64,000 nucleotides of DNA from Patescibacteria group bacterium. GTDB lineage: Bacteria; Patescibacteriota; Patescibacteriia; JAXHNJ01. Positions within the stretch are counted from its first letter, which is position 1. Every line of letters begins with the position of its first letter. Where the stretch lies: contig JAXHNJ010000001.1 in assembly GCA_034520665.1 (NCBI GenBank), positions 130,579 through 194,578 of the forward strand, written 5' to 3'. The notes under the pieces were generated by a model that saw only the letters and a list, made by a program, of their open reading frames with translations, made no database searches and was not told the origin of the DNA. The position numbers and the translations under genes are program-made. Positions 1-64,000 of this stretch are shown piece by piece.

Positions 1-1388
1 TTCTAGAAGTTTCCGAAGATACTGTAGAGGTTAAGTCTACCAATGGTGATACTCATCTCGGCGGTGAAGACTTTGACCAGAAAATTATTGGATGGATGAT
101 AGAAGAGTTTAAAAAAGACCAGGGTATTGATTTATCAAATGACCAGATGGCTTTGCAGCGGCTTAAAGAAGCGGCTGAAAAGGCCAAGCATGAGCTTTCT
201 ACTACTCCGGAAACGGAAATAAATCAGCCCTTTATCACTACTGATTCATCCGGTCCTAAACATCTGCAGCTTAAATTAAGCCGGGCTAAACTGGAAGATC
301 TCACTCGTGATTTGGTGGAAAAAACTAAGGAACCGATGAAAAAAGCCTTAGAAGATGCCAACCTAAAAACTTCCGATATCAATGAAGTTATTTTAGTTGG
401 TGGACAAACCCGCATGCCTTTGGTCCAAAAAACTGTTGAAGAATTCTTTGGTAAAAAACCGAATATGAGTGTTAACCCGGACGAGGTAGTGGCCATTGGT
501 GCCGCTGTCCAGGCTGGTGTGCTTCAGGGTGATGTTAAAGATGTCTTATTGCTGGACGTGACTCCGCTCACTTTAGGTATTGAAACTTTAGGCGGCGTGA
601 TGACCCCTTTAATTGACAAAAACACCACTATTCCAGCCTCCAAGTCAAAAGTCTTTTCAACAGCCGCTGACAATCAAACTTCAGTGGAGATCCATGTACT
701 GCAGGGTGAACGACCGATGGCGGGTGATAATAAAACTTTAGGCCGCTTTATTCTATCCGGTATTCCGCCGGCTCCCCGAGGCGTGCCTCAGGTAGAAGTT
801 AGTTTTGACATCGACGCTAACGGTATTCTCAATGTCAAAGCAAAAGACAAAGCCACAAATAAAGAGCAGTCAATTACCATTACTGCCTCTACCCAACTTT
901 CTAAAGATGAGGTGGAGAAAATGAAACAGGAAGCCCAAAAACACGCTGAAGAAGATAAGAAAAAGAAAGAACTCATTGACCTGCAAAATCAGGCCCAAAG
1001 CTTAGTCTTCACGGCTGAAAAATCAATTAAAGACGCTGGAGATAAACTACCGGAAAAAGACAAAAAAGAAATTCAAGAAAAAATTGAAGCCTTAAACAAG
1101 GTCAAAGAATCGGATAAAAAAGACGAAATTAAAAAATCAATTGACGAATTAAATGAAGTCATTCAGAAAATTGGCCAGGCTATGTATGGACAGCAACAAG
1201 GACAACCAGGAGCTCAAGGCCAATCCGGAACTGGTCCACAGGGTCAACCTGGCACTGGTTCTCAAGGCCAAGCCGAAGCTCAAGGTGAAAAGGCCAAACA
1301 AGAAAAGGATAAAAAGCAGGAATCAGATAAACAGAAAAAAGACGGAGATGAAACTGTCGATGCTGATTATGAGGAAGTGAAGAAGTAA
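1..1388 (+). CDS. dnaK: Molecular chaperone DnaK (Hsp70), C-terminal ~460 aa; the 5' end lies outside the window and the true frame begins at nt 3
   Basis: Translation from nt 3 gives ...[31 protein letters not shown]..., the Hsp70 substrate-binding and lid region. The C-terminus is a G/Q-rich tail ending EEVKK. The listed M at 96 is internal. Confidence 0.95.
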
Positions 1389-1403
1389 TTAACGACTTAA
1401 ATA

Positions 1404-1426
1404 GGGCGGGGCCAACGGCCCCGCCC
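1404..1426 (+). terminator. GC-rich perfect hairpin directly after the dnaK stop; putative terminator without a strong T-tract
   Basis: gggcggggcc-aac-ggccccgccc is a 10-bp perfect stem 15 nt after the stop codon. Flanks are A/T-rich but there is no clean U-run. Confidence 0.45.
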
Positions 1427-1476
1427 AAATATATAATTATAAAGAATGATAAAAATAATAACTGATAAAAATATAA

Positions 1477-1932
1477 ATGATTACATCAATTACCGCCCTT
1501 CATTTGAAGGAAAAAATTACTGATGCCGGGAAAAACTGGCACCACCATTGTTTGCCCAAGACTTGTTTTAAGAATAAAACTGGCCAAGATATAATATTGC
1601 TTGAGGTAGAAAATGGCGTATATTACTGCGAAAGCGATCGGGCCTTAAAAAAAGAGCTGGAAGAGATGGCTTTTCAGCAGGCTAAAGGAGATAATTATAA
1701 AGAGGGGGAGGTTGAACACAAAGCTCTGGACTTAGTCAAAGACTACACCAAGAAAAAAACCAAATGGCATTTTCATATTTGCTACCCGGACTGTTATTTA
1801 AATGATACAGATAAGTTTTTGCTGATTTTGGAAAATGATGAGAATAAAGAAATGAAAAAATGGGAATTTAAGGAAAAACCGGTGGCCCTTGCCCGGGCCA
1901 TTGATGATTATTATCTAGGGAGAAAAAAATAA
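1477..1932 (+). CDS. Hypothetical protein with His/Cys clusters (HHHCLPKTC ... HFHICYPDC); possibly metal-binding
   Basis: 151-aa ORF with no overlapping competitor. I do not recognise a family. Confidence 0.45.
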   Translation: MITSITALHLKEKITDAGKNWHHHCLPKTCFKNKTGQDIILLEVENGVYYCESDRALKKELEEMAFQQAKGDNYKEGEVEHKALDLVKDYTKKKTKWHFHICYPDCYLNDTDKFLLILENDENKEMKKWEFKEKPVALARAIDDYYLGRKK

Positions 1933-2050
1933 TATACTATTCCCAAAAAATCACCCACAGAAGTCGTTGTGGTTTGAACCTGATCTTTAAAAATTAAAAT
2001 AAAAACCCCGCATAAAACGAGGTAAAGATCAAAAAAATTCAGCTCTTTTT

Positions 2051-2419
2051 TCAAAATTCATCGCAACAGTCAAAGCCGGCGTATAGCTTTATCATCTCAA
2101 TCATTATTTCAGTGCCGCTGTAGACTAAGAAGGTAATTAGCCAGAGAATAAAAAAGCTGAAGCAACCGCTAAGGGTATATATCTGGGGTTGCGGCCAGAG
2201 TAGTAAAGTAGTCGTCAGGACAAAAGAGTAGAAGAGAAATGTTGAAAAATGGTCTTCGAAAATAGCGATACTCCAGAGTGGTCCCAGAGAGAGGAAGGCC
2301 AAAAAGAAAAGCGGATTCACCGCTAGATTGAAAAAGCGGTAAACTAAGTAATAAGCGATGAGGAATAAACCGTAGACTGTTAGCTTCAGTAAAACACTAA
2401 AAGTTTTCAATATTATCAC
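2051..2419 (-). CDS. Hypothetical multi-pass membrane protein (GTG start)
   Basis: Strongly hydrophobic 122 aa. It ends 6 nt after the upstream hydrophobic ORF 2426..2638, so this may be one split gene. Confidence 0.35.
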   Translation of the reverse strand: MIILKTFSVLLKLTVYGLFLIAYYLVYRFFNLAVNPLFFLAFLSLGPLWSIAIFEDHFSTFLFYSFVLTTTLLLWPQPQIYTLSGCFSFFILWLITFLVYSGTEIMIEMIKLYAGFDCCDEF

Positions 2420-2425
2420 ACTTCT

Positions 2426-2638
2426 TTATTTTTTAGCCTCTAATTCTTGATTTTTGAAAGCAATTATCATAACCTCTTTCAGGCAAAAGGTGAGCAGAAT
2501 ATTAATAATGAAAAGAATTAAATAGGTAGCGATAATGCTCTGGTAGCCGGAACGGCCCCAAATCGGGTTGAAATAAATAATCGGAAAAATAAATACAGCC
2601 AGATAATGCATAAAAGCTAATTTTTTTCCGATTAGCAT
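2426..2638 (-). CDS. Hypothetical small membrane protein; may be part of a fragmented gene together with 2051..2419
   Basis: Hydrophobic 70 aa. The upstream 2639..2760 has further short hydrophobic reading frames interrupted by stops. Confidence 0.3.
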   Translation of the reverse strand: MLIGKKLAFMHYLAVFIFPIIYFNPIWGRSGYQSIIATYLILFIINILLTFCLKEVMIIAFKNQELEAKK

Positions 2639-2862
2639 TCGGCCAGCGTAAAAGCGATCATCGGTATCATAAAAGTCCAGGCCGGCACATTACTGGCATG
2701 ATGGTGCCAAGTTTGAGCGCCAATAATACCAATTAGCAGGCTAATACTAGGGTTAATCCGTACTTCATTTTACACCTCATTTTTAAAGAGCCAATCATTA
2801 ACTAGTTAATTAAAGTATCAATGATTTGAGTTTATATCAATTTTTAAGGTAAAATAAAGCTA

Positions 2863-3585
2863 ATGAAACACCTTATTATTATCACTTCATATCGAGCACC
2901 AAAATTGATTAAAAAATGTTTGGATAATCTCGTCCTAACGACTAATTTAAATAGTAACAAAATTGTTTTAGTTGATGACGCTAGTGATTTTAAAACTACC
3001 AAAATATTGAAAAAACTGGAAGAAAAATATCCGCAGATAAATTTTGTTTATAATAAAAAAAATATATCCAAACCTTGTTCAGTGAATAATGTTTTAAGAA
3101 AAAATTCTAATATGGATTACTATACTATTCTTGACCAGGATGTTTTTATAAAAACTAAAAACTGGGATAAAATTTTATTTAAAGCTCATCAAGTTTTTAA
3201 AGATAAAGCTATCCTGGGAGTCTTTACCCAGGAAAAAGGTTATTCTTTTCAAAAAGGTGGGTTTAATTTTATGGATCCTTATCCTTTCTGGACTTTAGCT
3301 GGGCGTTTTTTCTCATTTTCTAAAAAAATTTTTAGTAAATTAGGATACTTATATGATAAGAGTTATCGTCATGAAGATAGAGAATATTGTTTTCGCGCTT
3401 ATTTGGCTGGTTTTAGATGGTATTACTTGAGAGATATTAAAGCTAGTACGGTTATCCATTCTTTAACCAAAAGAAGAAAATTTGAATTAAAACGAGGCGA
3501 AAAAGAGGAAAAGATTATTCAAAAGAAGAGAAACCAGTATTTAATGCTTACTCATGATATTTATTATTCTCCCTTTAAAAAATAA
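2863..3585 (+). CDS. Family 2 glycosyltransferase (GT2)
   Basis: N-terminal IIITSYRAPKLIKKCLDNLV...IVLVDDASD matches the GT2 Rossmann core and DxD-type motif. Confidence 0.75.
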   Translation: MKHLIIITSYRAPKLIKKCLDNLVLTTNLNSNKIVLVDDASDFKTTKILKKLEEKYPQINFVYNKKNISKPCSVNNVLRKNSNMDYYTILDQDVFIKTKNWDKILFKAHQVFKDKAILGVFTQEKGYSFQKGGFNFMDPYPFWTLAGRFFSFSKKIFSKLGYLYDKSYRHEDREYCFRAYLAGFRWYYLRDIKASTVIHSLTKRRKFELKRGEKEEKIIQKKRNQYLMLTHDIYYSPFKK

Positions 3586-3614
3586 AAATTTATTATAATT
3601 AATCTTTAAGAACT

Positions 3615-3911
3615 ATGAATCAAAATCAAGCCCAAGGGCAAAAAGTTAATCTCAAAGCCACAGATGAAATCTTAAAAGGCCATTATGCTAATAATCTGAT
3701 GGCGGCACACTCTAAAGAAGAATTTGTTTTGGATTTTATTAATCTTTTTCCGCCACAGGGGCAATTAGTCTCGCGGATAGTTACTTCACCCGGTCATTTA
3801 AAAAGAATTGTCAATGCTTTAACTCAAAATCTGAAAAAGTACGAGGAAAAATTTGGCGAAATTAAACAGGCTGAAAATCCACAAAAGCAGGATATTGGTT
3901 TTAAAGGCTAA
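3615..3911 (+). CDS. DUF3467 family protein
   Basis: The motif ...LKGHYANNLMAAHSKEEFVLDFINLFPPQG...SPGHLKR... is characteristic of DUF3467 small proteins. Confidence 0.65.
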   Translation: MNQNQAQGQKVNLKATDEILKGHYANNLMAAHSKEEFVLDFINLFPPQGQLVSRIVTSPGHLKRIVNALTQNLKKYEEKFGEIKQAENPQKQDIGFKG

Positions 3912-4001
3912 ATAAAAACTTTCCATATATAAATGGAAAGCTGTGAAAAAATAAGGCCCTGGTTTTGTTTCCAGAGCCAAGGGAGGGAAGACCTATGCGC
4001 T

Positions 4002-4232
4002 TTAGTGTATTATTATATAAGTTATAAAAGAGGCTAATATAATAAAACCCATCATAACTAAAAGGAACTTATCAGCAAAATCTAAAGGCCGGTGATTCAT
4101 TCTTTCCATAATATATTCATATTCCCAAGATTCAGGAATAATCCCCAAATAGTTATTGTTTCTATCTCTGGCCATTTCTCTTATCAGCCTCTCTTTAAAG
4201 GAACCTCTGTTTAGCAGTTTTGACAATAACAT
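4002..4232 (-). CDS. Hypothetical small membrane protein
   Basis: 76-aa ORF with a C-terminal hydrophobic helix. It sits in an otherwise empty interval. Confidence 0.3.
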   Translation of the reverse strand: MLLSKLLNRGSFKERLIREMARDRNNNYLGIIPESWEYEYIMERMNHRPLDFADKFLLVMMGFIILASFITYIIIH

Positions 4233-4361
4233 TTATAACCTCCTTTTAAAAGTGCGGAAAAAATTAACAATTTAATTTACCATAAAATATAATATATGTC
4301 AAACCAAGATCTTGAAAAATAAGGCAATTTTTGCTAAAATTCATTTATTAAAACCAAATAT

Positions 4362-5555
4362 ATGAAATATAAAAATAAACCCAAAATAGATAAAATAAAA
4401 GATAAAGTAAAACCGAAAAAAGAAATTTCCCGGAAACAAAAGATTAAAATCTTGGCTATGAGCATAGTTACTTTTGGTGGGGGGCTTTTATCTTGGTATG
4501 CTCTTTTCCGAGTTTTAAAAAATGGTATTCGTCTGGAAAGTGGCCAAGTTATTTCTTCTTTAGTTACTTTACTTTTTCCGGTTTTATCATTTTGTTTATG
4601 GGTGGCTTTGGTTGGTTTAGTAGCTGTTTTTGTCAACAAAAAATGGTTGCGAAATTTAACCTATTTTCTTTCAGTGGCTTTAGTTTTTATATTTTTTGGA
4701 ATATCTATTTATACCTTTTTAGTTTTTATTTTTATTAGTCTTGGTTTTCTTTTCTTTGCCAGGGGAGTGCGAAAAGAAAGAGATGATCGTATAAAATTTC
4801 ATATATTAAACTGTATCAAGGTTCATTTATTGTTTACTTTTTTAATTTGTGTTCTAGGTGTTTCCATACTTTTTTATGCTCAGCTGGTCGGTCAGGAGAG
4901 AAGCGATGATGAAAAAATCAGCTCTATTTTGGCCGGCAATTTGGCTAATATTGTTAATTTGGTTTTAGAAAGTCAGTTTGAAACTTATAATCCGGATATG
5001 ACTTTAGACGAATTTATTTTGACTGGAGCCGAAAGTTTTGTAGAAAATATTGGGTCGCAGATCGGAGATGAGGTTAAAGTTGAGGAAAGTTTTCAACAGC
5101 AAGAATTACAGGAAGAGATTCAAAGAGCTATTGATTCGGGGCAGATTAAAAGAGAAAAAATTCCGCCCGAGATTTTAAAGAAAATAGATGAAGGTCGTCT
5201 TGAAACCAAAGACATTGTTGAAGCTGAATTAACCGGTTTATTTACTGAAGAGTTAAGTCAGGCCCGGGACGATTTTCTGAAACAAATGGGTATTGAAGCT
5301 TCCGGGGACGAAAAAATTGGTTCAGTTATAAAAAAAATAGTATCGGTCAAACTTGATGAAGGTATGGCTTCTTATGAAAATATTATTCCTCCAGTATTGG
5401 CAGTGACTTTATTTATTAGTCTGGCTATTTTCAATTATTTTTACAGTCTATTGGCGGCTATTTTTGCTCTAGTTATTTATATGATACTATTTTTAACCGG
5501 TTTTGTGGCTATCAGAAAAGAGAACCGAGAAGTAGAAGTAGCTGAGTTGTCTTGA
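4362..5555 (+). CDS. Hypothetical integral membrane protein with a Lys-rich N-terminus, several TM helices and an acidic central segment
   Basis: 397-aa ORF with hydrophobic stretches at both ends. The overlapping minus-strand ORF 4334..4639 is rejected. Confidence 0.55.
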   Translation: MKYKNKPKIDKIKDKVKPKKEISRKQKIKILAMSIVTFGGGLLSWYALFRVLKNGIRLESGQVISSLVTLLFPVLSFCLWVALVGLVAVFVNKKWLRNLTYFLSVALVFIFFGISIYTFLVFIFISLGFLFFARGVRKERDDRIKFHILNCIKVHLLFTFLICVLGVSILFYAQLVGQERSDDEKISSILAGNLANIVNLVLESQFETYNPDMTLDEFILTGAESFVENIGSQIGDEVKVEESFQQQELQEEIQRAIDSGQIKREKIPPEILKKIDEGRLETKDIVEAELTGLFTEELSQARDDFLKQMGIEASGDEKIGSVIKKIVSVKLDEGMASYENIIPPVLAVTLFISLAIFNYFYSLLAAIFALVIYMILFLTGFVAIRKENREVEVAELS

Positions 5556-5568
5556 AAATTTAAATATT

Positions 5569-6711
5569 ATGTCTAAGGATTACTATAATATACTCGGCGT
5601 TGGTAAAGACGCTGATGAAAATGAAATAAAAAAAGCTTATCGTAAGCTAGCCCATAAATACCATCCTGATAAAAAAGGCGGTGATGAAGCTAAATTTAAG
5701 GAAATTAATCAAGCCTATCAGGTTTTAAGCAATAAAGAAAAAAGGGCCCAGTATGATCAATATGGCTCTACTTTTGAAGACGCCGCTTCCGGCGGTGCTA
5801 GAGGCGGGTTTAATTGGCAGGACTTTGCTCGTCAAGCTGGCGGTTTTTCCTCTTCGGACTTTTATCGGCAGAGCCAGGGGACCGGAAGAGGACAGTATCA
5901 AGATTTCGATTTTGGTGATTTAGGTGATATTTTCGGGGATATTTTTGGCTTTGGCGGCCGTTCTTCGCAAAGGCAAAGTCGTCGAGGTCGGGCCCGCGAT
6001 ATAGAAGCATCTATGAATGTAGATTTTATGGAAGCTGTTTTTGGCGCCGAAAAATTTATTACCCTGGACAAAAATGTCCGTTGTGAGAAGTGTCAGGGCA
6101 GTGGAGCCGAACCTGGTAGTAAAATAGAAACCTGTAAAACTTGTGGTGGCTCTGGCCAGGTGCAAAGAATACAAAATACTTTTTTAGGTCAAATGAGAAC
6201 AGCTGGTGTTTGTCCCGATTGTCAGGGGCAGGGCCAAAAGCCTGGCAAAAAATGTTCTCAGTGTGGCGGCCAAGGAATAGTTAAAGAGAGAAAAGAAATA
6301 AAAGTGAAAATACCAGCTGGTATTGATACCGGTCAGGCTATTCGTTTAGCTGGTCAGGGCGAAGCCGCGCCAAGAGGCAGACAAAATAGTGATTTATATA
6401 TTAGGATAAAAGTTAACCCGGATTCTCGCTTTGAACGCCGTGATTTTGATATTTACAGTAACTTAGAAATTTCTTTTTCTGAAGCGGCCTTAGGCACTAA
6501 AAAGCCTGTAGAAACTGTCGATGGAGAGGTTTCTTTAAAAATTCCTTCAGGGGTGCAGACTGGAAAAATGTTAAGATTAAAAAATAAGGGAGTGCCACGC
6601 CTTAAAGCCGGTGGCCGGGGCGATCATTATGTAAAAATAATAGTTAAGACACCCGGGCGGTTAAATCGTAAACAAAAGAAAATATTTAAGGAATTAGCTG
6701 AAGAAGAGTAA
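5569..6711 (+). CDS. dnaJ: Chaperone DnaJ (J domain, G/F-rich linker, four CxxCxGxG zinc-finger repeats, C-terminal domains)
   Basis: DYYNILGV...HPDKK J-domain HPD motif; CEKCQGSG, CKTCGGSG, CPDCQGQG, CSQCGGQG repeats. Confidence 0.95.
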   Translation: MSKDYYNILGVGKDADENEIKKAYRKLAHKYHPDKKGGDEAKFKEINQAYQVLSNKEKRAQYDQYGSTFEDAASGGARGGFNWQDFARQAGGFSSSDFYRQSQGTGRGQYQDFDFGDLGDIFGDIFGFGGRSSQRQSRRGRARDIEASMNVDFMEAVFGAEKFITLDKNVRCEKCQGSGAEPGSKIETCKTCGGSGQVQRIQNTFLGQMRTAGVCPDCQGQGQKPGKKCSQCGGQGIVKERKEIKVKIPAGIDTGQAIRLAGQGEAAPRGRQNSDLYIRIKVNPDSRFERRDFDIYSNLEISFSEAALGTKKPVETVDGEVSLKIPSGVQTGKMLRLKNKGVPRLKAGGRGDHYVKIIVKTPGRLNRKQKKIFKELAEEE

Positions 6712-6725
6712 GTAGTCTGTTATTT

Positions 6726-6754
6726 TTGATTTTTTCGTAAATTTATGCTATAAT
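6726..6754 (+). promoter_or_regulatory. Sigma70-like promoter with extended -10 (TTGATT, 17 nt spacer, tgcTATAAT)
   Basis: Consensus-like hexamers about 30 nt upstream of the 6783 ORF. Confidence 0.4.
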
Positions 6755-6782
6755 ATAGATATAAAAATAAAAAACAAAAAGT

Positions 6783-7346
6783 ATGGCAATATTTTTTGGC
6801 AGTGTGGTGGCTAATGCCACTAATTCAGCTACTACCTATGTATCTAATATAAACTGGGCTGAACCGACCTGGGACTTATTTATAGTCTTGTTTTTTATTA
6901 TTGCCGGTTTTCTTTACGGCATGTCCTTAGGTAAGGATAGGATTATTATTATAATAATTTCTATTTATATGTCTCTGGCTGTGGTTAATACGCCGCCAGT
7001 GATGGATGTGATGAAAGAGATGTTTGCCGTTAAAATGTCTACTTTCTTAGTTATTTTTATTTTATTATTTTTCTTTCTTTCCCGTTCAGCCTTACTTAAG
7101 GCTTTGAGCAATACGGATAGCCGCGGTAGCTGGTGGCAGGTTATTCTTTTTAGTATTTTACATGTTGGTCTTTTGGTTAGTATTACCCTTTCCTTTTTAC
7201 CACCTGAGTCTTTAGAACAGCTATCACCCTTAACCAAAACTTTATTTGCCGGCGACTACGCTCGTTTTGGCTGGATAGTGGCCCCGATTGTTATGATGAT
7301 ATTGATTAAAGGGGATTCAAAAAAGAAAATTAAATACGATTTATAA
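6783..7346 (+). CDS. Hypothetical integral membrane protein
   Basis: 187-aa ORF with multiple hydrophobic helices. Confidence 0.45.
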   Translation: MAIFFGSVVANATNSATTYVSNINWAEPTWDLFIVLFFIIAGFLYGMSLGKDRIIIIIISIYMSLAVVNTPPVMDVMKEMFAVKMSTFLVIFILLFFFLSRSALLKALSNTDSRGSWWQVILFSILHVGLLVSITLSFLPPESLEQLSPLTKTLFAGDYARFGWIVAPIVMMILIKGDSKKKIKYDL

Positions 7347-7461
7347 ATATATACTGATTTAAAACAGCTATTTTTTTAAAAGGGAGTTTTTTTTAACCTC
7401 TTTTGTATTCTCCTAGAATAGGCGGTTAAGTGGTTAGGCTTAGAACTTGTTTTTTTTAGAC

Positions 7462-7490
7462 TTGACAAGGTTTATCTCTTATGATAATAT
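7462..7490 (+). promoter_or_regulatory. Sigma70-like promoter (TTGACA, 17 nt spacer, TAATAT)
   Basis: Perfect -35 hexamer about 110 nt upstream of ORF 7599. That ORF has a strong RBS (agaggggagaaaATG). Confidence 0.45.
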
Positions 7491-7598
7491 TCTTAGTTGT
7501 TCCAAAAGAGAACAGTCTTGAATATGACTAAATTCGATATTGAATAGCACCTTATATTAGATATTATTTATAATATCAATACACCAAGAGGGGAGAAA

Positions 7599-7892
7599 AT
7601 GAACATTAAGAGATTGTATTATGCCTTATATGATTTAAAAAATCAGATTATAGTTTACGGATATATTTCATCGCCTAAAAATAGTATTGAAATAACTGAT
7701 AAAATAAAAACTCTGATTGCTAATAACCCCAATTTTAAAATCAGTAAAGAATCATCCAAAGTTTTCATCAAACTTAAAAGAATAAATAATCCTGAGAAGT
7801 TTATCCGTAATAGACTAAATTTACCTGACGACTTAGTACAAGCGCAGGTTAAAAAAATTCATCTCAATAATATAACAAGCTCCTATTATTAA
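7599..7892 (+). CDS. Hypothetical protein
   Basis: 97-aa ORF with a good RBS. No family recognised. Confidence 0.4.
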   Translation: MNIKRLYYALYDLKNQIIVYGYISSPKNSIEITDKIKTLIANNPNFKISKESSKVFIKLKRINNPEKFIRNRLNLPDDLVQAQVKKIHLNNITSSYY

Positions 7893-8857
7893 AAGGAGCT
7901 TTTTTTTATTTTTTTAATTATTGTTTTGATTTCTTCAATATGGCTGGTTTGAACCAGTTCTTTTCTGTATTTAGAAGCGCCTGGAAAACCGCTGATATAC
8001 CAGGCTAGGTGCTTTCTTAGCTCAATCAAACCATGGTCTTTTTTTGTTTTATAGACCAGCCGGGCGTGCTGAAGTATTACTTTTTTTATTTGCGGCCAGG
8101 TGAATTCTTTGTATTCATTCTTTTTAAGATAATCTTTTATTTGCTGAAAAAGCCAGGGTTTTCCTCGTACACTACGAGCTAATCCTAAGCCATGACAGCC
8201 GGTTTTATCTAGCATTTCTTTGGCTTTTTCAGGGCTGTCAATACCGCCATTGCCTAAAACAGGAATATTGACCAGTCTTTTAATTTTTTTAATCATCTCA
8301 AAGTTAACCGGACCAGAAAAAGGTTTTTCATAAGAACGTGCGTGAATCATAATGGCGGATAAGGGCAGTTTTTTTACCTTTTTGATTAGATCTACACCAG
8401 TTATTTTTTTTGCTTTATAATTAATAGATGATCTTATTTTTATTGATACTGGTAAGCTCGTGCCTTTAAGTGTATTTTCAATAATTTGATAACATTTATC
8501 TAAATCTCTCATTAAAGATACCCCGCCGCCGTGGCGGGTTACTTTCTTAGCCGGACAGCCAAAGTTTATATCGATGCCGCTGGCTCCTGATTTTTCCCCT
8601 AAGGAAGCGGCTTTGGTAAATTTTTCCGGGCGTTTACCAAAAAGCTGAATGACAAGGGACTTTTCTTTTTTATTCGAATTTAGTAAGTCTAAAGTTTTTT
8701 TACTCTCATAAAAAAGCCCGTCAGCTGAAGTCATTTCCGAATACAAAACATCAGCGCCGTATTTTTGACAAAGCTGCCTAAAGGCTGAGTCAGTAATACC
8801 GGCCATAGGAGCCAGAGCCAAAATAGGCTTATTTATTTTTTGCCAGAAGTTTTTCAT
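7889..8857 (-). CDS. dus: tRNA-dihydrouridine synthase (Dus family, DusB-like)
   Basis: LALAPMAGITDSAFRQLC...DINFGCP...IKIR... are Dus TIM-barrel FMN-binding motifs. Confidence 0.9.
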   Translation of the reverse strand: MKNFWQKINKPILALAPMAGITDSAFRQLCQKYGADVLYSEMTSADGLFYESKKTLDLLNSNKKEKSLVIQLFGKRPEKFTKAASLGEKSGASGIDINFGCPAKKVTRHGGGVSLMRDLDKCYQIIENTLKGTSLPVSIKIRSSINYKAKKITGVDLIKKVKKLPLSAIMIHARSYEKPFSGPVNFEMIKKIKRLVNIPVLGNGGIDSPEKAKEMLDKTGCHGLGLARSVRGKPWLFQQIKDYLKKNEYKEFTWPQIKKVILQHARLVYKTKKDHGLIELRKHLAWYISGFPGASKYRKELVQTSHIEEIKTIIKKIKKSSF

Positions 8858-8895
8858 TATAGATTTATATTACTTTAAATTTTAAGTATTTACAA

Positions 8896-8932
8896 ATAGA
8901 AAAAGACCCCCTCCCTCAGTAGTGGAAGGGGG
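8896..8932 (-). terminator. Rho-independent terminator for the minus-strand small ORF 8989..9171
   Basis: On the minus strand: cccccttcc-actactga-gggaggggg followed by tctttttctattt. Confidence 0.6.
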
Positions 8933-8988
8933 CTGATTAATTGAGCAGTAAAATTTTGTTACTCAATGTTTGGAAGCAAAAGAACGAT

Positions 8989-9171
8989 TTAAACTAATCC
9001 CACCATAGCCACTAAGAAAAGGCTGAGACAAGAAACCATAGTACTGGCTAAACAGATACCGCCGGCAATTTCACCGAGGACGTGTCTGTCTTTTTGGCAC
9101 TCCATGCCTTCAGGAGTTTCTTGTTCAGGAGTGTTTTCTTCGCCTTGGGGATCTTCTTTGATTTTTGACAT
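8989..9171 (-). CDS. Hypothetical small tail-anchored membrane protein (acidic N-terminus, C-terminal TM helix)
   Basis: 60-aa ORF followed by its own intrinsic terminator, which supports it being a real gene. Confidence 0.4.
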   Translation of the reverse strand: MSKIKEDPQGEENTPEQETPEGMECQKDRHVLGEIAGGICLASTMVSCLSLFLVAMVGLV

Positions 9172-9242
9172 AATTTTTTCCTTTTTGTTTTTGTTTTTTT
9201 TTCGAGCTGAGCTCGATTTTCGACCTTTTATTATCCTAAATA

Positions 9243-10187
9243 TTAGGAATTATCAATTAATTCTGAATTCTCGTCATCGGACCAGTCTTTAAGAGTGGCT
9301 TCTACATAATTTTTAGTAACAACTGGTTTTTTGGTATTAAATTTTTCCGGGTGCTTAATAAATTCTATTCTTACCTTGGCGGCGGTTTCGTCCATAAGGT
9401 CAATAGCTTTGTCAGGAAAACATCTGTCTTTTAGACGTTTATTAGAAAGCATAACACAAGCCGCTAAAGCCTCGTCAGAAATTTTAACACTGTGGTGTTT
9501 TTGGTAGCGGTGGCGCAATCCTTTTAATATTTCCAGGGTTTGATCGCCGCCGGGCTCTTCAATATAGACTGGCTGGAAACGCCTTTCTAAGGTTCGGTCA
9601 TGAGCAATAGATTTTTGGTAATCCTGACGGGTAGTAGCGCCAATAGCTTGCAGCTGTCCACGAGCCAGAGCTGGCTTTAAAATATCAGCGGCGTCAATAG
9701 CGCCAGTAGCTTCACCAGCCTCAGCTAAAGAATGTAATTCATCAATAAATATTATAATATTTCTTTTGGAAGCGATTATTTCGTCAACAATCATTTTTAA
9801 TCTTTTTTCAAATTCACCGCGATATTTAGTACCGGCTACTAAGCCAGACAAATCCAGAGCTAAAACTTTTTTATTGAGTAGGGGACGGGGGATTTGACCT
9901 TTAACAATTTCATTAGCCAATTCTTCAACAATAGCAGTTTTACCGACTCCTGATTTGCCAATTAAAACCGGATTGTTTTTAGTTCGTCTGGTTAAAACTT
10001 GAATAACTCTTTCAATTTCATGGGTTCTTCCAATGACTGGATCAAGTTTTCCAGCTTTAGCTAGAGCGGTTAAATCTTTAGAATAAAGATCCAGAGTATT
10101 GGTTTTAGCTATAGTTTTTTGGCTCCTGTAATAAATAAAAATTACTAAGCCGACAGCCAGAAATCCGATTATATAATAATGGTTCAT
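9243..10187 (-). CDS. ClpA/ClpB/ClpC-type AAA+ D1 nucleotide-binding module with an N-terminal TM helix; no Clp N-domain and no D2
   Basis: ...[41 protein letters not shown]... (Walker A), IIFIDELH (Walker B), ...AIGATT...LERRFQ... is a typical ClpB/ClpC D1. The ORF is only 314 aa and begins with a hydrophobic helix. Confidence 0.75.
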
Positions 10188-10209
10188 TTGAAATTTTAAA
10201 AATTAATTA

Positions 10210-10413
10210 TTATTTAGTAATTTGATTAACAGTTGTTTGATTTGTGTTTTCCGTTAAATTCGTATCAGTATAAATTCTAGGCAAAACAAAAGTGTAAAAA
10301 GCGGAGAAAAAAGTTAATCCAAGAGTAATAACACCAACACTCACAAAATAGATAACAGAAACTTTTTCGGCCAGTGATTGTTTAGTAATGATTTGAGTTT
10401 TTTCTTTTTTCAT
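10210..10413 (-). CDS. Hypothetical small membrane protein
   Basis: 67-aa ORF with one TM helix, between the AAA gene and the CorA-like gene. Confidence 0.3.
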   Translation of the reverse strand: MKKEKTQIITKQSLAEKVSVIYFVSVGVITLGLTFFSAFYTFVLPRIYTDTNLTENTNQTTVNQITK

Positions 10414-10420
10414 AAATTTT

Positions 10421-11347
10421 TTATAAATATTTACGTTTTTTAAAATATTGCCACATGCCCATAGCCACTACAATTAAAAGCATCAAGATGAGCCAAAAAG
10501 CCCAGGGCAGATTAAGAAAAGGAGTACCCGGAGCACCAATACCAAATAAAGTAGCCACCAGTGTCATAACAAAGATAACTACCGACATAGTGGTAAAGGT
10601 TTTCATAATATCATTCAGCCGGTTAGAAATCAGTGATTCATTAGTGTCTTGCAGAGTTTCAATAGCTTCCTTAAATCCGCCTAAATGATCCCAGATCTCC
10701 TTACTTAATTCTATTAGGTCATTATAATAAATTTTAATTTTTGAACTGGTTGAAAAATTACGGTCTTTAATAACGGCTGCTAATTTTTTGAGAGTATTTT
10801 TATGGGCCTGCATAATTTTTCTAAAATCTGTAATGTTGCGGCGGGTGATTAATAATTCTGAGAGATTTTTTCTTTCATAACCGGCAAATATTTGTTTTTC
10901 AATAGTGCGAATATCAATACTAATATGATCAAGCATGGGGTAACAATAACTAAGTAGTTTATCTAACATTTCATAAAGCAGATAACTTGAGCCGTGAGAC
11001 AAAAGTCTTTGAGAATCTTCATCATCAGTCTGGCATTTTTCATAAAGCTCATTAACCGGCGGTAGTTTGGTATCATGGATAGTAATAATTAGGTTATGAC
11101 CGATAAAAAAGTTTATTTCAGACGGCTCAATTTCGCGAGTCTCACGGTTATAAACTGGGAAAATTAAGACTAAAAATATATAATCTTCGTATTTTTCAAT
11201 TTTTGGTCTTTGTCCAGAAACTAAACAATCCTCTAAATCTAGAGGATGGAAGTTAAAATTATTACGCAAAAAATCAATCTCACCTTTAGTGGCTTCAGAG
11301 ATATTGACCCAACGTAAATTATTCTTTTTTAGTTCCGCTAAACTCAT
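10421..11347 (-). CDS. corA: CorA-like divalent cation transporter homolog with a non-canonical loop (GAPG in place of GMN)
   Basis: Cytoplasmic N-domain plus two C-terminal TM helices: ...FGIGAPGTPFLNLP...MGMWQYFKKRKYL. CorA-like architecture, but the YGMNF signature is absent. Confidence 0.55.
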   Translation of the reverse strand: MSLAELKKNNLRWVNISEATKGEIDFLRNNFNFHPLDLEDCLVSGQRPKIEKYEDYIFLVLIFPVYNRETREIEPSEINFFIGHNLIITIHDTKLPPVNELYEKCQTDDEDSQRLLSHGSSYLLYEMLDKLLSYCYPMLDHISIDIRTIEKQIFAGYERKNLSELLITRRNITDFRKIMQAHKNTLKKLAAVIKDRNFSTSSKIKIYYNDLIELSKEIWDHLGGFKEAIETLQDTNESLISNRLNDIMKTFTTMSVVIFVMTLVATLFGIGAPGTPFLNLPWAFWLILMLLIVVAMGMWQYFKKRKYL

Positions 11348-11639
11348 TTTTTATTTTTATTTTATGGCTAAGTTGCCTCTTTTTTTGTTTTTTTGTTTTT
11401 AAAATCCCAAATGCTTTTTTTGGGACATTATACCTATATTGTAGCATACTTTAGTACTTTTGTAAAGGGCACTTGGTAATGTGCACAGACATATGGCGGT
11501 TTTCTATAAAACGAATTAAGCCAGTAATTGTAATAATAATTGGCTTTCTTTCACGCCTAATGATATTTATCTCCGCCTAATTAAATTTTTATTAAGAGCG
11601 TAGCCGCCAGTCGCGACTGACAGCTACTAGGGTAAAAAA

Positions 11640-11683
11640 CAAAGAAAATAAAAAAAGCCCGGGACAAATAAATGCCACCGGGC
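11640..11683 (-). terminator. Rho-independent terminator after lipoprotein gene 11704..12183
   Basis: On the minus strand: gcccgg-tggcatttatttgt-cccgggc followed by ttttttttattttctttg. Confidence 0.6.
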
Positions 11684-11703
11684 TAAATCTTTTCGGAAGG
11701 ATG

Positions 11704-12183
11704 TTAATTATTAATAACATCCAGTTCAAACGAGCCATAGCCAGGCTCGTTAGCGGCTTTGGGCAGTCTTATAACACTACCCATTATATGACCGTGCATA
11801 CTATAAATACGGCCATCGGCGGCCTGGATTTTAATCCGATGTCCTTTGTTAGTGGACATCGAGATTAAGTAATACCCGGGTTTTAACAAGAGTCTTTTAA
11901 TACCACCTGGCTCAAGTTGCAAATGAATATTTTTAGCTCTACTTTCTTGCAACTTATAATTGTGAGTAGTAGTATTCATATTTTTAGATTTTGATACCCG
12001 GGGGGTAAACTCATTCGAGCTTAAAGGCTCTATGCTTACCCTCCCAATATGTATACTGGGATTGAAAAAAGTAAGATAAGCCTTTTTGTGTCGAGTTATA
12101 CTGTACCTCTTAACATAAGAGGTACAGCCAAATAAACTGGTAATAAAAACTAAAGCGAAGAAAATCAGAATTAATCGTTTCAT
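11704..12183 (-). CDS. Hypothetical lipoprotein (signal peptide plus lipobox LFGC)
   Basis: MKRLILIFFALVFITSLFGCTSY... No family recognised. Confidence 0.5.
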   Translation of the reverse strand: MKRLILIFFALVFITSLFGCTSYVKRYSITRHKKAYLTFFNPSIHIGRVSIEPLSSNEFTPRVSKSKNMNTTTHNYKLQESRAKNIHLQLEPGGIKRLLLKPGYYLISMSTNKGHRIKIQAADGRIYSMHGHIMGSVIRLPKAANEPGYGSFELDVINN

Positions 12184-12197
12184 ATCAGGACCTCCTT

Positions 12198-12665
12198 TTA
12201 GTAGGTTTCAACCACTCCCGGCGGAGTAACATCTAGACTGTGACTAAAAAAAATCGAACCAGAATTTATTTTTATTGGTTCTGAAGTTTTAGCAGTATAG
12301 ACGTTGATTATTTTTATATAAATAATCAAATTAGCCGGCACTTTCACTTTGATTTTTTCGCCTGGCGGGACATCAATGTTGATGTCAAACCTTTTTTTTC
12401 GCAGCTGATGTCCGTTAGCGGCATAAGGCTCAAAACGCCCATACCAGTCATAATAGACATGAACTCTAGACATAACCGAAGAATCTCGGTTATTGAGTTC
12501 AACTTCAGTAATAGGCCAATTCTCTACCCTTCTAATTTTTTCATATCCGGAGTTATCTACTCCGAATTCCGGATGCAGAATATTATCCCGGAAAAACCCA
12601 ACTGAGCAACCTATGTTTAGGCTGATAAATCCGAAAAGAATGAAAAGAACAAAAATCCGTTTCAT
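12198..12665 (-). CDS. Hypothetical lipoprotein (signal peptide plus lipobox NIGCS)
   Basis: MKRIFVLFILFGFISLNIGCSVG...; paired with the adjacent lipoprotein gene. Confidence 0.5.
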   Translation of the reverse strand: MKRIFVLFILFGFISLNIGCSVGFFRDNILHPEFGVDNSGYEKIRRVENWPITEVELNNRDSSVMSRVHVYYDWYGRFEPYAANGHQLRKKRFDINIDVPPGEKIKVKVPANLIIYIKIINVYTAKTSEPIKINSGSIFFSHSLDVTPPGVVETY

Positions 12666-12750
12666 CTCAAGACCTCCTTTTTAAGGGTTCAAATAGATTC
12701 TAATAGATTTAAACAAACTTAACTTAATAGACTAACAAAATAATCTACTT

Positions 12751-12780
12751 TTGTCAAGGAGGGCTGATTTATGGTATAAT
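12751..12780 (+). promoter_or_regulatory. Sigma70-like promoter with extended -10 (TTGTCA, 18 nt spacer, tgGTATAAT)
   Basis: Near-consensus hexamers 24 nt upstream of ORF 12804. Confidence 0.5.
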
Positions 12781-12803
12781 AATATTACAATAATTCTAAA
12801 TAT

Positions 12804-13319
12804 ATGGCTATTGATGAAAAAAATTTAATAAAACAAAGGGAAAGAAAACCAGAAGATTTTGCTACAAAAGACCAAGAAAAAAGAGAAGTAAAAGAATCAG
12901 AACAAGGAAGAGAAAGTGCAGAAAGTCAAAGTGTTTCAGAGGATGAAAAATATAAGCCGGTTAGAAAAACTAGAAGAAGTATCACTGATGAAAAAACAGT
13001 TTCTAAGGCTTTAGAAAAAGGCCAGGAAAAAACCGAACAACGGCGGCAAATAGAAAATATTTTGCAGGAAGATTTGATGGATGTTTATCAAAAAATGGAC
13101 ACTCAGCAAAAGGAAATATTTAAAAAAGAAGGAGAAAAAGCAGCCTCAAAAATAGAAGTTTTAATTAATGATGTTAAGGATAAAACCCGAGAAATATTGG
13201 AAGTGGTTAAGGGCTGGTTAAAACTGATTCCCGGGGTTAATAAATTTTTTCTAGAAAAAGAAGCGAAAATAAAGAGTGATAAAATTTTGAGAATAAAAAA
13301 AGAAAAAAAAGGAGAATAA
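12804..13319 (+). CDS. Hypothetical highly charged (K/E-rich) protein; probably forms an operon with the downstream ATPase
   Basis: 171-aa ORF ending 2 nt before ORF 13322. Low-complexity charged sequence. Confidence 0.45.
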   Translation: MAIDEKNLIKQRERKPEDFATKDQEKREVKESEQGRESAESQSVSEDEKYKPVRKTRRSITDEKTVSKALEKGQEKTEQRRQIENILQEDLMDVYQKMDTQQKEIFKKEGEKAASKIEVLINDVKDKTREILEVVKGWLKLIPGVNKFFLEKEAKIKSDKILRIKKEKKGE

Positions 13320-13321
13320 AA

Positions 13322-15901
13322 ATGTATATTTTTTTACAAGCCTTACTAGATCCTGACAGCGGTGCTTTGCCGACAGTTAATACTATCAAAGACCAAGAAA
13401 ATGGATTTCTGGCTCATCCAGTAATTGGGGCTATTTTTTATATTATTTTATTTTTATTTATTCTGGCGGTGGCAGCTTTTATTATTCGTTATTTTATGCG
13501 ACGCAAATACTATCGCTCTGATTCTTTAAGGCGTGATATAATGCTGGTCACCTTGCCTAAGGAAAGAACCCAGGAAGAAAAAGAAGGCCAGCCCGAATCA
13601 AATATTCAGGAAATGATTGATCAAGTAGAAGTTTGGTACGCCAATATGGGCGGCATGAGAGCCCAGAGGGGGTTAAAGGCTTTTTTCCGTGGCCGGCAGG
13701 ATTTTTTCTCTTTAGAAATAGTGGCTCATGAAGGCTTAATTTCTTTTTATGTGGTCACACCCCATTATTTACAAAATTACATGGAAGAGCAAATTCACGC
13801 CCAGTTTCCCAAAGCCAATATTGAAATAGTGGAAGACCATAATATATTTAAGCCGGATAGTCAGGTGACGGCTACTAATTTAGTTTTTAGGAAAAAATTT
13901 ATATTTCCGATTAAAACCTATAGACATATTGATACAGATCCCTTGAGTGCTTTAACTAACACTCTCTCCAAGTTAGATAATGATGAAGGAGCGGTTATTC
14001 AATTTATTTGTCGGAGTGCTAAGGGTCAGTGGCACAACCAGGGAGCCAAAGTAGCCCGGAAAATGCACGAAGGTAAAAAATTAAAAGAAGCTACTGGAGG
14101 AAGCAGTCGTTTTTTTAATGTTATCAGGGAAATTTATCGGATTTTTGTGCCCAAGAAAGAAGAACAACCTCAAACCCCGGGCCTGGTACAGTTATCAGCC
14201 CGTGATGAAGAAATAGCCAAAAGTATTGAAGAAAAAACCTCGCGAGCTGGTTTTGATGTCAACGTAAGATTAATAGTTTCCTCTAAAACTAAACAAAGAG
14301 CCAATCATATTTTAAAAGGTATTATTGATTCATTTAACCAATATACTCTTTACGAATACGGGAACGGATTTACTAAAAAGGGTTCTTTTAAAATGAATAA
14401 ATTAATCGAGCACTATATCTATCGTACTTTTGATGAAAAAAGAAAGGTAATTTTAAATACCGAAGAAATGGCCAGTTTATTCCATTTTCCTTTAAGTATT
14501 ACTGAAACTCCCAATATTCGCTGGCTGGAAGCTAGAAAAGCCCCAGCTCCGATAAATATTCCAAAAGAAGGTATAATTTTAGGTAAGAATGTTTACCGTA
14601 ATGTAGAAAAGGAAATCCGCATGAAAGTAGAAGACAGGAGAAGACACGCTTATCTTATTGGTATGACCGGTACTGGTAAGTCAGCTTTAATGGAAGAAAT
14701 GGCTAAGCAGGATATTGCCAAAGGCCGGGGGGTTTGCTTGGTCGATCCTCACGGAGATTTAGTGGAAAATGTTTTGCGTTGTGTGCCTAAAGAAAGAGCG
14801 GATGATGTTATAATATTTGATCCATCTGATACAGAGAGACCGATGGGTCTAAATATGCTGGAAGCTAAAGATCCGGCCGAAGCTGATTTTGCGGTTCAGG
14901 AAATGATTGCTATTTTTCATAAACTTTTTCCGCCGGAAATGATTGGCCCTATGTTTGAGCACAATATGAGAAACGTGATGCTTACTTTAATCGCTGATAA
15001 AGAATACCCGGGTACTATTACTGATATTCCCCGGATGTTTTCTGATAAAGACTTTCAGGAGTATAAAGTTAAAAAAGTAGATGATCCTATAGTTAGATCT
15101 TTTTGGGAAAAAGAAATGGCTAAAACCTCGGACTTTCATAAGTCAGAAATGCTGGGTTACTTAATTTCCAAAGTTGGCCGTTTTGTGGAAAATAAAATGA
15201 TGAGAAACATTATTGGCCAATCCAGGTCCGGCTTTAATTTTGATAAAATAATGGATGAAAGTAAGATTTTATTAGTTAGTTTATCAAAGGGCAAAGTAGG
15301 GGAGGTCAATTCTAATTTACTGGGCTTAATTATTGTTTCTAAGCTGCAAATGGCGGCCATGGCCCGGGCTAAAATGCCAGAAGAAGAAAGAAAGGATTTT
15401 TATCTTTATATTGATGAGTTTCAAAATTTTATCACCGATTCTATTGCTACCATATTGTCTGAAGCTAGAAAATACCGGCTTAATTTAACTATGGCTCATC
15501 AGTATCTCGGGCAGTTGGTGGAAAAAGGCGATACTAAAATTAGAGACGCTGTTTTAGGTAATGTCGGCAGCATGATTTCTTTTAGAATTGGGGTTGATGA
15601 TGCGGAAATAATTGCTAAACAATTTTCTCCCACATTTAGTGAATATGACGTGACTAATATTCCTCGGTTTAATGCTTATGTTAAACTTCTAATTGATAAC
15701 AGTGCTTCCAAACCTTTTAATATGGCTACTTATCCGCCACAGCCAGGTAGCCGGGAAATAGCTGAAAAGATAAAAGAGCTCTCACGCCAAAAATTTGCCC
15801 GCCCCGTCAGTGAAGTTGATAGTGAAATTCTAAAAAGAACCAAACTAGGCTCAGAAAAACCAGAAGAGAAATCAATTAAAACTGATTCTGATAGAAAATA
15901 A
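13322..15901 (+). CDS. Membrane-anchored P-loop ATPase of the FtsK/HerA/TraD-VirD4 (type IV coupling protein-like) superfamily
   Basis: N-terminal TM helix (IFYIILFLFILAVAAFII). Walker A is AYLIGMTGTGKSALMEE and Walker B is FYLYIDEFQNF, with a sensor-like MAHQYLGQL. 859 aa. Confidence 0.65.
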   Translation: MYIFLQALLDPDSGALPTVNTIKDQENGFLAHPVIGAIFYIILFLFILAVAAFIIRYFMRRKYYRSDSLRRDIMLVTLPKERTQEEKEGQPESNIQEMIDQVEVWYANMGGMRAQRGLKAFFRGRQDFFSLEIVAHEGLISFYVVTPHYLQNYMEEQIHAQFPKANIEIVEDHNIFKPDSQVTATNLVFRKKFIFPIKTYRHIDTDPLSALTNTLSKLDNDEGAVIQFICRSAKGQWHNQGAKVARKMHEGKKLKEATGGSSRFFNVIREIYRIFVPKKEEQPQTPGLVQLSARDEEIAKSIEEKTSRAGFDVNVRLIVSSKTKQRANHILKGIIDSFNQYTLYEYGNGFTKKGSFKMNKLIEHYIYRTFDEKRKVILNTEEMASLFHFPLSITETPNIRWLEARKAPAPINIPKEGIILGKNVYRNVEKEIRMKVEDRRRHAYLIGMTGTGKSALMEEMAKQDIAKGRGVCLVDPHGDLVENVLRCVPKERADDVIIFDPSDTERPMGLNMLEAKDPAEADFAVQEMIAIFHKLFPPEMIGPMFEHNMRNVMLTLIADKEYPGTITDIPRMFSDKDFQEYKVKKVDDPIVRSFWEKEMAKTSDFHKSEMLGYLISKVGRFVENKMMRNIIGQSRSGFNFDKIMDESKILLVSLSKGKVGEVNSNLLGLIIVSKLQMAAMARAKMPEEERKDFYLYIDEFQNFITDSIATILSEARKYRLNLTMAHQYLGQLVEKGDTKIRDAVLGNVGSMISFRIGVDDAEIIAKQFSPTFSEYDVTNIPRFNAYVKLLIDNSASKPFNMATYPPQPGSREIAEKIKELSRQKFARPVSEVDSEILKRTKLGSEKPEEKSIKTDSDRK

Positions 15902-16176
15902 ATTCTGAATAAAAAAATTGTTCACTTTTATTTTGTTTAAGGCCAGACTCCCAGTAGCCGGTTAATTTTTTATTTGACTAAAATTTAGCTTCCTGATAAT
16001 ATTAGTGAGCTAAAATAAAAATATAAAAAAATAAAAAAATTAAAAAAATCCCACTTCGTAAAATCCTTGATCCGCACCTACGGCGGGATCGGGACAAAAA
16101 TTAAAATTTGATATTTTATAAATAAATATAAAAACGTATAAAATAAAAGAAATAAAAATTAACTAAAAATAAAAAA

Positions 16177-16713
16177 ATGCCTAAACAAAACAAAATTCAG
16201 CTGATAAAAAAATTAATTGATACAGCTCAAGACAGTATTGCCCAGGCCAAATCACTTTTAGCTGAGATGACTGGACAAGCCGGGTCCTCAAAAATGCAGG
16301 AACGAGCCAAGGAAGTGGGCAGCGTTGATATAAATGAAAATGAAAAAATAGTGGAAGGAGTTTTTGACGGACAGAGTATGATCGGACCGGACGGGAAAGA
16401 GTATTCCATTCCTGCTAACTACGCTTCAAAATCTAAATTAGTGGAGGGTGATGTTTTAAAGTTAACCATCATGCCGGATGGTTCTTTTGTTTACAAACAA
16501 ATTAGTCCGGTTGAACGTGACCGCAAAGTGGGCACCTTGATTAAGGATGAAACCACCGGAGATTTTAAAGTATTATCTGATGATAAAACCTATAATGTGC
16601 TTTTTGCTAGCGTTACCTATTATAAAGGCGGTGTCGGGGATGAAGCGGTTATTTTAGCGCCTCGCGAGGGAGACAGCACTTGGGCGGCCGTGGAAAATGT
16701 GATTAAAAAATAG
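16177..16713 (+). CDS. Hypothetical protein
   Basis: 178-aa ORF. No family recognised. Confidence 0.45.
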   Translation: MPKQNKIQLIKKLIDTAQDSIAQAKSLLAEMTGQAGSSKMQERAKEVGSVDINENEKIVEGVFDGQSMIGPDGKEYSIPANYASKSKLVEGDVLKLTIMPDGSFVYKQISPVERDRKVGTLIKDETTGDFKVLSDDKTYNVLFASVTYYKGGVGDEAVILAPREGDSTWAAVENVIKK

Positions 16714-16812
16714 TTATTTTAACTTCAATTTTATATTTTTTATGACTGAGGCCTTGATTTATCAGGTCAAAGTATTGTATTATAAATAAACAACCTATTT
16801 ATAATTTTTTTT

Positions 16813-18423
16813 ATGTCTTTGACTCTTTATCGTAAGTACCGGCCCAAGAATTTTGAAGAATTGGTCGGTCAAAACCACATCAAAGAAACCCTTTTAAATG
16901 AAATTAAAAGTAAAAACTGGGCTCATGCCTATCTTTTTAACGGTCCCAAAGGAGTGGGCAAGACGACCACGGCTCGTCTTTTAGCTAAGGCTGTTAACTG
17001 TCAGCAAAGAAAAGAGGGTGAGCCTTGTAATCAGTGTCAGGCTTGCCAGGAAATAATAAAAGGGCAGGCTTTGGACGTGATTGAAATAGACGCCGCTTCA
17101 CATACCCAGGTGGATAATATTCGGGAAAATATTATTCCCAACGCCCGCACTGTACCTTCAAGGCTGGATTATAAAGTCTTTATAATTGATGAAGTGCACA
17201 TGCTCTCATTATCTGCTTTTAACGCTCTGCTCAAGATACTGGAAGAACCCCCGGCCCATGTTATATTTATTCTGGCTACTACTGAGATTCATAAGCTACC
17301 GGAAACGATTATATCTAGATGCCAGAGATTTGATTTTCAAAATGTTAATCCAAGAGAGGTAAAAAAAAGACTGGAAAAAATTGCCAAAAAAGAAAAGATT
17401 AAAATTGATGACGAGGTTTTATTAACTATTGCTTCTTTGGCTGAAGGTTCAATTCGAGACGCTGAAGTTATACTGGGCCAGGTTTTTTCTCTAGGTGAGA
17501 AAAAAATAACCAAAGAAGTAGCTGAATTAGTTTTACCCCGTTCGAATTTTAAATTAATTTACCAGCTTTTTAAAGCCCTGATAAAAAAGGATAAGACTAA
17601 AAGCATTGAAATCATTAATCAATTGATAAAAGAAGGGGTTGATATTAAAAATTTCACCAAACAGTTTCTGGATTTTTTGCGCAAAGTTCTTTTAATAAAA
17701 GTAGATAAAAGACTGGAGAAATTCTCTTATTTTGAAGTTGAAGATAAATCAGAAGAGGATTTTTATAATTTTATTAAAAGAACGGACTTAAAGGTTTTAA
17801 ATTTAATGATAAATAAACTCTTAAAATACAAAAAAGAAATTAGCTATGTTTCTATACCTCAATTACCGCTGGAATTATTTGCTATAGACATATGTCACTT
17901 TGATGAGGAAAGTAAGCCAATTGATTTTAAAAATAATAATGATAATAATAGTCATTCTAGTCAAAAAAATACTTCATCTTTACCGAAAAAGAAAAGTGAG
18001 AGCTCCAAAGATAAAAATAAATCCAATATAAATACAGAAAGTCAAAAATTAAAATCAAATAAAAATACTCCAGTTTTAAAAAAAGCCTATCAAAAATGGC
18101 CTAATATTATTAGTCATTTAAATAAAAAAAATCATTCCTTAGCCTTAGTTTTAAAAAATTGCCAGCCCATAGAACATAAAGAGGATAAATTAATAATTGG
18201 CTGTAATTTTAAGTTTCATCAGGAAAGATTGAGTGATAATAAAAATATAGTTAAGATAGAAAAGGTAATTGGTAAATTTTTTAAAAAACCCTTGAGAATA
18301 AAATTTGTAATCAGTCAGGTTAATATTAACCGAAAGTCCAGTAAACTTGGGCAAAAAGATAAAAAAAATGAAGACTTTGAGGATGTTCTAAAATCATTTG
18401 ACGGGCAGGTTTTAAAAGCTTAA
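16813..18423 (+). CDS. dnaX: DNA polymerase III subunit gamma/tau
   Basis: YRKYRPKNFEELVGQ...GPKGVGKTT (Walker A), Cys zinc module CQQRKEGEPCNQCQAC, FIIDEVHML, SRCQRF. The C-terminus is K/N-rich. Confidence 0.9.
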   Translation: MSLTLYRKYRPKNFEELVGQNHIKETLLNEIKSKNWAHAYLFNGPKGVGKTTTARLLAKAVNCQQRKEGEPCNQCQACQEIIKGQALDVIEIDAASHTQVDNIRENIIPNARTVPSRLDYKVFIIDEVHMLSLSAFNALLKILEEPPAHVIFILATTEIHKLPETIISRCQRFDFQNVNPREVKKRLEKIAKKEKIKIDDEVLLTIASLAEGSIRDAEVILGQVFSLGEKKITKEVAELVLPRSNFKLIYQLFKALIKKDKTKSIEIINQLIKEGVDIKNFTKQFLDFLRKVLLIKVDKRLEKFSYFEVEDKSEEDFYNFIKRTDLKVLNLMINKLLKYKKEISYVSIPQLPLELFAIDICHFDEESKPIDFKNNNDNNSHSSQKNTSSLPKKKSESSKDKNKSNINTESQKLKSNKNTPVLKKAYQKWPNIISHLNKKNHSLALVLKNCQPIEHKEDKLIIGCNFKFHQERLSDNKNIVKIEKVIGKFFKKPLRIKFVISQVNINRKSSKLGQKDKKNEDFEDVLKSFDGQVLKA

Positions 18424-18547
18424 AAGAATAAAAACAAGTCGAGATCGTCTTCGCCCTTTAATTTTCTTTTGACTTATTTCCTTGGTTCAAGATCAATTTC
18501 GGGCTTCGGCCGATAAAATCTTAATACTAAAATATTATTACATAGTG

Positions 18548-18640
18548 GGGTCGTCTAATGGTCCCGCACCCAATTCTCGTTTTACTCGAATGGGGACGGG
18601 ATAAATAGGAGGCCTGATTCTGGTTCAGGTAATCCTGGTC
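18548..18640 (+). pseudogene. Degenerate partial copy of tRNA-Gln (5' acceptor/D region plus anticodon arm) with a ~45-nt insertion in the D-loop region and no T-arm or 3' acceptor
   Basis: ggggtcgtctaatgg...aggcctgattctggttcaggtaat is identical to the matching parts of the downstream tRNA-Gln. It lacks ttcgaatcc and a 3' acceptor strand. Confidence 0.4.
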
Positions 18641-18761
18641 CGCCCGCCAAAAATTTCTCGATCCGGGGTCGTCTAATGGCAGGACGCCTGATTCTGGTTC
18701 AGGTAATCTTGGTTCGAATCCAAGCCCCGGAGAAATTTTTAGGCGGGTGAAAATCCTGGTC
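18631..18761. mobile_element. MITE-like element carrying tRNA-Gln: 10-bp direct repeats (aatcctggtc at 18631-18640 and 18752-18761) flank a 111-bp segment bounded by ~18-bp inverted repeats
   Basis: IR-L gcccgccaaaaatttctc (18642-18659) and IR-R gagaaatttttaggcggg (18732-18747) are reverse complements with 1-2 mismatches, and they extend the tRNA acceptor stem. Confidence 0.4.
18662..18732 (+). tRNA. tRNA-Gln (anticodon CUG)
   Basis: Cloverleaf: acceptor tccgggg/ccccgga, D-arm cgtc..gacg, anticodon stem cctga/tcagg with loop ttCTGgt, T-arm cttgg-ttcgaat-ccaag. U1:A72 plus G73 discriminator fit bacterial tRNA-Gln identity. CCA is not encoded. Confidence 0.85.
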
Positions 18762-19136
18762 TCCCAGTTTTTTATTTAGGTTCGGCGCTGAAAGGTCTAT
18801 CTTAGCCAAAAAAGCAGAACCAATCTTCTAAAGTTGATCTATTAAATTTGATTTGATAACCCTTCATAAACTAAAATGTGGATTTTTTGTATTTGACATC
18901 AAATTTATGATAATTTAAACTAATAGTATACATTAATGCTTACTATTAGTTTATATATATAAAAAACTTGATTTTGAAAATTTATAAGGCACACCAGCCA
19001 GGACATTTTATAGCAGCTCTTCAGAAAAAACTAGCAAAAGAAGATATAAATATTACTTTCTTGGGAATAAATAGAAGGGGGACAAAGAGCTCTCTGAGGA
19101 GATTAGATAATCTTTTGAAGAAAATATAAATATAGA

Positions 19137-19165
19137 GCCGTTGTTTTAAACGACGGCTTTTTTAT
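19137..19165 (+). terminator. Hairpin plus T-tract, intrinsic-terminator-like, 15 nt upstream of the DUF523 start
   Basis: agccgttgtttt-aa-acgacggct followed by tttttat. Confidence 0.45.
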
Positions 19166-19179
19166 CATATAATTTTGAT

Positions 19180-19614
19180 ATGAATAATAAATGCAAACCA
19201 AAATTAATAAGTGCCTGTCTTTTGGGTATTAAATGCCGGTGGGATGCAAAATTTAAACCTTGCCAAAAAGCAATTGAATTATTTAAACAAGGCCAGGTTA
19301 TTCCCGTATGCCCGGAACAATTAGGAGGTTTGCCTACTCCTAGAATTCCCCAGGAGATTCAAAAAGACGGCAGAGTATTAAATAAAGAAGGGAGAGAAGT
19401 AACGGAGGAATTTAAAAAGGGAGCTAGCGAAACCTTAAGAATAGCCAAATTATTAGGAGTGAAAGAATTCATTGGTAAGTCAAAAAGTCCTTCTTGTGGT
19501 TTTGGCAAGACTTATGATGGTACTTTTTCGGGTACTTTAGTAAAAGGTAACGGAGTTACAGCAGATCTTTTATCTAAAAATGGTATAAAAGTAATAACGG
19601 AAAAAAATTTATAA
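19180..19614 (+). CDS. DUF523 family protein (YbbK/TudS-like)
   Basis: ISACLLGIKCRWDAK...VIPVCPEQLGGLPTPR...SPSCG matches the DUF523 Cys pattern. Confidence 0.65.
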   Translation: MNNKCKPKLISACLLGIKCRWDAKFKPCQKAIELFKQGQVIPVCPEQLGGLPTPRIPQEIQKDGRVLNKEGREVTEEFKKGASETLRIAKLLGVKEFIGKSKSPSCGFGKTYDGTFSGTLVKGNGVTADLLSKNGIKVITEKNL

Positions 19615-19619
19615 GGAAA

Positions 19620-20107
19620 TCATTACTCCTGGTGTCTGGGGTCCTCTTGTACTTCTTTTCAGTTTAGTTATTTACGAACCTCTGAAAAATTACTTCGAAA
19701 ATCTTGCCAACAAATACTTCTTTGCCAGTATTTACAACTACCAGGCTACTCTGGAAAAACTGGCCCAGGAACTGACTCATTCTATTGACTTAGACCAAAT
19801 CATTGACTCCATTGTCAAAACTATTAGAGAAACCATGAAACTGGACCGGACTGGTGTTTTATTATTTGACCAAGAAACCTATAATTACCAGGTTAAGAGT
19901 AATATTGGCTTTTCCGTAGCCAATGGTATTTCTCTAGTTAGAAATAACTTCCTCACTAATTATTTATTAAAAAAAAGAAAACCAGTTATTTACCAAGAAC
20001 TGGAGTCTTTAAAAAGTAACGGCCATGGTGATCGCTCAGAGATTGGCAAGCTTAAGGCTAATATGAAAAAAATTGAAGCGGCTTTGTGTTTGCCTTTGGT
20101 TAAATAA
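19620..20107 (+). pseudogene. Duplicated internal fragment (~490 bp) of the sensor histidine kinase gene; copy of 28940..29427
   Basis: Nucleotide alignment is colinear with high identity by eye (roughly 85-90%). ORF 19835..20107 translates to MKLDRTGVLLFDQETYNYQVKSNIGFSVANGISLVRNNFLTNYLL..., nearly identical to residues of the 28150..30420 protein. Confidence 0.8.
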
Positions 20108-20157
20108 TAAATAGTTTAAAGAGTTTTATTTTAGAAAAAAATTATCCTTTTTACTTT

Positions 20158-20185
20158 TGTAAAAAGAGGCATTTTATGGTATAAT
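20158..20185 (+). promoter_or_regulatory. Sigma70-like promoter with extended -10 (TTGTAA, 16 nt spacer, tgGTATAAT) upstream of the first cassette
   Basis: Same ttatggtataat motif as the promoter at 12751. Located 43 nt before ORF 20228. Confidence 0.45.
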
Positions 20186-20227
20186 TTTAATAACTAAATT
20201 ATACTCATTTTTTTCTTATACAATATA

Positions 20228-21613
20228 ATGGCTCAAGGGTTAAAAAATAAAAAAATATTAATACTTGGAGGCACAGGTTTGGTTGGTAAAAATACGGTTA
20301 CCGTTCTTTTAGATCAAAAAGTTAAAAATATTGGAGTGGTTGGCTTAAAAAATGATAAGAATTGGAAATTTATTGAAAAAATTGAAAGAGATAAAAAGGT
20401 AAAGATAAAGAAATATAAAAATAATCTATTGTGGCCGTCATGGTTTAGTCAATCTTCTTTTAAAAAAAATACTAAGCAAAGTAATGTCCAATTAAAAAAT
20501 TTTCTTGCTTCCGATATAAAAAAGGATGAGGTTAAAAAAGAACCTCTCTATAAAATTATCCTTGATTTTTGTCCTGACTATATTATTGACAGTATAAATA
20601 CTCCTACCCAATGTTCTTATGCCAAGTTTTCATCAAGTATTATAGAGGGTATAGGAATGGGTTCTCTTCTTCTGCTTCGATACTATAAGATTTTATATCA
20701 TCTACTAAGCTATGATTTTTGGAAAAAGGAAAGAAAAAAAATTAATATTTCACAATACATAAAAATTGGTACGACCGGCATCGGTGGTATGGGTTTAGAT
20801 ATTCCCTTTACACACGGCGAAGAAAAGCCGTCACTTTCTCTCTTAAAAAAAGTGGCCCTGGCCGGTTCACAGACAAATATTTTATTTGCCATGCGTAATA
20901 GTCACAGAATTGCCAATATACAAGAGATTATTCCGACAACCTCTGTTTTTCAACTTACCGACTTTAATACCAGTCATAAGGAAATTGACGGCGGTGAAAG
21001 TCAGGGATACGCACTTGAAGAATTTCGTTTATTAACAAATCAGAGTCAAATGGGTGTTATTGACGCCCATGAGCTGGCGGAAATTATCATAAAAGCGCTG
21101 CAAAAAGGAAAAAGTCCTTATAACACTCTTGAGGCTCTGGCCCAGTCAGGAGTTGCCTGTTCAGATAAATCATTAAAAATGCGTTCTCGCATCCTTGATT
21201 CTTGGTGGCAAAAACAAAATAAAAGCGCCAAAGTAAGCGTGGCGCACGGAAATCTCGGTCCAAAACGAACTCGCAAACTTTTATTTGAACTTTTTATTTT
21301 ACTTGATTATTACCGTGTGAACAGAAAAGATTTTTGGCGTCTTTCACCACGGAAAATTCAAAAGCAAATTAAAGACAAAATTTCAAAAAACTCTTCATTA
21401 AAAGAAGAAATAAGGTTAGCCGATATGCGAGTATTGACTTCACCTCCCAAAAAACCCTCTGATAAATATATTGATCTCTCTACTAAAAACATAACAAAAT
21501 GGCGGAAAGCACTGCAGTCATTGGGGTTGGAGAAGAAAGATATTCCTGCCCAGGCCGGAGATATACTCTCACAATTAATTAAAAAATATCATGAGCTTAA
21601 GCATATACCATAA
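20228..21613 (+). CDS. NAD(P)-binding Rossmann-fold protein of unknown function; first gene of cassette 1
   Basis: N-terminal KKILILGGTGLVGKNTV is a GxxGxxG dinucleotide-binding motif. A second Gly-rich motif is IGTTGIGGMGLD. The last ~62 aa are duplicated as a stand-alone ORF at 24502..24690. Confidence 0.5.
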   Translation: MAQGLKNKKILILGGTGLVGKNTVTVLLDQKVKNIGVVGLKNDKNWKFIEKIERDKKVKIKKYKNNLLWPSWFSQSSFKKNTKQSNVQLKNFLASDIKKDEVKKEPLYKIILDFCPDYIIDSINTPTQCSYAKFSSSIIEGIGMGSLLLLRYYKILYHLLSYDFWKKERKKINISQYIKIGTTGIGGMGLDIPFTHGEEKPSLSLLKKVALAGSQTNILFAMRNSHRIANIQEIIPTTSVFQLTDFNTSHKEIDGGESQGYALEEFRLLTNQSQMGVIDAHELAEIIIKALQKGKSPYNTLEALAQSGVACSDKSLKMRSRILDSWWQKQNKSAKVSVAHGNLGPKRTRKLLFELFILLDYYRVNRKDFWRLSPRKIQKQIKDKISKNSSLKEEIRLADMRVLTSPPKKPSDKYIDLSTKNITKWRKALQSLGLEKKDIPAQAGDILSQLIKKYHELKHIP

Positions 21614-21668
21614 AAGTAATTTTATACTATGGGATTAATTTATTAGCTTATTTTTTATTTTTATATTT

Positions 21669-23225
21669 ATGATTAAAAAAAGTGACATATTCAAATTAAT
21701 TTATAGAAACTCATATAAGGATTTTATCAACTTTTATAATTTGTCTTCAGATAAGTTTTTTAATTTTTTAGTTACTGAATCTCCAGAAAAAATTGAAGAT
21801 TTAGGGCAAAAAATGGCCTTGAAGTTATTTCGCAAAGCCTCAAAGGAAGTGCCATCTTACAATAAGTTTTTAAAAGATAAGGCCTTTAATACTAAAAACA
21901 TTATAACAAAAAAAGAATTTAGCTCTTTACCTATTACTACCAAAAAAAATTATCTCAAGAAGTATGATTTAAATGATTTTTGTTGGAGTGGCAGTTTCCA
22001 GCAGATGAATTTAATTTCAGTAAGTTCCGGATCTACAGGCGAACCATTTTTTTGGCCGAGAGGTTTAGGTCTGGAATATGAAACGACGCTCGAATACGAA
22101 ATTATTCTTAAAAACTTTTTTAAGGCAGATAAAAATAAGACTCTATTTATTGTCGGCTACGCTATGGGAATGTATGTTGCCGGTGTATTTACACTCAATA
22201 GCTTGATGAATTTAATAAAAAAAGGATATCCGCTAACGGCTGTAACTCCTGGTTCTGATAGAGATTCGATACTACGAATTATTAAAAATATTGGTAAATA
22301 TTTTGATCAAGTTATAATTTCAGCTTACCCAGCTGTGCTAAAAGATGTGATTGATAAAGGAGTAAAAGAGAATTTAGGATGGGAAAAATATAATATTAAA
22401 TTTATCTCTGGTGGAGAGGGTTTCAGCGAAGAATTCAGAAAATATATTTATAAAAGAATTGGGGTAAAAAACTATTATAAAAGTTCGATTAACACTTACG
22501 GTTCAGCTGACGCTGCGATTCTTGGCCATGAAACGCCTTTATCAATTTACATTAGAAAACTCGTCTCGGAAAATAAAGAACTACGTAAAGCTTTGTTTAA
22601 AGACGAAAGACTACCCTCATTACTTCAATATTACCCTCCATTTAAATATTTTGAGGAAATTGATGGAAATTTAATTTTCACTACATACGGCGGTATTCCA
22701 TTAGTCAGATATTCTATTGGGGATACTGGAGGTGTTATTTCTTTTAATAAAATGACTGAAACACTGAAAAACTTTAATATTAATATTATAAAAGAAATGA
22801 CAAAAAATAAATGTGGAGATGTTATTACTCGACTACCTTTTGTTTACTTATTTGGCAGAGCAGATAATACAAAAATATTTTACGGGGCAAATATTTATCC
22901 GGAACATATCAAAAAATGTCTTGAACAGAAAGATATCATGCATATAGTTACTGGAAAATACTTTATTGACATCCTACTTGACAGAAATCATAATCAGACT
23001 TTTTATGTGGCTGTTGAATTAGCTCACGGTATAAAAATAAACAAGAAATTAAAAAATAAAATAGCTAATACTATACATCATAATTTGCTTAAAATTAATC
23101 GTGAATATGAATATCTTCTGCGTACAGTCGGTCATCGTATTTTTCCCTCGGTAGAATTATTTACCTATGGTGACCCAAAATATTTTTCATCAAAAATAAA
23201 GCCAGAATATGTCAAAAAAGAATAA
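21669..23225 (+). CDS. Adenylate-forming enzyme, PaaK / coenzyme F390 synthetase / CapK-like (ANL superfamily); cassette 1
   Basis: ISVSSGSTGEPFFWPR (AMP-binding P-loop-like motif), ...YGSADAAILGHETP..., ...VRYSIGDTGGV.... About 45% identical to the paralog at 25518..27086. Confidence 0.65.
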   Translation: MIKKSDIFKLIYRNSYKDFINFYNLSSDKFFNFLVTESPEKIEDLGQKMALKLFRKASKEVPSYNKFLKDKAFNTKNIITKKEFSSLPITTKKNYLKKYDLNDFCWSGSFQQMNLISVSSGSTGEPFFWPRGLGLEYETTLEYEIILKNFFKADKNKTLFIVGYAMGMYVAGVFTLNSLMNLIKKGYPLTAVTPGSDRDSILRIIKNIGKYFDQVIISAYPAVLKDVIDKGVKENLGWEKYNIKFISGGEGFSEEFRKYIYKRIGVKNYYKSSINTYGSADAAILGHETPLSIYIRKLVSENKELRKALFKDERLPSLLQYYPPFKYFEEIDGNLIFTTYGGIPLVRYSIGDTGGVISFNKMTETLKNFNINIIKEMTKNKCGDVITRLPFVYLFGRADNTKIFYGANIYPEHIKKCLEQKDIMHIVTGKYFIDILLDRNHNQTFYVAVELAHGIKINKKLKNKIANTIHHNLLKINREYEYLLRTVGHRIFPSVELFTYGDPKYFSSKIKPEYVKKE

Positions 23226-24372
23226 TTTCTACAAACCACTATTACTTAACCCAAGAAGTAAAAATAACTTAGGAAAAATAAATAAGTTTTTAAAGACAGC
23301 AAATTTTATAGTGGATGAAATTGATAATCAAATATCTGAACTTTTTTATATCCGTCATCCAAAATCAATATTTAGAAAAGTAAAAAAGTCTGAACTGTCA
23401 AATTTTAGAAAATCATTTTATGAACAACAAGATAAAAAATTATTTGGTACTTGGGTATATTACCCCTGGAATAATCATCTTGTCCATTTTTTACCGGAGA
23501 GTTTACATACAGAAATTAGAACCTCCCGTAATAGGAATCTAATAACCAAAAAGGAACAAGAAAAATTTTATAATGCATCAATAGCAATAGCTGGTTTGAG
23601 CGTAGGTAATAGTTCGGTCGCTAATCTTCTGTATTCAGGAGGGCCGAAGAATATGCACTTAGCGGATTACGACCATTTAGCGGCTTCAAACATAAATAGA
23701 ATTAGAACTACTTTTATTAATGTGGGAAAGAAAAAAACTGATCTGAGTGCACAAGAAGTTTACGAGGTTAACCCATATAGTAATTTAAAATTATTCAGAA
23801 ATGGCCTCAATATAAAAAATCTAGATAATTTTCTATTAAAACCAAGATCAGTTGATGTTTTAATAGAAGAAATGGATAATTTATACTTAAAAGTACAAAT
23901 AAGACTTTTAGCTCGCAAACATCGCATCCCAGTTATTATGGCAGCAGATAATGGAGATAATATTATTGTAGACATAGAAAGGTTTGATTTAGAACCGAAT
24001 CGACCGCTTTTACACGGTGATGTACCAGAGAAAGAATTACTAGCAATTACGCCGGAAACGCCAAAAATTGAAGCGGCAAGAATTATTTCTCGTTGGGTGC
24101 ATCCCGAAAATGTGGTACCAAGAATGCAAGGTTCTCTTTTGGAAATTGGAAAGTCTCTTTATACCTGGCCACAACTCGGGAACGCCGCTTTTTTAGCTGG
24201 ATGTGCAATGTCCTATTTAGCCAGAAAAATAATTTTGGAAGAATCTCTTAAGTCAGGCAAATTCAACCTTTCTCTAGACCACGTTCTAAATCCAGAATAT
24301 CAATCAAAAGATTTTCTTTTAAAGAAAAAAAAATCAACAAATGAATTTAAAAAGGTGTTAAATATACCATAA
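23209..24372 (+). CDS. ThiF/MoeB/E1-like (ubiquitin-activating-enzyme superfamily) protein with a ~110-aa conserved N-terminal extension; cassette 1
   Basis: IAIAGLSVGNSSVANLL (Rossmann GxGxxG-like) ...DYDHLAASNINRI is the E1-like nucleotide-binding core. The N-terminal W.YPWN..LVH.L...IRTSRNR.LIT..EQE is shared with the paralog. Overlaps the upstream gene by 17 nt. Confidence 0.65.
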   Translation: MSKKNNFYKPLLLNPRSKNNLGKINKFLKTANFIVDEIDNQISELFYIRHPKSIFRKVKKSELSNFRKSFYEQQDKKLFGTWVYYPWNNHLVHFLPESLHTEIRTSRNRNLITKKEQEKFYNASIAIAGLSVGNSSVANLLYSGGPKNMHLADYDHLAASNINRIRTTFINVGKKKTDLSAQEVYEVNPYSNLKLFRNGLNIKNLDNFLLKPRSVDVLIEEMDNLYLKVQIRLLARKHRIPVIMAADNGDNIIVDIERFDLEPNRPLLHGDVPEKELLAITPETPKIEAARIISRWVHPENVVPRMQGSLLEIGKSLYTWPQLGNAAFLAGCAMSYLARKIILEESLKSGKFNLSLDHVLNPEYQSKDFLLKKKKSTNEFKKVLNIP

Positions 24373-24423
24373 TGGACCTATATCTTCTTATTATTATAAG
24401 TCTCTTTAATTTCTGGTTAGGAA

Positions 24424-24690
24424 TAGCGGAAAATTCAAAAGCAAATTAAAGACAAAATTTCAAAAAACCCTTCATTAAAAGAAGAAATAAGGTTAGCCGA
24501 TATGCGAGTATTGACTTCACCTCCCAAAAAACCCTCTGATAAATATATTGATCTCTCTACTAAAAACATAGCAAAATGGCGGAAAGCACTGCAGTCATTG
24601 GGGTTGGAGAAGAAAGATATTCCTGCCCAGGCCGGAGATATACTCTCACAATTAATTAAAAAATATCATGAGCTTCGAACCATTCCTTAA
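24424..24690 (+). pseudogene. Duplicated 3' fragment (~265 bp) of gene 20228..21613 (copy of 21353..21613); contains stand-alone ORF 24502..24690
   Basis: Near-identical nucleotide sequence. The ORF translates to MRVLTSPPKKPSDKYIDLSTKNIAKWRKALQSLGLEKKDIPAQAGDILSQLIKKYHELRTIP, against ...MRVLTSPPKKPSDKYIDLSTKNITKW...HELKHIP at the C-terminus of the 461-aa protein. Confidence 0.75.
24502..24690 (+). CDS. Stand-alone 62-aa ORF corresponding to the C-terminal module of the cassette-1 Rossmann protein
   Basis: Own ATG, with a possible weak RBS (aagg, about 10 nt upstream). Intact frame despite being a duplicated fragment. It sits between the two cassettes. Confidence 0.4.
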   Translation: MRVLTSPPKKPSDKYIDLSTKNIAKWRKALQSLGLEKKDIPAQAGDILSQLIKKYHELRTIP

Positions 24691-24727
24691 AATTTATTAA
24701 TTTTAATAAGCAATTAATCGAATAATT

Positions 24728-25531
24728 ATGGAATACAAAATCAAAAAAGACTGGTGGAAAAGCCAAGGTGGTTATTTTAATAATATCTACCTTGAGGGAG
24801 ATAATTCATCGGAAGGATTTTTAAATTCACCTCTTGATTTAGACAATAGAACAAAAAAAGAAAGCGAGGGAGTGCAAAGACTCTGCTGTTTAAATAAAGG
24901 CGACAAGATTTTAGATTGCCCTTCAGGATATGGAAGACATTCATTAACTCTTGCGGCTATGGGCTTTGATGTGGTGGGAGCGGATATTAATGAGCAATTT
25001 TTAGCAGTTGCTAATAAAGGTTTACAGAAAGCAAAATTACCCAATATACGCTTTATAAAGAAAGATATGCGGGAATTGGATTTTAAAAATGAATTTAACG
25101 CGGTTATTAATATGTTTTATTCTTTTGGTTTTTTTGAAGATGAAACCGATAACGTAAAAGCACTCAAAAATTTTTATGCCGTATTGAAACCGGGTGGTAA
25201 ATTTTTAATGCATACGCATGTTACTGTACCGAAATTCATGAAGGGATTAATAAAAACTCATGAAATCAGAACCTTAAAAACAGAAAAAAAACTTGAATTA
25301 TTTAGACAGTATAATAAAGCAATTAAGCGTGAAGAAGGTCAATGGTTTTTATTGGATGGAAAAATAAAAAAGGAAGCCAGCGCTCCATACTCCATGAGAA
25401 TTTATACTGACAAAGAATTTCAGACCTTATGTAAAAATGTTGGCTTTACGAAAGTTAAAATATATGGTGACTGGGATGGTACTGAATATAAAGATAAGTC
25501 TGAACTAATGATTGTAGTTGCGACAAAATAA
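24728..25531 (+). CDS. Class I SAM-dependent methyltransferase; first gene of cassette 2
   Basis: ILDCPSGYGRHSLTLAAMG (motif I), DVVGADIN (motif II acidic), FNAVINMFYSFGFF, LKPGGKF (motif III). Confidence 0.8.
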   Translation: MEYKIKKDWWKSQGGYFNNIYLEGDNSSEGFLNSPLDLDNRTKKESEGVQRLCCLNKGDKILDCPSGYGRHSLTLAAMGFDVVGADINEQFLAVANKGLQKAKLPNIRFIKKDMRELDFKNEFNAVINMFYSFGFFEDETDNVKALKNFYAVLKPGGKFLMHTHVTVPKFMKGLIKTHEIRTLKTEKKLELFRQYNKAIKREEGQWFLLDGKIKKEASAPYSMRIYTDKEFQTLCKNVGFTKVKIYGDWDGTEYKDKSELMIVVATK

Positions 25532-27086
25532 TATGATTTTAGATAAAAATAAAATTTATAAAAATTTGTTTTCTCTAAAAGACTGGGGTACTTATTACGG
25601 AAGCGACATAAATCGTATTTCTAAAAGCCTTGTCCAGGCTAATCCCGAAATCTTTGAGGAAGAAAGTAAAAATCGCGCTTTAACATTTTTTCGTCGGGTA
25701 AGCTCTCAGGTTCCAGCCTATAAAGATTTTTTGAAAAAGAATAATATTGATCCTGAAAAAATAAAAACCGCCAGTGATTTAAAGCAAGTTCCATGGATCG
25801 ATAAAGAGAATTATTTAAAGCAATATCCGATGGAATCTCTTTGTTGGCATGGGAAAATGACCGCCCCTATTATTTCGGCTAGTTCTGGTTCTACAGGTAA
25901 TCCATTTTTCTGGCCACGGTCTCCTGAAATAGAAAGAGAAACCACTTTTATCTATGAGCTTTTTTTAAAGGAGATATTTGAGATTAACAAATATAAAACA
26001 CTTCTAATAAATGGTTTTTCACTTGGTATTTACATTGGTGGAACATTCACTCTTAACTGTTCGATGAGGATCTCGCAGAAGGCATATCCATTGACAATAA
26101 TTACTCCGGGAATCAATAAAAATGAGATATTAAATTCTATTAAGAAACTACATCGGTATTTTGATCAGATAATAATAAGTGGCTACCCTCCTTTTATTAG
26201 AGATATTATTGATGATGGTCAAAAAATGGGTATCAACTGGAAAAAAATTAGATTAAAATTTTTTTTCGCCTCGGAATCTTTAAGTGAAGAATTTAGATCT
26301 TATATTTATAACAAAGTGGGTATTAGCGATAAGAGTTACTACTATTCATCAATGAATCTTTATGGTACTGCTGACGCAGCTATTATGGGTCATGAAACTC
26401 CCTTAAGTACATTTGTGAGAAGACTTTTTAGCAATAACAAAGATAAATGTAAAGAATATTTTGGAACAGATTATGTGCCGTCTCTTAATCAATATTATCC
26501 AATGTTTAAATATATAGAAATTGATAATAATGAAATTATTCTTACATCTTTTAACACAGAGATTCCTTTAGTACGTTACAATATTCATGATCGAGGAAAA
26601 GTGTTAACTTATCATAAGATAATTAAGCTCATAGAGTCATTTGGTTACACAGAAAAAAAGGCAGAAAAAATTACCGGAAGATGTTTTTGGCACTTACCTT
26701 ATGTCTACTTATTTGGCAGAAGTGATTTTACAGTAACTGTTTATGGTCTTAATATTTATCCAGAAAATATTAAATTAGCTCTAGAATCAAAAGAATTAAT
26801 TAGTTTAACCACGGGGAAATTTGTGTTAGAAACAGCAAATAGAGCCAGTGATCAGAGTCAATACTTATTAATTCACATAGAAATTTTGAAAGATATTCCA
26901 ATTAATAAAGAATTAGAGAAAAAGTTCCGAGAAATAATTGTTAAATCTTTAAGAAAAGTCAATTTGGAATACAATCATTTATATCAGGCAATTAAGGAAC
27001 GAGCTATTCCTAAAATTGACTTGAGAAAACAAGGAGACAAAACTTATTTCGCGCCGGCAATTAAACAAAAATGGGTAAAAAATTAA
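25518..27086 (+). CDS. Adenylate-forming enzyme, PaaK/CoF390-synthetase-like (paralog of 21669..23225); cassette 2
   Basis: ISASSGSTGNPFFWPR, YGTADAAIMGHETP, VRYNIHDRGKV. Overlaps the upstream MTase gene by 14 nt. Confidence 0.65.
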   Translation: MRQNNMILDKNKIYKNLFSLKDWGTYYGSDINRISKSLVQANPEIFEEESKNRALTFFRRVSSQVPAYKDFLKKNNIDPEKIKTASDLKQVPWIDKENYLKQYPMESLCWHGKMTAPIISASSGSTGNPFFWPRSPEIERETTFIYELFLKEIFEINKYKTLLINGFSLGIYIGGTFTLNCSMRISQKAYPLTIITPGINKNEILNSIKKLHRYFDQIIISGYPPFIRDIIDDGQKMGINWKKIRLKFFFASESLSEEFRSYIYNKVGISDKSYYYSSMNLYGTADAAIMGHETPLSTFVRRLFSNNKDKCKEYFGTDYVPSLNQYYPMFKYIEIDNNEIILTSFNTEIPLVRYNIHDRGKVLTYHKIIKLIESFGYTEKKAEKITGRCFWHLPYVYLFGRSDFTVTVYGLNIYPENIKLALESKELISLTTGKFVLETANRASDQSQYLLIHIEILKDIPINKELEKKFREIIVKSLRKVNLEYNHLYQAIKERAIPKIDLRKQGDKTYFAPAIKQKWVKN

Positions 27087-28153
27087 TCAACAATAAAATA
27101 CAAGATAAATTCAAGGTTTTTAGTTATCAAAAATCTCGTAATATAATTGAAAAAATCAGCAAAATAAAGGGTGTTAAAATAATTGATGAGTTTGATGAGC
27201 AGATAATTGAATTGTATAAATTTTTTAATCCGGGGGTATCTTTTAATCAAGCTCAGTATAATTTATTCAAGAAAAAATATTTTTCTAAAAGATCGTCAAA
27301 AGAGAAGGGAAGATGGATCTGGTATCCATGGAACAAAAGTCTGGTTCACCTTTTGTCGCCGAAGGATTTTCAGAGAATTCGTACTTCAAGAAATAGATAT
27401 CTCATTACTGATCAGGAGCAAGAAGAATATCGAAAAGCATGTGTGGCTATTGCCGGGGTTTCTGTAGGGTCAAACATTGCGATAACACTGCGTTTACAAG
27501 GAGGCGCCCAACATCTCAAACTTTCAGATTTTGATATATTAGAACTTTCAAATACAAATCGGATAACGTTAGGAGTGCCTTATCTTGGAGAGGAGAAAAT
27601 TGATATTGTTAAACAAAAAATATTAGAAATTGATCCATACACAAAGCTATCTTTATTTCCAAAGGGTTTAAATTCAAATAATATAAGACAATTTTGTCAG
27701 GGATCAGACATTGTTTTTGATGAGGTGGACAATTTACAAATTAAAGTACTTTTACGAAAATATGCCCGTAAATTTAAAAAACCGCTAATTATGCTTACTG
27801 ATAATGATGACGGAGTGTTGGTTGATTATTACCCATATCATAAGAAAATAGATGTCCCATTATTTCACGGTTTACCTGATAATAAAGTACTCAATTTGAT
27901 TAATGCTAAAAAACCTCCAACAAAATCAGAAATGGTTAAGCTAAGTTCTCAAGTAGTTGGTAAGCAAAATATTTCTCCGAGAATGATGAAATCTCTTAAA
28001 GCGGTAGGCAAGACACTTGTATCATGGCCTCAATTAGGTACTGCGGCTATTTTTTCCGGTGTTATTGGTGCTTATATGACCCGGATGATTATTAATGGGT
28101 ATGATTTTCGCTTTCGCCGGCGATTGATTCGTTTAAATGATCAACTTATATGA
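27071..28153 (+). CDS. ThiF/MoeB/E1-like protein (paralog of 23209..24372); cassette 2
   Basis: VAIAGVSVGSNIAITLRLQGG...LSDFDILELSNTNRI is a classic ThiF-family motif. The N-terminal W.YPWN.SLVHLL...IRTSRNRYLIT extension is conserved. Overlaps its neighbours by 16 nt and 4 nt. Confidence 0.7.
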   Translation: MGKKLINNKIQDKFKVFSYQKSRNIIEKISKIKGVKIIDEFDEQIIELYKFFNPGVSFNQAQYNLFKKKYFSKRSSKEKGRWIWYPWNKSLVHLLSPKDFQRIRTSRNRYLITDQEQEEYRKACVAIAGVSVGSNIAITLRLQGGAQHLKLSDFDILELSNTNRITLGVPYLGEEKIDIVKQKILEIDPYTKLSLFPKGLNSNNIRQFCQGSDIVFDEVDNLQIKVLLRKYARKFKKPLIMLTDNDDGVLVDYYPYHKKIDVPLFHGLPDNKVLNLINAKKPPTKSEMVKLSSQVVGKQNISPRMMKSLKAVGKTLVSWPQLGTAAIFSGVIGAYMTRMIINGYDFRFRRRLIRLNDQLI

Positions 28154-30420
28154 ATATATTATTCACTATTTTCACAGCAACATTAGGCATTATTATAGGT
28201 TATCTCGTTATTAAACAAAACCCACGAAACGCCATGCATTTGGCATTTATGGTATTTTGTGTTTCTTTAGCATTTTGGGCAGTTGCCAATTATTTTTCAA
28301 TTTCAACTCAAGAAGTTTCAAACATTCTTTTTTGGATGAGAGCTGTAATGATTTTCGCTGTAATTATTTGTATTTCATTTTTTTTATTTATTCATACATT
28401 TCCTAAGTCGAAGATTAATCTTCAAAAGAAATATCTCTTTCCTTTGTTATTAGCTGGAGTTCTAACTTGTATTGTGTCCTTTTCGCCTCTACTTTTTTCT
28501 GAAGTAACATTTGACGAACAAGGAAATAGATCACCAGTAGTTAAACCCGGTATGTTATTATTTCTTATTGTAGCCGTTGGTTCCTTACTTTCAGCATTTA
28601 TTATTCTAATTAAAAAAGTTAAACGTTCCACTGGTATTACTAAGATGCAGCTGCGATTTATTCTTGCTGGTACTTTTATTATGTTTTTTTGCATCCTTTT
28701 ATTTAATTTGGTTTTACCAGTAATATTTAAGATTTCCACTTTTGTTAATGCGGCTCCATTTTTTATATTACCTTTTATTCTAGCAGTTTTTTATGCTATC
28801 ACCCGCCATCGTCTCATGGACATCCGCCTGGTGGTCAAGCGCACTGCCATCTATGCTTCCACCGTTATTTTCCTCCTTCTCCTCGCCCTCGGTCTTTATT
28901 GGCTGGAAATGACTTATTTTAAGGAAATCATTCCTCCGGGTGTTTGGGGGCCAATTGTCCTTTTGCTCGGCTTAATCCTCTTTGAGCCATTAAAGAATTA
29001 CCTAGAAAGAATTGCCAACAAATACTTCTTTGCCAGTATTTACAACTACCAAGCTACTCTGGAAAAACTGGCCCAGGAACTGACTTATTCTATTGATTTA
29101 GACCAAATTATTGATTCTATTGTTAAAACCATCCGGGATACCATGAAACTGGACCGGACTGGTGTTTTATTATTTGACCAAGAAACCCATAATTACCAGG
29201 TGAAAAGTAATATTGGCTTTTCCGTGGCTAACGGTATTTCTCTAGTCAGAAACAACTTTCTTACCAATTACCTTTTAGAAAAAAGAAAACCAGTTATTTA
29301 CCAGGAACTGGAGTCTTTAAAAAGTAATCAGGGTGAAAAGTCGGAAATTGGTAAATTAAAGGCTAATATGAAAAGAATTGAAGCGGCCTTGTGTCTGCCT
29401 TTGATTATTAAAAATAAATTGATCGGTATCATTGTTTTGGGCGAGAAAATATCTAAGGACGCCTACACTAAAGAAGATCTACAGCTTCTTGATTCTCTAA
29501 CCAACCAAGCCTCTATCGCTTTAGAAAACGCCCGGTTGTACCAGCAGGTGCAGGACTTTACCAAAACTCTTCAGCAGAAAGTGGATGAGCAAACCCGGGA
29601 TATTAAGCAAAAGAATGTTGATCTTAAAAAAATGGCCAAAGAAGTAAAAGAGAAAAATGTCCACTTGGAGAAAGTTCTTAAAATTCAGTCGGAGTTTTTG
29701 GATATTTCTTCGCATCAACTCCGGACCCCGGTCTCGGTCATTAAAGGAGTATCTTCAATGCTGGCTCAGGGTGAGATGGAGAAGTTGCCTCCAGAAAAAA
29801 AGAAAGAATTCTACCAAAGTGTTTATGATAAAAGCGTGAAATTGGAGAAAATTATCAATGATATCTTAAGGGCTTCGGAGTTTGACGCGGTTAAATTTAG
29901 TTTAGACGATAAAACAGCTCTAATTTCACCGGAAGAAGTGATTGAGGAAGCGGTTAAAGAAGCAGAGTTGGAAGCGAAACAGAGAAAAATAAATTTAATC
30001 TGGCAAAAACCGGTTTCTCCCTTGCCGAAAATTTATGCGAAAAAAAAGTATTTAGTGGAAGCGATAGGTAATCTTTTGTCGAACGCCCTGAAATATACCC
30101 CTTCTCTTGTCCAAGTTAAGGAAGCCCGGAGTAAAAGAAGAAAAAAAGGCGTAGTTATGGTTGAGGCGGAAAAAGAGAAAGATAATATTCTGATTAAGGT
30201 TTCTGACAACGGTATTGGTATTCCCAAGAAAGAAATAAGTAAGCTTTTTACTAAGTTTGCTCGGGCCGAAAATGCTACGGATATGTACACAGACGGCAGC
30301 GGGCTGGGGCTTTTTATTGTTAAAGAAATTGTAAGTGGCCACCAGGGCCAGGTCTGGCTCGAAAGCAAGTTGGGCAAAGGCACCACTTTTTACATTAGTT
30401 TGCCGATTGCTAAAAAATAA
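28150..30420 (+). CDS. Membrane sensor histidine kinase (N-terminal polytopic sensor domain, GAF-like domain, HisKA, HATPase_c)
   Basis: About 7 N-terminal TM helices. H-box is SSHQLRTPVSV. The ATPase domain has DNGIGIPKKEISKLFTKF and GSGLGLFIVKEIV (N, G1/G2 boxes). The start overlaps the E1-like gene (ATGA). Confidence 0.85.
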   Translation: MNILFTIFTATLGIIIGYLVIKQNPRNAMHLAFMVFCVSLAFWAVANYFSISTQEVSNILFWMRAVMIFAVIICISFFLFIHTFPKSKINLQKKYLFPLLLAGVLTCIVSFSPLLFSEVTFDEQGNRSPVVKPGMLLFLIVAVGSLLSAFIILIKKVKRSTGITKMQLRFILAGTFIMFFCILLFNLVLPVIFKISTFVNAAPFFILPFILAVFYAITRHRLMDIRLVVKRTAIYASTVIFLLLLALGLYWLEMTYFKEIIPPGVWGPIVLLLGLILFEPLKNYLERIANKYFFASIYNYQATLEKLAQELTYSIDLDQIIDSIVKTIRDTMKLDRTGVLLFDQETHNYQVKSNIGFSVANGISLVRNNFLTNYLLEKRKPVIYQELESLKSNQGEKSEIGKLKANMKRIEAALCLPLIIKNKLIGIIVLGEKISKDAYTKEDLQLLDSLTNQASIALENARLYQQVQDFTKTLQQKVDEQTRDIKQKNVDLKKMAKEVKEKNVHLEKVLKIQSEFLDISSHQLRTPVSVIKGVSSMLAQGEMEKLPPEKKKEFYQSVYDKSVKLEKIINDILRASEFDAVKFSLDDKTALISPEEVIEEAVKEAELEAKQRKINLIWQKPVSPLPKIYAKKKYLVEAIGNLLSNALKYTPSLVQVKEARSKRRKKGVVMVEAEKEKDNILIKVSDNGIGIPKKEISKLFTKFARAENATDMYTDGSGLGLFIVKEIVSGHQGQVWLESKLGKGTTFYISLPIAKK

Positions 30421-30468
30421 AAATAACCTTAATTTAAAAGATAAGAAATCATAAAGAGAATAAAAAAA

Positions 30469-30852
30469 ATGGGAAAAAAACCTAAAATCTTACTAATTGA
30501 AGATGACCGAGACCAAATCAAGATGTATCAGTTTAAGTTTGAGAAGGAGGGCTTTATTTTTCTGGCTGGCCGAAGTGGAGAAGAGGGGATTAAAATAGCC
30601 AAAGAACAAAATCCGGATCTTATTCTTCTTGATTTGGTTCTAATTAACGAAAACGGAATAAAAGTTTTAGAAAAATTGAAAAAGGATAAAGCCCTGAAAG
30701 ACATCCCGGTTATAATGCTGACCAATCTGGCTAAAAATTCCATGAAAGAAAAAAGCAAAGAATCCGGCGCCACAGATTTTTTAGTTAAAACCCAGATTGA
30801 TCCCTCTGAATTGATAAAAAAAGTTAAACAGATAATTAGTGAAAGTGGCTAA
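30469..30852 (+). CDS. Stand-alone response regulator receiver domain protein (CheY-like)
   Basis: KILLIEDDRD...DLILLDLVL...PVIMLTNL. Conserved Asp pocket and phospho-acceptor Asp (LLDL). 49 nt downstream of the kinase gene. Confidence 0.85.
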   Translation: MGKKPKILLIEDDRDQIKMYQFKFEKEGFIFLAGRSGEEGIKIAKEQNPDLILLDLVLINENGIKVLEKLKKDKALKDIPVIMLTNLAKNSMKEKSKESGATDFLVKTQIDPSELIKKVKQIISESG

Positions 30853-30937
30853 GTATAAGCCGAATACTTTTTATCCCTGTACCAAAAATCCGGCCTGCTA
30901 AAATATTGGTTCTATAATCTAATTTTAATTAAAAAAA

Positions 30938-31942
30938 ATGGCTATAGCTTCTCAAGAATTAGGAAAAGACTTTGAACAGGAGGAAAGAAAAATGCTTCTC
31001 CAGGAAACTTCTCCTGAGGTTTTTGATACAGAAAAACTTTCTAAATTTGCTGAGGAAGAGCTTAAATTGAAAGAAATAAAAAAAGCAACCAAAGGTTTAC
31101 TTGAAAAATATGTGGTAGAATATGGCTCGGAAGAAAAATCTTATTATCTTTCCAATAATTCCAATCATGATATGGAAAGAGTCTATCAAGATATGCTTTC
31201 TATTTATGAACAAATGCCAAAAGGGTCAGTACCAAGACCAGTTGAATATTTAGGTGATTCCCAATCAGTTTTTTACGAAGAGGTGAAGGGAAAAAATATT
31301 ATGGAAAAAATTGGACAAATGCCGGAAGAGAAAAAAGTGGCACTATTTAAAAATATTGGCGAACGTATGAAAGAATTTCACAGCATGGATATTAATAGAT
31401 TTGAACAGTCTAAAAAGATTCCAGATTCGGCCCTAGAAAATATTATGCAAACAGTGAGTATAAAATGTTTTGGGATTATTGAAAACAGAGATAGAAAGTT
31501 TAATCAGGAATTGAAGGCTCTTTACGAACAAATTATAAAAATGGAAAAAGAAATAAAAGAAAATTCTGAATTGGTCGTAAATCATGGTGATTTACATCCT
31601 GAGAATATTATTCAAGATGAAGAAGGTAGGGTGGGACTCATGGATTTAACTGATATTATGATTTCTTCGCGAGCCAAAGACATTGGTGGATTTTTTGAGC
31701 AGACGCGGGTAATGTTTAAGGAGAAAGGAGTAATAGTAGAGAAAAATAAGCTCAAAGAATACGAAAATTCTTTTTTAGAGGGATATAATAAAGATATAGA
31801 TAAAAAAGAAATTGATTTTTATCGAGCCTGGCAGTTATGGCGTAACGCTATGTATTGTGGCACTAAGAAAGACCCTGATTTTAATGAAGCTCGAAGAGAA
31901 TTAAGGGAAGCAACGGAAATAATTAAAGAAATTTCAGTTTAA
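30938..31942 (+). CDS. Phosphotransferase enzyme family protein (APH / choline-kinase-like kinase fold)
   Basis: VNHGDLHPENII...GLMDLTD resembles the Brenner catalytic motif (HGDxxxxN) and the DxD-type metal site of APH-like kinases. Confidence 0.55.
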   Translation: MAIASQELGKDFEQEERKMLLQETSPEVFDTEKLSKFAEEELKLKEIKKATKGLLEKYVVEYGSEEKSYYLSNNSNHDMERVYQDMLSIYEQMPKGSVPRPVEYLGDSQSVFYEEVKGKNIMEKIGQMPEEKKVALFKNIGERMKEFHSMDINRFEQSKKIPDSALENIMQTVSIKCFGIIENRDRKFNQELKALYEQIIKMEKEIKENSELVVNHGDLHPENIIQDEEGRVGLMDLTDIMISSRAKDIGGFFEQTRVMFKEKGVIVEKNKLKEYENSFLEGYNKDIDKKEIDFYRAWQLWRNAMYCGTKKDPDFNEARRELREATEIIKEISV

Positions 31943-31947
31943 ATTTT

Positions 31948-32406
31948 ATGAATTTTAAAGAATTATCAATATTTTTAGCAAAAGCCAAGCAGAATACCTA
32001 TGCCAGTAGCGGTGAAGGGGGAGAGGAAGTATTAGCCGATGGGGCTAAGGAATTTTACTTTAAAGAAAATTCTTTTTATTATCGTGACCGTTATTATGGT
32101 TATAATCCATTTAGTGGGCAAGAAGTTGTTTTTTACAATAAAAAGTCAATTTGGACTATGAATTATTATGGAAAAGTTTTATCAGATAAAATTTCACCAA
32201 AAGAGATTTATAATTTTCTTAAAACGGCCTTATCAAAGGTCGATAAAAATAAGCCTTTCCGGGGGGCTTGTGATTTAATCAATGATAATTTTGAATATAA
32301 AAATAAAGCCAAGGGTAATTTAGCAGAATTTAGCGGCCGGGAAGAAATTTACTATAAAAAAAATTTAGTCTATAAACTAGATTATCACGGCGGATTGATT
32401 AATTAA
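31948..32406 (+). CDS. Hypothetical protein
   Basis: 152-aa ORF starting 6 nt after the kinase-like gene. No family recognised. Confidence 0.4.
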   Translation: MNFKELSIFLAKAKQNTYASSGEGGEEVLADGAKEFYFKENSFYYRDRYYGYNPFSGQEVVFYNKKSIWTMNYYGKVLSDKISPKEIYNFLKTALSKVDKNKPFRGACDLINDNFEYKNKAKGNLAEFSGREEIYYKKNLVYKLDYHGGLIN

Positions 32407-32490
32407 TAAAATTTCTGATTTGATTGATTTTATATATTTTGTTAATCTAAAGCATTAAAGTTCCTTTAAATACAATTAGGAGGATCAGTA

Positions 32491-32838
32491 ATGAATGAAA
32501 AAGTTGTTAAGAAATTGTCTGAATTAGGCATTGCTTTTTTTGACGGAAAAGAATTTTCTCTGACTCAAAGCGGCAGTTTTTCTTTGGTAGCTATTAGCCA
32601 TCAATCAGAAGAACCAGACAGATTTGAAATAGTCCTATTAAAAAATCTTGTTGAAAAGTTGAGCCGTGAAAATAGTGGTAGTACTCGCAGGAAAACTTTA
32701 GCCGGCTTTAATACTTATATTTTTAGAAAGCAAGACAGATGTTGGACATTTTGTCGCAGAAGAAATCCTCGTGGATGGTTTCCGCAAAAAAAAGTTTTGT
32801 CAGCTTTAATTGAAAAAAGTTTAGAATATTCGTCTTAG
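32491..32838 (+). CDS. Hypothetical protein
   Basis: 115-aa ORF with RBS aggaggatcagtaATG. Confidence 0.45.
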   Translation: MNEKVVKKLSELGIAFFDGKEFSLTQSGSFSLVAISHQSEEPDRFEIVLLKNLVEKLSRENSGSTRRKTLAGFNTYIFRKQDRCWTFCRRRNPRGWFPQKKVLSALIEKSLEYSS

Positions 32839-32959
32839 TTTTTTATTTAACTTCTGATCTTTTTAAAGGTCAGAAGTTTTTTTATTAAAAAAAGAGGGGT
32901 GTCAAAGACAACCCTCAATATATAGACTTTTTTTAGTTTTTTAATACTTTAAAAAATTA

Positions 32960-33748
32960 TTATTTTTCAATATTATCTAACAATTCAGACATTTCTTGAT
33001 AAAAATGAGCTTGTATTTTTTCAGTTAATTCTTTTGCCTCTTTTCCGGACAATAAAGAAGTTTTTCCATTTTCAAACTCCGCTACTTTAATGGAATATTC
33101 GTTTTCATTATTATTCATTTCGTATATAGCTTGATCTTTTGGTTCTAAACTAGATTTAATTTTAGCTTTATCAGCTAATGTTTCCATAGGGACGAAACTA
33201 TTTAATTTATTAAAAGCTCTTTTTTCACCAATAAATTTATTAGTTTTATCATTATTAAGGACAATTCTATCAATTGAACCATTTGCTCCTTCATCTAAAT
33301 AACTCATTGAAGCCTTTTCATTTCCATGTAATAGCCATTCACTTTCATTTGGTTCCATTTCATTATTATAGTTATCATCTGAATAACCAACTGTTGTTAT
33401 TGATCCATCTGATGATTCAAGTCGCTTTACTGGAGTATTGCCCATTGTACCTTCTTGTCCTTTTTCATTTATAATAGATATTATTTTTTGGACTTTTTCA
33501 GCAGAATTTTCTACTAGTTTTTCAATTCTTTCTTTTGTTTTAATTTTTCTCCCTTCTCCTTTTTCCTGGGCTTTTAAAGATCTTATGCCGGGCATACTTA
33601 AAAGGGTTACTATGGCAGCTACTTTTCCGCCGTCTTTAATCTTTCTCCATAAAGTCGAGCTTATCTCTTTTTTATTCAAGGGTTTTTTTTCATTTTCTGG
33701 ACCGTTTTTTGAAATTTCTTCAGGTGGGGATTGTTCTCGGTTTCTCAT
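32960..33748 (-). CDS. Hypothetical secreted or membrane-anchored protein (N-terminal hydrophobic segment)
   Basis: 262-aa ORF. VAAIVTLLSMPGI is a signal-anchor-like segment. The opposite-strand ORFs 33274..33474 and 33438..33758 are rejected. Confidence 0.5.
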   Translation of the reverse strand: MRNREQSPPEEISKNGPENEKKPLNKKEISSTLWRKIKDGGKVAAIVTLLSMPGIRSLKAQEKGEGRKIKTKERIEKLVENSAEKVQKIISIINEKGQEGTMGNTPVKRLESSDGSITTVGYSDDNYNNEMEPNESEWLLHGNEKASMSYLDEGANGSIDRIVLNNDKTNKFIGEKRAFNKLNSFVPMETLADKAKIKSSLEPKDQAIYEMNNNENEYSIKVAEFENGKTSLLSGKEAKELTEKIQAHFYQEMSELLDNIEK

Positions 33749-33872
33749 AATTTTTTAGTTTAATTATTATTTATTTTATTTTATAATTTTATTAAAATTA
33801 AGTCAAAATTCTCTATTTTACAAAAACCCATTTTTTTGTCAATATTGTATTATGACTAGAAAAGAACAAATG

Positions 33873-33904
33873 AAAAAAAGAAAAAAGGGAGCGCAAGCGC
33901 TCCC
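33873..33904 (-). terminator. Strong rho-independent terminator on the minus strand (gggagcgc-tt-gcgctccc followed by ttttttcttttttt)
   Basis: Perfect 8-bp GC stem plus a long U-tract. There is no minus-strand ORF of at least 60 aa upstream of it for about 2.5 kb. Confidence 0.65.
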
Positions 33905-34155
33905 TGTACACAGAACTCTCTAGGCCGAAGACCTTATGGTGTAGCATCTTCGGGGTTAGCTCAGATACTTGGGTGGTATTCCAATAACGACTCTTATCTA
34001 ACTGGCGTTAGATCCTCCTAGTCTCCCACCTATCCTATACTTTTCAATTCGCTCCCAGTAGAGCCAACGTAGGGGAGTCGAACCCGCTAGTCACGCGACA
34101 CTTTTAAGTCGCTTTTCATTTCCCGTAGGTAAACTAGTGACACCATCGCTGTTTC
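33873..34155 (-). ncRNA. Putative ~280-nt structured non-coding RNA of undetermined family, from a promoter-like TTAATT...TATATT (about 34162-34190) to the terminator
   Basis: Bounded by a promoter-like sequence and a strong terminator. It contains several hairpins (gcgac-ttaaaagt-gtcgc; ccgaaga-15 nt-tcttcgg) and a tRNA-T-loop-like gggttcgactccc. It has no ORF with an RBS. Confidence 0.35.
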
Positions 34156-34197
34156 TGTGCTAATATATCTTACTATAGCAATAAATTAAGTCAACTT

Positions 34198-34773
34198 ATG
34201 GATAAAAACCAACAAATGAAACTAATTAAAGAAGAAGTTATAGCCTGTAAAAGATGTGAACTTAATAAAACTCGTACTTTGCCGGTAATCGGTCAGGGTT
34301 CTCATGAAGCAAAAATTATGTTTGTCGGCGAAGCGCCTGGAGCGCAGGAAAACAAAACCGGCCGGCCTTTTTGCGGGGCGGCCGGCAAAGTGCTTGATCA
34401 GCTTTTAGAGTCAATCGGAGCGGAGCGAGAGGAAATTTACATCGGTAATATTTTAAAGTGCCGGCCGCCCTCAAATCGTAACCCCGAGCTGGAGGAAATA
34501 GAAAGCTGCACCCCTTATCTTGACCGGCAAATTGAAATTATTCAGCCTCGGGCCATAGCGGCTTTGGGTAATTTCTCAGCCCGGTATTTGATGGAAAAAT
34601 ATGGTTTAGAGGATTTGATCCAGGGTATTAGCAAAATGAAAGGGCAGGTTTTTAGCCCTTCGGGCCAGGACTTTAAGTTAATCCCTCTTTTTCATCCAGC
34701 GGTGGCTACTTATAATCGCCATAAATTTGATGATTTGGCCCAGGATTTTAAAATTTTAAAAAAATATTTATGA
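34198..34773 (+). CDS. Uracil-DNA glycosylase, family 4 (Fe-S type)
   Basis: CKRCEL...VGEAPGAQENKTGRPFCGAAGKVLDQLL...ILKCRPP...HPA is the family-4 UDG motif set. Confidence 0.85.
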   Translation: MDKNQQMKLIKEEVIACKRCELNKTRTLPVIGQGSHEAKIMFVGEAPGAQENKTGRPFCGAAGKVLDQLLESIGAEREEIYIGNILKCRPPSNRNPELEEIESCTPYLDRQIEIIQPRAIAALGNFSARYLMEKYGLEDLIQGISKMKGQVFSPSGQDFKLIPLFHPAVATYNRHKFDDLAQDFKILKKYL

Positions 34774-35393
34774 ATAAAAATAAATTAAACTACACCATAC
34801 TAGGAGTAATTATTTTAGGGATTTTATTTTTATTTTTTTATTTTTACTGGCCGATTGTTAATGAAAGATATGTTTCTCCGCCGGCTGTTTTAAATATTCC
34901 TAATACCAATACGGTTATAATTGAACCAGAAGAAAAAATTTCACCTTATGATAATTTAAAAAAAGTGATTATACCCAAGCTAGGCCAGGAGGCGGTTTTA
35001 ATCTTGCCGGAAAAAGATTTTATCAGTGACAAAAACGATTTTGTGGAAAATAATCTTGATAATGGAGTAGTGATGTATCCCAATAGTATAGAGGATTTAA
35101 AAAAAGAAAACTTAGCTCTTTTCGGTCATTCTTCTTCCATTCACCCCCGAGCCGAATACGCTTTGGTTTTTGTTAATTTGGATAAATTGGCTCTGGATGA
35201 TGAAATTATTTTAATGGATAAAAATGACGAACAGATAAAATATAAGGTTAATCAGGAACCAAAAATTATTGAATCCGATGCTTCAGAAATTGTAGGAAAA
35301 AATCAAGGAGAGGGGATAATTACCTTGGTCACCTGCTGGCCGCCCGGGACAACGCAGAAAAGGATTTATGTGACGGGTCAATTAGCGGAATAA
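34770..35393 (+). CDS. Sortase (transpeptidase) with an N-terminal membrane anchor
   Basis: Catalytic triad context: ...LALFGHSS (His), ...GIITLVTCWPP (TLxTC Cys), ...QKRIYVTG (Arg). N-terminal TM helix ILGVIILGILFLFFYFYW. Confidence 0.75.
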   Translation: MNKNKLNYTILGVIILGILFLFFYFYWPIVNERYVSPPAVLNIPNTNTVIIEPEEKISPYDNLKKVIIPKLGQEAVLILPEKDFISDKNDFVENNLDNGVVMYPNSIEDLKKENLALFGHSSSIHPRAEYALVFVNLDKLALDDEIILMDKNDEQIKYKVNQEPKIIESDASEIVGKNQGEGIITLVTCWPPGTTQKRIYVTGQLAE

Positions 35394-35518
35394 TATAGTA
35401 TGGTTTTAGGCTTAGCGGCGGGTAAGGTTTTGGTGGTTAGGTTTAGAATAGAAAACCATTGGAAACTACCTAGTATAAAACAAACTGCCAAGGAAGCCCT
35501 TAAAATTACCCGAGAAGC

Positions 35519-35571
35519 GCGGATCTCCTGATCCGCGTGGCTTTTCCGGTTGGATCAGGAGATCCAACCTT
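35519..35571. repeat. Pair of inverted palindromic hairpins (gcggatctcctgatccgc / ggttggatcaggagatccaacc); possible terminator for the sortase gene
   Basis: The 14-bp arms ggatctcctgatcc and ggatcaggagatcc are reverse complements, separated by gcgtggcttttccggtt. Confidence 0.4.
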
Positions 35572-35590
35572 TTCGAAAAAAAATTAAAAA

Positions 35591-35627
35591 ATATCCCTGC
35601 GTAGGTGCGGGTCGCGACCCGCACCTA
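35591..35627. repeat. GC-rich REP-like palindrome (tatccctgcGTAGGTGCGGGTCGCGACCCGCACCTAC), inverted copy of the element at 42757..42798
   Basis: Near-perfect 12-bp stem. The same unit recurs at 42757 and at 43183 (the latter inside a RAYT gene). Confidence 0.75.
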
Positions 35628-35641
35628 CCTAAGATAAAAAC

Positions 35642-35800
35642 AAAACCATAAACTCTGGCAAAGCCATAACTGGATAGAAAATATTTTTTCTATAAAATTT
35701 TTAAAACAAAAACTTAATTACATCCACAATAACCCTGTCCGGGCCAAACTGGTTAAAAACCCCGAAGATTATAAATATTCAGGTTATTATAATTATTATT
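35642..35800 (+). pseudogene. Truncated 3' fragment of an IS200/RAYT-like transposase gene (homologous to 45222..45380 of gene 44812..45414)
   Basis: ctggcaaagccataactggatagaaaatattttttctataaaatttttaaaacaaaaacttaattacatccacaataaccctgtccgggccaaactggtt... matches the 3' end of the intact gene almost base for base. The start is missing. Confidence 0.7.
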
Positions 35801-35869
35801 TAAATGATTCTTTAATAAAGACAGATTAATAATTTTAGAGAATTTAGCTTTTTGAAAATTATTTTAGTA

Positions 35870-36310
35870 TTTATAATAAAAAGGGTCGGCCAAAGCCCTC
35901 GCTTTGGCTTTATTTTAGAGGCGAGCGAGGGCTCACCTCTACCCGAATTATTCTAACCCCTGGAGATAAATCTCCAGCTACGCGGAATGAGATGTTTGTT
36001 TACGCCTAGGTAAAAGATTGCGAGTTTCACGGATATCGAATAATAAATTTTTTTTCTCACGCGTAGGCGGAGATTTATCTCCGCGTTTAAATAAAACCGC
36101 CTAAGCGGGAATCAGAGATTCCCGCCTTGCTTTCTCACAATTAAATTTGTATTAATTATTTTAATAGTAGCTGTTATTCGCGACTGACAGCTACGAGTTA
36201 TTATTGATAGCTAACCTAGGCTAAATCTAATCATAAGGATCTCTCCACTGCGGTCGAGATGGTACGAGGGTTTATTAATCGCGAGGAAATCCTTATGGAA
36301 GATTTCAGTC
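35870..36310. repeat. Cluster of GC-rich palindromic/inverted repeats (REP- and MITE-like) in the 1.1-kb ORF-free interval
   Basis: Includes gggtcggccaaagccctcgctttggc..., cccctggagataaatctccag...cgcgtaggcggagatttatctccgcg, gcctaagcgggaatcagagattcccgcc, tcgcgactgacagctac (also at 11607-11630), and cataaggat...atccttatgg (also around 38360-38480). Confidence 0.6.
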
Positions 36311-36428
36311 TTCTAATAAGCCACATCAGCTTAATAATAATTAAATTAAAAAACTATCAAATAGGACATTTCTAAATAATCCAAAGTAGGACATTTCTAT
36401 TTCAACCTTTACATGAATAACTTAAGTA

Positions 36429-36457
36429 TTGACAAAAAAGCAAATTTAGAGTAATTT
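36429..36457 (+). promoter_or_regulatory. Conserved promoter module 1 (TTGACA-aaaaagcAAATTTAGAGTAA-TTT); shared with 38531, 40544 and others
   Basis: -35 TTGACA, 17-nt spacer containing the conserved caaatttagag, -10 TAATTT. 60 nt upstream of ORF 36521. Confidence 0.5.
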
Positions 36458-36520
36458 AAGGGGGTTTATAAGATAAGTGATTAGTAAATTAATATTAATT
36501 TAATTATTAAAAAAATATAT

Positions 36521-37618
36521 ATGAGAGAAAGAGAAAAAAATATACCGGAAGATGAGATAAATAAAAAAGGTGAGGAAATTACAGAGAAAAATGAAAATTT
36601 AGAAAAAAAAGAAATAGAAGTTGATTCTAGTCAAGAAGAAAGAGAAGAAGATGAAAAAATCGAAAAAATTAGGGAAGAAATTGATAAAATAAATTATGAT
36701 CATGAAAATGAAACCCCCCAAGATATTAAAGACAAGCCCCCAGTTCAAGAATCTATTAAGCCAGAAGGCTTAGCCCAGAAATTACAAAAAGATCGCTTAA
36801 ATGTATTGGTTGAGAACGCTCGCCATATTCTAGGGGAAAAAGCCAGTAATCAAGAGGTTAAAAATTTATCAAGAGAAACATTTAGAGAATATATTAAAGC
36901 TATATTTTTTTCAGCTAAACCTAGATCAAAAGAAAAATTAATGAAACAAACTGAAATATCCGGCAAAGAAGAATTAGGCAGGGCTTTAGAAGAAAATAAT
37001 AAAGCTATTGTGGTAACTTCGCATATGGCCTATTTTCCTACCGCTATGAAAATGATTCCTGAATTAATGCCGGAAAAAACCAGAGGTAATACCTTGGTAG
37101 AGAAAAATCCACTTTGGCCTTTAATAAAAGTTGGCAAGAAAATTGGTGAACTTTTTAAAGGTGATGACCCTAAGGCTAAAAAATTTGATATGCTGGTTAA
37201 AGATTCTAAAAACCCCCGCACTCTTTTGTCAATAATAAAGCGTTTAAAGAAAGCTAGCCCTGAACAAAAAGAAATGCTTTTTATGGCTGCTGATAGAGGA
37301 GATCTTTCTCCTGATCGCCGTAAAACAAAAGTTAATTTTTTTGATACTAAAGTAAATTTTCCTACCGGTCCAGCTACTATATCTGAACATACAGACGCTC
37401 CAATATTACCGACTTATGTAGTTAGGGAAGGGGATAAATTTAAAATTAAAATTGGAGAAACAATTAAAAGAAATACTGATTTATCTTCAGAAGAGGCTAA
37501 TAATGAGATTATGCAAAAGGTAGCGGATTTTTTTGAACAAGGCATCAGAGAACATCCTGAACAATGGCCTATGTATCGCCATGATTATTGGCCTGGGCAA
37601 AAAGATTATAAAGATTAA
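36521..37618 (+). CDS. Lysophospholipid/lipid-A-type acyltransferase family protein (LpxL/HtrB-like LABLAT fold) with a charged N-terminal extension
   Basis: ...AIVVTSHMAYFPTAM... (H-containing acyltransferase motif region) and the C-terminal HPEQWPMYRHDYW resemble the LpxL-family signature (P.QW.W.H.RW). Moderate confidence. Confidence 0.45.
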   Translation: MREREKNIPEDEINKKGEEITEKNENLEKKEIEVDSSQEEREEDEKIEKIREEIDKINYDHENETPQDIKDKPPVQESIKPEGLAQKLQKDRLNVLVENARHILGEKASNQEVKNLSRETFREYIKAIFFSAKPRSKEKLMKQTEISGKEELGRALEENNKAIVVTSHMAYFPTAMKMIPELMPEKTRGNTLVEKNPLWPLIKVGKKIGELFKGDDPKAKKFDMLVKDSKNPRTLLSIIKRLKKASPEQKEMLFMAADRGDLSPDRRKTKVNFFDTKVNFPTGPATISEHTDAPILPTYVVREGDKFKIKIGETIKRNTDLSSEEANNEIMQKVADFFEQGIREHPEQWPMYRHDYWPGQKDYKD

Positions 37619-37644
37619 TAAATAATAAAATATTAATAACTTCA

Positions 37645-37900
37645 TTCCATTTCGACCCCCTCGACTCTCTCACTTTTTTGTTTGCTCGGGACAAGCCCCT
37701 CATCGGTTCGTCTTCGCTCACCGCAGGCATAGTTCGGGACAAGTCGACGCCCCCCCCCTTACCATTTCGACTAAGGTCCCGCAGGGACCGCATGGAGAAA
37801 TCCTGTTAAATTAACCATAAGGATCTCTCCGCTTCGTCGCGCTGAGCGCGACTGCGGTCGAGATGGTTTAATATTTTATACTTTATGGATTAATCTAAAA
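37645..37900. repeat. Repeat-rich intergenic region (ccatttcgac units; ataaggatctctcc...ggtcgagatgg element)
   Basis: Units recur at 38229, 38253, 38283 and 38362-38480. Confidence 0.55.
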
Positions 37901-37907
37901 ATAATTT

Positions 37908-38207
37908 ATGAAAAATAGAGTCTATTGTATATATATAATGACCAATAAGAATAATACTACCTTCTATGTTGGCTTTTCCAGCACCCTTAAAGAAAGAGTT
38001 TATACGCATAAAAAGAAATTAGTCGATGGATTTACTAAAAGATATAATTTAACTAAACTGGTTTATTATGAATGTGATGATGATTATGAAGCCGTTTTAA
38101 ACAGGGAAAAGCAAATAAAGAAATGGCGGCGTGAAAAGAAAATAGCTTTAATAAAAAATAAAAACCCTGAATTTAAAGACTTATATGATGAAATTGATAT
38201 GGAGTAA
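37908..38207 (+). CDS. GIY-YIG nuclease family small protein
   Basis: VYCIYIMTNKNNTTFYVGFSSTLKERVYTHKK...YNLTKLVYYE...REKQIKKWRREKKIALI is canonical GIY-YIG (PF01541-like). Confidence 0.8.
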   Translation: MKNRVYCIYIMTNKNNTTFYVGFSSTLKERVYTHKKKLVDGFTKRYNLTKLVYYECDDDYEAVLNREKQIKKWRREKKIALIKNKNPEFKDLYDEIDME

Positions 38208-38219
38208 ATAAGATCTCTT

Positions 38220-38520
38220 GTCCCATTCACCATTTCGACTGCTTTTTACCCCATTACCATTTCGACCGCCTTTTACCTCCTTACCATTTCGACTCCCTCG
38301 ACTCTCTCACTTTGTTCGCTCGCTCGGGACAGGCTGAGTGGAGAAAACCTTCTAAAGTAGTCATAAGGATTTCTCTGTTCGTCCTTCCCCTTCGATTATA
38401 CTCAGGGTCAGTCCTCAGTCGAGACGGTATGAGGGTTTTTATGGGGCGAGGGTTTATTAATCGCGAGGAAATCCTTATGGAAGATTCTATTACTTTTTTA
38501 TGTCATGTCAGGCCGTGGAT
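38220..38520. repeat. Tandem short repeats (ttaccatttcgac x3) plus a MITE-like element with terminal inverted repeat cataaggat...atccttatgg
   Basis: gagggtttattaatcgcgaggaaatccttatggaagat is shared with 36268-36305. ORF 38312..38527 lies wholly inside this repeat and is rejected. Confidence 0.55.
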
Positions 38521-38530
38521 TATTTAAGTA

Positions 38531-38616
38531 TTAACAAAAAAACAAATTTAGAGTAACTTAGGGTGTTATTAACTGGGTTAATAACTTGATTGACAAGATC
38601 ATCTAGTTTTTGTAAG
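38531..38616 (+). promoter_or_regulatory. Two tandem promoter modules (TTAACA...TAACTT and TTGACA...TAAGAT) upstream of surface-protein gene 38721
   Basis: The first module has the conserved aacaaatttagagtaactt core. The same two-module layout is repeated at 40544-40631. Confidence 0.5.
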
Positions 38617-38720
38617 ATAAGCTAATACTCACAAAAATAAATAAAAAAAGCTAATATTAGCAAAAACAACAACTTTATATATCTAAAGGGAGGGATTTAA
38701 AAATTAAGTTAAAAAAAATT

Positions 38721-40421
38721 ATGAGAAAAATTAATAGAAAAAATGGCTTTACCAAAGCCTTAAATCTACTTACTTTAGGGGCCCTAGTGGTCTATGCTTC
38801 CTTTTTGGGAGTGTTTTTTATGCCTCAGGAAGTTGATTCCTCAGCCAGTTATAACAGTCTTTTAGTTTTGGAAAACAAGTATAATGAGGATAGTGTAAAT
38901 CAGTGGGAATTTATTGATGATGATGGTATTAAGGGATACCTGCTTTATAATTCCTATGGGCCAGAGTTTGAGTATAGATTTGAGGCTAACGGTTTAAATG
39001 ATCAGGACTATGTTCTTATTTATTATGCCGATCCTTATCCGGGCAGTCCGGCTCTTATGATAGATGAAGGCACTGCTTCTGGTGGAAATTTGGTATTACA
39101 AGGAAGTAATAACACCGGAGATTTACCATATGATAGTGATCCCAATAAATATAATCTTGTTCCAGATAACTATGTACACCGAACTGGAGCTAAAATTTGG
39201 TTAATTCCAGCTTCTGATTATGATGCTGATAATGAAAAAACAACTATTAACTGGCATCCACATTCAGAGACAGACCTTTTATTTGAAACCGATTTAATTC
39301 ATTACACTAAAACAACAGATTTGAACAAAGAATTGATTTTAGAAAACAAAGATAGCAACTGGGATATTGTTCCCGATACTACTCAAGCCAGACTGTACTA
39401 TAATGATTATGCTGAAAAGTTTAATTATAAACTAAAGGCAAGTGGTTTAGAAATTAATCAGACTTACGCTTTGATTTATTATGCAGATCAACAGGAAAGA
39501 TTTGATAATTGGGGAGGGGATAATCCCGGTGCATTAATAACAGAAGTAATTGCAAATGAAAAAGGTAATATTACTGAAACAGGACATAAAGATTTGGGAA
39601 TGAATCTTCCAGAGGATTCAGACTGGAATAATAGTGAAGACGCTGATTATTGTAATTATCATAATGGTTATGATGATTATGACCATTGTAATGGAGCAAA
39701 GATTTGGTTAGTGCCTTCAGATGATTATAATGAGACAGACAACCAACTTACTTCTTGGAATCCGGATAATTACTTATTTGAAACAGATTTGATAACTTAT
39801 ACTAAAGCTACAGAAGATTGTCCTAATTTAAAAGAACTTTTTGAAGAGGCATATCAATCTGAAGAAGGCGATGATAGTGGGAAATATGAAGCAGTTTTAG
39901 ATTTTGATGATGATGGTAAAATTAGTTTAAGTGATTTTGGAGTTTTAGGTAATAATTTTGATAATTCTGAATGGTGTGGGGATATATTAAAAGAGTTAGA
40001 GCCAGAAAAGGGATTATCAGATGATTCAAATTTATCACCAATTTCAGAAGTTTCTAGTACTGAAGAATTAGAAAAAAATAATGATGTAAATGATAAAATA
40101 GATAGTAGTCATTCAGTTGAAATAAAACCAGTTATAAAAGAAAAGTTAGCCTCTAAAGAAAACACTCTTACTATTACCGGAAATCCTACTAATAATCTTC
40201 AAGAAGAAGAAAAAACAGCTGATCAAGTAGTTACTAGTAATGATAATTCAGTCACAAAAAATGAATCAACTGATAAAACAGTTAGTCAGACGGATGGTGA
40301 AGTGCAAGGAGCTACTGATAATAAAATTGATAATAAAGTGATTGAAACTGAAAATGAATTGCCCCAAGCTGGTACTAATTTTTTGACTTGGCTGGTTGAT
40401 TTGTTTTCATTTGGTATTTAA
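38721..40421 (+). CDS. Large secreted/surface protein with an N-terminal signal anchor, dockerin-like Ca-binding repeat, Asp/Asn-rich repeats and a C-terminal LPQAG-hydrophobic sorting-signal-like tail
   Basis: N-terminus MRKINRKNGFTKALNLLTLGALVVYASFLGVFF. DFDDDGKISLSDFGVLGNNF is a dockerin type I-like motif. C-terminus ELPQAGTNFLTWLVDLFSFGI. Confidence 0.55.
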   Translation: MRKINRKNGFTKALNLLTLGALVVYASFLGVFFMPQEVDSSASYNSLLVLENKYNEDSVNQWEFIDDDGIKGYLLYNSYGPEFEYRFEANGLNDQDYVLIYYADPYPGSPALMIDEGTASGGNLVLQGSNNTGDLPYDSDPNKYNLVPDNYVHRTGAKIWLIPASDYDADNEKTTINWHPHSETDLLFETDLIHYTKTTDLNKELILENKDSNWDIVPDTTQARLYYNDYAEKFNYKLKASGLEINQTYALIYYADQQERFDNWGGDNPGALITEVIANEKGNITETGHKDLGMNLPEDSDWNNSEDADYCNYHNGYDDYDHCNGAKIWLVPSDDYNETDNQLTSWNPDNYLFETDLITYTKATEDCPNLKELFEEAYQSEEGDDSGKYEAVLDFDDDGKISLSDFGVLGNNFDNSEWCGDILKELEPEKGLSDDSNLSPISEVSSTEELEKNNDVNDKIDSSHSVEIKPVIKEKLASKENTLTITGNPTNNLQEEEKTADQVVTSNDNSVTKNESTDKTVSQTDGEVQGATDNKIDNKVIETENELPQAGTNFLTWLVDLFSFGI

Positions 40422-40451
40422 GCATTGTAAAATTAAAGACTCAAATATAAA

Positions 40452-40479
40452 AGAGGGCTCAAAAATGAGCTCTCTTTTT
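40452..40479 (+). terminator. Putative intrinsic terminator after gene 38721..40421
   Basis: agagggctca-aaaa-tgagctctct, then ttttg. Confidence 0.45.
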
Positions 40480-40543
40480 GTCGGAATAAACCTTCTCTCT
40501 TGGCTAAAAGAGGGCTTGACCCGCCCAAATTTATTAAAATTTA

Positions 40544-40631
40544 GGCCAGGGTTGACAAAAACTCAAATTTAGAGTAACTTGAGGTGTTATTAACTTGGTT
40601 AATAACTTGATTGACAAATCTTAGCATTTTT
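40544..40631 (+). promoter_or_regulatory. Two tandem promoter modules (TTGACA-aaaactcAAATTTAGAGTAACTT and TTGACA...TAAGAT) upstream of surface-protein gene 40719
   Basis: Near-identical to the modules at 38531-38616. Confidence 0.5.
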
Positions 40632-40718
40632 TATAAGATAAATAAATGTTATAAAAACTAATATTAGCTAAAAAATAAGAATTTTATATAAATTAGTAAT
40701 TATTAATTAAAAAAAATT

Positions 40719-42683
40719 ATGAAAAAAATTAATAGAAAAAAAGGCTTGACTAAAGCCATAAATGTGCTAATCTTGGCCAGTTTAATTATCTACACCTCTT
40801 TTTTAGGGGTATTTTTTGTGCCTCGGGAAGCTGATTCACAAGTAGGCTGTTTCCCTGACTTTAATAATGATGGAGAAGTAAGTTTATCTGATTTTGGTAC
40901 ATTTGCTAATACTTATGGAAAATCTGATGGCGATGATGATTATAATTATTTAGCAGATATTAATGGTGATAAAACGGTTAGTAAAGCTGATTTCGATTAT
41001 TTTAAAAGATATTATGGCCATAAATTTATCTGCAACCAAACAACTTTGCCGGAAAATTACGTAGATATTGGTATGTGTGGAGAAGGGGAATATAATATTA
41101 ATAAAGATTATGTGAATATTGGAGATCCAGCTAGTGAAAGCGGACATGAATTGTCTGATGAATGGAGTGACGCTAATCATAGTGGTAATTATGGTGGTAG
41201 AGATGATGGGACTTTTAGAACAGTTGTTTCATCTGATAATTGTTCTGGTGGTGGTTTGCATGAGGCTAGTTTTACTTTAAATACCGGAGATGAAAAAGCC
41301 AATTCATTATTTATCAGACATCTTGATGGTCAAAGTAATCGGGATGGTTTTGAGGTTTTTATTAATGATCAATCAGTGGGTAGTCATACTGACTTAGGAG
41401 ATAGTATTGAAGAATGGCAAACTACTAAATTTGATATATCTAAATACGATTTTTCCGAAGAATTAAATGTTCAAATTAAATTAATTGATGATATTTGGAA
41501 TAGATGTTCCACCTATGGCCAATTAGCTATTTCTTGGGCGGCTTTGGATACCTGTTCAATTCCTCCGGCAGACACTGACCAAGATACGATCTTTGATGTT
41601 AGTGATAATTGTCCTAATGAATGGAACCAAGATCAGAGCGACTCTGATCAGGATGGTATAGGTGATGCTTGTGATTTAACACCTTTTGGTTATTTAACCA
41701 AAGATATGGTTAATTTAAAAAAAACAGTCAATAAACCAAAAGCCGAACTGGGCGATGCTTTAAATTACGAAGTTGATTTTAGCTATAATACGGATGAAAA
41801 AATTGAAGTTGGTGTCATCCTTGATTATCTGCCAGAAGGTTTTATAATTGATAAAGATTCAATTTCTGATGAAGGCTTATTTTTACCAAAAGATGAAACT
41901 CCTGAGGATCAGGATGTAATTGTTTGGAAATTAGAAGGAATTGAAGAAAATCATACTTTTACGGTTTCTGGTCAGGTTGATCCGGAAATTAATCTTAATG
42001 AAGGAACCTGCACCACTTTAACTAATAAAGTTGAATTATTAGAGATACCCGGACTTGAAAGTTATAATGATTTAGTAATCGGTCCGGGAGGAGAAGATCA
42101 AGGAGAGCCTATATTATTAGGCAGTGATACTGATGAAACTGAGGTTTGTGTGACTGTGCCTGAATCCGAAAAAAAAGAGCCGGTGATTGAAGAAGAATCT
42201 GCTCCGGTGCTAACTATTGATAAATCAGTGGAGAAGTCTTCAGTAGTGGCTGGTGATTCAGTAAATTATATTGTTAATATTAAAAATACTGGTTCAGACA
42301 CGGCCTTTAATGTCCGTTTAGCTGATACTTTACCGGATGGCTTTACTTATGATGATGGTTCTGACGGTTCCTGGTTTTTTGAAAATCTTGAAGCTGGTGA
42401 AGAAATGAACCATATTTATTCAGTCACGGTTAATAGTGATTTAACGGCTGGTACTTACACTAACACAGCCCAGGTTTCAGCTGATAACCACGAGGCTATT
42501 ACTGATACGGCTGATTTAACGGTTACCGAGCCGGTTTCAGAAGGAGTAGTGTTGGGAGCGGCCACCGAGGCTGGTGATGTAGCCGGAGCCGAAGATGAAT
42601 TACCCCAGGCTGGTTCTAGTATTCTTTTCTGGCTGGCTAGTTTATTGCCGTTTTTGGGTATTGTTCGTCTGAGAAAAATATAA
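40719..42683 (+). CDS. Large secreted/surface protein: N-terminal signal anchor, dockerin-like repeats, thrombospondin type 3-like Ca-binding repeats, DUF11-type repeat domain, C-terminal LPQAG plus hydrophobic plus basic tail (sortase-signal-like)
   Basis: DFNNDGEVSLSDFGTF and DINGDKTVSKADFDYF (dockerin-like). DTDQDTIFDVSDNCPNEWNQDQSDSDQDGIGDACD (TSP3-like). ...VNYIVNIKNTGSDTAFNVRLADTLPDGFTY... (DUF11-like). C-terminus ELPQAGSSILFWLASLLPFLGIVRLRKI. Confidence 0.6.
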   Translation: MKKINRKKGLTKAINVLILASLIIYTSFLGVFFVPREADSQVGCFPDFNNDGEVSLSDFGTFANTYGKSDGDDDYNYLADINGDKTVSKADFDYFKRYYGHKFICNQTTLPENYVDIGMCGEGEYNINKDYVNIGDPASESGHELSDEWSDANHSGNYGGRDDGTFRTVVSSDNCSGGGLHEASFTLNTGDEKANSLFIRHLDGQSNRDGFEVFINDQSVGSHTDLGDSIEEWQTTKFDISKYDFSEELNVQIKLIDDIWNRCSTYGQLAISWAALDTCSIPPADTDQDTIFDVSDNCPNEWNQDQSDSDQDGIGDACDLTPFGYLTKDMVNLKKTVNKPKAELGDALNYEVDFSYNTDEKIEVGVILDYLPEGFIIDKDSISDEGLFLPKDETPEDQDVIVWKLEGIEENHTFTVSGQVDPEINLNEGTCTTLTNKVELLEIPGLESYNDLVIGPGGEDQGEPILLGSDTDETEVCVTVPESEKKEPVIEEESAPVLTIDKSVEKSSVVAGDSVNYIVNIKNTGSDTAFNVRLADTLPDGFTYDDGSDGSWFFENLEAGEEMNHIYSVTVNSDLTAGTYTNTAQVSADNHEAITDTADLTVTEPVSEGVVLGAATEAGDVAGAEDELPQAGSSILFWLASLLPFLGIVRLRKI

Positions 42684-42707
42684 AAAAGTTAAAAACTTAG
42701 ATAAAAA

Positions 42708-42740
42708 GAAGGCCCTTACAAAGGGCTTTCTTTTGTTTTG
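42708..42740 (+). terminator. Rho-independent terminator after gene 40719..42683
   Basis: gaaggccctt-acaa-agggctttc followed by ttttgtttt. Confidence 0.6.
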
Positions 42741-42756
42741 GATGAATTTTAAAACA

Positions 42757-42960
42757 GTAGGTGCGGGTCGCGACCCGCACCTACGCAGGGATATTTATTA
42801 ATTTTTGTATCGCGACCCGCACCTACGGGATTGATTTTGTAATTTAAAAAATCATCGCGATCCCCGGCGGCTCACGAGCCGCCGCTACGGGGATTAATTA
42901 TATTATTTAAAAATTATCGTAACCCGCCGGTGTCAGTCGTGACCGATGCCAACAGTTTTA
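42757..42960. repeat. Array of GC-rich REP-like palindromes (74-bp unit gtaggtgcgggtcgcgacccgcacctacgcagggatatttattaatttttgtatcgcgacccgcacctacggg plus two further hairpins)
   Basis: The unit is repeated at 43183..43257 and partly at 35591..35627. Additional hairpins are ccccggcggctcacgagccgccg and cggtgtcagtcgtgaccg. Confidence 0.7.
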
Positions 42961-42964
42961 TAAA

Positions 42965-43519
42965 TTAATAATTTTTAGGATTATTGCGATCTAAATTCCA
43001 TTTAGAAGGATTAAGAATAATATATTCTCTAACATTATCTAGACTTTTTTCATTGTCAATAATTCGGTCATAAAAAGATCTTTGCCATCTAAATTCAGGA
43101 AATCCATTTTGATGGATTAATTTTGAAGAAGTTGTTTTAAAGGCGCCGATAATTTCTGTTATTGGTTTAATTTTTATTCCCCGTAGATGCGGGTCGCGAC
43201 CCGCATCTACGCAGGGATATTTATTAATTTTTGTATCGCGACCCGTACCTACGCAGGAAGAATCAATAATAATAATTCCATGAAAATGATTGGGCATAAT
43301 AATGTATTTATCCAGGCTTATATAAGAATATTGTTTTTCTAGCCATTGCCATTGTCTTTTTACTATTTTGCCGTATTTATTTAAAGACATCTTATTTTCT
43401 AATATTTTACCAAAGATATTTGTTTTTTGTTTCGTGCAAATTGTAATAAAATAATATCCCTCACTAGAATAATCATAATGAGGTAATCTCATAGATTTAT
43501 ATTTTTTATATGGTGACAT
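42965..43519 (-). CDS. REP-associated tyrosine transposase (RAYT, IS200/Y1-transposase-like) carrying an in-frame 75-bp REP insertion
   Basis: HuH motif IMPNHFHGIII and C-terminal FRWQRSFYDRIIDNEKSLDNVREYIILNP (Y1_Tnp signature). Nucleotides 43183..43257 are a near copy of the 74-bp REP unit at 42757, translated in frame as ...GTGRDTKINKYPCVDAGRDPHLRG.... Confidence 0.7.
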   Translation of the reverse strand: MSPYKKYKSMRLPHYDYSSEGYYFITICTKQKTNIFGKILENKMSLNKYGKIVKRQWQWLEKQYSYISLDKYIIMPNHFHGIIIIDSSCVGTGRDTKINKYPCVDAGRDPHLRGIKIKPITEIIGAFKTTSSKLIHQNGFPEFRWQRSFYDRIIDNEKSLDNVREYIILNPSKWNLDRNNPKNY

Positions 43520-43675
43520 TTACAAAAAACCTTTATTGTAAGCCACCAAAGAAATTTGAATGGTCGGGGTACTGGGATTTATCCGACAAAGCCTGCCTGT
43601 GGCAGACAAGGCGGATCCCCTAAAGGGGGAAACTCTTAATTTCTTATTTTTAAAAAAAATGATACTAAAATAATT

Positions 43676-43715
43676 TGGTCGGGGTAGCCTCCCTTCGGGA
43701 GACGACCTCATCGTC
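43676..43715 (-). repeat. Partial duplicate of the 3' end of tRNA-Pro (acceptor 3' strand plus the 5' side of the T-arm region, with the T-loop replaced by a ctcccgaagggag hairpin)
   Basis: tggtcggggtagcc and cgacctcatcgtc are identical to 43734-43747 and 43761-43773 of the tRNA gene. Located 18 bp from the tRNA 3' end. Confidence 0.6.
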
Positions 43716-43733
43716 ACTTGTCTGCCATGGGCT

Positions 43734-43809
43734 TGGTCGGGGTAGCCAGACTTGAACTGGCGACCTCATCGTCCCGAACGATGCGCGCTACCAACTGCGC
43801 CATACCCCG
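43734..43809 (-). tRNA. tRNA-Pro (anticodon CGG), CCA encoded
   Basis: Minus-strand sequence CGGGGTA-TG-GCGC-AGTTGGTA-GCGC-G-CATCG-TTCGGGA-CGATG-AGGTC-GCCAG-TTCAAGT-CTGGC-TACCCCG-A-CCA. Same architecture and identity elements (C1:G72, A73) as E. coli tRNA-Pro(CGG). Confidence 0.85.
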
Positions 43810-43963
43810 ACTCTGTCCATCATTTTCTAACGGGGATACCCCGTTAATCTGCCATAATATTAGCAATTTAGCCGCTCATAGTCAATTATTAATAACTTGA
43901 CCAAATTATTAAAAAACCTTATAATTTTAGTATAAAATCTATAGATAGAAAATATCTTTTTTT

Positions 43964-44668
43964 ATGAAAAATAAAATTCAGGAAAATAAAATTCCCCAGC
44001 ATATTGGCATTATTATGGACGGTAATCGGCGCTGGGCCCGATCAAGAGGCCTGCCTACTTTACAGGGTCATAAAAAGGGCTATGATAAAGTGTTAAAAGT
44101 AGGAGACTGGTGTTTGGAAGAGGGGGTTAAGATTTTAAGTGTTTATGCTTTTTCTACGGAAAATTGGAACCGCTCTAAAAAAGAAGTCGGTTATTTAATG
44201 AAACTCTTGAAAAGAGGACTAGAAACAGACATTAGAAAATTACATAAGAAAAATATTAAGGTTCAGGTTTTAGGCCGGATTAAGGAGCTATCCCAGGATT
44301 TACAAAAAGCGATTAAAGATACTATGGAATTAACCAAGAATAATACCAAGGGAGTTTTGAATATCTGTATTAATTATGGCGGCCGGGCCGAGATTATTGA
44401 TGCTATTAAAGAAATGATTAAAGATAAGATTTCTCCTATTCAGGTCACAAAAAAATTAGTGGCTAATTATCTTTATACTAAAGCCCAGCCAGATCCAGAT
44501 TTAATTATTCGCACCTCAGGTGAGCAGCGTTTATCTAATTTTCTGACCTGGCAGGCCAGTTATTCTGAGCTTTATTTTATAAAAAAACACTGGCCGGCTT
44601 TTAATAGAAAAGATTTGCAAAAAGCCATTAAAGAATATTCTAATCGTCAGAGAAGGTTTGGCGGGTAG
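43964..44668 (+). CDS. uppS: Undecaprenyl diphosphate synthase (cis-prenyltransferase)
   Basis: HIGIIMDGNRRWA...GHKKGYDKV...LSVYAFSTENWNRSKKEV...RTSGEQRLSNFLTWQ are UppS signatures. Confidence 0.9.
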   Translation: MKNKIQENKIPQHIGIIMDGNRRWARSRGLPTLQGHKKGYDKVLKVGDWCLEEGVKILSVYAFSTENWNRSKKEVGYLMKLLKRGLETDIRKLHKKNIKVQVLGRIKELSQDLQKAIKDTMELTKNNTKGVLNICINYGGRAEIIDAIKEMIKDKISPIQVTKKLVANYLYTKAQPDPDLIIRTSGEQRLSNFLTWQASYSELYFIKKHWPAFNRKDLQKAIKEYSNRQRRFGG

Positions 44669-44811
44669 AGGAAGGCACTAAAAGTAACAAAGGCTTCAGA
44701 AGTATCAAAAGAGCTTCTCAAGGAATTGAGAAGTTTTATTTTTGAGGGAAAAGGTGGTAGTATGAATTTAATGGGTCAATAATTAATTGAATTAAATAAT
44801 TCTAATAAGCT

Positions 44812-45414
44812 ATGTCCCTTAAAACTATAAATATTGAAAATCACGCTTACTTTGTCACCAGTAAGGTTTATTATAATCTAGAAATATTTGTTTATAATAA
44901 ATTTTGCCAAATGCTAATTAATAATTTTAAATTTTACAGAAAAGCCAAAAATTTTAAGCTATTAGGCTATGTTATTATGCCTAATCATTTACACACAATT
45001 ATTTGGCCACAGGGTAAAAATTCTATATCGGACATTATGCGCGATTTTAAAGAATTTACCGCTAAACAGATTATTAAATCTCTAAATCACCGAGAAGCTC
45101 TGGCCCCTAGGCCTGAGCTTAGTAAATATATAGCCAGAACCGGTCTGGGGACCGGTTCTTCTCCTAGTAAAATATTGAAATGTTTTAAAAAGGGAGCCAA
45201 AAATATTAATAATCAAAATTACAAAGTCTGGCAAAGCCGCAACTGGATAGAAAATATTTTTTCTATAAAATTTTTAAAACAAAAACTTAATTACATCCAC
45301 AATAACCCTGTTCGGGCCAAACTGGTTAAAAAACCTGAAGATTATAAATATTCAAGTTTTAAAAATTATTACCGGGATGAGAATAAGTTAATTAAGATTG
45401 ATAAAATATTATAA
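44812..45414 (+). CDS. REP-associated tyrosine transposase (RAYT/IS200-like) with an internal GC-rich hairpin-containing segment
   Basis: HuH motif IMPNHLHTII. C-terminal WQSRNWIENIFSIKFLKQKLNYIHNNPVRAKLV. The internal agaaccggtctggggaccggttct and gctctggcccctaggcctgagc hairpins lie within the coding sequence. Confidence 0.7.
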   Translation: MSLKTINIENHAYFVTSKVYYNLEIFVYNKFCQMLINNFKFYRKAKNFKLLGYVIMPNHLHTIIWPQGKNSISDIMRDFKEFTAKQIIKSLNHREALAPRPELSKYIARTGLGTGSSPSKILKCFKKGAKNINNQNYKVWQSRNWIENIFSIKFLKQKLNYIHNNPVRAKLVKKPEDYKYSSFKNYYRDENKLIKIDKIL

Positions 45415-45417
45415 TTT

Positions 45418-46695
45418 ATGACTGATTTATTTGACCACAAATTAGATAAAGAACTAAAAAAAGAAGCGCCTTTGGCTGACCGGCTGCGTCCTCAAAATTT
45501 TAATGATTTTCAGGGTCAAGAAAAGATTGTTGGTCAGGGAAAAATACTGAGAAAAGCTATTGAAAACGACGAATTATTTTCTATAATTTTGTGGGGCCCG
45601 CCGGGCAGCGGTAAAACTACTTTAGCCCGGATTATTGCTAACTTGACTAAAAGCTCTTTTGTCCAGCTCTCAGCCGTTACTTCCGGCAAAAAAGATTTGA
45701 TTAAAGTGATTGAAAAGGCTAGAGAAAAAAGAAAATTAAAAAGCCAGAGAACTATTTTGTTTGTTGATGAGATTCACCGTTGGAACAAGGCCCAACAGGA
45801 CGCGCTTTTGCCTTATGTAGAAAAGGGTATTATTGTTTTTATTGGCGCCACTACGGAAAACCCTTCTTTTGAAATAATTGCCCCGCTTTTGTCGCGCTCT
45901 CGGGTTTTTGTTTTAGAAAGTTTAGGCGAGGATGATTTGGGCCGAATTATTAAGCAAGCTCTTAAAGATAAAGAAGTGGGTTTAGGAAATTACCAGGTTA
46001 AGCTAGGTAAAAAAGCACTAGGCTTGCTGTTATCAGGAGCTAATGGAGACGCCCGAGCGGCTCTCAACGCCTTAGAACTAGCGGTTAAGGCGGTTGACCC
46101 CGACCAGGAAGGCTTTCGGCATATTAAAGAAAAAGATGTCAGAGAAGCCCTGCAATACGAAGCGGTTTATTTTGATAAAAAAGGTGAGCAATATTATAAT
46201 ATTATCTCGGCTTTTATTAAATCCATGCGGGGTTCTGATCCGGACGCTGCTCTTTATTGGCTGGCTCGGATGGTTGAGGCCGGACAAGATCCATTATATA
46301 TTGCCCGGCGTATGGTTATTTTTGCTTCGGAAGATATCTCTTTGGCTGATAAAAACGCCCTATCTTTGGCGGTTAGCTGTTTTCAAGCCTGTCACCAGAT
46401 TGGTTGGCCTGAATGCCAGATAAATCTGGCCCATGTAGCAGTTTACTTGGCCTTGGCTCCCAAGGATAATTCTACTTATCAGGGCTTATTAAAAGCCAAA
46501 AAAGAGGTTAAAAAAACCATGAATGAGCCAGTATCCTTGCCTTTGCGCAACGCGGTCACTGGTTTAATGAAAGACCTAGGCTATGGTCAAGATTATAAAT
46601 ATTCTCATGATTATGATAAGGAAGAAGGCGAGCAAGATTACTTACCCCAGAAATTAAAAAATAAAAAATTCTTTAATAAAAAGAAAGATAATTAA
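45418..46695 (+). CDS. rarA: Replication-associated recombination protein A (AAA+ ATPase, MgsA/WRNIP1 family)
   Basis: LADRLRPQNFNDFQGQEKIVG...ILWGPPGSGKTTLARIIA (Walker A), LFVDEIHRWNKAQQD (Walker B). The C-terminal MgsA helical domain is present. Confidence 0.9.
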   Translation: MTDLFDHKLDKELKKEAPLADRLRPQNFNDFQGQEKIVGQGKILRKAIENDELFSIILWGPPGSGKTTLARIIANLTKSSFVQLSAVTSGKKDLIKVIEKAREKRKLKSQRTILFVDEIHRWNKAQQDALLPYVEKGIIVFIGATTENPSFEIIAPLLSRSRVFVLESLGEDDLGRIIKQALKDKEVGLGNYQVKLGKKALGLLLSGANGDARAALNALELAVKAVDPDQEGFRHIKEKDVREALQYEAVYFDKKGEQYYNIISAFIKSMRGSDPDAALYWLARMVEAGQDPLYIARRMVIFASEDISLADKNALSLAVSCFQACHQIGWPECQINLAHVAVYLALAPKDNSTYQGLLKAKKEVKKTMNEPVSLPLRNAVTGLMKDLGYGQDYKYSHDYDKEEGEQDYLPQKLKNKKFFNKKKDN

Positions 46696-46763
46696 AATGG
46701 AAATTGAAGTCAAGGCTAAAGTAAAAGATTTTAAAAAAAAGTATAAAAATTAATTATAAAAAT

Positions 46764-47663
46764 ATGAGCAAATTTGAAGAAAAAGGTTATAATCCGGAAA
46801 AAGGGTCTGAAGTTAACAAAGAAAAAGAGAGAGAAAGGATTATTCCTATTATTAATATTGTTAGACATGGCCAAACTGATTATAAGGAATTAAAAAATCC
46901 TGATTTTAAATTTGATCCTGAAGATCCTGATTTTAAACTTGACCCAGAATGCCTTGATTTAAATCAAACAGGAATAAAAGAAATTGAGCAAGTTGGAGAT
47001 AAATTAGCTAATGAGATTGATAAAGATAAGGAAGTAGTAATTATTATCACTAGTCCTAATTATCGGGCGCATTCTTCCGCTTTAGTTTTAGAGGAAAGGC
47101 TTAAAGAAAGAGGGATAACAATTCTTGACTCCAGAGCTAAATTGCATCCAGGTAAGACTATAAGAAAGGCTGATAATTTACAGCAGATAAAGTATAGAAA
47201 AGATATAGATAAAAATATATGGATAAAAAAACACCAGGCCTTTATAGAAGAAAAGCTAGAGGAATTTAAGGATAAATCCCCAGATGAGGTTCATCCAAAA
47301 GTAGCTAAAGAATTAGGAGGAGAATTAAAAGATTGGTTTGATGAAGATTATGGTGATATTAAGCATAGGTTTCAGACTTTTTTGCGGCACATGAATAATA
47401 TAGACTATTATTTAACTGATGAAACTAAACAAAATTTAAAGGATAAAAAAATAAGAATAATTAATATTACACACGAGGAATTGCCGGCTAAATTTATTAA
47501 AGAATCGCTTGGTTCAAAATCCACTTTAAAAAAAGGACAAATAATGGAGATTCAATCGCAAAATACTGCAGATTTGGGGGAAGAAGTTGAAGCTAATGTT
47601 AAGCTGTATTCAAAAGAAAAGGAGGAAATAGAAAAAGAAAATAATATTAAAATATATTTTTAG
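46764..47663 (+). CDS. Histidine phosphatase superfamily protein (phosphoglycerate-mutase-like fold)
   Basis: IINIVRHGQTDYKE is the RHG catalytic motif near the N-terminus. Confidence 0.55.
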   Translation: MSKFEEKGYNPEKGSEVNKEKERERIIPIINIVRHGQTDYKELKNPDFKFDPEDPDFKLDPECLDLNQTGIKEIEQVGDKLANEIDKDKEVVIIITSPNYRAHSSALVLEERLKERGITILDSRAKLHPGKTIRKADNLQQIKYRKDIDKNIWIKKHQAFIEEKLEEFKDKSPDEVHPKVAKELGGELKDWFDEDYGDIKHRFQTFLRHMNNIDYYLTDETKQNLKDKKIRIINITHEELPAKFIKESLGSKSTLKKGQIMEIQSQNTADLGEEVEANVKLYSKEKEEIEKENNIKIYF

Positions 47664-47699
47664 GTTGAAAAGGAATAAATATAATTTTTAACGTTTTCT

Positions 47700-48653
47700 A
47701 TGCTTAGCAAAATTTTTTTTGAAACTCTTTGCCAGAAATATAATTTAGGTATCTTAAAAAGATATTCCAGGATACCTTTAGGTTTAATTAATGCCAAGTA
47801 TTTACTTGAGACTAACAAGGGTAAATATGTTGTTCGTATTTCTGTGCGTTCAGCTAAACAACTTGCTTTTGAAATAGCCTTGTTAAATCATGTAAAATCG
47901 CTTCCAGTTCCTCAACTTAAATTTGATAAACAGGAAAATTTTATTAATTTTTATAAAAGAAAACCTTTTATCGTTTATAAATATATTGAAGGAGGTAACC
48001 CAAAGAAAATTACTACTAATTTAATTAAACAAATTGCCAGATTTCAAGCTTGTTTTCATAAATTAGGTTTTTCTTTTAAGAAAAATATAGATCGTGAACC
48101 TTATACTTATAATTTACCTCCAGCAAAAATTAAGAGAATGGAGAAAATGATTATTAAGAAAACGCCAAAAATTTATTATAAAAAATATTTTGTAATCCGT
48201 AATATTTTATTAAATATTAAATTACCTAAGAATTTACCTAGTGGTCCAATACATGTAGATATTAAACCGGAAAATACTTTAATTAAAAATAACAAATTAT
48301 CAGGAATTTTGGATTTTGATAATTCTTATATAGGACCCTATTTAATTGATATTGGTAAGACTTTAACTTGGTATTGTATTAAAAATAAAAAAATAAACTG
48401 GAGTTATGTTAAACTATTCTTAAAAGAGTATAGTAAATATCGTAGCTTTGAAAATTGTGAAAAAAATAATATAGAAGATATTATCAAGCATGCTATAGCC
48501 AGTCATATTTTTATTGATTATTATAAATTGACTCGAAATATTATCCCCCTTAGTTACTTAAAAATGCTATTAAAAGAATTTTATCCAGTTTTAGAAGTTA
48601 TTAATAATATTGAAAAGAAGAAGGCGAGCAAGATTACTTACCCCAGAAATTAA
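47700..48653 (+). CDS. Phosphotransferase enzyme family protein (APH/HSK2-like kinase fold)
   Basis: GPIHVDIKPENTLI...GILDFDNSYIG matches the HxDxxxxN catalytic loop and DFD metal-binding motif. Confidence 0.55.
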   Translation: MLSKIFFETLCQKYNLGILKRYSRIPLGLINAKYLLETNKGKYVVRISVRSAKQLAFEIALLNHVKSLPVPQLKFDKQENFINFYKRKPFIVYKYIEGGNPKKITTNLIKQIARFQACFHKLGFSFKKNIDREPYTYNLPPAKIKRMEKMIIKKTPKIYYKKYFVIRNILLNIKLPKNLPSGPIHVDIKPENTLIKNNKLSGILDFDNSYIGPYLIDIGKTLTWYCIKNKKINWSYVKLFLKEYSKYRSFENCEKNNIEDIIKHAIASHIFIDYYKLTRNIIPLSYLKMLLKEFYPVLEVINNIEKKKASKITYPRN

Positions 48654-48759
48654 AAAACAAAAAATTCTTTAAGAAAAAGAAAGATAATTAAAATAAAAAA
48701 CAGAAGTCAGTGATAAAAAAAGGATACAAAATATATTAAAAAAGTTAAAATTTAAAAAA

Positions 48760-49005
48760 GTGGTTACTGTAGAAAAAAATAGGCAGACCTATAAATATAA
48801 AAGTGTTAAAATTGTTCTTGATAAAGTTAAAAATTTGGGTAATTTTATTGAGGCGGAATTATTAGGCCGGCCCAGCCGAAAGAATAAAGATAAAGTATTA
48901 AAAATAATTGATGAGCTAAAAATTCCCCGAGAAAATATTATTTGGGATTTACGCTACCACGCTATGTTGATGAAAAAGAAAGGTTATAAAAACTATTATT
49001 TTTAA
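48760..49005 (+). CDS. Short ORF resembling the C-terminal half of a CYTH-domain protein (possible gene fragment)
   Basis: ...KSVKIVLDKVKNLGNFIEAELLG... resembles the CYTH beta-barrel closing strands. It is only 81 aa and the N-terminal EXEXK region is absent. Confidence 0.3.
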   Translation: MVTVEKNRQTYKYKSVKIVLDKVKNLGNFIEAELLGRPSRKNKDKVLKIIDELKIPRENIIWDLRYHAMLMKKKGYKNYYF

Positions 49006-49014
49006 ATAAAAAAA

Positions 49015-49058
49015 GGTGGTGTTTCAAGACGGAGGTTGGTATCTTGAAACACCACTGG
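49015..49058. terminator. 14-bp perfect-stem hairpin right after the 49005 stop (ggtggtgtttcaaga-12 nt-tcttgaaacaccac); A-tract before it, no T-tract after
   Basis: Inverted repeat seen directly. The orientation of any terminator function is ambiguous. Confidence 0.35.
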
Positions 49059-49204
49059 TTAGCCTAACAGACGCGGGATCTGTTATAATAAGTAGGTAAA
49101 ATAACGTCTGTATGCCCCACTTGAGGGAACAAATGATCAAAGGAAAAAGTTCATACTTTTCCCTTAATTACATTATATAATAGCTAAAATAATTAATCAA
49201 ATAT

Positions 49205-49399
49205 ATGGAATGTCAAATAAACAAAAATTTAAAAAATTGTCCCTGTACTTACCCGGGTTGTCCCAGGAAGGGCAAGTGCTGTGAATGTATTAGTCATCAT
49301 CGCCAAAGAGGGGAGCTGCCGGGTTGTTATTTTTCAGCTGAAGATGAAAAAACTTATGACAGGAGTATAGAAAGGTTTATAAATTCATACAATAAATAA
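49205..49399 (+). CDS. Small Cys-rich protein (C-x-C, C-x5-CC-x-C, ...C pattern), conserved-hypothetical type
   Basis: MECQINKNLKNCPCTYPGCPRKGKCCECISHHRQRGELPGCYF; 64 aa with 8 Cys. Confidence 0.55.
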   Translation: MECQINKNLKNCPCTYPGCPRKGKCCECISHHRQRGELPGCYFSAEDEKTYDRSIERFINSYNK

Positions 49400-49453
49400 T
49401 TTATAAATAAATTTTTCGTGTAATAGATTTTATTTTTTATAATAATCTTTAAA

Positions 49454-50014
49454 ATGTCAGATTTTAAACCTAAATTATTGCTTCATGCCTGCTGTGCTCC
49501 TTGCGCCGCTTATGTTATAGAAAAATTAAATAAAGAATTTGATTTAACAGTTTTTATTTATAATCCGAATATTCACCCTGAGGAAGAATATTTAAAAAGA
49601 GTCGATGAATTGATTAGGTACTGTCAAAAATATCAGATAGATTATATCGAGTATTTTTATGACCAGGAAAACTGGTTTAAAGTGACCAGGGGACTAGAAA
49701 ACGAACCCGAAGGAGGAAAAAGATGTGAGGTTTGTTTTTGGTATCGTTTGGATAAAACGGCTAATTATGCTGATTCTCATGATTATGATTTTTTTGCGAC
49801 CACGCTTTCAATTTCTCCACATAAAAATTCAAAGATTATTAATAAGACCGGTGAAAAATTATCGGATGAATACGGGGTGAGATTTCTCTCAGAGGATTTT
49901 AAAAAGAACGAGGGCTATAAAAAATCTTGTCAATTGTCAAAAAGGCATAATTTTTATCGGCAAAATTATTGCGGCTGTATTTATAGTCTAAAAGAGAGAG
50001 GACTTGAAGAATAA
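49454..50014 (+). CDS. queH: Epoxyqueuosine reductase QueH (DUF208)
   Basis: KLLLHACCAPCAAY N-terminal signature, ...RCEVCFWYRL..., C-terminal YCGCIYS. Confidence 0.8.
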   Translation: MSDFKPKLLLHACCAPCAAYVIEKLNKEFDLTVFIYNPNIHPEEEYLKRVDELIRYCQKYQIDYIEYFYDQENWFKVTRGLENEPEGGKRCEVCFWYRLDKTANYADSHDYDFFATTLSISPHKNSKIINKTGEKLSDEYGVRFLSEDFKKNEGYKKSCQLSKRHNFYRQNYCGCIYSLKERGLEE

Positions 50015-50061
50015 GGTTATATTTGCTATTATTTTTATAGAAAATGATTAAATAAATTTAT

Positions 50062-50394
50062 ATGAACCAAGAAAAATGGCAGGAAATAAAAGGGAGGATT
50101 TTGGATGAATTTGAGGTACTGGAAGAAAATAAGGAAGATTTAGGTGATGACCGGCCCGGAGAAAAAGAAATTATAATATTTAAAGGGCCTTTGGGCCGGA
50201 TGAAGCTGGAATTTATCACACATCCAGTGGTTTTAGATAAAAAAGGCATCGGCTCGAAAAGAATTGGCAGCCAGGCCAGAGTGGAGTATATTTATTCAGA
50301 TGACGAATTTGTCCATACTATGAAAGCTTATAAATGGAGTGAAGAAAATGATGATTGGCTGGAAATGGAAGGCAAGGATAGTTTTAAAATTTAA
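50062..50394 (+). CDS. Hypothetical acidic protein
   Basis: 110-aa ORF. The overlapping minus-strand ORF 50058..50249 is rejected. Confidence 0.4.
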   Translation: MNQEKWQEIKGRILDEFEVLEENKEDLGDDRPGEKEIIIFKGPLGRMKLEFITHPVVLDKKGIGSKRIGSQARVEYIYSDDEFVHTMKAYKWSEENDDWLEMEGKDSFKI

Positions 50395-50403
50395 TATAAA
50401 CCC

Positions 50404-50727
50404 ATGCAGAAAAAAAGCATTAAAGTTGGTTTATTAACCGGCTTTTTAGAAGTAATTTATATTACTTTAGTAGCTCTTTTTCTCTGGGGTGGCAGCAGTT
50501 GGTTTAATAAAAGCAATAATGTTCTGATATCTATTATCATGCTTTTAATTTTTGTCATTAGTATGGCTGTCTCCGGCTTTTTAGTTTTTGGTTATCCGGT
50601 TTATCTTTTTTTGAAAAAGAAAGATTTTAAAGAAGCCGCTCTAACCAGCGCTCTGAGTGTTTTAGTGATAGTTATTTCTTTAATCTTATTTTTATCAATA
50701 TATTTTTTAAATTATTCTAGTTGTTAA
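50404..50727 (+). CDS. Hypothetical membrane protein (3 TM helices)
   Basis: Hydrophobic 107 aa. Confidence 0.4.
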   Translation: MQKKSIKVGLLTGFLEVIYITLVALFLWGGSSWFNKSNNVLISIIMLLIFVISMAVSGFLVFGYPVYLFLKKKDFKEAALTSALSVLVIVISLILFLSIYFLNYSSC

Positions 50728-50745
50728 TTATTAAATTTTAAAAAA

Positions 50746-51516
50746 ATGAAAAAAACAATTATTATTTTCAGCCTAGTGCTGATTTTAACGCCGCTCGTAG
50801 CCAAAGGGCAAACTCTTAACCTTTCTGAGTTAATTGATGAAATAGGCGATGTGACTGGTGAAAACCTTGGGCTTTTGCCAGACTCTTTCTTTTATCCGGT
50901 TAAAACCTGGTGGGAAGAGGTAAGACTTTTCTTTGCCTTCAGTGACGAAAAAAAGGCTGATCTGGAGCTGAATTTTGCCAACCGAAGGTTATTGGAGTTA
51001 AAAAAACTTTGTGAAGAAAAAGATAAGTGTGATCTGGCTGAAAAACTGGTGCCTAAATTCCAAAACCGCCTTGAAAGATCAATACAAAAACTGGAAAAAG
51101 CCAGTGAAAAAGGAAAAGACTTGGAAGAAATGGCAGAGAAATTAAAAGAAAATCAGGAAAAACAACAGGCTGTACTGGAATCACTTTACGATAAAGTGCC
51201 GGAACAAGCTAAGGAAAATATTTTAGAGGCCATGGAAAAATCGTCTAAGGGACTTTCTAATGCCATTGAGAAAGTTCAAAATTCAGAAGAAGCCGAACAG
51301 TTTGAGAACAATATTCGCAATCAGGCAGAGAACTATGGTGAAGAGGTAAAATTAAAAATTAAAGAAAGATTAAATTTTAATAAAGATGAAGAAACAAAAA
51401 ATACAAAGGCTAACCAAAATCAAAATATGAATCAAAATCAGAACATGAACCAGAATCAAAATATGAATGTAAATAGCCCGGGTCAGGCTGAAGCTAATCA
51501 AGCTGGACAAAATTAA
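50746..51516 (+). CDS. Hypothetical secreted coiled-coil protein with a C-terminal NQNMNQNQNM low-complexity repeat
   Basis: Signal peptide MKKTIIIFSLVLILTPLVAKG, an E/K-rich middle, then (NQNMNQNQ)x3. Confidence 0.5.
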   Translation: MKKTIIIFSLVLILTPLVAKGQTLNLSELIDEIGDVTGENLGLLPDSFFYPVKTWWEEVRLFFAFSDEKKADLELNFANRRLLELKKLCEEKDKCDLAEKLVPKFQNRLERSIQKLEKASEKGKDLEEMAEKLKENQEKQQAVLESLYDKVPEQAKENILEAMEKSSKGLSNAIEKVQNSEEAEQFENNIRNQAENYGEEVKLKIKERLNFNKDEETKNTKANQNQNMNQNQNMNQNQNMNVNSPGQAEANQAGQN

Positions 51517-51567
51517 TATATACAAAAAAAGAACTGGTCGGATAAATCAGTTCTTTTTTTTATTAAT

Positions 51568-51960
51568 CTATTTTATAACAAAGTCAAAAATAATGCCGAG
51601 AATAAAGGCCAGGCCAGACAAAGCAAAAATAGCATAATAATTATATTTAGCTTTGCTGGAAGAAAGAGTTTTAAAAATGTAGCGCATAATGGCTTTATCT
51701 TTTTCTGAAAGCTCTTTGACTTGATCGACTTTTTGCACCATATTATTATCCTCAATCAAGCGGTCTCTTTTTTCAGCAATCTGGTAGCGGTGAATAAAAT
51801 AAATAACAAAACCAATAGTGCCGATATACCAGGAAATTTTAACCCAGAAAGAAGAGTAGAAATTAAGAATAATAATAATGCGGTAAGCTACGGTGGCCAC
51901 TATACCGGTCCAGAAATAAAACTCGCGCATAAATTTAGGGCTGGCTTTTGGTTGTTTCAT
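51568..51960 (-). CDS. Hypothetical membrane protein (two TM helices flanking a charged helix)
   Basis: 130-aa ORF. Reading-frame overlaps 51573..51755 (-) and 51721..51975 (+) are rejected. Confidence 0.45.
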   Translation of the reverse strand: MKQPKASPKFMREFYFWTGIVATVAYRIIIILNFYSSFWVKISWYIGTIGFVIYFIHRYQIAEKRDRLIEDNNMVQKVDQVKELSEKDKAIMRYIFKTLSSSKAKYNYYAIFALSGLAFILGIIFDFVIK

Positions 51961-51966
51961 ATATTT

Positions 51967-54675
51967 TTACCATGAAAGACATTTTTTTATAAAACGATTT
52001 CCTTTTCTTAAAAGTTTTTTTCTTAATTCATCACCAATAAATATGACTAGAGCAAAAGGCAGACTGATGATAAGAATTCTAAATTCAACCGACGTAGTAC
52101 CAAAAAGTTTATTAGCCGGCGGGAAATAAAGAATAATACTTATTAGAATTATTTCAGATAAAATTCCCAGTAAAACTACTTTGTTGGTAAAAAAACCTTT
52201 TTTAAAGATAGATTCTTTTTTGGTGCGGCATATCATAACATTAGCAATCTGGCAAATAATGATAGGAGCAAAAAAAGCACTAACGGCCTTGATGTATAAA
52301 GGGTCATTAATAGCTAGTTCCTGACCCCATTGCCAGCCACCTGTATAGAGAACATAAAAGTAAGTAGTAAAGCCAGCAGCCGCTTCAATTGGACCAACAA
52401 TACCGTAAGAGCGGAAAAGCATTTTCCAGGTCATCAAGGGTTCTTTTCTTGAGCGAGGTTTTCTTTTCATAATGTCATCTTCTGGCTCTTCATAACCAAT
52501 ACCAAGCGCTGGTATAAGATCTGTGCCTAAATCAATGGATAAAATTAAGATTACGGTTAAAGGCAAAGGAATACCTAAAATGGCAAAAGCAATAAAAGGC
52601 AGGATTTCAGGGATATTACTGGTTAAAATATAAACGATAAATTTTTTAATATTATCATAAATTGTACGGCCCTGCTCAATAGCTGATACAATAGTAGCGA
52701 AATTATCATCCATTAAAACCATATTACTAGCTTCTTTAGCCACGTCAGTACCAATAATCCCCATACTAACCCCAATATCAGCATTTTTAAGGGCTGGGGC
52801 ATCATTAACTCCGTCTCCGGTTACTGCTACGGTGTGTCCCATTGATTTTAAAGTTTTAACTATTCTCAATTTTTGAAAAGGATTGGTACGAGCAAAAATG
52901 ATATTATTTTTGCTCAAAACATCTTTTAAAGCGTCTTTATTCATTTTAATTAAATCTTTTCCGGTTATTACAATATCGTTATTTTTGTCTTTGATTATTC
53001 CAACCTGTTTAGCTATAGATTCAGCTGTTTGAGCCGCATCACCAGTTATCATAATAACTTTGATTCCGGCTTGTCGGCATTTTTTTATAGCCGCTTTTAC
53101 TTCTTGGCGTGGAGGATCATACATGCCGATTAAAGAAGTAAAAATAAAATTCTTAGATGGTTTATCATTTTTTATATCACTATAAGCCAAAGCAATTATT
53201 CTTTCACCACGAGAAGCTAATTTATTGTAATATTCAGTAACTTTATCTTTTTCGTTTTTGGTAAATTTTTTGACTTTACCTTTGACTAAAATACGGTTAC
53301 ACATTTTTATAACTACTTCAGGAGCTCCTTTAAGATAAGCGCTTTGTTTACTATCTGATTTTGAAAAATAAGTAGTAATCATTCTCTTTTTTTTGGAATC
53401 AAATGGTGATTCATTAATTCTTTTATTTTTATAATATATTTTAGTAATATTTGTGTTTTGGTAAGCAAATAAGAGCAAGGCTCCATCAGTAGGGTCGCCT
53501 TTATAGGTTTTACAATCAGAATTTAAACGAGAATTATTACACAAGGTGGATATTTTTAATATCTTATTCAGGCCAGCTTCATCTTTATAATCGTTTCCAC
53601 GGCAATCAAATTCTTCAAAGTTAAAATAAAGTGTTTTTACAGACATTTTATTTTCTGTTAAGGTACCTGTTTTGTCAGTGCAAATAGCAGTAGTTGAGCC
53701 TAAAGTTTCTACTGATTCCAAGTCTTTAACTAAGGCTTTTTTCTTAGCCATTTTTTTTGAAGTAACACTTAAACCCAAAGTAACAGTGGGTAAAAGTCCT
53801 TCAGGCACATTAGCTACAATAATACCAATAGCAAAAATTAAACTACCCATAAGGTGCTTGCCCATAACTATACTGATTATACCAAAAATTACTCCGAGAA
53901 AAATTGCAATAACAGAAATTATTTTTATAAAATGATTAAGCTGTTTTCTGATAGGCGTTTCTCCAAATTTTGTGGTTTTACTTAAGTCAGCAATACGGCC
54001 AATTTGGGTAGTCATGCCAGTTTCATAAACTATGGCTTTAGCTGTACCGGTTTGCACCAAAGTTCCGGAAAAAATCATATTACGAGATTCTAAAATATTT
54101 TCACTAGTACATGCCAGTTTTCTTAATTGTGGTTCTGACTCGCCAGTTAGAGCGGAATGGTTAACTTTTAAACCGTAGAATTCAATAATACGGGCATCAG
54201 CCGGAATTTTATCACCTTCTTTTAGAGATATAATATCTCCTGGAACTAATTGGTCAGCGGTAATTTCTTTTTTACTATTATTTCTGATAACATCTATATG
54301 GGTGGGTAGCATATCAATAAAACTTTCCATTATTTTTTCGGCTTTGTGCTCCTGATAGTATGAAAAAAAGGCGTTGAGAATAACAACACCGATTAGGGCT
54401 ATGCCAATATATAGATTTCCTTCGCCGGGATAGATAGATTCACTTATAAAAGCTAAAATAGAGCCGATCCAAAGAAGTATAGCAAAAAAATTAAAAAGGT
54501 GTTTAAGAAATTTTATAATTTCCGGTACGCCTTTTTTTAATTCTAATATATTTGACCCGTATCTTTTTAATCTTTTATTAGCTTCTTTTTCAGTGAGGCC
54601 TTTTTCAGAAGTTTTTAAGCGTTTATATAGTTCTTCTATTTTTATTTTGTGCTCATCTCTTTTTCTTTTATCCAT
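51967..54675 (-). CDS. P-type cation-transporting ATPase (type IIA-like, Ca2+/Mg2+)
   Basis: ICTDKTGTLTENKM (phosphorylation site DKTGT), TGDGVNDAPALK (hinge), MITGD, PEGL-type TM4. 902 aa with 10 TM helices. Confidence 0.9.
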   Translation of the reverse strand: MDKRKRDEHKIKIEELYKRLKTSEKGLTEKEANKRLKRYGSNILELKKGVPEIIKFLKHLFNFFAILLWIGSILAFISESIYPGEGNLYIGIALIGVVILNAFFSYYQEHKAEKIMESFIDMLPTHIDVIRNNSKKEITADQLVPGDIISLKEGDKIPADARIIEFYGLKVNHSALTGESEPQLRKLACTSENILESRNMIFSGTLVQTGTAKAIVYETGMTTQIGRIADLSKTTKFGETPIRKQLNHFIKIISVIAIFLGVIFGIISIVMGKHLMGSLIFAIGIIVANVPEGLLPTVTLGLSVTSKKMAKKKALVKDLESVETLGSTTAICTDKTGTLTENKMSVKTLYFNFEEFDCRGNDYKDEAGLNKILKISTLCNNSRLNSDCKTYKGDPTDGALLLFAYQNTNITKIYYKNKRINESPFDSKKKRMITTYFSKSDSKQSAYLKGAPEVVIKMCNRILVKGKVKKFTKNEKDKVTEYYNKLASRGERIIALAYSDIKNDKPSKNFIFTSLIGMYDPPRQEVKAAIKKCRQAGIKVIMITGDAAQTAESIAKQVGIIKDKNNDIVITGKDLIKMNKDALKDVLSKNNIIFARTNPFQKLRIVKTLKSMGHTVAVTGDGVNDAPALKNADIGVSMGIIGTDVAKEASNMVLMDDNFATIVSAIEQGRTIYDNIKKFIVYILTSNIPEILPFIAFAILGIPLPLTVILILSIDLGTDLIPALGIGYEEPEDDIMKRKPRSRKEPLMTWKMLFRSYGIVGPIEAAAGFTTYFYVLYTGGWQWGQELAINDPLYIKAVSAFFAPIIICQIANVMICRTKKESIFKKGFFTNKVVLLGILSEIILISIILYFPPANKLFGTTSVEFRILIISLPFALVIFIGDELRKKLLRKGNRFIKKCLSW

Positions 54676-54826
54676 ATATAAATAATACTAAAAAGTTTAA
54701 AATTAGGCAAATTTTATTAGTTTTTTCTTTTAAATTGTTTTATAATTAAATAGAAACTTAATCAATATTTGTGATTAGTCATATAATTCAAATCTCAACT
54801 TACTAATTATCAATCACCTAAAGAAA

Positions 54827-55855
54827 ATGACTGGTTATATCTTAGAAAAAATTTATTTTGAGCACCAGGCTGGGGTAAACCATCCGGAGAGCCCAGCTCG
54901 GCTTGAAGCCATTCTAGAAGCGATTAAAAAAGTTAAGGGGCTGAAAAAAGTCAAAGCCCGGGCCGCTAGTCCCGAAGAAATTTGTTTTGTTCACACAAAG
55001 GATTATTTTGATAAAATAAAAATTACGCGGGAAAATAAATTTACTTCACTTGATCCGGATACAGGCACTAATGATAAATCATTTGAAGCGGCTCTTTATG
55101 CGGCTGGCGGAGTATTGAGTTTGATTGATTCAGTTTTTAAAAAAGAAATTGACAATGGCTTTGCTTTTGTCCGGCCGCCGGGCCATCACGCCGAGAAAGA
55201 CCGGGCCCGGGGTTTTTGCCTGTTTAATAATATTGCCATTGGCGCTTCTTATGCTTTGGAGAGGTATAATTTAAGCCGGATATTAATACTGGACTTGGAT
55301 TTGCATCACGGTAACGGCACCCAGCAGGCTTTTTATAAGACTGATAAAGTCATGTATATTTCAGCCCATCAATACCCTTATTTTCCGGGTAGTGGTTATT
55401 TTGATGAAGTTGGAGAGAGTAAAGGGAAGGGCTATAATATTAATTTTCCCTTGAATATTGGCCAGGGGGATAATTTTTATCATCATCTTTTAGATAGAAT
55501 TATTAAACCAATAGTTAATCAATATGCTCCAGAATTAATTCTAGTTTCTTTTGGCTTTGATACTTACGGGGGTGATCCATTAGGTGGTATGAAATTAACA
55601 ACTAAGGGTTATAGAAATATGACCAGACAAATCTTAGAAATGGCGGATGAAAATTGCCAGGGCAGATTAATTTATATTTTAGAAGGTGGCTATAATAAAG
55701 AGGGTATTAAAGAAGGGACCAAAGCAGTCTTACAAAGTTTAAAAGGAAAGCCAGTTAAAGAGGGAATTTCAAAGCAGCAAAAGAATAAAGAATTTTGGCA
55801 ATATTATGAGGAAATCAAAAAATATTACGAAAAATACGGCTTTAATATTTGTTGA
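54827..55855 (+). CDS. Histone deacetylase family protein (AcuC/HDAC class, arginase-deacetylase fold)
   Basis: FAFVRPPGHHAE...GFCLFNNIAIGA...ILDLDLHHGNGTQ...ISAHQYPYFPGSG are HDAC catalytic motifs. Confidence 0.85.
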   Translation: MTGYILEKIYFEHQAGVNHPESPARLEAILEAIKKVKGLKKVKARAASPEEICFVHTKDYFDKIKITRENKFTSLDPDTGTNDKSFEAALYAAGGVLSLIDSVFKKEIDNGFAFVRPPGHHAEKDRARGFCLFNNIAIGASYALERYNLSRILILDLDLHHGNGTQQAFYKTDKVMYISAHQYPYFPGSGYFDEVGESKGKGYNINFPLNIGQGDNFYHHLLDRIIKPIVNQYAPELILVSFGFDTYGGDPLGGMKLTTKGYRNMTRQILEMADENCQGRLIYILEGGYNKEGIKEGTKAVLQSLKGKPVKEGISKQQKNKEFWQYYEEIKKYYEKYGFNIC

Positions 55856-55901
55856 ATAGCCGGAAAATTAGTATAATAAAATAATAATCTTAATTTTTAT
55901 T

Positions 55902-56324
55902 ATGAAAAAAACATTATTTTTAGTTTTGGTATTAGCTCTTATTTTAGTTCTTCCGGGCTGTGTTCAACCTAATAAAAAAGGCCAGTATACTGAATTTATC
56001 CGGCGAGAGGGGAGTCTGGCTAGTGAAAATGATATTATTGACAATAGCGTGCCTGTTTATGGAGTTTTTCCTTCTGAAATTTCTGTCAAGGGTGAGGAAA
56101 GAATTAGAATATATGGAGCTAATTTTGAGGCAAATTCTAAAGCTTTTATTAATCGACCGCAATTTACTCTTGAAACTATTTATTTAAACCCCGGACTTTT
56201 GGAAGTTTGGATGCCGTCTTATCATCAAGGTATGTATAAATTGGGGGTAGTAAATCAAGACGGAACATACGGATATTGGTCAAGATTATTTAGGTATCTA
56301 AAAGAAGATGAAGGCAGTAATTAG
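55902..56324 (+). CDS. Hypothetical lipoprotein (lipobox LPGC)
   Basis: MKKTLFLVLVLALILVLPGCVQP.... Confidence 0.5.
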   Translation: MKKTLFLVLVLALILVLPGCVQPNKKGQYTEFIRREGSLASENDIIDNSVPVYGVFPSEISVKGEERIRIYGANFEANSKAFINRPQFTLETIYLNPGLLEVWMPSYHQGMYKLGVVNQDGTYGYWSRLFRYLKEDEGSN

Positions 56325-57207
56325 AGTAGAAAATTTAACCAAAACTTTTAATCGCGGCCAAATTAGAGCGGTTGATAATCTTAATTTAGAAGTATTTCAA
56401 GGAGAAATATTTGGTTTTTTAGGACCCAATGGCGCTGGCAAGACCACTACTATTAGGATTCTAATGGATTTTATTTCACCGACCTCAGGCCGTGCTAGCA
56501 TTTTTGGTATGGATTGCCAAAAACAGGGATTGAAAATAAAAAAAGATATTGGTTATTTGGCTGGTGATGTTAAGCTTTATGAAAAATATGACGGCTGGTA
56601 CCTGACTAAATTTTTGGCTAACTTAAACGGCGGCCTGTATAAAAAATGGGTAGAGGAACTGGTCCAACGTTTAGAAATTGATATGGACCGAAAGATTGAC
56701 GATTTATCCAAGGGCAATAAACAAAAAATGGGTCTTTTACAAGCCTTATCTCAAAAGCCTAAACTTTTAATTTTAGATGAACCAACTGGCGGACTAGATC
56801 CTTTAATGCAAATTGAGTTTTATAAAATTGTTAAAGAAATGAAAAAAGAGGGGACCACTATATTTATGTCCTCACATGTATTATCGGAAGTAGAAAAGAT
56901 CTGTGATCGAGCCGCTATATTAAAAGATGGCAAACTGGCGGCTGTTAAGAGTGTAGAGGAATTGGGCAAGGCTAAAACCAGGAGGGTTAATTTATATTTT
57001 AAAGATAAATACAATTTAAATGATTTTAAGCTGGATAAAATTGAAATTAAACATCAGAGCGAGAAGCACTTGCAGCTAGTTATTCACGGCGATATAAATC
57101 CTTTAATTAATGTTTTAAATAAATATCAGCTTCAGGATATCACCTTTAATGAAGCTGATTTGGAAGAAGTTTTTTTAAAGTTTTATCAAAGAGAAGAAAA
57201 AAAATGA
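56308..57207 (+). CDS. ABC transporter ATP-binding protein (ABC-2/DrrA-like)
   Basis: GFLGPNGAGKTTTIRIL (Walker A), LSKGNKQKMGL (signature), LLILDEPTGGLD (Walker B). Confidence 0.9.
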   Translation: MKAVIRVENLTKTFNRGQIRAVDNLNLEVFQGEIFGFLGPNGAGKTTTIRILMDFISPTSGRASIFGMDCQKQGLKIKKDIGYLAGDVKLYEKYDGWYLTKFLANLNGGLYKKWVEELVQRLEIDMDRKIDDLSKGNKQKMGLLQALSQKPKLLILDEPTGGLDPLMQIEFYKIVKEMKKEGTTIFMSSHVLSEVEKICDRAAILKDGKLAAVKSVEELGKAKTRRVNLYFKDKYNLNDFKLDKIEIKHQSEKHLQLVIHGDINPLINVLNKYQLQDITFNEADLEEVFLKFYQREEKK

Positions 57208-58013
57208 TAACTCTAATAAAAAAGGTATTAAAGGACAATAAAAGAAGCCTAATTGGCTATGGTCTCGGGCTTTTAATTTACAGTTTATTAATGGCCGCTA
57301 TTTATCCCACCTTTGTAAAATCTGGTTTTGATATTGAGGGCTATATTGAAAATTTTCCCGAAGCTTTTATGAAAGCCTTTGGCATAAACCTCGAGGGCGG
57401 CTTTAGTTTTACCAGTTATATTGGTATGGAATATCTGAATTTAATGTGGATTATTATTGTCTTATTTTTCATTGTTTATTTTGCCGCGCGTATAATTGCC
57501 TCGACTGTGGATGACGGTACTATTGAGCTTTTATTATCACGACCCATTAGTCGGATAAAAGTAGCTTTAAGTTATATTATTGTTTTTATTTTAGGGGTTA
57601 TAATTTTGGAGGGTGTAACTATTCTTGGCTTTTGGTTACCGACTTTTTGGGAGGAAACCTTGATTATTGAGTGGGGCAATTTGATCAATACTATGTTCAT
57701 GCTGCTTTTATTTTCGTTGGCTATTTTCGGTTATTCATTTTTCTTTTCTTCTCTTTTTTCTTCTAAAGGTAAAGTTATTGGTTTTGGGGCCGGGTTGACC
57801 TTGGCATTTTATGTTATGAATTTTGTCGCTTTGTACTGGGAAAGCGTGGCCTGGTTAAAGCACTTTACTTTATTTTATTATTACCGGGGCGCTGATTTAT
57901 TATCCGGTCAGTCAATTATATTAACCGACGCTTTGGTTTTTCTGGGAGTTTTTCTAGTCTTTACTTTAGGTGGATTGTGGTATTTTAAGCAAAGGGATAT
58001 TTGTGTTAAATAA
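57204..58013 (+). CDS. ABC-2 type transporter permease
   Basis: Six hydrophobic helices. Overlaps the ATPase gene by 4 nt. Confidence 0.6.
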   Translation: MITLIKKVLKDNKRSLIGYGLGLLIYSLLMAAIYPTFVKSGFDIEGYIENFPEAFMKAFGINLEGGFSFTSYIGMEYLNLMWIIIVLFFIVYFAARIIASTVDDGTIELLLSRPISRIKVALSYIIVFILGVIILEGVTILGFWLPTFWEETLIIEWGNLINTMFMLLLFSLAIFGYSFFFSSLFSSKGKVIGFGAGLTLAFYVMNFVALYWESVAWLKHFTLFYYYRGADLLSGQSIILTDALVFLGVFLVFTLGGLWYFKQRDICVK

Positions 58014-58097
58014 GAATATTTAAATAAATAATTGAATGAAAAGAAACCGCTGAATCGGCTTTAAAAAAGTATTTAAAAAAAATAGTTATATTTCTTA

Positions 58098-58440
58098 ACC
58101 ACTTTCCTGCCCGACAACGGCTTCGCCGTTAGGCGAAGACAGGCGGGAGTGGCGTACTGTAGTAATCCTTAACAAAGAACCTTGTTCACAAATTCAATCA
58201 TACGCGACTAAAGTCGCTAGGAAATATCTTATAGTATTTCTTTATAGAATTTCTTAGCCACTTCAGTGGCGTACTGTAGTAATCCTTAGCAAAAAAATAC
58301 CTTGTTCACAAATTCAATCATACGCGACTAAAGTCGCTAGGAAATATCTTATAGTATTTCTTTATAGAATTTCTTAGCCACTTTCCTGCCCGACAACGGC
58401 TTCGCCGTTAGGCGAAGACAGGCGGGAGTGGCGTACTGTA
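58098..58440. repeat. Complex tandem repeat array upstream of RAYT-like gene 58478: outer unit ccactttcctgcccgacaacggcttcgccgttaggcgaagacaggcgggagtggcgtactgta (x2) bracketing two ~120-bp tandem units (...cttgttcacaaattcaatcatacgcgactaaagtcgctaggaaatatcttatagtatttctttatagaatttcttagccacttcagtggcgtactgtagtaatcctta...)
   Basis: Identical and near-identical copies seen directly. Units contain the small palindromes ccacttcagtgg, gcgactaaagtcgc and cttcgccgttaggcgaag. Confidence 0.8.
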
Positions 58441-58477
58441 ATTTAAATAAATAATATTAAAATTAATTTAAATTATC

Positions 58478-59014
58478 ATGTCTAGATATTTTGTCGATAA
58501 ATCATATTATTTTGTTACTGTACCAACAAATAAAAGGTATCACTTCTTTAATAGTAATACTAAAAAGAAAATAATTCTGGATCAGATAAACAGAGTATGT
58601 AATGCTTATAATTTAAAAGAATTTAATTTTGGTATTATCTCTAATCATTACCATTTTGTGGCTTATTTTAAAGAAGGAAGTATTATGCCAAAAATATTAA
58701 AGCAAATTAATGGTCGAAGTTCTTATGAATTAAATAAATTGACTGATAATAAGAAAGAAGTGTGGGGAGAATATTACATATATTTAATTGAAGATGATGT
58801 TTTGTTAGCAAAAGCACTCGGTTATGTAGTGGGCAATCCTTTAAAGCATAAAGAAATTAAATCGTTTAAAGAATTAGAAAAATATCCTTTTTCCAGTTAT
58901 AAATCACTTATTAAAAGAATGGATAAAAAGGATGTTAATCAATATATCCGATCTGTTATTAATATAAGGGAAAATGATTTTACCGCAAGTAATTTTAAAG
59001 TTAGATGTGAATAA
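58478..59014 (+). CDS. IS200/RAYT-like HuH tyrosine transposase homolog (divergent), flanked by REP-like repeat arrays
   Basis: YFVTVPTN...IISNHYHFVAYF (HuH-like), ...ALGYVVGNPLKH. Both flanks (58098-58440 and 59030-59270) carry the same repeat family. Confidence 0.5.
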   Translation: MSRYFVDKSYYFVTVPTNKRYHFFNSNTKKKIILDQINRVCNAYNLKEFNFGIISNHYHFVAYFKEGSIMPKILKQINGRSSYELNKLTDNKKEVWGEYYIYLIEDDVLLAKALGYVVGNPLKHKEIKSFKELEKYPFSSYKSLIKRMDKKDVNQYIRSVINIRENDFTASNFKVRCE

Positions 59015-59029
59015 ATTTATGATGAAATA

Positions 59030-59270
59030 TCTTATAGTATTTCTTAGCCACTTCAGTGGCGTACTGCTATTTCGCAAGCAAGGTTTATACTTTATAATTA
59101 TATTCAGGACAACGCGACTAAAGTCGCTAGGAAATATCTTATAGTATTTCTTTATAGTATTTCTTAGCCATTTCAGTGGCGTACTGTAGTAATCCTTAGC
59201 AAAAAAATACCTTACTCACAAATTCAATCATACGCGACTAAAGTGGTTAGGAAATATTAGGAAATTAAAC
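59030..59270. repeat. Downstream repeat array of the same family (tagccacttcagtggcgtactg..., cgcgactaaagtcgctaggaaatatcttatagtatttc..., x2)
   Basis: Sequence identity to 58170-58380 seen directly. Confidence 0.8.
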
Positions 59271-59357
59271 CGGATTATATTATTTCTGATTTAAGAAAAG
59301 TTTTAAGAGAGTTGAATTTATAAAAAAATTAATTATCATTTGTTTAAAGCCTTAATT

Positions 59358-59387
59358 TTGCCTTTTTAGGCGGTTTTATGGTAGAAT
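59358..59387 (+). promoter_or_regulatory. Sigma70-like promoter with extended -10 (TTGCCT, 18 nt spacer, tggTAGAAT) for the histone-like gene
   Basis: About 90 nt upstream of ATG 59476. The gene has a strong RBS aaaggaggtg. Confidence 0.4.
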
Positions 59388-59475
59388 ATCATTAAATAGC
59401 CCTAAAGTAGGGATTATCCACATTATTGAAAACATTAATAATTAGCTAATATAAGCAAAGAAAGGAGGTGTCATC

Positions 59476-59649
59476 ATGGCAAATCTCGTAGTTGGTTCAA
59501 AAGTTAAAGAAGCTATTAAAGCTAAAGGCTGTCATACTTCTGGCGAATTAATTGATGCTTTAGATCAAAAAGTAGCTTCCTTATTAAATGATGCTTGTGA
59601 ACGTACACAAGCTAACAAAAGAAGCACTGTTAAACCTCAAGATCTCTAA
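59476..59649 (+). CDS. Bacterial histone-fold protein (DUF1931 / Bdellovibrio HBb-like singlet histone), 57 aa; not in the supplied ORF track
   Basis: MANLVVGSKVKEAIKAKGCHTSGELIDALDQKVASLLNDACERTQANKRSTVKPQDL follows the LVV.SKVK..IK.KG..TS.E.ID.L.....L.....A...R.TV...D pattern of bacterial histone-fold proteins. Perfect RBS (aaaggagg 6 nt before ATG). Hairpin plus T-run downstream. Confidence 0.6.
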   Translation: MANLVVGSKVKEAIKAKGCHTSGELIDALDQKVASLLNDACERTQANKRSTVKPQDL

Positions 59650-59841
59650 AATTTTTGTAAAAAACCTACCTTAATCGTAATTTAGCAAGGCCAGTACTTA
59701 ACATCTTAAGGGACTTTGCTACCTAATATAAAAAGGGTAGGTTTTTTAGTTGAAAAAATTATATTTTTAGTTTAGAATTTAATTATTAGGCAATATTATA
59801 TTGATACCTTATTTTCTTAAATTGAAAGAAGGGAGGGATTT

Positions 59842-60051
59842 ATGCCGGGTTTTCAATTCATAGTGCCTTGTGACAAATGCGAGAGCGTTATAAATTGTAT
59901 TGAGAAAGAACTGGCCGGCAAACTGCGAGATGATCAGAAACTGGAATGCACTAAAGGCCCCTTTGGGGTAATCGTCCGAGGCATCGATGAAGAGCAACTA
60001 GTCCATCTTAGAGGAATTTCTGGTATATTTTCGGTGCAGTATGTGGCCTAA
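59842..60051 (+). CDS. Hypothetical small protein
   Basis: 69 aa with strong RBS aagggagggatttATG. Followed 40 nt later by a clean terminator. Confidence 0.45.
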   Translation: MPGFQFIVPCDKCESVINCIEKELAGKLRDDQKLECTKGPFGVIVRGIDEEQLVHLRGISGIFSVQYVA

Positions 60052-60089
60052 AAAAGAGGAGGATAAATTTAGATCTTTGTTACTTATTC

Positions 60090-60117
60090 GGGCTCCAGAT
60101 TTGGAGCCCTTTTTTTA
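60090..60117 (+). terminator. Rho-independent terminator (gggctccag-at-ttggagccc, then tttttttaa)
   Basis: Perfect 9-bp stem plus a T-tract. Confidence 0.7.
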
Positions 60118-60184
60118 ATTTGACTAGTTTATTTTATTTTGATAATCTATGATGATAATTTAACCGCTCTTTACAATTTATTTT

Positions 60185-60979
60185 TTGGAGGAAAAAATGA
60201 AAAAGCTGAAGGTTCTATTAATTGATATTGATAATTTTCTTGAAACCCAAATACTGAAGTGGGTATTTTTAAGGAAAGGCATCCAAGTAGTCAGGCCCGA
60301 TAGCCAAAAAGAGCTATTGGAAAATTTTCCTTATGATTTAAGGAAATGGGAATTCAGACCTGATTTTGTTCTGGTGACTTATTATAATTTTTCCCAGCTG
60401 ACCTGGCTGATCAGCTATCTGAGAAATATTGAGTCAATTGGCATTAGGGTCGTAAATTCGACTGAAAACATTGAGTTGTTTACTGATTATTTACGGCGCA
60501 GCCAGATCCTTTCTCAAAAGGGATATCAAATTCCAAATTTTTATCACGGTTGTTCTTCTAAAATTCCTGAGCATTTAGGAAAGATGGTGGTTTGCAAGAC
60601 TTTGAAAGAGCATCAGACTTTTCTTTGTCCGAGGACGGGCATCCATTCCCTTAATAGTCCGATTTTTGTCGAGTCCTGTATTGCTAATCCAAAGAAAAAA
60701 ATTCTTACTATTTATTACGTGGATGGCCTGATTTGGGCTCGTTGGAAAGAAGATGCTCTGCAGACTAAGAAAAGAAACAGAGAACTAATCACTGATTTAT
60801 CTGGCTTTGCCGAAGAAAAGAAAATCGTAGGTAAAATAGCCCAGGATTTCGGCTTAGTTTTTTTTAATGTCGAGTTTGTTGAGGGTTATGTAATTGATGT
60901 TAATACCATTGCTAACCTTTTTTATTCCCAACATCTCCAGCCCCTTGAAGCTTTAGCTGACTGGTTTTTAAATCAGTAG
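60185..60979 (+). CDS. Hypothetical protein with weak ATP-grasp (RimK-like) resemblance
   Basis: ...GKMVVCKTLKEHQTF... (a KP-loop-like region) and ...VFFNVEFVEGYVIDVNTIANL (C-terminal ATP-grasp-like strand pair). This is a weak, pattern-level call. Confidence 0.35.
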   Translation: MEEKMKKLKVLLIDIDNFLETQILKWVFLRKGIQVVRPDSQKELLENFPYDLRKWEFRPDFVLVTYYNFSQLTWLISYLRNIESIGIRVVNSTENIELFTDYLRRSQILSQKGYQIPNFYHGCSSKIPEHLGKMVVCKTLKEHQTFLCPRTGIHSLNSPIFVESCIANPKKKILTIYYVDGLIWARWKEDALQTKKRNRELITDLSGFAEEKKIVGKIAQDFGLVFFNVEFVEGYVIDVNTIANLFYSQHLQPLEALADWFLNQ

Positions 60980-60993
60980 GTCTGGGAAGTATG

Positions 60994-61021
60994 AAGCGAG
61001 AATTCAATTCTCGCTTCTTTT
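60994..61021 (+). terminator. Rho-independent terminator (gaagcgagaat-t-caattctcgcttc, then ttttat)
   Basis: Perfect 11-bp stem plus a T-tract immediately after the 60979 stop. Confidence 0.7.
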
Positions 61022-61039
61022 ATGTTAAAATAAAATAAT

Positions 61040-61651
61040 ATGAAATATAAAGCAGTGATTTTTGATAACGTCGGGGTGATTCTTAATGAAAACCACAAGA
61101 ACTGGTCCAAAAGAATTGCCGAATATTATAATTTACCATTTGATAGTATTTATCAGAGTTACTCACGCCAGAAAGCCTGGCAGCTTTTTAAGAGAGGAAA
61201 AATATCTGAAACTGAATTTTGGCAACAAGGAAACAAAAAATTAGGAAAGAAACTTGACCTGAAAATATTAAAAAAAATGGCCCGGCGTGCGAGAAGGCCA
61301 AGAAAGCTGGTGGTAAAATTAATAAAAAAATTAAAGAATAATTATGTTCTTGGTTTATTAAATAACGAGGGCCGGGAATGGGATAATTACTCCTTTCAGA
61401 AAAATTCTTTTTATTCATTGTTTGATATTCATCTGGCTTCTTATCATTTTGGAGTAGCCAAGCCAAAAGAAAGGATATATAAAATTTTAATAAAGAAATT
61501 AAAAAAATATAATATTAAGCCAGAAGAAACGGTTTATATTGATGATTATTTAGAAAATTTAAAATCCGCCAAAAAACTAGGTTTTGTCACCATTCACTAT
61601 AAAAGTTATAATGAATTGTATAAATCGCTAAAAAAATTACAAATTATATAA
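61040..61651 (+). CDS. HAD-superfamily hydrolase (subfamily IA-like)
   Basis: KAVIFDNVGVIL (motif I DxD-like FDxxG) and the C-terminal YIDDYLENLKSAKKLGF (motif IV DD). Confidence 0.7.
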   Translation: MKYKAVIFDNVGVILNENHKNWSKRIAEYYNLPFDSIYQSYSRQKAWQLFKRGKISETEFWQQGNKKLGKKLDLKILKKMARRARRPRKLVVKLIKKLKNNYVLGLLNNEGREWDNYSFQKNSFYSLFDIHLASYHFGVAKPKERIYKILIKKLKKYNIKPEETVYIDDYLENLKSAKKLGFVTIHYKSYNELYKSLKKLQII

Positions 61652-62698
61652 ATGTATAAAACCAAAGTAATAAAAATAGGTCATAAAAAGATAGGCGGAA
61701 ACAATCCGGTTTTAGTCCAGTCAATGTGCAACACGGATACTCGCGATATTAAAGCCACTGTCAAGCAAATTAAAGAGCTGGAAAAAATGGGCTGTGAAAT
61801 TATCCGGGTGGCGGTTTTGGATATGAAAGCGGCTCGGGCCATTAAAAAAATAAAAAAGCAAATAAATATTCCTTTAGTGGCTGATATTCATTTTGATTAT
61901 CGCTTAGCTATTGAATCAGTCAAACAGGGAGCCGATAAAATTAGAATTAACCCGGGTAATATAGGCAGTCTGGAAAATTTAAGGAAAGTGGTTAAGGCTT
62001 GCCAAAATAAAAAAATACCGATTCGGGTGGGGGTAAATTCAGGTTCGCTTGAGCAAGATGTTTTAAAAAAATACAAAATGCGGGTTACGCCTCAAGGCCT
62101 GGTTGATTCAGCTTTAAAAAATATTAAACTTCTAGAAAAAATGAATTTTAGAAATATGGTGGTTTCTATTAAATCTACTAATGTGGCTCATACAATCAAG
62201 GCCTATGAAATGATAGCCAGAAAAATTAGTTACCCGCTTCATTTGGGAGTGACTGAGGCCGGTCCGCCTAGTGTTGGTATTATTAAATCTTCAATTGGTA
62301 TCGGTGCTTTATTAGCCCAGGGAATAGGGGATACTATCCGAGTTTCCTTGACTGGAGATTCAGCTGAAGAGGTCCGAGTCGGCTGGGAAATATTAAAATC
62401 ATTGAAGCTGAGAAAAAAAGGAGTGGAAATAATTTCTTGCCCCACTTGCGGCCGTACCCAAATAGATTTACCTAAGTTAGTCAATCAGGTTGAAAAAGCT
62501 CTTAAAGATATTAAAAAAGAAATAACAGTAGCTGTTATGGGCTGCGCGGTCAACGGCCCGGGCGAAGCCAGGGAAGCCGATATTGGAGTAGCCGGTGGTA
62601 AAAAAACAGGTATAATTTTTCGCCGAGGAAAAGTTATCAAAACAGTTAAAGAAAAAGATATATTAAAAGAGCTTTTAAAAGAAATTAAAAAATTATAA
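61652..62698 (+). CDS. ispG: 4-hydroxy-3-methylbut-2-en-1-yl diphosphate synthase (IspG/GcpE), MEP pathway
   Basis: ...VQSMCNTDTRD...IIRVAV...IRINPGNIG...ISCPTCGRT...MGCAVNGPGEA are IspG TIM-barrel and 4Fe-4S Cys motifs. Confidence 0.9.
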   Translation: MYKTKVIKIGHKKIGGNNPVLVQSMCNTDTRDIKATVKQIKELEKMGCEIIRVAVLDMKAARAIKKIKKQINIPLVADIHFDYRLAIESVKQGADKIRINPGNIGSLENLRKVVKACQNKKIPIRVGVNSGSLEQDVLKKYKMRVTPQGLVDSALKNIKLLEKMNFRNMVVSIKSTNVAHTIKAYEMIARKISYPLHLGVTEAGPPSVGIIKSSIGIGALLAQGIGDTIRVSLTGDSAEEVRVGWEILKSLKLRKKGVEIISCPTCGRTQIDLPKLVNQVEKALKDIKKEITVAVMGCAVNGPGEAREADIGVAGGKKTGIIFRRGKVIKTVKEKDILKELLKEIKKL

Positions 62699-62699
62699 T

Positions 62700-63416
62700 A
62701 TGTCTAGGAATTTGATTATATGGCTAATAATTTTAATAGTAATAATAATTGGTTTTATTTATTTATGGCTTAATCAGGATGAAGTATTAAAAGATGAGAA
62801 TAAAAATATGAATCTAAGTAATAAAGAAACAATTAAATTACCTGAACCAAGAAAGGATTCAGAAGTTTCTCTGGAAGCAGCTATTAATAAGCGTAGTTCG
62901 GTGCGAGAATATTCTGATCAAGAAATAAGTTTAAAAGATTTATCCCAAATTCTCTGGGCCGCTAATGGGACTAATGAAAAAGGCAGCCGCACGGCTCCTT
63001 CAGCCGGAGCTTTATACCCTATAGAACTTTATGTAGTGGGAAAGTTTGAAAATTATGCGGCTGGTATTTATCATTACCAAACGCCAAATCACACTTTAGA
63101 AAAAATAAAAGAAGGTGATTTTTTGTCCGAACTTTCAGAAATTAGTCTAGATCAACAATGGATTAGAAAAGCACCTTTAAATATAGTGGTCACGGGGGTA
63201 GTCAGTCGGACGGCTGAAAAGTACCGGGAGAGAGCAGAGCAGTATGTCGCTTTAGAAGCCGGGCCTGTGGGGCAGAATATTTATCTGCAAGTATCGGCTT
63301 TAAATTTAGGTACGGTTTCAGTAGGAGCTTTGCATGATGATCAAATGTCAGATTTTTTAGATTTTGAACCTAGCCAAAAAGCTTATTATATTTTTCCCAT
63401 TGGAGGACTTAAGTAA
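62700..63416 (+). CDS. Nitroreductase-family protein (SagB/ThcOx-type dehydrogenase-like) with an N-terminal TM helix
   Basis: RSSVREYS...LSQILWAANGT...SAGALYPIELYVV...GIYHY are nitroreductase-fold FMN-binding motifs. Confidence 0.7.
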   Translation: MSRNLIIWLIILIVIIIGFIYLWLNQDEVLKDENKNMNLSNKETIKLPEPRKDSEVSLEAAINKRSSVREYSDQEISLKDLSQILWAANGTNEKGSRTAPSAGALYPIELYVVGKFENYAAGIYHYQTPNHTLEKIKEGDFLSELSEISLDQQWIRKAPLNIVVTGVVSRTAEKYRERAEQYVALEAGPVGQNIYLQVSALNLGTVSVGALHDDQMSDFLDFEPSQKAYYIFPIGGLK

Positions 63417-63418
63417 AT

Positions 63419-64000
63419 GCCGGAGCTACCAGAAGTAGAAACTATCAAGAGGGGACTGGAAAAGAAAATAATCGGCCAAAAGATTAGCCGTATTGATATT
63501 TTAGATGCCAAGCCGGTTGGTTCTTCTAACAAAAATTTTAAAAATAAATTAAAAGGGAGAAAAATAAAATCAGTCAAAAGACGGGCTAAAATTTTAATTA
63601 TTGGCTTTGATAGTGATTTGTTTATGATAGTGCATTTAAAAATTACCGGCCAATTGGTTTATCATAAAAAAAATGACCAGCATAATAAATACACCCGGGT
63701 AATTTTTTATTTTACTGATCAGACCAAGCTTTACTTTAATGATATGAGAAAGTTTGGTTATTTAAAGTTATTTAATAAGACTGAATTAGAAAAAGAGTTA
63801 AAAAGACTTGATTTTGGCCCGGAGCCTTTATCTTCAGATTTTAGACTAAAAAACTTTAGAGAAATACTAAAAAAAAGAAAAAATAAGCCGATTAAGCCGC
63901 TTTTAATGGATCCAAGGCTGATTGCCGGTATTGGTAATATTTACGCTTCTGAAGCCTGTTTTTTAGCTGGTATTAGACCAAGCCGGCGGGCTGGCACTTT
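63419..64000 (+). CDS. mutM: Formamidopyrimidine-DNA glycosylase (Fpg/MutM), N-terminal ~190 aa; the 3' end lies beyond the window
   Basis: MPELPEVETIKRGLEKKIIGQKI is the canonical Fpg N-terminus (catalytic P2, E3). The minus-strand ORF 63386..63577 is rejected. Confidence 0.85.

Follow-up and report, generated by a model that had tools for sequence, protein, structure and literature searches.

The window, a 64-kb stretch of DNA from a member of the Patescibacteria (CPR), raises the question of what a sortase in this group of bacteria acts upon. Sortases are found in more than half of CPR genomes (PMC6744442), and their substrates and motifs have for the most part yet to be characterised. An earlier note on this DNA had pointed to a sortase gene lying near two proteins that end in LPQAG, and suggested that this variant of LPXTG may be the cognate motif of the enzyme. 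The reading favoured here, which we regard as fairly probable, is that of a classical sortase surface-display system in which the cleavage residue has changed from Thr to Ala across a whole clade.

A sortase gene and two candidate substrates

The features of the locus, all on the forward strand, are as follows.

34770..35393, +: sortase, 207 aa (Pfam Sortase domain, catalytic triad, fold model)
Residues 8-35 of the sortase: N-terminal membrane helix
35127-35129, +: catalytic His120 of the sortase
35334-35336, +: catalytic Cys189, within TLVTCWPPGTT
35361-35363, +: catalytic Arg198
38516..38618, +: repeated block upstream of A with a promoter-like TTGACA-17-TAAGAT (repeats D3 and D6; promoter scan 38590-38618)
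38721..40421, +: candidate substrate A, 566 aa (ORF and translation)
38721..38846, +: leader (putative signal peptide) of A, 62% identical to that of B
40359..40373, +: LPQAG motif of A
40374..40418, +: hydrophobic stretch after the motif of A, TNFLTWLVDLFSFGI, 15 residues, without a basic tail
40537..40639, +: the same block upstream of B, with a promoter-like site (repeats D3 and D6; promoter scan 40611-40639)
40719..42683, +: candidate substrate B, 654 aa (domain matches, ortholog in L003)
40719..40844, +: leader (putative signal peptide) of B
42600..42614, +: LPQAG motif of B
42615..42680, +: hydrophobic segment and basic tail of B, SSILFWLASLLPFLGIV-RLRKI

The product of 34770-35393 is a real sortase, as the earlier note had proposed from its His, TLVTC Cys and Arg motifs. 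Pfam Sortase (PF04203) matches residues 68-205 at 62.6 bits (cut-off 26.6), H120, C189 and R198 are invariant in an alignment of 14 homologs, and the catalytic His, Cys and Arg are also kept in 24 sortases from related loci. An AF2 model (pLDDT 86, pTM 0.82) has the sortase beta-barrel fold and gave 121 PDB matches at E<=0.001 in Foldseek, the best 50 of which are all sortases; the predicted membrane helix at the N-terminus completes the picture.

None of the curated sortase classes fits this protein, it falls below every NCBIfam class cut-off (classes A-F and GN), scoring 43.5 against 160 for class C, 31.9 against 165 for class D, 31.9 against 160 for class E and 24.5 against 158 for GN. The best sequence match is the class C sortase 8t28 (E 2.3e-7) and the top Foldseek match is SrtC1 (4g1j, E 7e-11), with classes A, D and E fitting nearly as closely. 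The chain ends at residue 207, nine past Arg198, with its last strand at 197-206, and the C-terminal membrane anchor that is a trait of class C is absent. No second sortase was found within the 64-kb window. In the gap 3' of the sortase gene lie a palindromic repeat and part of a gene for a tyrosine transposase, and no decayed substrate genes were found in the 1.1-kb gaps.

The ORF boundaries of the sortase and of proteins A and B match those of the earlier note exactly, and the leader that it had described as common to A and B, M[RK]KINRK.G.TKA.N.L.L..L..Y.SFLGVFF, is 62% identical between them over 42 aa. By inspection this leader has the make-up of a secretion signal, with a K/R-rich start and ~22 hydrophobic residues (ending GVFFMPQEVDS in A), and it is conserved in nine proteins. 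At 566 and 654 aa A and B are not the giants they had been called, nor are they full-length paralogs, BLASTP similarity being confined to the leader, to the final ~60 aa and to a single dockerin-like loop. In protein A the leader is followed by two repeats of ~160 aa each, the dockerin-like loop and a linker of low complexity that leads to the ELPQAG tail; internal repeats D11 and D14 lie within the protein, neither Pfam nor PDB gives a match to it, its NCBI name is "hypothetical protein", and an AF2 model of its body from the single sequence (pLDDT 40) is unusable as a fold model. Protein B, named "NEW3 domain-containing protein" by NCBI, has between its leader and its ELPQAG tail a dockerin-like module followed by an uncharacterised domain, then a TSP3-like repeat and two DUF11 domains, and there is an ortholog in L003 that is 58% identical over its full length. 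In Pfam it matches DUF11 at 75 bits and Dockerin_1 at 23.4 (cut-off 22.9), with TSP_3 at 23.4 staying under its cut-off of 25. The proposal that both bodies combine dockerin, TSP3 and DUF11 modules is thus borne out for B, TSP_3 at a sub-threshold score, and not for A. For B a role in calcium-dependent adhesion or in attachment to a host is plausible. Neither protein matches a pilin-type Pfam family.

At the C-terminus of both proteins ELPQAG precedes a hydrophobic segment, and no other C-terminal LPxxG tail with such a segment occurs in the window. In B ~17 hydrophobic residues precede RLRKI, a basic tail found, as had been noted, in B only; an alignment of A with B and L003 shows 3 + 12 nt encoding the Arg/Lys tail to be missing from A, the loss of its basic tail being due to a deletion of 12 nt when compared with the other two. 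In model organisms the basic tail is required for efficient sorting. A tripartite sortase sorting signal is the best reading of both tails from their sequence, with the qualification that its third part is missing in A. The LPXTG pentapeptide itself is absent from A and B, whose LPQAG has Ala as its fourth residue, and the LPXTG-anchor model TIGR01167 leaves these tails unmatched at E<=10.

LPxAG in the close lineage and LPxTG in a sister clade

The close lineage comprises six genomes, the window and those designated L003, L085, L001, L084 and L086, whose sortases are 53-100% identical. In all of them the gene order is UDG (or 2-thiouracil desulfurase), sortase, one or more proteins with the leader and LPxAG, and UppS, the substrates lying 0.2-5.3 kb downstream of the sortase. 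Contigs P0013, P0010 and P0003 are truncated or without substrates, and L004 ends 1.5 kb past its sortase. All nine complete leader-bearing proteins from the six genomes end in [E/T/S]LPxAG[S/T] and a hydrophobic segment, where x is Q, R, A or K. In ~145 kb of lineage DNA (41,982 residues) 9 copies of LPxAG were counted where 0.52 would be expected, each of them 15-38 residues from a C-terminus, whilst the count for LPxTG was 0 (0.49 expected). The Leu, Pro, Ala and Gly of the motif are conserved despite codon turnover, all four Ala codons being used. A single homologous DUF11-plus-tail module accounts for seven of the nine tails, so that they are not independent samples; LPxAG is also found on two proteins with unrelated bodies, protein A of the window and L086b.

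Wider searches added little to this set. A profile of the nine leaders gave nothing at E<=10 among 5.8 billion proteins, probably because the query is short and hydrophobic. An exhaustive search of 1.84 billion representatives with the last DUF11 and tail of B, which was dominated by multi-repeat DUF11 giants, gave no new LPxAG examples, the motif being present only in L084b and in the fragment from the window itself. A metagenome scan with the alignment of close-lineage sortases yielded two further close relatives among the matches listed, of which one duplicates L086.

A sister clade (Microgenomates/CPR), known here from 16 loci, provides a close comparison. Its sortases are ~30% identical (27-35%) to those of the window clade and have the signature TLMTCWPPGTT; TCWPPGTTxKR is common to both, and in both clades the sortase adjoins large surface proteins with long conserved leaders. 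The tail VLGAxTxLP[A/S]TGA of the sister clade resembles the VLGA(A/E)TE...LPxAG context of the window clade. The giant proteins that directly precede these homologous sortases end, however, in a canonical LP[A/S/E]TG, with Thr at the cleavage position where the window clade has Ala, and TIGR01167 recognises them (an LPATG tail reaches 22.6, the cut-off being 15.9). The gene order also differs, being substrate, ~330-aa tail-anchored protein and sortase in the sister clade, whereas in the window clade the sortase comes first, with the substrates downstream. The ~330-aa proteins end in a membrane segment and a basic tail with no clear LPxTG. Alignment columns that split the LPxAG-clade from the LPxTG-clade sortases number 21 and include flanks of the His motif and, within the Cys motif, a single residue (TLVTC vs TLMTC); at ~30% identity these are too many for any to be assigned as the cause of specificity.

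The idea that a variant motif is cognate to the sortase of this lineage fits the data from the six genomes, because the leader-bearing proteins adjacent to the sortase all carry LPxAG. The motif should be given, however, as LPxAG[S/T] with a variable third residue and not as LPQAG.

How the proteins may be displayed

What can be observed directly is the sortase domain with its triad and predicted fold, the anatomy of leaders and tails, the conserved neighbourhood and the clade-wide L-P-x-A-G. On the reading of a sortase display system A and B would be exported by Sec through their conserved, lineage-specific leader and be held in the membrane by the C-terminal hydrophobic segment, B with its basic tail besides. 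A single-pass membrane sortase would then cut LPxAG, probably between Ala and Gly, by means of Cys189 with His120 and Arg198, and the acyl-enzyme would be resolved by the amine of a peptidoglycan precursor, giving a covalent linkage to a presumed wall acceptor. The residue at the cleavage site would be Ala and not Thr in every substrate of the clade that has been seen. We infer that the window sortase is the enzyme responsible and would act on LPxAG. A stronger version, in which the sortase has been re-specified to prefer LPxAG, with Ala in place of the near-universal Thr at the acyl-donor position, and to discriminate against LPxTG, with a leader that marks substrates in a manner comparable to YSIRK-type leaders, is put forward tentatively and is rather doubtful at present; if true, an LPxAG-preferring sortase would constitute a new specificity class and possibly an orthogonal tool for protein ligation.

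The tails could instead be plain C-terminal membrane anchors, in which LPxAG is not a cleavage site but has been kept for a hinge function or has come along with the DUF11 module. That most of the tails come from one homologous module, that TIGR01167 fails to recognise them, and that the ~330-aa sister-clade proteins end in a membrane segment and basic tail without a clear LPxTG would all agree with this. It would seem unlikely nonetheless, as the motif is kept on two unrelated bodies and through synonymous codon turnover, it occupies the same place as the LPxTG of sister-clade proteins that pass TIGR01167, and it is linked to a sortase in 6/6 genomes with enough flanking sequence. An equally improbable possibility is that the tails are processed by another enzyme, either a second sortase elsewhere or an unrelated sorting protease. 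Some Gram-positive bacteria have several sortases with distinct motifs, which provides a precedent, and the sortase search covered the 64-kb window, the whole contig being at least 455 kb long; against this the adjacency is conserved whilst sortase identity drops from 100% to 53%, and no further sortase is present in the window or annotated in related loci.

Least likely of all, and by our estimate very improbable, is a class C-like pilin polymerase that joins A and B head to tail as pilus subunits. Its attraction is that the top sequence, fold and NCBIfam matches of the sortase are all to class C, but the score of 43.5 bits is far under the cut-off of 160, classes A, D and E match nearly equally well, a chain that ends nine residues past Arg198 leaves no C-terminal membrane anchor, and A and B are without matches to pilin-type families. 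The sortase display system, with Ala at the cleavage residue, remains the preferred explanation.

Relation to known sortase systems

LPXAG is not a new motif, it is known from staphylococci and streptococci. It is an occasional variant of LPXTG in S. aureus, in 2 proteins (PMC3436756), and has been documented in S. uberis (PMC2657157); SasF of S. aureus, with LPKAG, has been reported to be wall-associated (PMC3398289), and these Firmicutes proteins are treated as sortase substrates (PMC3436756, PMC2657157, PMC3398289). Text searches of the literature found no paper on LPQAG as a sorting motif, nor on a sortase motif in CPR, and exclusive use of LPxAG across a clade appears to be undescribed. 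As the mechanism would otherwise be standard the gain is incremental.

Proteins of the A and B type are candidates for host-cell attachment, and current annotation misses them, given that the names assigned by NCBI are "hypothetical" and "NEW3 domain" and the LPXTG-anchor model is blind to their tails. With a simple rule, that of the leader combined with an LPxAG tail, the surface proteome which the clade displays would be recovered. If the enzyme does prefer Ala, it would represent a natural case of altered fourth-position specificity, which has so far come mainly from directed evolution (PMC8248031).

In common with SrtA of S. aureus and its substrates SasF and SasD, and with S. uberis, the window has a sortase, a signal peptide and a tail, tripartite in full only in B, with Ala at the fourth position of the motif. 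In those species, however, LPXAG is a minority variant (2 of 21 proteins in S. aureus), used by an enzyme with LPXTG as its main motif, whereas every substrate seen in the window clade has LPxAG and none LPxTG; moreover the window sortase, unlike S. aureus SrtA, fits no curated class. Class E sortases, with LAXTG, are a precedent for a one-residue variant of LPXTG serving as the cognate motif of a lineage, although there it is the second position that has changed (Pro to Ala) and in the window clade the fourth (Thr to Ala), and the class E model scores the window sortase at only 31.9 against its cut-off of 160. The engineered eSrtA(4S), which recognises LPXSG, demonstrates that preference at the fourth position can be re-specified (PMC8248031); that enzyme is a laboratory-evolved S. 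aureus sortase preferring Ser, whilst the window clade would offer a natural, clade-level pattern of Ala.

The sortase and its neighbourhood

The window belongs to a metagenome-assembled genome of a Patescibacteria (CPR) bacterium. The genes for the sortase and for its two candidate substrates, proteins A and B, have exactly the boundaries given in the earlier note, with a uracil-DNA glycosylase gene lying immediately 5' of the sortase and overlapping its start by 4 nt.

Features of the sortase locus
34770-35393 (+), sortase, 207 aa
ORF-free gap, 1.1 kb, between sortase and A
36521-37618, LPLAT-family acyltransferase gene, between sortase and A
37908-38207, GIY-YIG gene, 99 aa, between sortase and A
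38721-40421 (+), protein A, 566 aa
40719-42683 (+), protein B, 654 aa
42965-43519 (-), tyrosine-transposase ORF
43964-44668, undecaprenyl-diphosphate synthase gene, downstream
44812-45414 (+), tyrosine-transposase ORF, 1.3 kb from the other

The sortase is identical to NCBI MDZ7798152.1 (455,760-bp contig), and no further sortase is found within the 64-kb window. It matches Pfam Sortase at 62.6 bits (cut-off 26.6), and the catalytic His, Cys and Arg noted previously survive careful alignment of 14 homologs, in which H120, C189 and R198 are invariant and the signature is TLVTCWPPGTTxKR. An AlphaFold model from this alignment is confident (pLDDT 86, pTM 0.82) and places a helix near the N-terminus (residues 8-35) ahead of a beta-barrel; the chain stops nine residues after Arg198 and therefore has no C-terminal anchor. 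The best 50 Foldseek matches of the model in the PDB are sortases only, led by class C (4g1j, E 7e-11) with classes A, D and E nearly equal, a picture with which a PDB sequence search agrees, and none of the NCBIfam class models comes close to its cut-off (best class C, 43.5 vs 160).

A 28-nt perfect palindrome, GTAGGTGCGGGTCGCGACCCGCACCTAC, occurs at 35601-35628, 42757-42784 and 43183-43210, one copy being within an IS200-like tyrosine-transposase ORF, and the combination resembles a REP element and the transposase that goes with it. Past the sortase, the ORF-free gap contains a copy of the palindrome and a 161-nt transposase fragment (35579-35798), the latter 91% identical to the 3' end (45211-45371) of ORF 44812-45414. 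Inverted 75-nt arms (35579-35653 and 43158-43232) are separated by 7.5 kb that holds the acyltransferase, GIY-YIG and both substrate genes. The GIY-YIG gene has short direct repeats on either side (37637-37679/38274-38316) and, beside it, a tandem repeat of 3 x 27 nt (38215-38295). Possibly it is mobile or inserts recurrently, as in two related loci such a gene lies between sortase and substrate (L003) or ~3 kb upstream of the sortase (L085). A tRNA-Pro(CGG) gene, 43734-43809(-), and its adjoining 41-nt partial duplicate (43675-43715, 78% identity) adjoin a transposase ORF.

Elsewhere in the window, a second copy of ~300 + 79 nt from a 7TM-GAF histidine kinase gene (28150-30420) lies 9.3 kb upstream at 81-85% identity (19609-20102 vs 28917-29407) and is probably a gene fragment. 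A duplicated gene module at 20228-28153 contains two ThiF-family (E1-like) genes (23209-24372 and 27071-28153). In front of each lies a gene for a ~517-aa protein without a Pfam match, and the module also has a methyltransferase and a 272-nt repeat (96% identity) at 21350 and 24427.

Candidate substrates A and B

The observation in the earlier note stands, but its description of A and B as giant paralogs was overstated on both counts: they are of 566 and 654 aa, and BLASTP finds no similarity between them beyond the leader, an N-terminal targeting segment 62% identical across 42 residues, a similar final ~60 residues and one dockerin-like loop, so they are not paralogs over their length. Judged by sequence, they are different bodies with the same targeting ends. 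The dockerin, TSP3 and DUF11 bodies proposed for both hold for B, which has two DUF11 domains (75 bits), Dockerin_1 narrowly above cut-off (23.4 vs 22.9) and TSP_3 narrowly below it (23.4 vs 25), and whose central domain is related to repeats of uncharacterised proteins, some with T9SS sorting tails. They do not hold for A, which consists of two ~160-aa repeats, has no match in Pfam and PDB searches and gives a single-sequence structure prediction with a pLDDT of only 40.

Both C-termini run from ELPQAG into a hydrophobic stretch, and B ends in RLRKI. DNA alignment reveals that 3 + 12 nt of B and the L003 ortholog are missing from A, which hence has no basic tail, for which reason A may be poorly sorted or released. 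Ahead of each gene stands a separate copy of a repeated block that includes a TTGACA-17-TAAGAT site, and behind each gene is a terminator-like hairpin. This block and its promoter-like site are also found ahead of the acyltransferase gene (36521-37618); the repeats lie at 36414-36461, 38516-38596 and 40537-40617, and at 36259-36329 and 38441-38511, and the arrangement suggests promoter duplication or co-regulation.

The putative sorting motif in two sortase clades

The surroundings of related sortases were compared in six genomes (window, L003, L085, L001, L084 and L086) where the sortase is 53-100% identical to that of the window. In all six, one or two leader-bearing proteins follow 0.2-5.3 kb after the sortase, and all nine that are complete have a sorting-signal-like tail.

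Motifs in the tails of leader-bearing proteins
Window A: ELPQAGT
Window B: ELPQAGS
L003: ELPQAGS
L085: ELPRAGS
L001: TLPAAGS
L084a: SLPKAGS
L084b: ELPKAGS
L086a: TLPQAGS
L086b: TLPKAGT

In the non-overlapping ORFs of these loci, 41,982 residues in all, LPxAG is observed 9 times vs 0.52 expected, always 15-38 residues before a C-terminus, and LPxTG 0 times vs 0.49 expected. The nine tails are not independent samples, since seven come from a single homologous module of DUF11 plus tail (50-70% identity over ~160 aa); window A and L086b have unrelated bodies and carry the motif all the same. The codons for the four conserved residues vary, with Ala encoded by GCT, GCC, GCA and GCG, a variety that argues for selection at the amino-acid level beyond mere recent common descent. 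The suggestion that LPQAG is the cognate motif of this sortase is thus partly supported by the clade-wide tails, with the amendment that the motif is LPxAG and is not new to biology.

In two genomes of the lineage a very large RHS/YD-repeat gene directly follows the sortase (L001 11339-17023; L150 3125-6352); the L150 protein has a GVFF-type leader and the L001 protein is without an LPxAG tail.

With the sortase alignment as query, 80 loci were retrieved from GTDB species genomes, nearly all with CPR or Microgenomates labels. Sixteen form a sister clade, with a sortase 27-35% identical to the window's and the signature TLMTCWPPGTT, and in 15 of them the end of a giant protein just upstream comprises ...VLGAxTxLP[A/S/E]TG[A], then a membrane segment, then a basic tail; the exception is L017, where a protein of 257 aa with this tail type lies just after the sortase. 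The curated LPXTG-anchor model scores one sister-clade LPATG tail above its cut-off (22.6 vs 15.9) and has no match to the window LPQAG tails. Compared with the sister clade, that of the window has thus moved from Thr to Ala at motif position four in every putative substrate seen. The two sortase clades are set apart by 21 alignment columns, of which some border the His motif and one lies in the Cys motif; at ~30% identity none is assignable to this change.

A conserved ~320-340-aa protein usually separates the giant LPxTG protein from the sister-clade sortase (L006, L007, L020, L031, L034, L043, L044, L051 and L080; at position ~8.8-9.9 kb of each locus). It has a C-terminal membrane segment and basic tail and is without a clear LPxTG, and in some copies strings resembling IPPTG or xATG occur. 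In L002 (12409-14613), where the sortase is 41% identical, FemAB-family and Mur-ligase genes, whose products help to make the cross-bridges and stem peptides of peptidoglycan, lie ~1.8 kb downstream of the sortase, and directly before the sortase is an O-antigen-ligase-like protein that combines Wzy_C and TPR repeats.

Proposed sorting and known systems

The anatomy, synteny and conservation of sortase and substrates are observed directly; that the tails are cleaved, where the cut falls, what the acceptor is and that this enzyme acts on these tails are inferred. For A and B the standard sortase mechanism is most likely: the leader would direct Sec export, the hydrophobic segment at the C-terminus, alone or together with a basic tail, would retain the protein in the membrane, Cys189 of the membrane-anchored sortase would attack the Ala-Gly bond, and a wall-precursor amine would resolve the acyl-enzyme, joining the protein to peptidoglycan. 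It would seem less likely that these tails serve as plain membrane anchors and undergo no cleavage, or that they are processed by an enzyme other than the sortase beside them; pilus polymerisation by the window sortase is likewise a less likely role than the standard mechanism.

Class E sortases, with LAXTG, are a precedent for a lineage-wide motif variant. LPXAG is itself a documented occasional variant of LPXTG, found in 2 of 21 S. aureus sortase substrates (PMC3436756) and on two S. uberis proteins (PMC2657157), and for SasF, whose motif is LPKAG, association with the wall is reported (PMC3398289). Among CPR bacteria sortases are widespread (PMC6744442), and fourth-position specificity has been altered to LPXSG through directed evolution (PMC8248031). 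A literature search found no paper on LPQAG as a sorting motif and none on any CPR sortase motif. Given these cases, this is an ordinary sortase system, of a clade in which LPxAG is the only motif used and goes with a conserved dedicated leader. The LPxAG result improves the annotation of CPR surface proteomes, and the window enzyme can be tested as a candidate for a sortase that naturally prefers Ala.
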